From Nitrosomonas europaea (lineage in GTDB: Bacteria > Pseudomonadota > Gammaproteobacteria > Burkholderiales > Nitrosomonadaceae): a stretch of 32,000 nt of DNA. The notes under the pieces are model-generated. The model ran no database searches and had not been told where the DNA came from. It saw nothing but the letters and a program-made list of their open reading frames with translations. The stretch lies in the NCBI RefSeq assembly GCF_900167395.1, contig NZ_FUWK01000003.1, forward strand, positions 121,789-153,788. The letters are read 5' to 3'. Shown one piece after another: positions 1 through 32,000 of the stretch (positions are counted from its first letter, which is position 1; each line of letters starts with the position of its first letter). The position numbers and the translations under genes were made by a program.

Positions 1-107
1 TGCTGGACAGAGCTGCCAAAGGGCGGTTGACACTGCTTTACGGTGCACGTGATGCCGAATGCAACCAGGCCGTGGTGTTACGGGATTATCTGCTGGAACG
101 AAACTGA
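1..107 (+). CDS. DUF488 (YeaO-like) family protein, C-terminal fragment; the gene starts upstream of the window
   Basis: Frame 3 is open from the window edge: LDRAAKGRLTLLYGARDAECNQAVVLRDYLLERN, with stop TGA at 105-107. The tail pattern LLYGARD..(H/C)N.AVVL..YL resembles DUF488 C-termini from memory. It is absent from the ORF track because it is truncated. Confidence 0.4.
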   Translation, partial: LDRAAKGRLTLLYGARDAECNQAVVLRDYLLERN

Positions 108-302
108 CAAGGATATGCATTTTTTACAGAGAGGCTGGTGGCTGGCCGGCATCAGTTGCGGATTTTCGCAGTCGGACCGGTCGTGCGATAATTGCGTGTT
201 TCGTCCATATGCAGGAGAGAGGGTCGGCAGCATCAGGTAATTTCTGCTGTTTACCCCAGGCCCGGGCAACCTGCCAGTTTCAGAATCTATTATTCAATTA
301 CT

Positions 303-794
303 ATGAAAAAAATCAGAATCGGACAAGGGTTTGATATTCACCCGCTGGTGGTTGGGCGTGATCTCATCATCGGGGGAGTGACCATTCCGTATGAGAAAGG
401 GCTGCTGGGTCATTCGGATGCGGATGTGCTGCTGCATGCTTTGTGTGATGCACTGCTGGGGGCAGCTGCCCTGGGAGATATCGGCCGGCATTTCTCCGAT
501 ACCGATGCGCGCTATCAGGGGATCGACAGCCGCAAACTGGTGCGTGAGGTTCATCGGTTGCTGACTGAAGCAGGCTATCGTGTGGTGAATATCGATGCAA
601 CCATCATTGCCCAGGTACCCAAAATGGCACCCCATATTCCAGGGATGGTTACGAACATTGCGCAGGATCTCACTCTTCCGGCAGGAGACATCAATATCAA
701 AGCGAAAACCGCAGAGAAGCTGGGGGTTGTCGGGCGTGGCGAAGGGATCGTGGCGGAAGTGGTCTGCCTGATCGCGGATGGAGATGAGGTGTAA
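303..794 (+). CDS. ispF: 2-C-methyl-D-erythritol 2,4-cyclodiphosphate synthase
   Basis: [15 protein letters not shown]...[29 protein letters not shown]...[13 protein letters not shown] is the classic IspF core. I chose the ATG at 303 (M38 of the tracked ORF); the upstream 37 codons look non-coding. Confidence 0.93.
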
Positions 795-799
795 CCATC

Positions 800-1375
800 A
801 TGTCCAGTGTGGCTCCCTCCGTCAGACTGTTTTTCGCGTTGTGGCCGCAGGAGGCGGTGCGTAAACAACTGGCCCGGCTGGCCAGAAGGATTGCAGATCA
901 GTGTGCTGGCCGGTGTGTGCGGCCGGAGAACCTGCATCTGACACTGGCATTCATTGGTGAAGTGGATAGCAGCGTGGTCCCGATATTGCGCCAGGCAGGC
1001 TCAGCCATCCACCGTACATCGTTCGATCTGTTATTGGATAAACTGCACTGTTGGGGAAAAGGCAGCATCATCGCTGCTGGAGTTTCACAGCCTTGCGGCG
1101 AACTGACAGTACTGGTACAGGATTTGCGCAATCAGCTTTCTGCTGCTGGCGTTCGCTATGACACAGTGAAATTCGTACCGCATGTCACGCTGGTGCGAAA
1201 TGCCAAACGGGAACCCGAGCAGAAACATTTTCCGGAAACGATTCCGCCCGTCGCCTGGGCGGCAGATCGATGGTCACTGGTGCAATCCCGGCCAACTCCA
1301 TACGGATCGGCCTATCAATCGTTTGCAGATTGGGCGCTCGCATCACAGGATTTTGATGAACATCATCGCGCTTGA
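800..1375 (+). CDS. thpR: RNA 2',3'-cyclic phosphodiesterase (2H phosphoesterase, LigT/ThpR family)
   Basis: Two HxT/Sx motifs sit at the expected spacing (LHLTLAFIG and PHVTLVRN). The N-terminus RLFFALWP is typical of the family. Confidence 0.8.
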   Translation: MSSVAPSVRLFFALWPQEAVRKQLARLARRIADQCAGRCVRPENLHLTLAFIGEVDSSVVPILRQAGSAIHRTSFDLLLDKLHCWGKGSIIAAGVSQPCGELTVLVQDLRNQLSAAGVRYDTVKFVPHVTLVRNAKREPEQKHFPETIPPVAWAADRWSLVQSRPTPYGSAYQSFADWALASQDFDEHHRA

Positions 1376-2027
1376 TACTTCGACCGAGTACTGTTCCCTG
1401 GCTTTATGGCTGAACGGCAACCTCGTCAGCAGGGAAGTGCTGGCTGGCCAACGCCATTCCGAGCTGTTGTTGCCGATGCTGCAAACCCTGCTGACTGAAG
1501 CCGGCATCGCTCTGAATCAGATCGATGGCATCGCTTTTGGAGCGGGTCCGGGTTCCTTTACCGGGTTGCGAATTGCCTGTGGTGTTACTCAGGGGCTGGC
1601 GTTTGCCCAGGATATACCCGTGATCGGGATCAGCACGCTGGAAGCGCTGGCGCAGCAGGTCGATGCCCCGCGGGTACTGGCTGCACTGGATGCGCGCATG
1701 GGAGAACTGTACTTTGCAGCATATGAAAAAACGGCAACCGGCTGGTTGTGTGTGCATGAGCCGCTGCTATGCCGGCCGGAAACAGCTCCGGGGGTAACCG
1801 GGGACGGGTGGACAGGGTGCGGCAGTGGTTTCGATCTGTATCAGCCAGTCTTATCGGAAAAGTACAGCAGTAACCTGCAGCGGATCGTTCCAGGCTGTTA
1901 TCCGCGCGCGCGTGAAATGGCAGAGATGTCGGCAATAAAGTTCGCCAGCGGTGAGGGCAGGGTGGCGGAAGAAGCACTCCCGGTGTACATCCGCAACAAG
2001 GTGGCACTTAAGGAAAGTGAACGATAA
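1356..2027 (+). CDS. tsaB: tRNA threonylcarbamoyladenosine biosynthesis protein TsaB (YeaZ)
   Basis: MNIIALDTSTEYCSLAL...IDGIAFGAGPGSFTGLRIACGVTQGLA matches the YeaZ/TsaB N-terminal signature. Start set to ATG 1356, which overlaps the thpR end by 20 nt. Confidence 0.9.
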   Translation: MNIIALDTSTEYCSLALWLNGNLVSREVLAGQRHSELLLPMLQTLLTEAGIALNQIDGIAFGAGPGSFTGLRIACGVTQGLAFAQDIPVIGISTLEALAQQVDAPRVLAALDARMGELYFAAYEKTATGWLCVHEPLLCRPETAPGVTGDGWTGCGSGFDLYQPVLSEKYSSNLQRIVPGCYPRAREMAEMSAIKFASGEGRVAEEALPVYIRNKVALKESER

Positions 2028-2029
2028 CG

Positions 2030-2503
2030 ATGGCAACGACCGGAATACCCGCTTTTCAGGCGGAAATTCGTGAAATGCATCCGGATGATCTGGAACAGGT
2101 CATCCGCATCGAGCATGAGATTTTTCTTTTTCCATGGTCGATCGTCAATTTCAGTGATTCGATCAAGGCGGGTTACCACTGTCGCGTGCTGGTACAGCCG
2201 AACAGCGATCTGGTGATGGGCTACGGCATCCTGATGACCGGGCCGGGCGAAGCACATGTACTGACACTTGGTGTCGGGGCAGCCTGGCAGAGCCAGGGGC
2301 TGGGCAGGAAGATGCTGCGCTATCTGATCGAGCTTTCCAGAAAGCATCAGGCGGAATTTGTCCTGCTGGACGTGCGTGAATCGAATACCGGTGCGATAAA
2401 TTTATACCAGCGGCTTGGATTCCAGCAGATTGCTGTACGCAAGGGCTACTACCCGGCGATGTGCGGGCGCGAGGACGCACTGGTCATGAAGCTGGAGTTA
2501 TGA
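2030..2503 (+). CDS. rimI: ribosomal-protein-alanine N-acetyltransferase (GNAT)
   Basis: GNAT acetyl-CoA motif (QSQGLGRKML...LDVRESNTGAINLYQRLGF). It lies immediately downstream of tsaB, which is conserved tsaB-rimI synteny. Confidence 0.82.
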   Translation: MATTGIPAFQAEIREMHPDDLEQVIRIEHEIFLFPWSIVNFSDSIKAGYHCRVLVQPNSDLVMGYGILMTGPGEAHVLTLGVGAAWQSQGLGRKMLRYLIELSRKHQAEFVLLDVRESNTGAINLYQRLGFQQIAVRKGYYPAMCGREDALVMKLEL

Positions 2504-2560
2504 GCCTGAAAGTACAAATTTCCGAATTTACCGGTTTATCTGATTAAGAAAGGTACAACC

Positions 2561-3304
2561 ATGGATCCCAATCGGCTTAAGGAACTCGGATTGTTACCGG
2601 TGTGGCGCGTCAGGCCGGGTGCCATAGCCGGTCAATCGCCTGACTCAGGGAAGAATATGTCCGATCAGATAGAAACTGCTGCGGAAAGCCGCCCATTTGA
2701 AGAATCCGAAGATCGTTCGACTTCCATAGCGCATGCGGATTGGGGGCGGCTGCGGCAGATGGTCAGTGGTTGCACCGCCTGTCCGCTTAGCCAAACACGC
2801 AAGCAGACGGTGTTCGGTGTCGGCGATGAGCAGGCTGACTGGTTGTTCATCGGGGAAGGGCCGGGTGCCCGCGAGGATGAGCTGGGTGAACCGTTCGTCG
2901 GCCAGGCCGGCAAACTGCTCGATAATATGCTGCAGGCGGTCAGCCTCCGTCGCGGTCAGGATGTCTATATTGCCAATATCGTGAAATGTCGCCCGCCGGG
3001 AAATCGTAATCCGCAGGATGCGGAAGCGGAACAGTGCCGCCCCTATCTGTTACGCCAGATTGCACTGATTCAGCCCAGGCTGATCGTGGCGCTGGGTAAG
3101 GTAGCTGCCCAGAATCTGCTGGCCACCGATGCCAGCATTGCCAGCCTGCGCGGCAGGTTGCATGAATTTTCCGGTATTCCCCTGATCGTCACCTATCACC
3201 CGGCCTATCTGCTGCGTTCGCTGGGTGACAAAGCCAAAGCATGGGAAGACCTGTGTTTTGCCCGCGACACCATGCGCAATTTACAGGCGGCTCATTCATC
3301 GTAA
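2561..3304 (+). CDS. uracil-DNA glycosylase, family 4 (Fe-S type)
   Basis: [54 protein letters not shown]...[14 protein letters not shown]...YHPAYLLR are family-4 UDG motifs. The roughly 60-aa N-terminal extension is of uncertain status. Confidence 0.88.
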
Positions 3305-3323
3305 GCGATTCCCTGTCCGCGGT

Positions 3324-4847
3324 TCAGGCTGCCGACAGTTGTCGTGCCCGGAATGCACGTCCTATTTTTTCGAGATCCAGCATAGGAAGCATGCGTATGG
3401 CATTACCGTTGCCAATCTGGGCCAGTTTGTTGGAATGGATCGCACGTTTCAGATCATCGTCCGCCGATCCGCCGAACTGCGGTAATTCCGGTTCCCATTC
3501 AGCCGTTTCGATCGATTTCAGGGCGGGAATGGCAAACCCCATCACTTCATTGTCGATTTCCACCACCAGAATATAGGCGGAAGAGGAGGCCGGCGTGAAT
3601 TGTCCGGTCATCAGCCGGTGCAGGCAAACCACCGGAATGCTGCGCCCGCGTATCACGATCATGCCCAGCAGCGGGCCGGTTTGTTCAAAAACAGGAATGC
3701 TGTGGTTGAAGGGCAGGATTTCCCGGATTTGTTCAAACGGCGTTGCCGTTTCACTCCGGAGCAGGTAGGTCACCATATCGCGTTTACGGCTGGTATTTTT
3801 TTTGCCTGCAACAGATGTTTGTGAGTGATCCTGATGGATGAAGGGCTGTTGCGGGGAGCTGACATCGGCCAGTGCCATGATTTCATGATTGGATTTCAGT
3901 CCTGCACCTCTCAATACCAGAAACTGGGAAGCGAGGATGGCTTCCTGTTGCGAGCGGGATGCCGGCAGGGATGATTTGGGAATCGCACCACTGAACAATT
4001 CCGGTTGCGGCAGAGCATAGGTGGGCACATCGATGATTTCGCCGGCGCGGATACGCACGACATCGATCACCTTGCTGACCAGAAATGCAGCCATGCCTTT
4101 GGGTAGTTGAATGAGAAACGCCTGCAGCGGTGTGTCCGGCTCGATTTTGCCCAGTCCGCATATTTCCAGCAAATCCAGGACCGGGATTCTGCTGCCGGCG
4201 TGTTCGATCACGCCACGGCAGCTGCCCATGGCCAGTGGAGAATTTCTGATTTCCGGATCGGATAATGTCGTATAAACCTCCATGGCATCGATGGCAAAGG
4301 CGATCCGGTTGCAGCGCAGTAACAGCACGGGCATGACCTTGTCCTGCCCGCTGGCAGCATCTGTCCGGGTTGCAGCCTTCTTTTTCATTTCCCGGTGATC
4401 TGCCAGCGGCACATCCCGGAGTGTAGCCAGTACAGAGGGTGACAGCAGATTGACGAGTGTACCGTTATCGCTGCGACGGATGCTGCCATGGAAAACGGGC
4501 TGATCCGCTGCCGCGAAACTGATTGGGTTGATCTCTTCGCTTTCTCCGGTGAACACCCCGGTGACAGCTTCCGTGAGCAGGCCCAGCAACCGGTTTTCAT
4601 GCGCCATGATCATGACATTCTGGAACGGTACTCTGGGGGTGGGCATGTCGAATACGATGCGCAAATCGACTACCGGCACCATGATCCCGCGCAGATCGAT
4701 CCCGCCGATCACGCAGGGTGATGCACAAGGTAATCTGGCCAGCCCGCCGCAGGGGACGACTTCACGCAAAACCTGCATCGGCAAAGCGAGTTCCATGCCG
4801 CCAATGCGGAATCCGCCGAATCCCGGCTTTGCCGCTATTGGCTCCAT
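3324..4847 (-). CDS. CheW-like scaffold protein with three tandem CheW domains
   Basis: Three segments of about 140-150 aa each repeat the CheW pattern: aa ~10-150 (GGIDLRGIMVPVVDL), ~175-330 (RGVIEHAGSRIPVLDL) and ~360-500 (LGMIVIRGRSIPVVCL). The start ATG overlaps the upstream MCP stop (TGATG at 4845-4849). Confidence 0.85.
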   Translation of the reverse strand: MEPIAAKPGFGGFRIGGMELALPMQVLREVVPCGGLARLPCASPCVIGGIDLRGIMVPVVDLRIVFDMPTPRVPFQNVMIMAHENRLLGLLTEAVTGVFTGESEEINPISFAAADQPVFHGSIRRSDNGTLVNLLSPSVLATLRDVPLADHREMKKKAATRTDAASGQDKVMPVLLLRCNRIAFAIDAMEVYTTLSDPEIRNSPLAMGSCRGVIEHAGSRIPVLDLLEICGLGKIEPDTPLQAFLIQLPKGMAAFLVSKVIDVVRIRAGEIIDVPTYALPQPELFSGAIPKSSLPASRSQQEAILASQFLVLRGAGLKSNHEIMALADVSSPQQPFIHQDHSQTSVAGKKNTSRKRDMVTYLLRSETATPFEQIREILPFNHSIPVFEQTGPLLGMIVIRGRSIPVVCLHRLMTGQFTPASSSAYILVVEIDNEVMGFAIPALKSIETAEWEPELPQFGGSADDDLKRAIHSNKLAQIGNGNAIRMLPMLDLEKIGRAFRARQLSAA

Positions 4848-6526
4848 CAGTCCACCTGGTTTTTTGCGTTGGCGATATGTTCGATCAGTGCGCTGACTTC
4901 TTTGGCAACCGTGCTCTGGTTTTCTGCCGATTCGGCAATTTCCGCTACGCTCTTGCTGGTTCTGGCCACACCCGACATGATGCCTTCGAAGCTGCGCGAA
5001 GCTTCGCGGGTGACCTCCGCACCTTTATCCACGTGTTTGGCAGATTCCGCAATCAGCTTGGTGATCTCGCGTGCTGCGACCGAACTGCGTTCAGCCAGCT
5101 TGCGTACTTCATCGGCCACTACCGAGAAACCGATGCCGTGTTCACCGGCACGTGCCGCTTCGATTGCGGCATTGAACGCCAGCAGATTGGTTTGATTGGC
5201 GATTTCATCGATCACCCCGACGATTTCAGATACCTGCGATGCGCTGGTTTGAATGGCAGTAATCGCAGCGATAGATTTTTGCAGCGCATCAAACCCGTTT
5301 TGTGCCGCGCTGGAAGAATCACGTGCCAGTTCTGCTGCGACATTGGAGTTGGCAGCGATGGCATCCACACTTTCAGCCAGCTTGCGCACATGCAGGTTCA
5401 TTTCGGTCGTTCCAGCTGCGATCAGCTGTTCGAGCTGCACTTCACTGGTGACGTCGTGCGCAAACTTGACGATTTTCATTACCTTACCATTGAGGTCGAA
5501 AATCGGGTTGTACGTGGCCTGAATCCAGACATCGCGATCATATTTGCCGATACGGTGGAAGCGACCGCTGATGAATTCGCCGTTACCCAGTTTGAGCCAG
5601 AAATCGCGGTACTCCTTACTCCGGGCGTAATCGATCGGACAGAACATGCTGTGGTGCTGTCCCTTGATTTCGCGCAGCGTGTAACCTATTGCCGCCAGGA
5701 AATTGTAATTGGCATCGATCACATGACCATCCAGATCAAACTCGATCACGGCCTGACCACGGCCCATGGCTGCAACTTTGGCCTCAAATTCGGATTGGTA
5801 TAATTTGCTGGCGGTAATATCGGTGGCAAATTTCACTACCTTGACCGGTTTGCCTTTGTGGTCGAAGACCGGGTTGTAGGTGGCCTGAATCCAGATTTCA
5901 TGGTTATTACTGCCGATCCGTTTGAACTCGCCCGTGGTGTATTCTCCGCGCCCCAGTCGTTCCCAGAAGATTTCATAGTCGGCACTTGCGGCTTCTGCGG
6001 GATCGACGAACATGCGATGGTGCCGACCGATGATGTCTTCCAGATGATAGCTCGTGAGTTTGAGGAAGTTTTCATTGGCGTGAAGTACTTTGCCGTTCAG
6101 ATCGAATTCGATGACTGCCTGCGACCGGTTGATCGCCTGCATTTTACCGATACGGTCGATGCGCTCGAATTTGGCAGTGGTGATGTCATCCGCCTGCACG
6201 ATGACTTTGGCCAGTTTTCCATCACGCCCTTTGAGCGGGCTGAAATTGGCCAGAAACCAGCGTTCTTTTTCGTCTGTTCCTTTGTAGCACCGTTCAAGGT
6301 TGACCGGCTGGAACTCATTCAGCGCGATCCATAAGTCGATATATTCCTGTGCCTGCACATCTTCTTCAAACAGGAGATGTCGCTCGCTTTTGCCGATGAG
6401 ATCGGCAGAGTTACAGCCGAGGGCTTGCAGCATGCGTTCGTTGGCGCTGAGGACGCGACCTTCGGCCGACAGCTCCATCAGGCAACTGCTTCTGGAGACA
6501 GCCTCCATGCGGGCGGCCATTTCCAT
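4847..6526 (-). CDS. cytoplasmic methyl-accepting chemotaxis protein: three PAS domains plus an MA signalling domain; the downstream part of a frameshifted four-PAS gene
   Basis: Repeated PAS modules (AVIEFDL.G.V..AN.NFL...G..HHxMF...WIQATYNP) are followed by the MCP hairpin core [41 protein letters not shown]. No TM segment or HAMP domain is visible. Confidence 0.88.
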
Positions 6527-6945
6527 CGTCGCCAGTTTTCACTGGTGATATCACTGGCGATCTGGATGATTTTAACCGGTTTGTTTTCCGTATCGAGCAC
6601 CGGGATATAACTCGCCTGAATATAGATACAACCGCCTTCTGCGGTCATACGGCGAAATTCTCCATTCACACAATCGCCAGCGTGCAGTTTTTCCCAGAAG
6701 GCAGCGTACTCCTCATTTTCTGCAGTCCCTGGTAAGCACAGCAGACTGTGGTGCTTGCCGGCCAGATGCTCCAGGGTGTAGCCGAACAGGGAAAGAAAAT
6801 TGGCATTGGCATTCAGGATATTGCCGTGCAGATCATATTCCGCACCCGCCAGACTGCGGGTGATTGCCTTGTAAATATCGTTCTGATATTGCAGATCGTG
6901 CTCTGCCGGGGTTCGGGTTCTGGTAAACGGTAGTGATGATGACAT
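6478..6945 (-). CDS. PAS-domain fragment; the N-terminal part of the same MCP, separated by a 1-nt frameshift
   Basis: A PAS module ([29 protein letters not shown]...YIQASYIPV...[11 protein letters not shown]) runs into nonsense (NWRRWKWPP...). Shifting -1 at the A4 run (T4 at 6536-6539 on the + strand) gives [19 protein letters not shown], which joins seamlessly to the 4847-6526 ORF. Confidence 0.75.
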
Positions 6946-7210
6946 GCTTTCCTCGGGTTGTGTCGCGTTGTGATCGCAGTGCTGTTTAACAACCTGTTTT
7001 TCGGCCGGGATGACGATGGCTTGAGAACGAACAGAAGGGGATTCAGGCGTCTTTTCTGCCGATCATTCAGCCACGCGATAAAACCTGCTGCCTGAAATGG
7101 AGGGAACGGTTCCGTATAGATAAAGGCAGGAATATTTGCTTTTTTATCCGGTTTGCCTGCCAGATCAGGGAATTAACATTGGCAGACTATTTTTGTAACG
7201 GGAAAATATC

Positions 7211-8524
7211 ATGCAGAAACAAAGAAGCGGGTGGAAACTGATTCCGGCTGTGATCGCCTTGCACGCCATGCCGGTACTGGCAACCAATGGTCATGTTCTT
7301 CACGGGGTTGGCGCCATCAACCAGTCCATGGGCGGGGCCGGGATTGCGACATCGATCGATGTGATCGGTGCAAACTATAATAATGTGTCATCCATCTCGT
7401 TTCTCACCGGAAACGCGCTCGAATTATCCGTAGAACTCTTTGCGCCCGACCGGAGCCATACCGGAGTCATCAGTGGCGGCCCTGCCGGTACGGTGGACAG
7501 CGAGATCCGTGCGGCGCTTCTGCCTGCTTTTGGCGTGGTATACCGGACACAGAGTCCCTGGACATTCGGATTCTCGGCACTGGGTATTGCGGGATTTGGT
7601 GTGGATTACCCGGCCAATAATCCGGATCCCGGCGGAAATTTCAATCCTCTGGCCCTGCCGCAGTCATTGGGCGGGTTTGGCGCGGTTTACTCGGATTACC
7701 GGGTATTGCAGATGACGCCTTCGGCAGCGTATCAGGTGACGCCGGATTTATCGCTCGGTGTAGGAGTGAATATCGATTGGGCCTCACTGGTAACCGATCC
7801 CTGGCCGGCGGCTGTTCCCAATGCATCTGGTTTTCCGACAGGCACACGGGATGCATCTGCGTGGGGATGGGGGTTCACCCTCGGTGCAACCTACAAGCTG
7901 TTCGATCACCTGATGTTGGGTCTGGTATTCAAGAGCCCGCAGTGGTTCGGCAATTTTTCCTGGAATTCTTAGCATCCTGATGGGACGCCAACGAATTTCC
8001 GTTTTCGACTGGACTATCCCATGATCGTCGGTGGTGGCGTGAGTTATCGGCCCGTTGCGCCATTATTGCTGGCGCTCGATGTCAAGTGGATCAATTACAG
8101 CGGTACCAGGGGATTTGAACAGAAGAACTGGGCAATGACCGCTTCGGGGCCGTTTGTTCAGGGGTTCGGATGGCGAGATATCTGGACGGTATCACTCGGT
8201 GCACAGTATAAGGTTACGCCTGCTTTTGCCGTGCGTGCGGGGTATAACTATGGTGGAAATCCCATTTCTGCCGGACAGCAGTTTTTCAACGTATTTGCTC
8301 CGGCCATCGTCCGCCATCACCTCACTGCGGGTGCCGGCTACGAGCTGACCCGCCGGCTGGGACTGAATTTCTCCTACTATCACGCTTTTGCGGCGGAACA
8401 GTCCGGCGCTTTCATCAGTAATGGTACAGGTGCTGTCCCGATCAACCAGCCGATTCCCGGAACGCGGATAACCAACCGGCTGCATGAGAACTCAGTCGCA
8501 GTGCAAATCACTTACAAATTCTGA
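7211..8524 (+). pseudogene. FadL/OmpP1/TodX-family outer-membrane hydrophobic-compound channel, interrupted by one in-frame TAG (7970-7972)
   Basis: ORFs 7211-7972 and 8021-8524 are in the same frame (both coordinates are 2 mod 3). The N-terminus has a signal peptide (AVIALHAMPVLA). The protein is Gly/aromatic-rich beta-barrel sequence and ends in ...ITYKF, a C-terminal Phe typical of outer-membrane proteins. Reading through the TAG gives a continuous ...FSWNS*HPDGTPTNFRFRLDYPMIVGGG. Confidence 0.7.
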
Positions 8525-8616
8525 TTTTTTCCGGGTATGAGCTTTTACATCGTTTCACCGGCTGTACCTGCTCGCAATGTTTTTTAACATCAGGGAGCGG
8601 GATGTTCCAGAGATCG

Positions 8617-11600
8617 TTATTGGCAGTGCCTGCAACCCGGCCCGGCTAATACACTTCTTCCGCCTGATCGGGGGATGACCTGAATGCGGGTGCTGATGCG
8701 TTCCTGCAGGACGGTAACATGGGAAATGATCCCGATCAGTTTGCCTTCCTGCTGCAAGTGGGCGAGTGTCTCCAGCGCAGTATCGAGCGCTTCCTCGTCC
8801 AGTGTTCCGAAACCTTCATCCAGAAACAGGGAATCGACCCGGATGTTGCGGCTCACCATGCGGGAAAGGCCAAGCGCCAGCGACAGGCTGATGAGGAAGC
8901 TTTCTCCTCCCGAAAGATTCTTGGTGGACCGGATTTCGCCAGCCTGGTAGTTGTCGATGACGTTGAGCTCCAGCGGCCGGACCGGATCGCGGATCAGCAG
9001 ATAACGGTCGGACAGTTTTTGCAGCTGCCGGTTGGCGTGGCGGATCATGACTTCGAAAGTCAGTCCCTGGGCAAAGTTGCGGTATTTTTTGCCATCTGCT
9101 GAGCCGATGAGGCCATGCAGCAGATCCCAGCGGGCACACTCCCGTTTCTGTGCCTCGATTACCTGCAGCTGTTCCTGCTGTTTTTGTTTGCTGTTTTCGT
9201 TATCTGCAAGCTTTTGCCGTAGTCCGCCGATTTCCTGTTGTAGTACCTGCTGACGGGTGATCAGTTGTGCCAGTACCTGGTCGTGAAAATCCCGGGGCTG
9301 GTCTGTCATGGACTTCAGTTGTTCAGCTTGTAACGCAATCGTTTTATCTTTTTGCCGGGTATCCAGCATGGTTTTCTCATCCGCAAGCTGTTGAGCGCGC
9401 TGTGCAAGGCGTCTGCGTTCTTCTTCCGGCAGACAGGCAGCGGTAAAGCCCGCTTCATCAGCAAATCCGGATTGAGTGAGCCGTGCAGCAAAGGTTTCCT
9501 GCAGCTTTTCTAACTGTACGGCGCGGGTGGTGATGGTTTTTACCAGATCTTCTGCCCGGTTTTTCAATCGGTTGTACTGTTGTATTTCTGTTTCCAACTG
9601 CTGACGAGCGTTATCTGCTGATTTTTGTGCTGCCTCTATTGCGGTGGTTAATGACTGTTCTTCCTGATCGGGCTGTTTGTCAGCAAACAACTGAAGGCGT
9701 GTTGTGCGCAGATTGCCAAGTTCCTGCTGGAGCTGATCGAGTTGTTCCTGTCGCAATTGCAGTTCTGCTTCGTGTTGCCGGATCTGTGTGGACTGATGCT
9801 GGTGCTGCACCCTCAGTATCCCGATTTTTTGCTCAAGTTCTCTGGTTTTATCCAGAGATTCACGCTGCACACTGATTTCGTTTTCCAGTATCTCTGCTGT
9901 TTGCAGAATACGGGTCATTCGGGCCAGTTTGTCATCTGTTTCCTGCAGCAACCGAGGCAGTTCCGGAAACATGGCGGCAGATGGCAGGCCGGGGAACAAT
10001 GATACGGCGCATTGCTGCAGCAGTGTTTCATCCGCCTGAATCTGTCTGTGGATTTCCTGCTGTCTGCAGGCGGTCTGTTCGATGTCCCTGTTTGTTTCCG
10101 CTTGTCTGATTTTTAATGTCGAGATAGTGTCGATCCGGGTTTTCAGCATCGTTCTTGCCTGATTCAGCGCCGTGATATTGTCATCCGGCCGGGGGGTATT
10201 TCCTGCTGCATAAGGATGTTGCAGCGCGCCACACAACGGGCAGGGCTCATCATCTTTCAGCTGTTGTCTGGCCTCTTCAAGGTGGCTGATTTTTTTGAGC
10301 AGCAGCGCCTGTGTTTCGAGCAGGCTGATTTCCCGCTCAAGTGCGCCCAGCATTTCTTCCTCGGCTCCGAGTTGCTTCGCAAGCTGTGTTTTTCCGGCCA
10401 GCAGCGAACAGGTGTGTTTTTCCAGTTCGGCAGAAATCTGCTTCGATGCAGCCAGTGATTGCATGGCTTCAATCGCCCGGGTTGCAAGCGTTTTTTGCCC
10501 GGACAGTACCGCGATTTCCTGTCGCCAGTCTGCCAGGCTTCGGTTTTCGAGCAGTTGCCTGTATTCAGCCTGTTTCCGGTTCAACAGGTTTTGGTTATGT
10601 GCAAAATCCATTTGTGCTCCATCCGGCTGAATGACGTGGAGCTGTTGTAATAAACCGGCCAGTGTCGTTTGCAGTCCGGCAAGCTGGATTTCATTTTGCT
10701 GATACTGGTTTCGCAGAGCAGCGAGTGTTTTTTTCTGTGCTGTAATTCCTTTGCTTGCCGTGCTGATGGGAGATTCTTTTTCCCGGATCTGAATATCCAG
10801 TTCCCGTACTTTGCGGAGCAGCGGGATGGTTTCCCGCTGTTTTGCCCGCTGGCGATCACATTGTTCATTGAGGGATTTCAGGGATTGTTCGGCCTGTTTG
10901 ACGGCCTGTTCAAGCCCGGCCAGGGAGGCAGCGCAGATAGCCAGATTATTCCGGTCAGTTTCCTGTTCATTCCGGATCGAAGTGAGTCTGCTGTATTCAC
11001 CAAGCAGCTCGAGCGCACGGCTGGCGCTGTCGAGCTTGCTGATGTCAGGAGTCAGCGCTTCTTTCCGGCTTAACCATGCTTGCTGTTGTCCGGCGATCAG
11101 ATGCAATTCCGATTCGAGGCGGGCGATGTTCTCCAGCCAGACAAGGATTTGTCGCTCGTGCGCAATCTGCTCATTCAATCCGGCATCCTGCTGAATTTTT
11201 TGTGCAAGATCAGTGTGAAACTGTTGTTCATCGGCCCTGGTCAGCGGTTGTATACCATTGAGACCGGCGGATAGCCGATCCAGCTCCCGGCGTGCGGATA
11301 CCCGGGTTTCATGCACACGGATGGAAATGCGGCTGTATATTTCAGTGCCGGTGATCTGTTCCAGAATCGGAGCACGTTCATCCGGCGCCGCCTGCAGGAA
11401 TGCAGCAAATTCTCCCTGCGCCAGCAACATGGAGCGAGTGAAGCGGGCAAAATCCATTCCGGTGATTTTCTCAATCTGTCTGCCGACTTCTGTAAGCCGG
11501 GTTTCCAGTATCTTTCCGGAATCAGCTTCAGCCAGCTCATGCCGGGGATTCTGTAATTCTCCATCCGGTTTTTTGTGGGCCCGGTGCTGGCTCCAGTGGC

Positions 11601-11880
11601 ACCGGAAGCAGCCGGACTGAGCAGCAAAAGTTACTTCGGCAAAGCATTCACCTGTCTGCCGCGACATGATTTCATTTTCACTTTTGCTGACTTTTCCGAG
11701 GCGAGGGGTACGTCCATATAGCGCCAGACAAATTGCATCGAGCACCGTCGTTTTACCTGCACCGGTCGGGCCGGTAATCGAAAAAATACCATCCGATACA
11801 AAAGCGGGATCGGTGAAATCGATTTCCCATTCGCCGACCAGTGAATTCAGATTCTTGAGGCGTACCTGCAATATCTGCAT
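8617..11880 (-). CDS. sbcC: exonuclease SbcCD, ATPase subunit SbcC
   Basis: The N-terminus MQILQVRLKNLNSLVGEWEIDF...ITGPTGAGKTTVLDAICLALYGRTPRL is close to E. coli SbcC. It also has a long Q/E/L-rich coiled coil, the zinc hook CPLCG, the signature LSGGESFLISLSLALGLS and the Walker B LFLDEGFGTLD. Confidence 0.95.
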   Translation of the reverse strand: MQILQVRLKNLNSLVGEWEIDFTDPAFVSDGIFSITGPTGAGKTTVLDAICLALYGRTPRLGKVSKSENEIMSRQTGECFAEVTFAAQSGCFRCHWSQHRAHKKPDGELQNPRHELAEADSGKILETRLTEVGRQIEKITGMDFARFTRSMLLAQGEFAAFLQAAPDERAPILEQITGTEIYSRISIRVHETRVSARRELDRLSAGLNGIQPLTRADEQQFHTDLAQKIQQDAGLNEQIAHERQILVWLENIARLESELHLIAGQQQAWLSRKEALTPDISKLDSASRALELLGEYSRLTSIRNEQETDRNNLAICAASLAGLEQAVKQAEQSLKSLNEQCDRQRAKQRETIPLLRKVRELDIQIREKESPISTASKGITAQKKTLAALRNQYQQNEIQLAGLQTTLAGLLQQLHVIQPDGAQMDFAHNQNLLNRKQAEYRQLLENRSLADWRQEIAVLSGQKTLATRAIEAMQSLAASKQISAELEKHTCSLLAGKTQLAKQLGAEEEMLGALEREISLLETQALLLKKISHLEEARQQLKDDEPCPLCGALQHPYAAGNTPRPDDNITALNQARTMLKTRIDTISTLKIRQAETNRDIEQTACRQQEIHRQIQADETLLQQCAVSLFPGLPSAAMFPELPRLLQETDDKLARMTRILQTAEILENEISVQRESLDKTRELEQKIGILRVQHQHQSTQIRQHEAELQLRQEQLDQLQQELGNLRTTRLQLFADKQPDQEEQSLTTAIEAAQKSADNARQQLETEIQQYNRLKNRAEDLVKTITTRAVQLEKLQETFAARLTQSGFADEAGFTAACLPEEERRRLAQRAQQLADEKTMLDTRQKDKTIALQAEQLKSMTDQPRDFHDQVLAQLITRQQVLQQEIGGLRQKLADNENSKQKQQEQLQVIEAQKRECARWDLLHGLIGSADGKKYRNFAQGLTFEVMIRHANRQLQKLSDRYLLIRDPVRPLELNVIDNYQAGEIRSTKNLSGGESFLISLSLALGLSRMVSRNIRVDSLFLDEGFGTLDEEALDTALETLAHLQQEGKLIGIISHVTVLQERISTRIQVIPRSGGRSVLAGPGCRHCQ

Positions 11881-11994
11881 GTGTTATTTTCGTTCCTGAT
11901 TTCCGTTGATGATGATCAAAACAAGCTGCTGTTTTATAAAAATATAGTTGTCTTATGGTAATCAGATGCTGTCAAGCATACGTCTAAAAAATTC

Positions 11995-12023
11995 TTGACA
12001 GGGCATATCGTATCTGGTATCAA
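11995..12023 (+). promoter_or_regulatory. candidate sigma70 promoter for the small lipoprotein gene
   Basis: TTGACA (11995-12000), a 17-nt spacer, then TATCAA (12018-12023), about 90 nt upstream of ATG 12112. The -35 box is part of an 8-bp inverted repeat (CTGTCAAG 11968-11975 / CTTGACAG 11994-12001). Confidence 0.35.
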
Positions 12024-12111
12024 ATAGATGTCTTTCTAAAAAGGGGACAGTAAGTCAGAACTGTTGGAAGAACTATATTGTGAATGTACTTTTTCTTATA
12101 GGAGACTGAAA

Positions 12112-12270
12112 ATGAAACTCGTACTCGTCATCTCAACACTGTTGTTCGCAGCTACTACATTGACTGCATGTATGGATCCCAAACCAGGTCAATATCCTCC
12201 AAGCATGTCAATGGAACGTGATTCCATGCCTGACAATGTAGATAAAGCAGAACAAAATAGTGAGAAATAA
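12112..12270 (+). CDS. small (52 aa) putative lipoprotein
   Basis: MKLVLVISTLLFAATTLTAC has a lipobox (LTAC). AGGAGA sits 6 nt upstream of ATG 12112. A strong intrinsic terminator follows. I recognised no homologue. Confidence 0.55.
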   Translation: MKLVLVISTLLFAATTLTACMDPKPGQYPPSMSMERDSMPDNVDKAEQNSEK

Positions 12271-12289
12271 AATATGACAATACAAATAT

Positions 12290-12315
12290 AACCGCCCTTC
12301 ACGGGCGGTTTTTTA
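12290..12315 (+). terminator. rho-independent terminator
   Basis: Stem ACCGCCC (12291-12297) pairs with GGGCGGT (12303-12309) around loop TTCAC, followed by a T-run (12309-12314). Confidence 0.8.
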
Positions 12316-12548
12316 TTGGGCGCTTAATATTCATACCTGTTTTCCGTGGCTCAGCACTATAAGACCCGCCACGGTAAAAGAGATATTACAGATACTGACG
12401 AATCATCTTTGCAAATACCTGTAGTGTGATGCGTGGCCGGTATGAAGTCGAACCAACCATCTAATTTACCATATTCGGATTACGGGCCATTTTAGGTCGT
12501 TTGCCGATCAATTCGACAGCGTGTTCCAGTCAGAATTGGAGGAATGCT

Positions 12549-13205
12549 ATGACCGCAGTAAAAATTCCGGCGGGTACAGTCGATGCAATTGAACTTGGCG
12601 GCGAACTGGTAGTACCGCCGGCTGCAACAGGTATCGTGCTGTTTGCGCATGGCAGCGGCAGCAGTCGTTTCAGCCCGCGTAACACCTATGTTGCAAAAGT
12701 GTTGCAACAGCAAGGCATGGGCACTTTGCTGTTTGATTTGCTGACACATGCGGAAGATCAGAATCATGTCCTGCGCTTTGATATCGGCCTGTTGACACAG
12801 CGTTTGCTCGCAGCGACGGCCTGGTTGCAAGAGTATTCCGAAACAAAGGCGTTGAAGATCGGTTATTTCGGTGCCAGTACCGGTGCTGCTGCGGCACTGC
12901 AGGCGGCGGCCGAAATGAGAACTGCTGTTGCCGCTGTGGTATCACGTGGTGGACGCCCTGATCTGGCAGGAGAAGCCGCTTTGAGCCGGGTGGTTGCGCC
13001 AACCTTATTGATCGTTGGTGGTGCGGATTACGGTGTGATCGAATTGAATGAGCAGGCTTACGCCATGCTGAGATGCAGAAAACGATTGAGCCTGGTGCCG
13101 GGCGCCACTCACTTGTTTGAAGAGCCGGGTGCGCTGGAACAGGCTGCCAGCCTGGCAGCCGACTGGTTAGCGGAATATTTGTGTGATCAAGTGGAAGAGG
13201 ACTGA
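12549..13205 (+). CDS. dienelactone hydrolase-like alpha/beta hydrolase
   Basis: GIVLFAHGSGSSRFSPRN, the nucleophile elbow GASTGAAAAL (G-x-S-x-G) and a C-terminal PGATHLFEEPG (catalytic His). GGAGG lies upstream of ATG 12549. Confidence 0.75.
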   Translation: MTAVKIPAGTVDAIELGGELVVPPAATGIVLFAHGSGSSRFSPRNTYVAKVLQQQGMGTLLFDLLTHAEDQNHVLRFDIGLLTQRLLAATAWLQEYSETKALKIGYFGASTGAAAALQAAAEMRTAVAAVVSRGGRPDLAGEAALSRVVAPTLLIVGGADYGVIELNEQAYAMLRCRKRLSLVPGATHLFEEPGALEQAASLAADWLAEYLCDQVEED

Positions 13206-13263
13206 TTCATCATGGCTGCCAAACCCTGAAATTGAATTTCCCGAGTGAGTTGCATTTTGATGG

Positions 13264-14505
13264 CTACTCAGCCCTGATATCCTCTTCATCGAGAGAAACG
13301 AGGGTTTCCTGATAGGTGCGCCACAGTTCTGTTCGCTGTTCCACCGGGATGGCCGCGGCTGACAGACAATGCTCGAATACCTCGTTGACACTGAGCTCTT
13401 CCAGTGTTCCGCCATCATCGATCTGATCGAGTATCTGGTTCATGATCCGGTTATTTCTGATGCGCAAAATTTCCAGTCGTGACCCCTCGATGGCTGATTG
13501 CAGACGTTCCTGCAGATCGGTGATCATTTCGTCGCCTTCATAATTGATTTCCAGCCAGGCGCAGGAGTTCGCTGCAGAAAGCATGGATATCCTGTCTGAG
13601 ATTACCTGCCAGTTTCCTCTGATACGTTCAAGTGGCTGGAAAACCGGGATATTGATCAGGCTGACAGCAGGGCGGGTTGCAGAAATCTGCCGGTTGAATT
13701 CAATCAAACAAACGCTCTTTTCCTGATCGGCCTCACCGAAGCCTATCGGCAGAGGAGAGCCGCTGTAGCGCATGACGGAGGAGCCATTGACACGTTGTGG
13801 AACATGCAGGTGGCCAAGCGCCAGATAATCGATATCAGGTGGAAAAATTCCGGCCGGAACATGCGCCAGTGATCCGACATACAATTCCCGTACGCCATCG
13901 CCTTCAACAGTCTGTCCGCCGGCAACAAACAAATGCCCCATCGCGATAATCGGGATGGACGATGAAAGTGCAGTGCGCTGCAGCCTGGCCAGGTTGATTA
14001 CCTCGGCATAATGGTCACGTATTCCCTCGACCAGTTTGCGCGATTTGTCTTCCATACTTTCTCCCGCCTCTGCCGTGCGGATATCCCGATCCCGCAAATG
14101 TGGAACGGCGCAGACGATCAGTTCCGCATCACCCTTCGGATCATGGAGAACCAGTATTTCATCTGCCGGGTTGCCGGACAGACTGCCTGTGACGTGCACA
14201 TCCAGTGCTCTGAGTAATTCCCGGGGAGCGCTGAGAAAGGAAGGAGAATCATGATTCCCCGCGATGATGACGACATGCCGGCAGGCGGAGGCGGCAACGC
14301 GGTGCAGAAAACGGTAATACAGCTGCTGTGACCGGTTGCCCGGGGTACTGGTATCAAAAATATCACCCGCAATCAGCAATACATCGACTTGCTCCTGCTC
14401 GATCGTTTCCACCAGCCAGCTGAAAAAGGCTTCAAATTCATCATACCGTTTGTGGCCATATAAGGTCTTGCCGATATGCCAGTCAGAGGTGTGAAGAATT
14501 TTCAT
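13264..14505 (-). CDS. sbcD: exonuclease SbcCD, nuclease subunit SbcD
   Basis: MKILHTSDWHIGKTLYG...VDVLLIAGDIFD...VIIAGNHD...GHLHVPQ are Mre11/SbcD calcineurin-like phosphoesterase motifs in the canonical order. Confidence 0.95.
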   Translation of the reverse strand: MKILHTSDWHIGKTLYGHKRYDEFEAFFSWLVETIEQEQVDVLLIAGDIFDTSTPGNRSQQLYYRFLHRVAASACRHVVIIAGNHDSPSFLSAPRELLRALDVHVTGSLSGNPADEILVLHDPKGDAELIVCAVPHLRDRDIRTAEAGESMEDKSRKLVEGIRDHYAEVINLARLQRTALSSSIPIIAMGHLFVAGGQTVEGDGVRELYVGSLAHVPAGIFPPDIDYLALGHLHVPQRVNGSSVMRYSGSPLPIGFGEADQEKSVCLIEFNRQISATRPAVSLINIPVFQPLERIRGNWQVISDRISMLSAANSCAWLEINYEGDEMITDLQERLQSAIEGSRLEILRIRNNRIMNQILDQIDDGGTLEELSVNEVFEHCLSAAAIPVEQRTELWRTYQETLVSLDEEDIRAE

Positions 14506-14873
14506 GGAATGATCAAAATTCGGTAAGGGAGCCCGGAATCTGTTGTAACTGATCCTTATCTCGGGAAATGAAGGGTTGTAACCGGTTACTTCAAAAGTTT
14601 ACTTCAGCATGTAAAGACTTATCCTTTCCAGGAATCATATATATATGTTTATGGCATAAAGACGAGATCGGCAGGCCCGGCGGAAAGTTTTGCAGACGGA
14701 CTGCAGCGTTGAGCTCATTGTGAAGGAGCCAGCCATTCACTGCCTCACTCGCCTTGTATCCCATCTGCGAAATACAGTGTGCGGCCATGTGGGACTTGAT
14801 CAGAGGTTTCCTAAGTAAAAGCTGCATTCAAAGTTACCGGGAATGACACGGTGTCGTTTTAGAAGGATAAAAA

Positions 14874-17800
14874 ATGGGTCGATCCATTAATAAGCATGCT
14901 ACGGATGATAGCAGAAGCGAATCACTGAATACTGGCACACAAGAAAGTGGTACTGACAAATCATCTTCATCTCCTGTCGCTATCGTTGGCTTTGCTTTTC
15001 GTTTTCCGGGAGATGTAAGCGATGAAACCGATTTCTGGAACGCACTGAAACAAAAACGTGATCTCGTAACCCAGATTCCGGCAGATCGCTGGGCTGTCGA
15101 TGAATTACAGCATGATAAACGTTCGGAGCACGGCCGCAGTATTACGTTCTCGGCAGGTGTTTTATCACATATAGAAGAATTCGATGCGAGCTTCTTCGGG
15201 ATTTCACCACGGGAAGCAGCGGTACTCGATCCTCAGCAGCGTCTTTTACTGGAGCTGACCTGGGAAACCATGGAAAACGCCGGAATTCCCCCTTCCTCCA
15301 TGGCAGGTTCGGATTGCGCGGTCTATGTGGGAATTTCCGGGTTTGATTATGGTATGTGCGAAGTGGATGATCTTGCTGTCATCACCTCGCACTCGATGAC
15401 GGGCAATACACTCAGTATTGCCGCCAACCGTATTTCCTATGCTTTTGATTTGCACGGCCCTTCACTGGCCGTGGACACAGCCTGTTCTTCATCGCTGGTG
15501 GCGCTGCATCACGCCTGTAATTGCCTGCGTAACGGGGAAGCCTCTACCGCTCTGGTTGGCGGAGTCAATTTATTGCTTCATCCCTATCCGTTTGTCGGAT
15601 TCACCAAAGCATCCATGCTTTCTGCCAAGGGTCGATGCAAACCTTTCGATGCTTCAGGAGACGGTTATGTGCGTTCAGAAGGTGCTGCCGTTCTGTTGCT
15701 CAAGCCTTTGGAAAAGGCGCTGGCCGATGGCGATGATGTTCATGCAGTCATTCTCTCCAGTGGAGTCAATGCCGATGGTGCCCGGAAAACCGGTATTACC
15801 ATTCCCAGTAGCGATGGCCAGGCTGAATTGATGCGTGCGGTACTGTCTCGCAGTGGGCTTTCATCAAAAGAAGTTGATTTCATCGAAGCGCATGGAACCG
15901 GGACAGTAGTAGGTGATCCGGTTGAAACCAGGGCGATCGGTATGGTTTATGGTCAGGAACGTACCAGACCGTTACCCATTGGATCGGTCAAGGCCAATCT
16001 CGGTCATCTTGAACCGGCTTCGGGCATGGCCGGCCTGATCAAAACAATACTGGCGCTCAAACACCGGGCGCTGCCACCCGCGATCCATCTGCACACACCT
16101 AACCCGCATATCGATTTCCAGGCGTTGAACCTGGAGCTGATCAGGAAATATAAGCCATTCAGTCGCAAACGGAAGAAACCACTTGTTGCCGGCGTCAATT
16201 CTTTCGGATTTGGGGGTGCCAATGCCCACGTGTTGTTAAAGGAGTTTGTTCCTCAAGATAGCAAGGCTGATACGTCATCGACCATGGAATCATTGCCGCC
16301 GCTCTTCCTGTCTGCCCGTACTGAGGCCGCTTTACGCGCTACGGCGGAGCATTACGTCGAACTGCTGAAAGGCAAATCTCCGCAGGAATTTTATGACATT
16401 GCCCATGCAGCGGCTTATCGGCGAGAGCAAATGGAAAAAAGACTGGCACTGCATACCGGCAAGGTGGATTCAACAGTCGATCTGCTCGATCGTTATGCCA
16501 AAGGTGACATGGTTTCCCGGGTTTTTGTCGAGGATGAGTTGCCGCAGAGCGGGGGAGTGGCTTTTGTCTACTCGGGAAATGGTACCCAATGGGCGGGGAT
16601 GGGGCGTGCGTTGCTTGCTGAATCTCCCCGGTTCAAAGAAATTCTCAGTGAAATTGATGAAATCATGCTGCCACAGGCAGGCTTTTCACTGATTACCGAG
16701 CTGGAAGCAGAGGATACAAATTCCAGACTGGATGATACGCGTGTTGCACAACCGCTGCTTTTTGCCATCCAGGTGGGTGTTACCACATTGCTTAGAGAGC
16801 AGGGTATTGAGCCTTCAGCCGTTACAGGGCACAGCGTAGGTGAAATTGCGGCTGCATGGGCATCGGGCGCGCTGGATCTGCAACAGGCCATTCATGTCAT
16901 TTGTGTTCGCAGCCAGGCACAGGGGCTGACTCGTGGAAAAGGCCGGATGGCAGCGGTAGGTCTGTCTGTCGAAGCGATACAGGAAATTATCACCACATTG
17001 GGTGTCGATGCTGAAGTGGAAATAGCCGGAATCAACAGTCCCGGCAATGTTACGCTCTCCGGCCCTCTCGAAGATTTGCAGCAAATACAGAGCGTGGCTG
17101 AATCCCGGGGCATTTTCTTCCGGCTGCTCGATCTCGATTATGCTTTCCATAGTCGCCAGATGGATGCCATTGAAGAACCATTGATTCGTCAGCTGGGTGA
17201 ACTTGCTCCTGCTTACACGGAAAGAGCCACGTTTGTTTCAACCGTTACCGGCAATGAGATTGACGGCCGTTTGCTCGATGCGGGTTACTGGTGGCGTAAC
17301 GTGCGTCAACCGGTTCAGTTTGCTGCTGCGATCAATAGAATTGCCGGGCTGGGTTGCAGAATATTGATTGAAATCGGGCCACATGCGATTTTGCAGCGGT
17401 ATATGGGTGAATGTCTGGCTGCGGCTGAAGTTCAGGGGCGTGTGATCCCGACATTGCGCCGTGATGACAACGGTTTGCAGAGAATTACCGAAACCGTGCT
17501 GCGTACACAGCTTCTTGCTGAGCGGCCATCGCTACAAACTTATTTCTCTGTTCCGGGCCGGCGGGTTCGTCTGCCCAACTATCCGTGGCAACGGGAACGG
17601 CACTGGATACCGTGGACGAATGAGGGATTACATTCGCTGGATCGTCGCCGGGTACATCCACTGCTGGGCTGGCGTATTCCGGGTGTCGATACCCTCTGGG
17701 AGAATACACTCGATCCGGTCACCTTGCCATGGCTGGCAGATCACAAGGTAGGCGGTGCTATCGTCTATCCCGGTGCTGCGTATGCCGAAATGTCACTGGC

Positions 17801-20800
17801 TGCTGCGCGTGAATGGCTGGGAGGAAAGCATTTCACAGTAGAGCAACTCGATATCATCTCCCCGATGGTTTTTGATGGTGAACATGCACGTACCACCCAT
17901 CTGATTCTCAATCCACGTGATGGTGGATTCCAGATCAAAAGTCGCCAGCGGCTCAGCGATGACGAATGGACGCTGCACGCTTCAGGACGCATTCTGGAAG
18001 CAGTCAACAGAATTCCTGTGGCGCGTATCGATGCGCCCGCAGTATCTGCTGAACACGTCGGGCATGAAATCCATTATCAGCGTGCATCACAGCTGGGCCT
18101 TGATTATGGCCCGGGTTTTCAAGGCGTGAGCAATATAAACATCGCAGCAGAAAGGCTTGAGGCTACTCTATCCTGCCCCGAATTACAGCATTTCGATGAT
18201 TATCTGCTGCACCCGGCAATACTGGATCTTTGCTTTCAGTCACTGATCGATTTCTTTGGTGAAGCAATCGATGCCGGGCAGGGGATCGCCTTGCTTCCCG
18301 TCAAAATGGGTAAGCTGAATTTTTGCGGCAATGGAAAAGTGGCATTCTTGCGTGCCAGACTATGTCGTCATGGTACCCGTTCCGCACTGGCGGATTTCGA
18401 ACTGCTGGACAATCAGAATAATCTGATCGCCAGTGCTTCGGCCTGCCGGTTCCGTGCTGCCCACCTCAAGCGTCACGTTCAGCAGAACATATCGAACTGG
18501 CGTATTGTTCCCTGGCTTAAGCCCCATCCGCTCGATGGTATGACCACGGCCATGCCGCCTGTAGCAGGCCTCATCGAACAAGTACGAGCACAATTCGATC
18601 GTGTCAAACATGATCGTCATACCTTATTCAAGGAAATACTTCCACTTACCGAAGCGTTGACATTATCGTTTGCCTGGCAGGCTGTACGGCAGATTCAACA
18701 GTATCGTCCATTGGATTGGCAGCAGATTTTTGATGGATCTCATGCAACTGCCCACGCCCGCTGGCTGGCGAATCTGCTGATCACTGAAGGATTGCTGAAT
18801 AAAGATGATGCCGGCCAGTGGTTTGTCACTATCGATGCGGATCTGCCTTCACCGGAAACAGTCTGGCAAACACTGCTAAATGATTTCCCGGTGTACCTGC
18901 CGCAGCTGATGCTCATGGGGAGAGTCGGTCAGCAATTGCCGGCATTGTTGTGTGGAGAAACTGATGCGCTGAAATTGCTGAATGAGTTGAAACATTCACC
19001 TGTGGCTGAAATGCGTTACCACGATGATCCGGTTTATCTGGGGATGCGGCTTGCTCTCGAGGAAATATTCAGAAATCTGGCAGGCAGCTGGCCTGTATCA
19101 CGCCGGCTGCGAATTCTGGAAATCACCGCTGGTTCCAGTGAACTGCCGAAAATACTGACGGGTTCATTACCCGAAGATCGTTTCGACTATGTTCTGGCCT
19201 TGCCGGATGAAGCTATGCAGGCACGCCAGCAGATCGAATATCAGGAGGATGCCAGCATTGTCGTGGCACGGTATGAGCCTGCCACACTGAAACTGTCTGC
19301 TGATCGTCGGTTACCTGATGCATTCGATGTCATTGTCCTGCATCACGCATTACATCGGACAAACAGCCCACACACAGCGCTGGCTCAAATCCGGCATCTG
19401 CTGGCTGCCGGGGGCATTCTTTTGCTGGCTGAACAGCATTCAGACTGGAGTACCAATTTTCTGGAAGGGATCGATCCCGGCTGGTGGCGTCAGCGCAACA
19501 AAACGCCAGATCTACCAGTATCTCCATTGTTATCGCCCGCAACGTGGCAACAATTGCTGAAGGATGCGGGATTTACGGATACAGAAACATTCTTTGAGCC
19601 CGCTGCAGAAGGTCTGGCCGAGGGAGCTTATCTGTTGCTTGCCAGATGCCCCGCACGAGATAGTGCCATTATTCCCGAGCCCGTCACTGCCTCGTGGTTA
19701 CTGGTAGCAGACGAATCTTCCGCAACCCTGGCCAGGCACCTGAGTAACCGGCTGCAATCATCGGGACAGCAGGTAACCATCACCAGCCGGATAGATGATG
19801 ATCTTTTGCAGAATACTGACCACATCGTTCATCTGCCGGGCTGGAACGATACTCCTGACCAGGCTGCGGATACGGTAACCCGGTTGATGGAGGATGTGAA
19901 GCTGCTGGCTGCCCGGATCGGGAAAACACCTCAATTCTGGCTCGTGACCCGTGGCGGTACGCTCATTAGCGGATGCCCGGCCGAGTCGGAATCCAGTCCG
20001 GCACAGTCTGCGCTCTGGGGATTCGGCCGTGTCGTCATGAACGAATATCCTCAGCTCGCCTGCACACTCATCGATCTGGTTTGTAACCCGGCAACCGTCA
20101 ATCTGGCAGACCGGCTGGTGAATGAACTGCTTGTCCCGGATGGCAGCAATGAAATTGTGCTTTCCGCAGCAGCGCGCTACTGCCTGGTCATGCAGGAAGC
20201 AACGAACCAGCAGATCAGGACGACAGAGCAGTCAGAGAAAAAGGATGAGCGATTTCATCTTGATTTTCACGTCCCCGGACAATTGCGCAACCTCGTCTGG
20301 TTGCCTGATGTTAAGCGTCAACTGGGTGATGACGAGGTTGAAGTATGTACCCGGGCCACCGGCCTCAATTTCCGTGATGTCATGTACCTCATGGGCCTGC
20401 TTCCGGATGAGGCCGTCGAAAATGGTTTTGCAGGCGCCAGCCTCGGGCTGGAATTTTCAGGGATCATCAGCCGGGTTGGGGCACGTGTAAAAGGCCTGTT
20501 ACCCGGTGATGCGGTCATGGGATTCGGTTCTTCCTGCTTTGCCAGCCATGTCATCACGCGAGCAGATGCCGTAGCACCTATGCCCGAGAACTGGTCGTTC
20601 GAGGCCGCAGCGACTGTACCCACCGTTTTTCTGACCGTCTATTACGCGCTCAAGCAGCTGGCAGCTCTGCAGCCGGGAGAGAGGGTACTGATTCACGGTG
20701 CAGCAGGGGGAGTCGGTATCGCTGCCATCCAGCTTGCACGTTATCTTGGCGCGGAAATTTATGCCACTGCAGGCAGTGATGAGAAACGGGATTTCGTCAA

Positions 20801-22508
20801 ATTGCTGGGAGCGGATCATGTGTTCGATTCACGCAGCCTGGCATTTGCTGACGATATTCTTGATGCCACTGCAGGTGAAGGAGTGGATGTGGTTCTCAAT
20901 TCACTTGCGGGTGAAGCCATGCGTCGCAGTATCGATGTGTTGAAACCCTTTGGCCGTTTTCTTGAACTGGGCAAACGCGATTTTTTTGAAAATACCCCGG
21001 TTGGCTTGCGTCCCTTCAAGAACAATATCAGCTATTTCGGCATCGATGCGGATCAGTTACTGACTGCGCGTCCCAGGCTTGCCGTACAACTCTTTCATGA
21101 GGTCATGGCACTGTTTCGTGAACAGGCACTGGCACCACTGCCTTATCGGGTATTTTCAGCCAATCGCATTACGGATGCTTTCCGTGTGATGCAGCAAGCA
21201 CGCCATATCGGCAAAATTGTCGTGTCTCTGGCAGATGCACGGCCAGATATCGAACAGCCTTTACAACCTGTTCCGGCAATACGATTTGAAAGAAACAGTA
21301 CATGGCTGGTCACCGGCGGGCTTTCCGGTTTTGGCCTGGAATCTGCCCGCTGGCTGGCAGAACGGGGTGTCGATCACTTAGTGCTGGCAGGGCGCCGTGG
21401 TATGGATACGCCAGGAGCAAAGGAAATCATCGAAACTTTCGCGGTTCAAGGGGTAAAAGTGATCGCACAGGCGTGCGACATCACTCACGCTGCAGCGGTT
21501 GATACGCTGATCGAACGTATCGGTAAAACACTGCCTCCTCTCAAAGGTGTGCTGCATGCAGCAGCGGTTTTCGACGATCAGCTGATTTCCAGTCTCGATC
21601 AGAAGCGCATCAGCAATGTCATGGATGCCAAACTGCTGGGCGCCTGGCATTTGCACCAGGCCACGCTCGGCACGCCGCTGGATTATTTCATTCTGTACTC
21701 CTCGGTTACTACCGCAATCGGAAATCCGGGGCAGGCCAATTATGTGGCTGCCAATGCAGGGCTCGAAGGGCTGGCGGCTATGCGTCGGCACATGGGTTTG
21801 CCAGCCACCTGCATTGCCTGGGGACCTGTCAGCGACACGGGATACCTCGCGCGTAATCAAGCCGTCAGAGACAGTCTCGAACAGCGCCTCGGTAAACCGC
21901 CTCTTCCGGCTGCAGAAGCGCTCACTCAACTGGATGTTGCACTCAATGACGAAACCGGATTTGTTATTCCTGCTGACTTCGACTGGAATACGCTGAGCCA
22001 TCTGCTGCCTTCAGCGAGCGGTAATCGTTTTGCTATTCTCAACCGGAACAGACGCAGCACCTCTCAAACTACCGAATCGATTGATATTCGGACGTTCATT
22101 ATTGGAAAAACCCGGGCTGAGGTAACAGAAATCGTACGTGGCTTTGTAGTGGAGGAGGTTGCGCAGATCCTGAGCATCAGCCCGGATCGTATCGAGTCAG
22201 GGCGCTCCCTGCATGATCATGGTATGGATTCGCTGATGGCGGTCGAGCTTGCTCTGGGGCTGGAGCGGCGCTTTGGTATCCAGTTACCGGTCATGATGCT
22301 CAACGATGCGCCCACGATTCATACAGTCACGGCACGTATCGTCGAGAAACTGACAAATAAAGGGGATATGCCGGAGGGAGAACAATCAGTCAGCCAGGTC
22401 ACCGAGTTTATCCGTCAGCACGGAGAGGAATTGATGCCGGAAGAAATCGACATCCTGAGTGAGGATGTACGCCATTTTGCTCAACAAGGAACAAGTCTAA
22501 TCGCATGA
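14874..22508 (+). CDS. type I polyketide synthase, single fully reducing module (KS-AT-DH-MT-like-ER-KR-ACP), no thioesterase
   Basis: KS: aa ~34-457 (DTACSSS Cys204, EAHGTGT, NLGH). AT: aa ~563-860 (GHSVGE Ser654, Arg679, YAFH). DH: aa ~926-1200 (HPLLG, YPGAAY, DLCFQ). SAM-MT-like: aa ~1390-1595, with a degenerate motif I (ILEITAGSS). ER: aa ~1795-2118 (HGAAGGVGIAAIQ). KR: aa ~2143-2325 (TGGLSGFG, GQANY). ACP: aa ~2412-2492 (GMDSL Ser2453). A tail of about 50 aa follows. SD-like AAGGA lies upstream of ATG 14874. Confidence 0.95.
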   Translation: MGRSINKHATDDSRSESLNTGTQESGTDKSSSSPVAIVGFAFRFPGDVSDETDFWNALKQKRDLVTQIPADRWAVDELQHDKRSEHGRSITFSAGVLSHIEEFDASFFGISPREAAVLDPQQRLLLELTWETMENAGIPPSSMAGSDCAVYVGISGFDYGMCEVDDLAVITSHSMTGNTLSIAANRISYAFDLHGPSLAVDTACSSSLVALHHACNCLRNGEASTALVGGVNLLLHPYPFVGFTKASMLSAKGRCKPFDASGDGYVRSEGAAVLLLKPLEKALADGDDVHAVILSSGVNADGARKTGITIPSSDGQAELMRAVLSRSGLSSKEVDFIEAHGTGTVVGDPVETRAIGMVYGQERTRPLPIGSVKANLGHLEPASGMAGLIKTILALKHRALPPAIHLHTPNPHIDFQALNLELIRKYKPFSRKRKKPLVAGVNSFGFGGANAHVLLKEFVPQDSKADTSSTMESLPPLFLSARTEAALRATAEHYVELLKGKSPQEFYDIAHAAAYRREQMEKRLALHTGKVDSTVDLLDRYAKGDMVSRVFVEDELPQSGGVAFVYSGNGTQWAGMGRALLAESPRFKEILSEIDEIMLPQAGFSLITELEAEDTNSRLDDTRVAQPLLFAIQVGVTTLLREQGIEPSAVTGHSVGEIAAAWASGALDLQQAIHVICVRSQAQGLTRGKGRMAAVGLSVEAIQEIITTLGVDAEVEIAGINSPGNVTLSGPLEDLQQIQSVAESRGIFFRLLDLDYAFHSRQMDAIEEPLIRQLGELAPAYTERATFVSTVTGNEIDGRLLDAGYWWRNVRQPVQFAAAINRIAGLGCRILIEIGPHAILQRYMGECLAAAEVQGRVIPTLRRDDNGLQRITETVLRTQLLAERPSLQTYFSVPGRRVRLPNYPWQRERHWIPWTNEGLHSLDRRRVHPLLGWRIPGVDTLWENTLDPVTLPWLADHKVGGAIVYPGAAYAEMSLAAAREWLGGKHFTVEQLDIISPMVFDGEHARTTHLILNPRDGGFQIKSRQRLSDDEWTLHASGRILEAVNRIPVARIDAPAVSAEHVGHEIHYQRASQLGLDYGPGFQGVSNINIAAERLEATLSCPELQHFDDYLLHPAILDLCFQSLIDFFGEAIDAGQGIALLPVKMGKLNFCGNGKVAFLRARLCRHGTRSALADFELLDNQNNLIASASACRFRAAHLKRHVQQNISNWRIVPWLKPHPLDGMTTAMPPVAGLIEQVRAQFDRVKHDRHTLFKEILPLTEALTLSFAWQAVRQIQQYRPLDWQQIFDGSHATAHARWLANLLITEGLLNKDDAGQWFVTIDADLPSPETVWQTLLNDFPVYLPQLMLMGRVGQQLPALLCGETDALKLLNELKHSPVAEMRYHDDPVYLGMRLALEEIFRNLAGSWPVSRRLRILEITAGSSELPKILTGSLPEDRFDYVLALPDEAMQARQQIEYQEDASIVVARYEPATLKLSADRRLPDAFDVIVLHHALHRTNSPHTALAQIRHLLAAGGILLLAEQHSDWSTNFLEGIDPGWWRQRNKTPDLPVSPLLSPATWQQLLKDAGFTDTETFFEPAAEGLAEGAYLLLARCPARDSAIIPEPVTASWLLVADESSATLARHLSNRLQSSGQQVTITSRIDDDLLQNTDHIVHLPGWNDTPDQAADTVTRLMEDVKLLAARIGKTPQFWLVTRGGTLISGCPAESESSPAQSALWGFGRVVMNEYPQLACTLIDLVCNPATVNLADRLVNELLVPDGSNEIVLSAAARYCLVMQEATNQQIRTTEQSEKKDERFHLDFHVPGQLRNLVWLPDVKRQLGDDEVEVCTRATGLNFRDVMYLMGLLPDEAVENGFAGASLGLEFSGIISRVGARVKGLLPGDAVMGFGSSCFASHVITRADAVAPMPENWSFEAAATVPTVFLTVYYALKQLAALQPGERVLIHGAAGGVGIAAIQLARYLGAEIYATAGSDEKRDFVKLLGADHVFDSRSLAFADDILDATAGEGVDVVLNSLAGEAMRRSIDVLKPFGRFLELGKRDFFENTPVGLRPFKNNISYFGIDADQLLTARPRLAVQLFHEVMALFREQALAPLPYRVFSANRITDAFRVMQQARHIGKIVVSLADARPDIEQPLQPVPAIRFERNSTWLVTGGLSGFGLESARWLAERGVDHLVLAGRRGMDTPGAKEIIETFAVQGVKVIAQACDITHAAAVDTLIERIGKTLPPLKGVLHAAAVFDDQLISSLDQKRISNVMDAKLLGAWHLHQATLGTPLDYFILYSSVTTAIGNPGQANYVAANAGLEGLAAMRRHMGLPATCIAWGPVSDTGYLARNQAVRDSLEQRLGKPPLPAAEALTQLDVALNDETGFVIPADFDWNTLSHLLPSASGNRFAILNRNRRSTSQTTESIDIRTFIIGKTRAEVTEIVRGFVVEEVAQILSISPDRIESGRSLHDHGMDSLMAVELALGLERRFGIQLPVMMLNDAPTIHTVTARIVEKLTNKGDMPEGEQSVSQVTEFIRQHGEELMPEEIDILSEDVRHFAQQGTSLIA

Positions 22509-23839
22509 ACAAACTCAGTCTTACCCGGAAAGCCAGAACACATCTCATAGATCATATTCTTGGCAGAAAAATGGAAGTAGCGGGTGGTGCTGCTCCTGCG
22601 TCGGCGGAGTGTCCAACCCGTTACTCGTCGATTCCTGATGCCTTTACCCGTTTTGACCGTTTCCCCGGCTATGAAAAAATGCTGGTTCCCAAGGCAGCAT
22701 CCGAGCGATTGGGTCTGGTAAATCCGTTTTTCCGGTCACACGATGGCGTGGCGGGAGCAACTACGCTCATCGGTGGACGTGAATTCATCAATTTTTCCAA
22801 TTACAGCTACCTTGGACTGGCCGGCCACCCTGCCGTGAGCCGAGCGGCAAAAGAAGCTATCGATCGCTATGGTACATCGGCATCTGCAAGCAGACTCGTG
22901 GCAGGTGAGCGACCGGCTCAGCGCAAACTGGAAGAAGCGCTGGCTAATTTATATGAGGTGGATGACTGCATCGTATTTGTCAGCGGACATGCGACCAACG
23001 TCAGCACGATCGGCTGTCTCTTCGGCCCGAAAGATCTGGTGATTCACGACAGTCTCATCCATAACAGTGTATTGCAGGGGATTCAGCTTTCAGGCGCAGC
23101 CCGTCGTTCATTTCCACATAATGACATGGCGGCACTTGAACAAATCCTGGCTGAGATCCGCGCGCAGTTCGAACGTGTGCTGATCGTTACCGAAGGGCTT
23201 TACAGCATGGATGGTGATATTCCGGATCTGCCGGAACTCATCCGCATCAAACAGCACCATAAAGCCTTTCTGATGGTGGATGAAGCGCATTCCCTGGGAG
23301 TACTGGGAGAGACAGGAAAAGGAGTACGGGAACACTTCGGTATCCAAGGCAAAGCAGTGGATATCTGGATGGGCACGCTCAGCAAGACATTGGCTGGATG
23401 TGGCGGTTACATTGCCGGAGAACGGGCGCTTGTCGAGCACCTGAAATATGCAGCACCAGGTTTTGTCTACAGTGTCGGTATGGCGCCCTCCCTGGCGGCT
23501 GCTTCTCTGGAAGCGTTGCGTATCATGCAGCGAGAACCGGAGCGGGTAGCACGGTTACGTGAACGAGGGCAGCAATTTCTGGAGCTGATGCAATCTCTGG
23601 GCGTCAATACCGGCCTTGCTCAGGGCTATGCCGTCATTCCCGCCATCATTGGCAGCTCGCTCAAAGCGGCCCGGCTGTCAAACCAGTTTTTCGATGCCGG
23701 TATCAATGTCCAGCCGATCATCCATCCCGCGGTTGAAGAGAAAGCCGCAAGACTCAGATTTTTCCTGTCAGCCATGCATACCGATCAGCACGTACGGTAT
23801 ACCTGTGAAGTCATGAAGAAACTGACGGGTCTCCACTAA
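22505..23839 (+). CDS. PLP-dependent alpha-oxoamine synthase family enzyme (8-amino-7-oxononanoate synthase / serine palmitoyltransferase-like)
   Basis: NFSNYSYLGL, SGHATN, DEAHSLGVLG and the PLP-lysine motif GTLSKTLAGCGGY are present. The start overlaps the PKS stop (ATGA at 22505-22508). Confidence 0.9.
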   Translation: MNKLSLTRKARTHLIDHILGRKMEVAGGAAPASAECPTRYSSIPDAFTRFDRFPGYEKMLVPKAASERLGLVNPFFRSHDGVAGATTLIGGREFINFSNYSYLGLAGHPAVSRAAKEAIDRYGTSASASRLVAGERPAQRKLEEALANLYEVDDCIVFVSGHATNVSTIGCLFGPKDLVIHDSLIHNSVLQGIQLSGAARRSFPHNDMAALEQILAEIRAQFERVLIVTEGLYSMDGDIPDLPELIRIKQHHKAFLMVDEAHSLGVLGETGKGVREHFGIQGKAVDIWMGTLSKTLAGCGGYIAGERALVEHLKYAAPGFVYSVGMAPSLAAASLEALRIMQREPERVARLRERGQQFLELMQSLGVNTGLAQGYAVIPAIIGSSLKAARLSNQFFDAGINVQPIIHPAVEEKAARLRFFLSAMHTDQHVRYTCEVMKKLTGLH

Positions 23840-23865
23840 TCCTTTTGCCTGTTAACAAGAAAAAT

Positions 23866-25056
23866 ATGAACACGGAGAATCACTTTATTCGTATCGGATT
23901 ATTGCTGGCAGGAATCATGCTGATAAGTGCGCTGTCTGGTTGCGCAACTCAGCCTGACTGGGTTTCTTCCAGCGGGGCAAGCCGGGAGCAAATCCTGAAA
24001 AAGAGCGAACCCGGCCAGATTGGAGGGATCGGGTTGGTCGGTGTCGACGACACGCTTGCCAGAAAACTTTTTGAAGCGAAAAAACTGGGCCAGTTTGCCG
24101 ATATTTTCCCGAGTTCATCCACCAATAACTACATCATCGGCCCGGGTGACGTGATCGATGTCACCATCTGGGAAGCTCCCCCCGCCATGCTGTTTGGCGC
24201 AATCGTTCTCGACCCTTCAGCCGGCCCGACGACCACGCGAGGGGTTACCTTTCCGGAACAAATGGTGACGTCGGACAGCACAATTGCCATACCGTTTGCC
24301 GGCCGGGTTTCCGTCAGGGAGCGTACTGCCCAGGAGATTGAAAGAGAAATCATCGTACGGCTGTACGGTAAAGCCAACCAGCCCCAGGTACTGGTGCGGG
24401 TCATCAAAAACAATACATCCAACGTCACGATCGTGGGCGAAGTCAATAACAGCACACTGATGGCACTGACACCCAAAGGCGAAAGACTGCTCGATGCGCT
24501 GGCCATAAGCGGTGGAGTCAAACAATCCATCAATCGTATGGCAGTTCAGCTATCACGCGCCAATGTGACAGCAACCATGGCGCTTGACTCGGTCATTCGG
24601 GATCCGAAGCAGAATATCCTGCTCAAACCCGGCGATGTGATTACTGCCTTGTATCAGCCGCAGAGTTTTTCGGTATTGGGGGCAACCGGTAAGAATGAAG
24701 AAGTACTCTTCGAAGCTCAGGGTATTTCTCTGGCACAGGCACTGGCGCGTTCGGGCGGCCTGGCGGATAACCGTGCCGATGCACGCGGTGTATTCATATT
24801 CCGGTTTGAAGATGCAAAACTGGTCGATGCCGGTCATTCGTTGACTGCCGGAGCCGATGGGACTGTGCCAGTGGTGTATCAGGTCGATTTGCGTGATCCC
24901 GCATCATTCTTCGTCACCCAGAATTTTCCGGTCCAGAATCGCGATGTGATTTATGTCGCCAATTCTCCGGAAGCTGAATTCAACAAATTCATGAAGCTGC
25001 TGATATCCGTTGCGATGCCCGGCCTGACGATCAACCGAATGTTCCTGCTGAATTGA
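23866..25056 (+). CDS. outer-membrane polysaccharide export (OPX; Wza/KpsD-like) lipoprotein
   Basis: Signal peptide with lipobox (IMLISALSGC). The Poly_export motif PGDVIDVTIWE is followed by SLBB-like repeats (GEVN..., KPGDVITAL). Start is either ATG 23866 (preferred) or TTG 23845. Confidence 0.85.
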   Translation: MNTENHFIRIGLLLAGIMLISALSGCATQPDWVSSSGASREQILKKSEPGQIGGIGLVGVDDTLARKLFEAKKLGQFADIFPSSSTNNYIIGPGDVIDVTIWEAPPAMLFGAIVLDPSAGPTTTRGVTFPEQMVTSDSTIAIPFAGRVSVRERTAQEIEREIIVRLYGKANQPQVLVRVIKNNTSNVTIVGEVNNSTLMALTPKGERLLDALAISGGVKQSINRMAVQLSRANVTATMALDSVIRDPKQNILLKPGDVITALYQPQSFSVLGATGKNEEVLFEAQGISLAQALARSGGLADNRADARGVFIFRFEDAKLVDAGHSLTAGADGTVPVVYQVDLRDPASFFVTQNFPVQNRDVIYVANSPEAEFNKFMKLLISVAMPGLTINRMFLLN

Positions 25057-25092
25057 TGACTCGACCCAATCCACTGCTGTTTTCTTTCAGGT

Positions 25093-25884
25093 ATGGCTAT
25101 GGCTGAAGCTCGAAATCCGCTGCTTGTTTCCTTTGCTGTCTGGAAGGCGATTTTTCTGCGTGAAGCACTCGACCGGCTGTTCGATATGCGGGCTGCATGG
25201 TTCTGGCTGCTGGTCGAACCCGTTCTGCACATCGGCTTCCTGGTTTTCATCTTTACCGTCATTCGTATGCGTACGGTTGGCAATGCCGATGTCGCGGTAT
25301 GGATCATCGTCGGTATGCTGGCGTTCTTTCTGTTCCGGCGGACAGCAGTTCAGGTGACCTATGCGGTCGATTCCAACCGGCCCTTGTTCACTTATCGCCA
25401 GGTCAAACCGTTTGATCCGGTCCTTGCGCGTGCGGTGCTGGAAGCTTTTCTGATGTCGATTATTTCGATCATCATAATAGGTACCGCGATCCTGCTGGGT
25501 CACGAAGCATGGCCATACGATGCTTTACTGGTTTTGCAGGCCAACTTCGGGCTGTGGCTGTTTGGTATTGGCTATGGTCTGGTTGCATCGGTATTGATGG
25601 AGCTTGTCCCGGAAATGGAACATGTCCTCAAGATTCTGATGCTGCCGCTGTACCTGATTTCCGGCGTCATCTTGCCTTTGGCTGCCATACCCCAGCCTTA
25701 TCTCGATCTGTTGCTGCTGAATCCGATTGCACATGGGCTTGAACTGGCGCGTGCAGGCTTTTTTCCCTACTACCACACCGTGCCGGGCCTCAGCATGGAA
25801 TATCTTTATGCATGGGGTATCTCCGGCATATTTCTCGGTTTGATACTGTACCGCCGCTTTGCTTTACAGCTGGTGATGAGGTGA
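25093..25884 (+). CDS. kpsM: capsule-type ABC-2 transporter permease
   Basis: A 263-aa polytopic protein with the ABC-2 layout (about 6 hydrophobic spans) and an N-terminus ...VWKAIFLREALDRLF typical of KpsM/Wzm. It sits directly upstream of the KpsT-like ATPase. Confidence 0.82.
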   Translation: MAMAEARNPLLVSFAVWKAIFLREALDRLFDMRAAWFWLLVEPVLHIGFLVFIFTVIRMRTVGNADVAVWIIVGMLAFFLFRRTAVQVTYAVDSNRPLFTYRQVKPFDPVLARAVLEAFLMSIISIIIIGTAILLGHEAWPYDALLVLQANFGLWLFGIGYGLVASVLMELVPEMEHVLKILMLPLYLISGVILPLAAIPQPYLDLLLLNPIAHGLELARAGFFPYYHTVPGLSMEYLYAWGISGIFLGLILYRRFALQLVMR

Positions 25885-25960
25885 ATACGAAAATGGAAAT
25901 AAAGTTGAAAATTGTCATGATGTTAAGGCAACAAACAAGCGGTCAACTGGGGTTTTCAGG

Positions 25961-26623
25961 ATGATTGTTATCGAAGATGTATATAAGCGCTATAAAACAG
26001 ACCATGGCCCTGGTAAATGGATATTACAAGGCGTCAATCTGACGATTCCGCGTAATGTCAATGTCGGTCTGATCGGTTCAAATGGCGCGGGCAAATCTAC
26101 CTTGCTGCGTATCATCGGCGGTATCGATCACCCTAATAAAGGAAAAGTGGAACGTCGCTGCCGGCTTTCCTGGCCAATGGGGCAGGGTGGACTGGAACCG
26201 ACGCTGACCGGACGGCAGAATGCCAAATTCGTTTGCCGGTTGCATGGCCACCAGGATGATCTTCCTGAACGGCTGATATTCATACAGGATTTTTCCGGAC
26301 TGAAAGATGCTTTCGATGAGCCGGTGAACACCTACTCATCCGGGATGCGCTCGCGCCTGCAGTTTGCAATGTCACTTGCGTTCGATTTCGATATTTATAT
26401 TTCTGATGAAGTGACTGCTGCAGGGGATGCCGCTTTTCGTGACAAGGCAGCCGCCGCTTTCAAAGGGATGACCAATCGCGCCGGACTGATCATGGTCGCT
26501 CACAGCGAAAGCACACTCAGGCAATTTTGTGAGGCCGGTATTTTGCTTTATCAGGGTAAAGCGCAGTGGTTCGACAAAATCGAGGAAGCCTTCAAAGCGT
26601 ATAAGGACACCGTACAAAAATGA
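25961..26623 (+). CDS. kpsT: capsule-type ABC transporter ATP-binding protein
   Basis: Walker A GSNGAGKST, signature YSSGMRSRL and Walker B IYISDEV. The short (220 aa) single-NBD size is typical of KpsT. Confidence 0.9.
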   Translation: MIVIEDVYKRYKTDHGPGKWILQGVNLTIPRNVNVGLIGSNGAGKSTLLRIIGGIDHPNKGKVERRCRLSWPMGQGGLEPTLTGRQNAKFVCRLHGHQDDLPERLIFIQDFSGLKDAFDEPVNTYSSGMRSRLQFAMSLAFDFDIYISDEVTAAGDAAFRDKAAAAFKGMTNRAGLIMVAHSESTLRQFCEAGILLYQGKAQWFDKIEEAFKAYKDTVQK

Positions 26624-27786
26624 CGCAACTCCAGCAAAGTGTAATTGAATCTCAGCCAGGCAAACTAAGTGATTATCTCGGACATACCAGGAGAAATCGG
26701 TTTTCCATACGGCTGTTTTCGGGCCTGATAGGGTTCATTCTGGTATTGGCTGTCATGGCCACCGGTTACTGGCTGGTTTTTGCCTCCGATCGCTATGTTT
26801 CGGAAGCAAGCGTGATCATTCGTAAAACGGACTCAGTGACTGCCCCCAGCTTTGATCTGTCCATGCTGATTGCCGGTGTGGCCGGAGTGAACCGTGCGGA
26901 TCAGTTATTATTGCGGGAATATCTGCTTTCAGTGGATATGCTCAAAAAACTCGATACAGAGCTCGATTTACATGCGCACTACAGTGATGAGCACTATGAT
27001 CTTCTTTCACGCATGTGGCTGAAGGATATGGAATGGTTTCATCGCCATTATCTTTCACGGGTTTCAATCGAATACGATGATTATGCCGGCGTGCTCCGGA
27101 TCAACGCCCAGGCTTATGATCCTGAAATAGCACGTGCTATTTCAAACCTGCTGGTACGCGAGGGTGAGCGTTACATGAACCAGATCAGCCATGAACTGGC
27201 AGAAACACAGGTCAGCTTCCTGACTACCCAGGTGAATCTGGCTCAACTGCGCTTCCAGCAGGTCAGACAGAAATTACTGGCCTATCAGAACAAGAAAGGG
27301 CTGCTTTCACCCCAGGCAACCGTGGAGAGCCTCAATACCCTCATTGCCAAACTGGAGGAGCAGCGTGCTCAGCTCAAAACGCAGCTGGCATCTTTACCCA
27401 GGACGCTGGATCGTAACCACCCCAATTTGGTAATGCTCAGGCAATCCCTGGCGGCCATCGATCGGCAGATTACCGATGAAAAAGCAAAACTTGCCAATCC
27501 CACAGGAAAAACCCTGAATATCACGATGGAAGAATTCCAGCGGCTGGAAATGGAAGTTACCTTTGCGCAAGAACTTTATAAAGCGGCGCTCACTGCACTG
27601 GAAAAAGGCAGGATCGATGCCACACGCATGCTGGATAAAGTTTCCGTACTGCAGGCACCCACCCTTCCTGAATATCCGATGGAGCCCCGGCGTATCTATA
27701 ACACCCTGGTTACACTGCTGTTTGCACTGATGCTGGCTGGAATCCTGAAGCTGCTGGAAGGCATCATACTCGACCATGTAGATTGA
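26620..27786 (+). CDS. kpsE: capsule export inner-membrane/periplasmic adaptor (PCP-3; KpsE/CtrB family)
   Basis: An N-terminal TM (LIGFILVLAVMATGYWLVF) is followed by YVSEASVIIRK, a long coiled-coil region and a C-terminal TM. The start overlaps the kpsT stop (ATGA at 26620-26623). Confidence 0.82.
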   Translation: MTQLQQSVIESQPGKLSDYLGHTRRNRFSIRLFSGLIGFILVLAVMATGYWLVFASDRYVSEASVIIRKTDSVTAPSFDLSMLIAGVAGVNRADQLLLREYLLSVDMLKKLDTELDLHAHYSDEHYDLLSRMWLKDMEWFHRHYLSRVSIEYDDYAGVLRINAQAYDPEIARAISNLLVREGERYMNQISHELAETQVSFLTTQVNLAQLRFQQVRQKLLAYQNKKGLLSPQATVESLNTLIAKLEEQRAQLKTQLASLPRTLDRNHPNLVMLRQSLAAIDRQITDEKAKLANPTGKTLNITMEEFQRLEMEVTFAQELYKAALTALEKGRIDATRMLDKVSVLQAPTLPEYPMEPRRIYNTLVTLLFALMLAGILKLLEGIILDHVD

Positions 27787-27809
27787 CGGGTTGCGTGACA
27801 AGCTCAATC

Positions 27810-28008
27810 AGGGAGCATCTGAAAAACGTCGGCGAGGCAGTCAGTTCAAGGCAAAAATCGGTGATGCAAGCAAAGCGTAGCGAACAGCCGTAAGGCTGGC
27901 CCGTAGGGCGAGGCGCTGGCGCCGAGTAAAAAGCGGAGTTTATATGTAATAAATGAGCATTTTGAGCTGATTTTTAACGCAGAAATGGCAACACAGGTAG
28001 TTTTTCAG
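27810..28008 (+). repeat. MITE-like repeat, copy A (core 27819-28008, about 190 bp) with 9-bp terminal inverted repeats
   Basis: CTGAAAAAC (27819-27827) and GTTTTTCAG (28000-28008) are exact reverse complements. The internal blocks GGAGTTTATA..TAAATGAGCATTTTGAGC and GCAGAAAT.GCAA.ACAG are shared with copy B. Copy A carries about 60 extra internal nt (~27868-27927). Confidence 0.7.
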
Positions 28009-28136
28009 AGATTCCTCAGGGAATCTCTGATCAGCCCCTCCGTGAGACGCGATATAGTAGACAGGTTTATATGTGAGATTTGTTTGGAGGATATGTAAGT
28101 TGTTTTTACAACTGGTTTTCTGGAAAAGGGGGATGC

Positions 28137-29027
28137 ATGAAAATTCGTAAAGCGGTTTTTCCGGTGGCGGGGCTGGGTACTCGTTTTTTACCAGCCACCA
28201 AGGCCAGCCCCAAGGAGATGCTGCCGGTGGTGGATAAGCCACTCATACAATATGCTGTGGAAGAAGCCTGGGCTGCTGGTATTACCGAAATGATATTCGT
28301 CACGGGTCGCAGCAAGCGCAGCATTGAAGATCATTTTGATAAAGCGTATGAGCTGGAATCCGAGCTGGAGCGCCGGGGAAAAACCGAGATGCTGCAGTAC
28401 GTGCGCAATCTGTTGCCCGACGATATGAAGTGTGTGTATATCCGCCAGTCTGAAGCACTGGGTCTGGGCCACGCGGTGCTATGCGCCCAGCCGGCGGTGG
28501 GTGATGAACCTTTTGCTGTGTTACTGGCTGACGATTTACTTGAAGGTGACCCTGTCGTGATACGCCAGATGGTGGATGTGTACGAGTACTACAAGTGCTC
28601 GGTGCTGGGTGTGCAGCAGGTGCCGCGTGAAGATACGCGCAGCTATGGCATAGTGGCCAGCCAGCCGATTCGTGATGATCTGGAAGCAGTACAGTTCATT
28701 GTGGAAAAACCTGATCCGGAAGAGGCTCCTTCCACCATGGCAGTGGTTGGACGTTATGTACTCACCCCGCGCATTTTCCATCACCTGATACGGTTGGGCA
28801 AAGGCACCGGGAGCGAGATACAGTTGACCGACGGTATTGCTGCGTTGATGCAGGAAGAGCAGGTGCTGGCCTATCGTTACAAAGGCCAGCGTTACGACTG
28901 TGGCAGCAAGATAGGCTATTTGGAAGCCACCTTGGCTATGGCGCGTAAGCACCCTGAAGTGGGGGCGCAGTTTGAACAGCTGTTACAGTCGTTTCAGCAC
29001 CAGGGAAACTCTGAAGAACGTCAGTGA
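28137..29027 (+). CDS. galU: UTP--glucose-1-phosphate uridylyltransferase
   Basis: [44 protein letters not shown]...VLLADDL...VEKP are canonical GalU motifs. Start set to ATG 28137. Confidence 0.95.
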
Positions 29028-29140
29028 AGTAATCAGCTCAAAGCAAAAGTCTGCGAGAAAGTGGAGTTTATACGACGTGATAAATGAGCATTTTGAGCGT
29101 AACTTCCAGCGCAGAAATAGCAATACAGATGGTTTTTCAG
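29002..29140 (+). repeat. MITE-like repeat, copy B (core 29011-29140, 130 bp), overlapping the last codons and stop of galU
   Basis: CTGAAGAAC (29011-29019) and GTTTTTCAG (29132-29140) form terminal inverted repeats with one mismatch. Copy B aligns with copy A along its length, in the same orientation. Confidence 0.7.
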
Positions 29141-29335
29141 GTGCCATGGCAGCGTGCGTTTTATCCTTTTGGTTTTCGCCTTTCCCAGCGATTTTTTTGT
29201 CCGACGGGATCTCACAGAGTGGCCTGATAAAAAATGAAAGCTGTAAATAGCGGGAGAATATATTGCTATTTCAACAATAACTGATATGAGAAGTTATGCG
29301 AAATTACCCGTTTGTACAAAATCGTTAAAGGATGA

Positions 29336-29688
29336 ATGATGTTTTTGCTGTTCACTAACGAGATCATTGAACGTATCAGCAATGTTTTACTTCTTTATCT
29401 GGTAACTTCAACCGTCGTTGATGAAGTAGTGCCTGGATCGGCTGCGACGTGGAGAAAAAAGTTATATCTCATCTTTTCCCTCATTTTTTACTACAGTATC
29501 TGGGTGAGCACGCTAAAGAAATTACAGGCCATAGGGAAAAGACGTTATTAGCATGGCTTGTCTTGCATGAGCCGGTCTTTAGAAAAACGTTGATTAAATC
29601 AATAAATATCATTAATGATGCATCGCGACAGGTTGCCATAGGCGTAGGCGCTCCCCGGAAAGAAATCAGAATCAACCACTTGAATTAA
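29336..29688 (+). pseudogene. possible frameshifted or degenerate hypothetical gene (two overlapping ORFs, 29336-29551 and 29449-29688)
   Basis: The two ORFs can be joined by a 1-nt shift at the A6 run 29455-29460 (...GSAATWRKK / EKKVISHLFPHFLLQYLGEHAKEITGH...). AAAGGA lies upstream of ATG 29336/29339. No family recognised. Confidence 0.2.
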
Positions 29689-29947
29689 TTCTGGAATACT
29701 CATCGACACCAACAGCTGCTATTACGCTCTGGCAGGATCAAACGCGGGCGGCGCGGCACAACTGCTCTCGTCAGAATAAAGTTGCAAGCCTATCAGAAGA
29801 CTGTGGTCTGCCCTCCATTTACTATTTACCAGAAATAACGGGAAGAAATTATCGAAGTACAGCAGGATAAAATTACTACGCAGATTTAGAGCGATCCAGA
29901 GAAGAAATTATAGAGTCCTGCTTAGAACAAGAAGAAAACCTTCTTCT

Positions 29948-30901
29948 ATGTTGGATAGCAACAAAGGCACTTCCAAAGTCATTGTTGCTCCAAAAATTTT
30001 TGATATAAACAAAAATGAAAACCGTGGAAATTTAACAATATTTCTTGGGAAGCTGAGAAAATATTTCACACATAATGGATCACATGAAATAACTATCGAT
30101 TTTACACAAACAGAGAAATTTATTGCTGCGGGAACTCTGTTATTTTATTCAGAATTAGCTTATTTAAAGCAGTTTATAAATAACGAAACAAGGCTCAGGT
30201 ATATACCTCCAAAGAATCCTAAAGCATTTGAAGTACTTATCCAGATAGAACTTTATAAACTCTGTGGAATAAGAAAGCCAAAGTCAAAAAACGCCAATAA
30301 GTACGATGATGTGTTGAACTGGAAAGTAGCTTGTGGCAACGTGGTAAACAATGAACAGTGTGCGCCCACAATTGAGGCATACGAAGGGCAGTTAGCCGAG
30401 CCTCTAATTGATGGAATATTCAAAGGGCTTGCAGAAGCGATGACTAATACGGTTCATCACGCCTACGCCGAGATCCGAGAAGATGGGCTAAACCATAAAC
30501 CTTCCAAGAATAATTGGTGGATGTTTTCTCAAGCAAGAGATGGAGAACTGACCGTTGTTTTCTGTGATTTAGGGATAGGTATACCAAGATCGTTACCAAA
30601 AAAACATCCATCAATTTTTCACAAGATGCTCTCACTTGGCAAGATTAGTGATCATCAATGCATTGCTTCATCTGTTGAACTAAACGCTACAAGCACCAAG
30701 ATGCCTGGCAGGGGGAAAGGCCTTGGGAACATCATAGAAATTGCCAGCAAAAACAAAGCAGGTGGCGTCATTATTTACAGCAATAAAGGGATGTATAGAC
30801 TCGGTCCGGATGCAACTGAGCCTTTCTCTCGTGATCTAAAAAATAGTATATTGGGAACAATTATTTGCTGGAATGTAACGCTAAGTAAGGTGGGTTTATG
30901 A
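29948..30901 (+). CDS. fused STAS-like N-domain + GHKL (RsbW/SpoIIAB-like) ATPase/kinase
   Basis: C-terminal half: N-box EAMTNTVHHA (ExxxNxxxH), G1 box DLGIGIP, G2 box GRGKGLGNI and a terminal GTIICW strand. N-terminal half: EITIDFTQTEKFIAAGTLLFYSEL...EVLIQIELYKLCG resembles the STAS pattern (xDFsgvxFIdSsGlxxL...vLxxtgLxxxf). Confidence 0.65.
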   Translation: MLDSNKGTSKVIVAPKIFDINKNENRGNLTIFLGKLRKYFTHNGSHEITIDFTQTEKFIAAGTLLFYSELAYLKQFINNETRLRYIPPKNPKAFEVLIQIELYKLCGIRKPKSKNANKYDDVLNWKVACGNVVNNEQCAPTIEAYEGQLAEPLIDGIFKGLAEAMTNTVHHAYAEIREDGLNHKPSKNNWWMFSQARDGELTVVFCDLGIGIPRSLPKKHPSIFHKMLSLGKISDHQCIASSVELNATSTKMPGRGKGLGNIIEIASKNKAGGVIIYSNKGMYRLGPDATEPFSRDLKNSILGTIICWNVTLSKVGL

Positions 30902-31236
30902 AAATTATTAATATAAGGGAAAATTTTTCCAGATATCCTGCAGGAAGATATCGTGCCGATGGCCCGTATAACGGTGAAAAATTCAGAGAAGAACTCCTTG
31001 TTCCTGCTTTGTCTGAAGCCATAGACAAAGGTGAAAAAGTTAAGGTAGAGCTCGACGGAGTGCGGGGCTACAACTCTTCATTTCTGGAAGAAGCGTTTGG
31101 TGGGCTGGTGCGATCCGGTAAGTTTGCATCAACCCGGGATTTATCAGAAAGATTCGAATTCGTCTCTACAGACAAGAGCCTAATTGAAGAAATACGCGGA
31201 TACATGGAAGAAGCTACACCTGCAGTAGCACAATAA
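30898..31236 (+). CDS. STAS-like protein of the DUF4325 type
   Basis: This 112-aa protein contains ...RYPAGRYRADGPYNGEKFREELL...KVKVELDGVRGYNSSFLEEAFGGL, matching my recollection of DUF4325 (STAS-like). The start overlaps the upstream stop (ATGA at 30898-30901). Confidence 0.65.
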   Translation: MKIINIRENFSRYPAGRYRADGPYNGEKFREELLVPALSEAIDKGEKVKVELDGVRGYNSSFLEEAFGGLVRSGKFASTRDLSERFEFVSTDKSLIEEIRGYMEEATPAVAQ

Positions 31237-31240
31237 TGTC

Positions 31241-31726
31241 TTGTTACCAGAATTGCTGGCTATGGCTCAACTTCTAGTCTCATGGTTATTAATAATAGGC
31301 GGATGGCTCTTTGTACACAGAGCCACCCTCAGCAGGGAAAGAAGAAAGGAAAAAAGAGAAGAAATCAACAATACTATTCAAGAAATCAGAGCGATAGAAA
31401 ACATTGCAATTGATTTTCATAATTCGAAAATCTTCGATGAAAAAGCAGCCAGTAGTCTTACTCTCAGGATAAACAGGCTCAACAGAAAACTGCAGGCACC
31501 CCCTACATTCAATGAACTTAAGATCCCGACTCAATTAATGATTGAGTTCAGGAAAACAATTACTCTCGAACATTTTGACAAGTCGAACTTCCCTTCCATG
31601 GTTCAACGCATCATGAAAGGTAATCCTTACCCGGCTACTTCTATTGAGATTTTGATCAGAGACATCAATTCCGCCACTGATGATTTAGTAGATTGTATAG
31701 AAGCGGAAAAGAATAATAAATTGTAG
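31241..31726 (+). CDS. hypothetical membrane-anchored protein: one N-terminal TM helix plus a charged helical domain of about 130 aa
   Basis: LLAMAQLLVSWLLIIGGWLFVH is followed by RATLSRERRKEKREEINN. Start is TTG 31241 or ATG 31262, 5-26 nt after the upstream stop, so it is probably co-transcribed. No family recognised. Confidence 0.55.
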   Translation: MLPELLAMAQLLVSWLLIIGGWLFVHRATLSRERRKEKREEINNTIQEIRAIENIAIDFHNSKIFDEKAASSLTLRINRLNRKLQAPPTFNELKIPTQLMIEFRKTITLEHFDKSNFPSMVQRIMKGNPYPATSIEILIRDINSATDDLVDCIEAEKNNKL

Positions 31727-31835
31727 TAGTTCAGATTTGATCTGACAGCAGGTCTTGCCAAGAGGTGGGATTACCCGGTTTGATAGAGGTGCGAATCTTT
31801 ATCAACCAAACGCGAAAGCGTAAAGGAGTAATCCC

Positions 31836-32000
31836 ATGAGCAGTGTTCATCATAAAATCATTAAACACAAGATTGGCTTGCTTAATCTGGCAGCTGAGCT
31901 TGGCAATGTATCCCGTGCCTGTAAGGTGATGGGTTTTTCTCGCGATACTTTCTATCGCTATCAGGCAGCTGTGGAAACAGGAGGTGTTGAAGCTCTGATA
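31836..32000 (+). mobile_element. IS transposase gene, N-terminal HTH part (integrase/rve-type, IS481-like by recollection); continues past the window end
   Basis: AAGGAG (31822-31827) precedes ATG 31836. MSSVHHKIIKHKIGLLNLAAELGNVSRACKVMGFSRDTFYRYQAAVETGGVEALI is a typical transposase HTH N-terminus. GC content rises again from about 31740. The IS left end was not located. Confidence 0.7.

Follow-up and report, generated by a model that had tools for sequence, protein, structure and literature searches.

Six linked genes of Nitrosomonas europaea as the probable lipid and export core of an rkp/wcb-class capsule locus without KpsS and KpsC

In the prototype ABC-dependent capsule, KpsS and KpsC build a β-Kdo linker on phosphatidylglycerol, and as of 2021 the Vi antigen was the only known variation on it (PMC8760489). 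The rkp-1 region is genetically required for capsule secretion, and its products have been proposed to synthesize or alter a specific lipid carrier on which K-antigen secretion depends (PMC4881576). Capsule clusters of the wcb and rkp types, Nitrosomonas examples among them, have been described as homologous, and the N. europaea protein NP_841435 has been cited as WcbR-type (PMC3908369). The wcbPQRT genes have been read as capsule lipid biosynthesis genes, with the function of WcbR and WcbT described as unresolved (PMC11766843); insertions in wcbT, wcbQ, and wcbS are depleted 24- to 30-fold in mouse lung, comparable to insertions in other capsule genes (PMC4631991).

Sinorhizobium rkp-1, which the original prediction for this DNA had missed, is the closest known system to the locus described here. 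In S. meliloti and S. fredii rkp-1 (rkpU/A/G/H/I/J, K-antigen), the polyketide synthase (PKS) RkpA is followed by the α-oxoamine synthase (AOS) RkpG, with the outer-membrane polysaccharide export (OPX) protein RkpU adjoining, as in N. europaea; only rkp-1 encodes the SDR RkpH, the sulfatase-family membrane protein RkpI, the KpsS homologue RkpJ, and kpsF, all of which the Nitrosomonas locus lacks. The rhizobial KpsMTE homologues lie in the separate rkp-3 region, whereas in N. europaea KpsMTE is joined to the PKS-AOS operon. The S. meliloti record carries generic product names, and we take the rkp gene names to be those of Kiss et al. 1997. The wcb locus of Burkholderia pseudomallei/mallei (CPS I; wcbO-P-Q-R-S-T) likewise holds a WcbR-type PKS and the AOS WcbT in an ABC-dependent capsule system, but it places the LpxC-like WcbS between the two and adds the sulfatase-like WcbQ, the SDR WcbP, and a GNAT. 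It presumably also keeps the KpsS/KpsC homologues WcbO/WcbA. The kps loci of E. coli groups 2/3 and Cronobacter share KpsM/T/E/D-type export and a layout in which a variable glycan region is bracketed by conserved ones; they encode KpsS and KpsC and no PKS or AOS, the opposite of the Nitrosomonas locus. The Vi system (viaB; Salmonella Typhi, soil Burkholderiales) resembles it as an ABC-dependent capsule without kpsSC that uses another terminal lipid (PMC8760489), but there the VexE acyltransferase takes part in making that lipid, a diacyl-HexNAc, and neither a PKS nor an AOS is involved.

The DNA analyzed here (the window) is a 32,000-nucleotide stretch that is 100% identical to the N. europaea chromosome CM135170.1. 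Its relevant features are:

13264-14505, minus strand: sbcD, the upstream flank of the six-gene set
14506-14873, plus strand: divergent sbcD-PKS intergenic region, presumed from its position only to be the operon promoter region
14874-22508, plus strand: PKS, an RkpA/WcbR-type, single-module, FAS-like, fully reducing type I PKS
22505-23839, plus strand: AOS, an RkpG/WcbT-type, PLP-dependent α-oxoamine synthase
23845-25056, plus strand: OPX, a KpsD/RkpU-like outer-membrane polysaccharide export lipoprotein
25093-25884, plus strand: KpsM, a KpsM-type ABC-2 permease (PF01061)
25961-26623, plus strand: KpsT, a KpsT-type ABC ATPase (PF00005)
26620-27786, plus strand: KpsE, a KpsE-type polysaccharide co-polymerase (PCP-3)
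28080-29027, plus strand: galU, a UTP-glucose-1-phosphate uridylyltransferase with a probable start at 28137
29030-32000, no strand assigned: first 3 kb of a low-GC (0.39-0.42) mobile/defence island

Open reading frames and domain profiles agree with the original prediction that six co-directional genes of these identities occupy 14874-27786. All six frames are intact and packed in operon-like fashion, with gaps of -4 to 76 nt. The AOS start overlaps the PKS end by 4 bp (an ATGA start/stop), which suggests that AOS is translationally coupled to PKS; the KpsE and KpsT genes also share 4 bp, and the public gene call places the OPX start at 23866, an alternative to 23845. Strong purifying selection acts on the whole set (dN/dS 0.03 to 0.14), with values of 0.11 to 0.14 for PKS, 0.06 for AOS, and 0.05 to 0.10 for OPX. 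The 368-nt sbcD-PKS intergenic region holds no open reading frame of note; a scan of it for consensus promoters returned nothing convincing, and no ops/JUMPStart element was found there.

The domain HMM check that had been proposed for the PKS confirms a fully reducing type I architecture, KS-AT-DH-MT-like-ER-KR-ACP by Pfam, and the same search found no thioesterase domain; this is the layout of the ∼2500-residue RkpA/WcbR synthases. The protein is 33% identical to S. meliloti RkpA over 1576 residues and ∼42% identical to Burkholderia/Paraburkholderia PKSs, in keeping with the analogy to Burkholderia wcbR/wcbT drawn earlier, which proves to be one of homology for both enzymes. Catalytic motifs are intact throughout (KS Cys/His/His; AT GHSVG and YAFH; DH HxxxGxxxxP; ER HGAAGGVG; KR Tyr; ACP DSL). 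The exception is the MT-like region, the least conserved part of the protein, in which GxGxG is missing from all family members and which, judged from its sequence, is a pseudo-domain.

The AOS immediately 3′ of the synthase is 55% identical to S. meliloti RkpG and 57 to 63% identical to the enzymes of the Burkholderia/Paraburkholderia loci surveyed, and it exceeds 70% identity across many Betaproteobacteria. It belongs to Aminotran_1_2, and its PLP lysine (SKT), histidine, and DEAH motifs are intact. Its best NCBIfam matches are bioF, KBL, and SPT, each below cut-off, and the bioF and KBL models score it as well as the SPT models do. Assignment as a curated SPT of bacterial sphingolipid synthesis was rejected, as all SPT models fall below cut-off (NF047600, 304 bits against 640; NF047599, 266 against 500; NF047603, 201 against 670). 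The nearest solved structures are a bacterial SPT, a BioF/KBL, and a KBL at about equal similarity, with the Sphingobacterium SPT the closest. Neither a ceramide synthase nor a 3-keto reductase was found near the PKS-AOS pair. In fungal fumonisin (Fum1/Fum8) and sphingofungin synthesis, a thioesterase-less reducing PKS has its chain off-loaded onto an amino acid by an AOS; the likeness of these systems and of SPT to the pair described here is one of mechanism only.

A complete polysaccharide-type exporter follows. The OPX protein has Poly_export and SLBB domains and an LSGC lipobox, and is 32% identical to S. meliloti RkpU. KpsM matches NF050053 (KpsM) at 122 bits, below cut-off; KpsT is an ABC_tran protein whose top NCBIfam matches are the glycan-export ATPases Wzt, TagH, and VexC; and KpsE, with membrane helices at both the N and C termini, matches TIGR01010 (BexC/CtrB/KpsE) at 274 bits against a cut-off of 437. 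Since all NCBIfam scores lie under the equivalog or subfamily cut-offs, we regard the export proteins as divergent homologues, which together nonetheless make up the full KpsM/KpsT, PCP-3, and KpsD/OPX set. A capsule of the Vi type was rejected: the VexA, VexB, VexC, and VexD models match window proteins at only 85, 52, 77, and 89 bits (cut-offs 456, 297, 313, and 905), and the Nitrosomonas locus has no TviBCDE-like set. No VexE-like gene was noted.

The co-conservation survey that had been proposed was run on PKS-AOS loci from 80 species. In 77/78 loci the AOS gene directly follows the PKS gene, and capsule partners (Kps export genes, KpsS/C, an SDR, or a sulfatase-family gene) accompany the pair in 42 of the 49 loci with full flanks. 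Loci with the order PKS-AOS-OPX-KpsM-KpsT-KpsE are called window-type here; the next gene usually encodes a protein with a TPR-like CC611 domain. This six-gene order is shared by Neisseriales, Burkholderiales, Methylobacillus, and Desulfovibrionales, and divergence is correlated among the six proteins (r = 0.87 to 0.95). Loci of the Nitrosomonas lineage are numbered L086-L099.

The flanking genes had been given as sbcD upstream and galU plus a foreign island downstream. These identifications stand, but galU is probably not an unrelated gene: it matches TIGR01099 at 376 bits, above cut-off, lies 3′ of kpsE wherever the contig of a Nitrosomonas-lineage locus extends far enough, and leads on to a polymerase gene in relatives that lack the island. 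It probably belongs to the capsule locus, with a role as UDP-glucose supply suggested by its function and position. The island itself, of mobile and toxin-antitoxin character, spans ∼7.4 kb of low GC (0.39 to 0.42) between galU and the glycan-synthesis genes. Inside the window it encodes a HATPase_c_2-like protein and a DUF4325 protein; beyond the window end come an rve integrase and PIN/MazE pairs, and then the polymerase gene. It is missing from relatives L087, L098, and L099. The island is not part of the capsule system, but splits it.

No KpsC, KpsS, or glycosyltransferase is encoded in the 32-kb window, as the original prediction had noted. For the locus this holds of KpsC and KpsS and fails for glycosyltransferases, three of which begin at ∼36397 in window coordinates, ∼8.6 kb downstream of kpsE on the same strand; they are missing from the window, and the arrangement looks minimal, because the window ends at 32000. 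The first is a 1217-residue polymerase with GT2 and Glyphos_transf (TagF-like) domains and an extra TPR-like N-terminal domain, followed by a GT2 and a GT-B glycosyltransferase. With the 7.4-kb island between them, co-transcription of the six-gene core and the polymerase is unlikely in N. europaea; in island-less relatives, 13 contiguous co-directional genes form the locus (complete in L098/L099). Its downstream part differs between strains: L091/L092 carry CC611, c27, and different glycosyltransferases at this position, and strain HPC101 has a GT1 upstream. From gene content, this variation beside conserved export genes resembles the variable region 2 (serotype region) of capsule loci.

These genes bear on one of the two proposals made originally, that KpsMTE and OPX export the PKS/AOS product itself, a polyketide-derived amino lipid, to the outer membrane or medium with no glycan involved. 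In favor of that reading, the window holds no glycosyltransferase, the six genes are packed as one operon, and a mobile island parts them from the glycosyltransferases in N. europaea. We consider it very improbable, given that the exporter is complete and of polysaccharide type, including a PCP-3 and a Wza/KpsD-like OPX protein, that nearly all relatives with enough downstream sequence carry nucleotide-sugar and glycosyltransferase genes, either immediately 3′ of kpsE or ahead of the PKS, that the downstream region varies in serotype-like fashion, and that genetic evidence ties the homologues in rhizobia and Burkholderia to capsule production (PMC4881576, PMC4631991). The other proposal, a PKS/AOS lipid made for a glycan encoded elsewhere, is the best-supported option, except that the glycan genes prove to lie in the same locus, not elsewhere.

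Absence of KpsC and KpsS from the whole locus is its unusual feature. The original prediction had turned in part on whether glycan and kpsC/kpsS genes lie just outside the window: the glycosyltransferases do, and no KpsS/KpsC gene follows within 10 kb of the window end on the N. europaea chromosome. Pfam Capsule_synth, the signal of the KpsS and KpsC β-Kdo transferases, was found in 0/8 window-type loci with at least 8 kb of downstream sequence, even at E ≤ 1e-4, and in none of L086-L099, the complete 13-gene locus included. KpsS and/or KpsC adjoin the PKS-AOS pair, however, in 15 or more of the 80 loci surveyed, among them S. meliloti and, within the window's own AOS clade, Zoogloea (L019), Thauera (L032), and L030. 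Replacement of KpsC/KpsS is therefore no general rule for PKS-AOS loci. These KpsS/KpsC-bearing loci favor a classical Kdo-linker capsule, in which kpsS and kpsC would be unlinked elsewhere in the genome and the PKS/AOS lipid would only replace phosphatidylglycerol as the β-Kdo acceptor, an exchange of acceptor that is likely in the rkp-1 and wcb loci that hold both gene sets. CMP-Kdo, moreover, is present in any Gram-negative bacterium through LPS synthesis. For the Nitrosomonas locus we judge this unlikely: Capsule_synth is missing throughout the loci just listed, and capsule loci normally hold kpsS and kpsC together with the export genes, as does the Cronobacter locus with the polymerase homologue.

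The other rkp-1 and wcb partners are likewise missing. Family HMMs that recover the SDR, sulfatase-family, and KpsS proteins of S. meliloti (L085) found no RkpH-type SDR, RkpI/WcbQ sulfatase-family protein, or RkpJ/WcbO KpsS in the window or L086-L099; the pathway therefore differs from that of rkp-1/wcb or uses unlinked genes. The missing RkpH-type SDR is the enzyme that would reduce a 3-keto group. No enzyme joining glycan to lipid was identified. In rkp-1 and wcb, SDR, sulfatase/LtaS-like, LpxC-like, and GNAT genes suggest further lipid processing, and the term used in the original rkp literature is "lipid carrier" (PMC4881576); both would fit a PKS/AOS lipid that serves as a transient carrier, a primer, or a regulatory lipid and is not the final anchor, with the polymer later transferred or released, or with the lipid required in the membrane for assembly of the export complex. 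Such a role seems rather improbable here, as known ABC-dependent capsules retain their terminal lipid (phosphatidylglycerol-Kdo in group 2, diacyl-HexNAc in Vi; PMC8760489) and no releasing transferase or hydrolase is apparent in the Nitrosomonas locus.

Taken together, the locus is a member of the already recognized, mechanistically unresolved rkp/wcb family, and its six genes are likely to be the conserved lipid and export core of an ABC-dependent capsule locus of that class, with the PKS/AOS lipid as glycan acceptor. The PKS would iterate on its own ACP, turning malonyl units into a saturated, unbranched long acyl chain. As the PKS has no thioesterase, we infer that the AOS detaches the chain by condensing it with a small amino acid in a decarboxylative Claisen reaction, to give a sphingoid-like 2-amino-3-keto lipid. 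This amino lipid or a derivative would serve as the membrane acceptor or anchor for the capsule polymer, which would be built on it in the cytoplasm by the GT2/TagF-like polymerase and the GT2 and GT-B enzymes, using UDP-glucose from GalU; the polymer is probably a teichoic-acid-like glycosyl-glycerol-phosphate. By analogy with their families, KpsM and KpsT would carry the lipid-linked polymer across the inner membrane, and KpsE and the OPX lipoprotein would bring it to the cell surface.

More tentatively, and with somewhat less than even confidence, we propose that window-type loci constitute a second KpsS/KpsC-independent class of ABC-dependent capsule after Vi, in which a sphingoid-like amino lipid, made by a dedicated FAS-like PKS and AOS, takes the place of the phosphatidylglycerol-poly-Kdo primer directly. 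It would then be widespread among environmental Betaproteobacteria (nitrifiers, Accumulibacter, Methylobacillus, Alcaligenes, Aquitalea) and extend to Desulfovibrionales. Nitrosomonas-type loci are the most stripped-down version in the survey, with PKS, AOS, and exporter in one operon and no SDR, sulfatase-like, LpxC-like, or KpsS/KpsC gene nearby. The polymerase core is 48% identical to the region-2 polymerase of Cronobacter; that homologue resides in a classical KpsS/KpsC locus and the Nitrosomonas locus has neither gene, which makes the pair a testable case for a primer other than phosphatidylglycerol-Kdo. What RkpA/RkpG (WcbR/WcbT) make has been a question since the 1990s, and the answer matters for how capsules are assembled, both in rhizobial symbiosis and in two select agents, B. 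pseudomallei and B. mallei. In nitrifiers and wastewater bacteria (Accumulibacter, Zoogloea, Thauera), capsules affect floc and biofilm formation.

Six co-directional ORFs occupy the forward strand at 14874-27786, precisely where the original prediction had placed them. In order of transcription they are as follows.

PKS: 2544-aa single-module type I synthase; a domain search found KS, AT, DH, MT-like, ER, and KR domains and a C-terminal ACP, with no thioesterase
AOS: 444-aa PLP-dependent alpha-oxoamine synthase, by profile matches
OPX: lipoprotein with Poly_export and SLBB domains and an LSGC lipobox
KpsM: KpsM-type ABC-2 permease
KpsT: KpsT-type ATPase
KpsE: KpsE/BexC/CtrB-type PCP-3 protein

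The intergenic gaps (-4, 32, 36, 76, and -4 nt) look like those of an operon. A consensus scan of 14.4-29.9 kb found fewer promoter-like sites than in shuffled sequence and no convincing terminators; an ops/JUMPStart element was not found. Purifying selection acts on each of the six genes: comparison with three Nitrosomonas relatives gives dN/dS values of 0.03-0.14 with no stop codons. Across 16 window-type loci (those with the six genes in this one order) the divergence of the six proteins is in step (r = 0.87-0.95, to which shared descent contributes).

The catalytic motifs of the PKS are all intact. The AT motif is YAFH in 15 of 17 aligned family members and YPFH in Sinorhizobium meliloti RkpA and one further locus (L070); Phe in this motif is typical of malonyl-specific domains. 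The MT-like region lacks the GxGxG SAM motif in every aligned member, and no other segment is so poorly conserved (17-49% identity vs. 48-83% for KS and ER); it is a structural pseudo-domain like that of animal FAS. Taken together, the intact motifs, YAFH, and the pseudo-MT suggest that the PKS would iterate to give a saturated, unbranched chain. Given the lack of a thioesterase and the overlap between the PKS stop codon and the AOS start, the chain would most simply be released by the AOS, through decarboxylative condensation with an amino acid to yield a 2-amino-3-keto long-chain base. The AOS retains the PLP lysine, histidine, and DEAH motifs. In a profile search the bioF, KBL, and SPT models give it similar scores, all below their cut-offs; its closest structures are likewise near-equal (SPT, 222 bits; BioF/KBL, 216 bits; KBL, 209 bits), too close for the amino-acid substrate to be read from structural similarity.

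The flanks are as previously described, with sbcD upstream on the opposite strand and galU followed by a low-GC island downstream. Housekeeping, chemotaxis, and outer-membrane genes make up the remainder of the window; no glycosyltransferase, KpsC, or KpsS is encoded within the 32 kb, as the original prediction had noted. Positions 19948-32000 are 100% identical to the N. europaea chromosome CM135170.1; relative to ATCC 19718 (AL954747.1), 12 kb of sequence differ only by a 1-nt indel at 28345, inside galU. The indel breaks galU into 71-aa and 234-aa ORFs in that 2003 record; the gene is whole in the window and in CM135170.1. Elsewhere in the window, a FadL/Toluene_X-type outer-membrane transporter lies in two adjacent forward-strand ORFs (7211-7972 and 8021-8524, covering profile positions 17-225 and 281-421), and the gene looks frameshifted or interrupted. 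The genes sbcC (8617-11880) and sbcD (13264-14505), both on the reverse strand, are set 1.4 kb apart, with an opposite-strand alpha/beta-hydrolase ORF (12501-13205) between them; sbcC and sbcD usually form one operon. Other genes (Pirin, PhoD) lie beyond sbcD in Nitrosomonas relatives. Within 3324-6945 on the reverse strand, a 507-aa protein contains three CheW domains and is thus an unusual multi-CheW adaptor; its neighbours are a methyl-accepting chemotaxis protein with a PAS domain and another PAS ORF.

The low-GC island is the opening 3 kb of a ∼7.4-kb insertion after galU in the N. europaea chromosome, which encodes the following.

29030-32000 (in the window): 317-aa HATPase_c_2-like protein, 112-aa DUF4325 (STAS-like) protein, and 161-aa ORF
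10001-16400 of the Nitrosomonas loci L089 and L090 (out of the window): rve integrase and several PIN/MazE and HTH_37/Gp49 pairs

The insertion resembles a mobile toxin-antitoxin/defence island that has entered the capsule locus. Coding as it does for HATPase/STAS-like, IS, and toxin-antitoxin genes, it was rejected as a candidate serotype region. Past the island, on the same strand, lie a 1217-aa protein combining GT2 and CDP-glycerol glycerophosphotransferase (TagF-like) domains (start ∼36397 in window coordinates), a 493-aa GT2, and a 307-aa GT-B-like protein. Island-less relatives, whose AOS is 83% identical, carry 13 contiguous co-directional genes and then unrelated genes: PKS, AOS, OPX, KpsM, KpsT, KpsE, and GalU, followed by a 271-aa TPR-like protein, a Dsr1 fragment, the orthologous polymerase, GT2, GT-B, and a 184-aa protein. 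The "minimal arrangement" on which the original prediction was built therefore results from where the window ends and from the mobile insertion, with the glycan genes further downstream. In one of these relatives (L099) an ORF lying between galU and the polymerase gene (8707-9591) encodes only the C-terminal part of Dsr1, an anti-phage sirtuin (NF041818, 446 bits), so defence and mobile genes seem to have inserted repeatedly at this junction. Other Nitrosomonas strains have different downstream genes, or a GT1 upstream of the PKS; the loci show the capsule layout of a conserved core and a variable region. From the type of polymerase and the conservation of galU, the polymer is predicted to be a teichoic-acid-like glucosyl-glycerol-phosphate; no CDP-glycerol synthesis gene was seen.

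A survey anchored on the AOS, with one genome per species, found relatives in at least 593 species; the best 80 loci were analysed with ORFs called using a GC3 filter and family HMMs. The PKS immediately precedes the AOS in 77 of 78, and Kps-type export genes, KpsS/KpsC, an SDR, or a sulfatase-family membrane protein are found in 42 of the 49 loci with full 10-kb flanks. The recurrent partners, their identities confirmed with Pfam, match the make-up of both the Burkholderia wcbO-P-Q-R-S-T block and the Sinorhizobium rkp-1 capsule region. The S. meliloti neighbourhood reads OPX, PKS, AOS, SDR, sulfatase-like, KpsS-like, and kpsF; the window PKS, AOS, and OPX are 33%, 55%, and 32% identical to their counterparts there. 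(The surveyed S. meliloti record, CP090106.1, is labelled in PLSDB "Sinorhizobium meliloti Ak57 plasmid pSymB"; at 3.72 Mb, and with such chromosomal genes as rkp-1 and secD, it is probably a chromosome under the wrong label.) The wcb and rkp clusters have been described as homologous, holding capsule synthesis and export genes, and the Nitrosomonas clusters as rkp-type, citing the N. europaea PKS NP_841435 (PMC3908369). Given this homology and listing, the locus is a member of an already known family. The rkp-1 products have been described as synthesizing or modifying a specific lipid carrier required for K-antigen secretion (PMC4881576), and a Cobetia wcbPQRT operon has been read as capsule lipid biosynthesis, of which little is known (PMC11766843). 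In mouse lung Tn-seq, wcbT, wcbQ, and wcbS insertions fell 24- to 30-fold, like those in other capsule genes (PMC4631991). We found no identification of the PKS/AOS lipid product in the literature.

Because KpsS and/or KpsC adjoin the PKS-AOS pair in many loci, some in the AOS clade of the window, the pair is not a general replacement for them. Window-type loci are distinct: none of the eight surveyed with enough downstream sequence has KpsS/KpsC. Glycosyltransferases, which the original prediction proposed to seek in the rest of the genome, are present just outside the window; kpsC/kpsS were not found in the Nitrosomonas loci (L086-L099, E ≤ 1e-4); possibly, kpsSC sit elsewhere in the N. europaea genome, unlinked to the locus. 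The best argument that the PKS/AOS lipid may instead stand in for the PG-Kdo primer in window-type loci comes from the contrast with a Cronobacter protein homologous to the polymerase (48% identity, confined to residues 359-1179), which lacks the N-terminal CC611 domain and lies in a classical locus with KpsM, KpsT, KpsS, KpsC, KpsD, and KpsE. CC611 occurs in seven of eight window-type loci, in N. europaea as the first ∼360 residues of the polymerase; structure prediction for these residues gave a mean pLDDT of 54, with only a helical-repeat stretch confident. CC611 (∼610 aa; a TPR-like conserved part and a long coiled coil) and a second protein, c27 (470-595 aa), recur immediately after kpsE (L003, L004, and L011, about 15.1-19.0 kb; L092, 6.6-9.8 kb; and other window-type loci). 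Neither has a Pfam/NCBIfam match beyond a weak TPR match and coiled-coil noise; both are candidates for chain-length control or synthesis-export coupling.

Of the two interpretations originally offered, export of a free amino lipid by the transporter is unlikely, and a lipid anchor for a glycan encoded elsewhere is the best reading of the PKS/AOS product. The lipid-anchor idea is not new for the RkpA/RkpG family, in which Nitrosomonas is already listed. In 2021, the Vi antigen was the only kpsSC-less variation known (PMC8760489), and we found no description of a kpsSC-less PKS/AOS architecture in the literature. What may be novel is an architecture that lacks kpsSC, SDR, and sulfatase genes and in which the lipid genes are part of the export operon; tentatively, and with the balance somewhat against it, this could reflect a truly Kdo-independent route of capsule assembly.

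Follow-up and report, generated by a model that had tools for sequence, protein, structure and literature searches.

The three-gene locus and its setting

The window, a 32,000-nucleotide stretch of the Nitrosomonas europaea genome, carries near its right end three co-directional genes on the + strand, obtained by ORF calling: g1 (29948-30901), g2 (30898-31236) and g3 (31241-31726). g1 and g2 share an ATGA at 30898-30901 and, as read from the sequence, 4-25 nt separate g2 from g3, which encodes 161 aa from a TTG at 31241 or 154 aa from an ATG at 31262. A first-pass annotation of this DNA had described three tightly packed genes in an AT-rich setting, and both observations were borne out: the GC content is 0.385-0.42 across 29000-32000, versus 0.50-0.57 elsewhere in the window. 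Scans of 27000-32000 for promoters and terminators gave nothing above chance, and a tRNA scan of the same interval gave none. Against relatives from the Nitrosomonas lineage, dN/dS was 0.07-0.20 for g1, g2 and g3; purifying selection acts on all three genes.

With the PADLOC-DB v2.0.0 models we obtained zero matches to g1, g2 or g3 at E up to 1, and an NCBIfam scan of the three proteins returned nothing useful. The cassette had been said to match no named defence system. This has to be revised, since a characterised relative shares the kinase and the STAS partner, not g3: VapKSC, a three-gene anti-phage toxin-antitoxin system composed of the kinase VapK, the STAS antitoxin VapS and the PIN toxin VapC (Chambers et al., EMBO J 2026; PMC13373217). 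The features of the locus are the following.

29840-29947, + strand: in-frame 5' extension of g1, from the open upstream frame and longer homologues
29948-30901, + strand: g1, VapK-like serine-kinase candidate, 317 aa as annotated
about 29969-30265, + strand: STAS-like N-domain of g1, from predicted topology and alignment to the VapK STAS region
30119-30121, + strand: F58 of g1, aligned to F54, the ssDNA-stacking residue of VapK
about 30323-30880, + strand: GHKL domain of g1
30434-30460, + strand: N-box of g1, E163-x3-N167-x3-H171
30566-30580, + strand: G1 motif of g1, DLGIG
30707-30727, + strand: G2 motif of g1, GRGKGLG
30898-31236, + strand: g2, stand-alone DUF4325 STAS-like protein, VapS-like, 112 aa
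31075-31077, + strand: Ser60 of g2, predicted phospho-acceptor in GYNSSF
31241-31726, + strand: g3, membrane-anchored helical protein, candidate effector
about 31265-31318, + strand: transmembrane (TM) helix of g3, by Kyte-Doolittle
31723-32000, + strand: left end of an insertion sequence (IS), not part of the cassette

The kinase candidate and its STAS-like partner

The GHKL ATP-binding site initially read from g1 was confirmed. None of the N-box, G1 and G2 motifs varies among 67 g1 homologues, and the AlphaFold model (pLDDT 87, pTM 0.82) shows a GHKL fold, its best Foldseek matches being SpoIIAB (1til, 1l0o, 1th8; TM 0.60-0.64 on target) and CheA P4. In Pfam, g1 gave only sub-threshold HATPase_c scores, and single-sequence and profile searches against solved-structure sequences returned only an RsbW N-box match (E 0.6). 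Compared as families, g1 and VapK are homologous: they aligned over 236 columns that begin at STAS strand 3, span the GHKL domain and reach the C-terminus (hhalign 97.6%, E 2.9e-12). BLASTP of g1 against VapK gave E 3e-7, with 27% identity over 169 aa. The g1 HMM scored only 18.5 bits against the single VapK sequence, and global hhalign against single sequences was uninformative. phrog_3364 matches g1 at E 6e-46, and the kinase family as a whole counts about 880-900 cluster representatives at 50% identity.

The N-terminal domain of g1 had also been described as a STAS fold, a claim that stands in part. The secondary-structure order predicted in the AlphaFold model fits the beta-beta-alpha-beta-alpha-beta-alpha-alpha fold of STAS, and the domain aligns with the STAS region of VapK, whereas a profile of the domain had no STAS or STAS_2 match among solved-structure sequences or in Pfam; we therefore keep it as a predicted STAS-like domain, resting on topology and on the VapK alignment. 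The column equivalent to the aromatic residues VapK F54 and CapK W68 holds F in some members of the g1 family and M in others, so ssDNA sensing may not carry over to this family. Full-length g1 homologues are about 350 aa long and have a basic N-terminus. Here, 29840-29947 encodes the K/R-rich N-terminal helix that they carry, GKKLSKYSRIKLLRRFRAIQRRNYRVLLRTRRKPSS, modelled by AlphaFold at residues 6-31 with pLDDT 86-96. This extra helix sets the g1-type kinases apart from VapK, which lacks it, and from CapK, which has an N-terminal HTH where g1 has a basic helix and no HTH.

g2 matches Pfam DUF4325 (E 4e-15), in agreement with its first description as a DUF4325 STAS-like protein, and consists of this domain only, with a short C-terminal segment past the STAS core and no wHTH domain. 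VapS is itself a DUF4325 protein (E 2.5e-14 in Pfam). The two families are homologous (hhalign 94.5%, E 7.8e-8), and the best solved-structure match of the g2 family profile was VapS (9Z7O_A), with Ser60 of g2 falling on Ser48 of VapS. VapS was found by the family profile only; the wHTH matches of the single g2 sequence among solved-structure sequences were rejected as chance. The serines of GYNSSF had been pointed out as lying at the phosphosite position, and this placement gained support from the alignment to VapS Ser48 and from the conservation of Ser60, which is part of the invariant motif SSFxxExFGG (S60, S61, F62, E65 and F67 are invariant in 55 g2-family sequences). A phosphomimetic at VapS Ser48 releases VapC, and the serine that CapK phosphorylates in the STAS protein CapS is conserved and lies on helix 2 (PMC13373217). 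The CapS motif around the phospho-serine, TDSSF, is similar to YNSSF in g2. CapS is a repressor with a wHTH, in contrast to g2. CapK/CapS, a transcriptional controller of immune operons (PMC13373217), lies upstream of a separate immune operon (Bub, CBASS), whereas the trio has no conserved operon beyond g3.

VapKSC and the trio are both three-gene operons and agree in gene order: in VapKSC a STAS plus GHKL kinase, the homologue of g1, comes first, and a DUF4325 protein of about 115 aa comes second, a homologue of g2 whose phospho-serine aligns with Ser60. The relationship is remote (20-27% identity), and the third genes differ: VapC, with about 205 aa, is a PIN nuclease of the cytoplasm, and its counterpart in the trio is a helical protein of about 150 aa anchored in the membrane. 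Judged from these alignments, the sensor-switch half (STAS-GHKL kinase and DUF4325 partner) is already known, and the third gene alone is different. VapKSC loci lie in defence islands and in varied surroundings, like those of the trio; unlike VapKSC, the g1 family is often prophage-borne beside CI. A search for VapK relatives in metagenome contigs found one locus, and tblastn against plasmids with a VapS fragment found a truncated Leptotrichia gene only.

The SpoIIAB/SpoIIAA and RsbW/RsbV pairs are also like the trio in their kinase fold and in having a STAS substrate with a serine that starts helix 2; the SpoIIAA, SpoIIAB and RsbW sequences used in the HMM and global hhalign comparisons were approximate, and those scores are indicative only. 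These modules differ from the trio in several respects: the trio lacks both a sigma factor and a PP2C phosphatase, g1 joins a STAS-like domain to its kinase domain within one protein, and the trio is mobile and phage-borne.

The third gene and the distribution of the trio

As first annotated, g3 is predicted to be a single-pass membrane protein with an N-terminal hydrophobic helix (Kyte-Doolittle 19-residue maximum 2.02, residues 5-23). Nearly all of the 60 g3-family members have such a hydrophobic segment at the N-terminus, and in about a third of the members it lies under the usual TM threshold. The TM helix leads into the basic juxtamembrane sequence RERRKEKRE, behind which a helical bundle follows; given this basic stretch, the positive-inside rule predicts that the C-terminal domain is cytoplasmic. 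In the AlphaFold model (pLDDT 82), a long helix at residues 2-61 is followed by the bundle.

The earlier statement that g3 has no recognisable domain also held. There was no significant match in Pfam, PHROG, PADLOC or Foldseek; Foldseek against solved structures and BFVD gave generic helical bundles only, and we found no recognisable toxin, pore or enzyme signature. Two candidate assignments were rejected: Hema_stalk (E 6e-4, below threshold), which falls on the TM and coiled helix, and the PIN-associated PF20698 (E 0.11), which falls on the TM/coiled helix and for which the VapC profile comparison was null. Alignment of g3 with VapC gave an hhalign value of 0.09%, and by this comparison g3 is unrelated to the VapC PIN toxin. 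Literature searches on DUF4325, on STAS plus GHKL phage defence and on VapK/CapK turned up no account of a membrane-protein variant.

g2 directly follows g1 in 65/65 genome loci, and a g3-type ORF comes next in about 60 of these 65. In viral contigs the trio is intact in 38/41; Marinobacter phage AS1 carries an intact trio, and in Francisella phage KIRK three genes of matching sizes lie between the repressor and the integrase. Co-occurrence of the three genes had been put forward as a check on the first-pass annotation, and the trio is indeed conserved as neighbours across >100 loci. No fourth gene is conserved beside it across the 65 genome loci, nor did we find an extra conserved neighbour in >100 loci from many phyla and phages. 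The reported absence of a sigma factor, a PP2C phosphatase or a DNA-binding output nearby was borne out, and only the three families are conserved in the 65 loci.

In viral contigs, we tested nine ORFs that directly precede g1 in the same orientation, and all of them (9/9) encode CI-type repressors with HTH and S24 domains; Peptidase_S24 was found in 17/145 flanking ORFs of these contigs. In prophages, the trio sits directly downstream of the CI repressor gene; prophages of Pseudomonas, Cupriavidus, Marinobacter and Francisella are among the many from proteobacteria in which its families adjoin the repressor. In lambda, this slot downstream of cI is held by rexAB. The lambda RexAB and the lactococcal Sie2009-type small membrane proteins are products of prophage exclusion genes encoded beside the repressor. 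They are like the trio in their position beside cI and in having a membrane protein as the likely executor, which is an analogy only; neither Rex nor Sie includes a kinase or a STAS protein. The neighbours in the genome loci vary from locus to locus, as would be expected of a mobile accessory cassette, and most chromosomal copies have no repressor nearby.

A candidate phosphorylation switch and its alternatives

On balance, we favour the reading that the trio is a switch of the VapKSC type, in which the kinase phosphorylates the STAS protein and so frees a membrane effector against phage, the whole forming a horizontally mobile, self-contained three-gene cassette. By analogy with VapKSC, g1, a STAS-GHKL serine kinase, would be the sensor, and unphosphorylated g2 would keep g3 inactive. 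g3 would be the effector, with its one N-terminal helix in the inner membrane and its bundle in the cytoplasm, within reach of g2; the idea that the membrane protein is the candidate output of a module resembling partner switching was already present in the first-pass annotation and is kept here. The trigger would most likely be ssDNA, or else another side product of DNA damage or of a phage infection, as CapK and VapK suggest. Triggered g1 would phosphorylate g2 at Ser60, and phosphorylated g2 would release g3. Free g3 could then act at the membrane: it might self-associate and compromise membrane integrity, which would amount to abortive infection, or it might keep superinfecting phage DNA from entering. 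Prophage copies of the trio would be transcribed with the CI repressor, so that lysogens would carry a defence against other phages. It is this position downstream of prophage CI repressors that best supports a putative anti-phage or abortive-infection role.

The same phage association could have another meaning. The cassette might be an addiction or stability module, that is, a toxin-antitoxin switch that stabilises prophages and islands or answers DNA damage or stress, with no specific anti-phage role. The occurrence of the cassette on prophages and near integrases or resolvases would suit such a module, as would its setting in N. europaea, where it is followed by classical toxin-antitoxin genes in a small toxin-antitoxin island; moreover, the authors of the VapKSC study call the boundary between stress response and immunity blurred (PMC13373217). 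We nevertheless consider this unlikely: VapKSC gives two-log protection against a phage (PMC13373217), and the slot directly downstream of CI, expressed in lysogeny, is typical of prophage exclusion and defence genes.

Another possibility concerns the direction of signalling. g3 could be a membrane sensor or anchor that recruits or regulates the kinase-STAS pair, for example by reporting a perturbation of the envelope as phage DNA enters. The output, phosphorylation or binding of a host or phage protein, would then be encoded elsewhere. GHKL anti-sigma kinases such as SpoIIAB and RsbW classically sequester the third partner themselves. This, together with the lack of a toxin-like motif or known fold in g3 and the unexplained conserved basic N-terminal helix of g1, speaks for such an arrangement. 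However, since no other gene is conserved beside the trio in >100 loci, a portable module would need to bring its own output, and in the homologous VapKSC the third gene product is the effector and is bound by the STAS protein (PMC13373217). We thus regard a sensor role for g3, and with it an output encoded elsewhere, as improbable.

The copy in the window carries changes at both of its ends, which would be in line with an inactive remnant. At 29840-29842 the window and a sister strain both read GGG where, in a DNA alignment, N. mobilis and a viral contig read GTG, which indicates that the ancestral GTG start of g1 has been lost in this allele; g1 as annotated lacks the conserved basic helix. 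At the other end, a transposase ORF (347 aa, HTH_28/29 and rve) begins at 31838 and runs past the window end. Sister strains have the cassette without this IS. Identity to the IS-free contig ends at about 31722, and the C-terminus of g3 reads ...KNNKL in the window versus ...KNNKFP in the sister strains. The comparison identifies the IS as a late, strain-specific insertion into the last two codons of g3, which it replaced, and its adjacency to the cassette as incidental, because the sister strains lack it. The neighbouring transposase, initially taken as a sign of function, is therefore set aside, and the IS is ruled out as the carrier that brought the cassette. With the lost g1 start and the clipped g3, this copy may be weakened. 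That it is no more than a remnant seems to us quite improbable, given that none of the three reading frames is interrupted, catalytic and phosphosite residues have been retained, dN/dS is low, the 317-aa g1 is encoded identically in 4/4 genomes and contigs examined, and the IS alters the end of g3 merely from -FP to -L.

Finally, we give very little credence to a classical partner-switching regulator of transcription, acting on a sigma factor or repressor elsewhere and in prophages possibly on the CI/Cro switch: SpoIIAB is the closest solved kinase fold, the N-box matches that of RsbW, CapK/CapS control transcription (PMC13373217) and the trio adjoins CI in prophages, but there is no sigma factor, PP2C phosphatase or DNA-binding domain in or beside the cassette, g2 lacks the wHTH domain of CapS, and most chromosomal copies lack a nearby repressor.

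Returning to the VapKSC-type switch, it is a serious possibility, if somewhat short of probable, that the trio represents a widespread, uncharacterised prophage and island immunity family, in which small membrane effectors of a new class are gated by a kinase of the CapK/VapK type together with a STAS antitoxin; it would be triggered by phosphorylation and Rex-like, working through abortive infection or exclusion. If this is true, the kinase-STAS pair would be a portable front end for unrelated effectors (a repressor, a nuclease, a membrane protein), and the pair described in 2026 would be a general, swappable immunity sensor, not peculiar to two systems. The membrane effector would be a third type of output and the first that is predominantly phage-encoded. 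A function would also be provided for phrog_3364, for many DUF4325 proteins and for an unnamed family of membrane proteins, and the trio would offer a tractable system in which to study the control of a membrane protein through STAS-domain phosphorylation.

Layout and setting of the cassette

The three-gene cassette proposed in the first-pass annotation is present in the window. Its ORFs are co-directional and of low GC, lie at the coordinates first assigned to them and contain every motif that had been quoted.

Features of the cassette and of the toxin-antitoxin cluster beyond the window
29948-30901, + strand: g1, kinase candidate; ORF of 317 aa
30898-31236, + strand: g2, STAS-like protein; ORF of 112 aa, ATGA overlap with g1
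31241 or 31262 to 31726, + strand: g3, membrane-anchored protein; ORF of 161 or 154 aa
13209-15976 of the related loci L068/L069: toxin-antitoxin cluster (PIN_3; HTH_37; MazE-PIN, VapBC-type pair; HTH_37/Gp49, HigAB-type pair)

GC drops from ~0.52 to 0.39-0.42 on the 3' side of a galU-like gene, and the cassette comes next. In the low-GC stretch that separates galU from g1 lies a 71-aa hydrophobic ORF (29336-29551), also called in sister-strain contigs (L070 9392-9604), with no family match on record. The window is identical to the N. europaea chromosome GCA_054182965.1 over 12 kb and nearly identical to ATCC 19718. For the galU-like NTP_transferase gene (28080-29027; compared with L069 8189-9080), both the window and GCA_054182965.1 have an intact copy, and the ATCC 19718 reference (AL954747.1) has a call in two pieces of 71 and 234 aa; an indel sets the records apart, or one of them contains a sequencing error. 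Elsewhere in the window, 14874-27786 resembles a locus for a polysaccharide linked to a lipid or polyketide. A polyketide-synthase-like ORF of 2,544 aa, whose domains include KS-AT-DH-methyltransferase, stands first, and genes for an aminotransferase and for capsule-type export (Poly_export, ABC2_membrane, ABC_tran and a KpsE-like ORF) come after it.

At its 3' end the cassette abuts an insertion element with a 347-aa HTH + rve transposase (31723-32000 in the window; L068 11889-12932), whose left end at ~31723 takes the place of the two final g3 codons (...KFP to ...KL). Since the element is missing from two related Nitrosomonas contigs that have the cassette, the insertion is recent and strain-specific. 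Past it, beyond the right end of the window, lies the cluster of classical toxin-antitoxin genes, which together with the cassette makes up a small accessory island flanked by galU and glycosyltransferase genes.

Relationship to VapK and VapS

The initial reading of the cassette parts was largely right. For g1, described as a STAS-GHKL fusion, Pfam HATPase_c models were barely grazed, and the GHKL half was borne out by an AlphaFold model (67 homologues as input; pLDDT 87, pTM 0.82), whose C-terminal half matches the GHKL domains found in SpoIIAB, an anti-sigma kinase, and in CheA P4, and by N-box (E..N), G1 (DxGxG) and G2 (GxGxGLG) residues invariant across the family. The region N-terminal to the kinase domain is modelled as a beta-beta-alpha-beta-alpha-beta-alpha-alpha unit of STAS topology; searched alone, it matched neither a STAS profile nor the sequence of a solved STAS structure. 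Full-length homologues have ~350 aa and start MKKLSK... with a basic helix. Ahead of the annotated ATG, the window copy retains the same 36 codons in frame (29840-29947, encoding the K/R-rich helix), now without a canonical start: at 29840-29842 the ancestral GTG, which N. mobilis and a related viral contig keep, has become GGG. The N. europaea protein probably starts at the new ATG, 29948, used in the annotation, and lacks the conserved helix.

The assignment of g2 to DUF4325 ("STAS-like") was confirmed by a clear Pfam match (E 4e-15). Among PHROGs, g2 matched only the C-terminal 100 positions of the 441-position phage family phrog_5816, so DUF4325 may be fused to a larger protein in some phages, possibly as a kinase-STAS fusion.

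The first-pass annotation knew of no named system of this kind. That view has been overtaken: judged by homology, the sensor-switch half belongs to the CapK/VapK-CapS/VapS kind. [quoted passage not shown] We took the VapK, VapS, CapK and CapS sequences from the supplementary files of that paper and assembled the VapK family, together with four further vapKSC loci. One of these (L114) directly follows QatABCD-like genes and another (L115) a type I restriction-modification operon, with Fic and GmrSD genes also downstream, in agreement with the published defence-island association of vapKSC.

VapS is itself a DUF4325 protein. It was the top match of the g2 family profile among solved structures (9Z7O), with the invariant g2 Ser60 aligned to VapS Ser48, and the two families aligned at 94.5% (hhalign, E 8e-8). 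The g1 and VapK families aligned at 97.6% (hhalign, E 3e-12, 236 columns) from the STAS domain to the C-terminus, placing g1 F58 on VapK F54; pairwise identity was 27% over 169 residues. Gene order is also shared. The third gene differs: VapC is a PIN nuclease, whereas the cassette encodes a membrane protein, and g3 is unrelated to VapC.

As first described, g3 is a single-pass membrane protein without a recognisable domain: an N-terminal hydrophobic helix is followed by a strongly basic stretch (RERRKEKRE) and a helical bundle, with no matches in Pfam, NCBIfam, PHROGs, PADLOC, solved structures or BFVD. This arrangement predicts a short N-terminus outside and the domain in the cytoplasm. PMC13373217 mentions neither a membrane-protein variant nor DUF4325, and no description of the variant was found in the literature searched.

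Spread of the trio in chromosomes and phages

Scanning one genome per species, we found g1 relatives at 65 loci in Beta-, Gamma- and Alphaproteobacteria, Nitrospira, Binatia, Entotheonella and others. The three genes are strictly linked: g2 follows g1 in 65/65 loci, and in ~60 there is next a third ORF (140-170 aa) that has shared motifs and a hydrophobic helix at its N-terminus. The other immediate neighbours varied (123 flanking ORFs matching 159 Pfam families) and included some integrases, S24 repressors, type I restriction-modification subunits and one resolvase. An exhaustive profile search recovered 883 kinase cluster representatives (50% identity) at E<=1e-30 and 3,896 at E<=1e-3.

The trio is also mobile. 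In IMG/VR, 41 viral contigs had a g1 relative, with an intact trio in 38 and the other three cut by contig ends. A CI/LexA-type repressor (HTH + Peptidase_S24) lay directly upstream on the same strand in 9/9 contigs tested, and S24 occurred in 17 of 145 flanking ORFs. In Marinobacter phage AS1 the trio adjoins the CI/Cro genes, and for Francisella phage KIRK the published table places three genes between repressor and integrase, with products of 293 aa, 112 aa (DUF4325) and 125 aa (TM protein). In PHROGs the kinase is phrog_3364, with function unknown there. The rexAB genes of lambda occupy the same slot downstream of cI, by analogy and not homology.

Proposed switch and its output

From homology and gene order, we lean, with modest confidence, towards a switch of the VapKSC type that would end in another output, namely abortive infection or superinfection exclusion through g3. 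Unphosphorylated g2 would restrain g3 at its cytoplasmic domain; a phage-related cue, possibly ssDNA as for CapK and VapK, would switch on g1, to which the K/R-rich helix of full-length proteins may contribute; g1 would phosphorylate Ser60 of g2; and the released g3 would damage or close the membrane, aborting infection or excluding superinfecting phage.

That the cassette is a toxin-antitoxin module serving stability or stress, with no specific anti-phage role, seems unlikely; the toxin-antitoxin genes past the insertion element speak for this reading and the repressor-adjacent trios of phages against it. Slightly less probable still is that g3, a membrane protein matching no known domain, serves as a sensor or anchor for a true output encoded elsewhere; no further conserved gene family was found near the trio at the 65 loci. 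That the cassette, with its shifted g1 start and trimmed g3, is an inactive remnant in this N. europaea genome is improbable: dN/dS was 0.07-0.20 for g1, g2 and g3 (compared with N. mobilis and a related viral contig), and all three genes are under purifying selection. A transcriptional partner switch, despite the repressors upstream in phages, is very improbable.

The third component of this large family, and its way of life on prophages in linkage with their repressors, have yet to be described; the sensor-switch half is of a kind already known.
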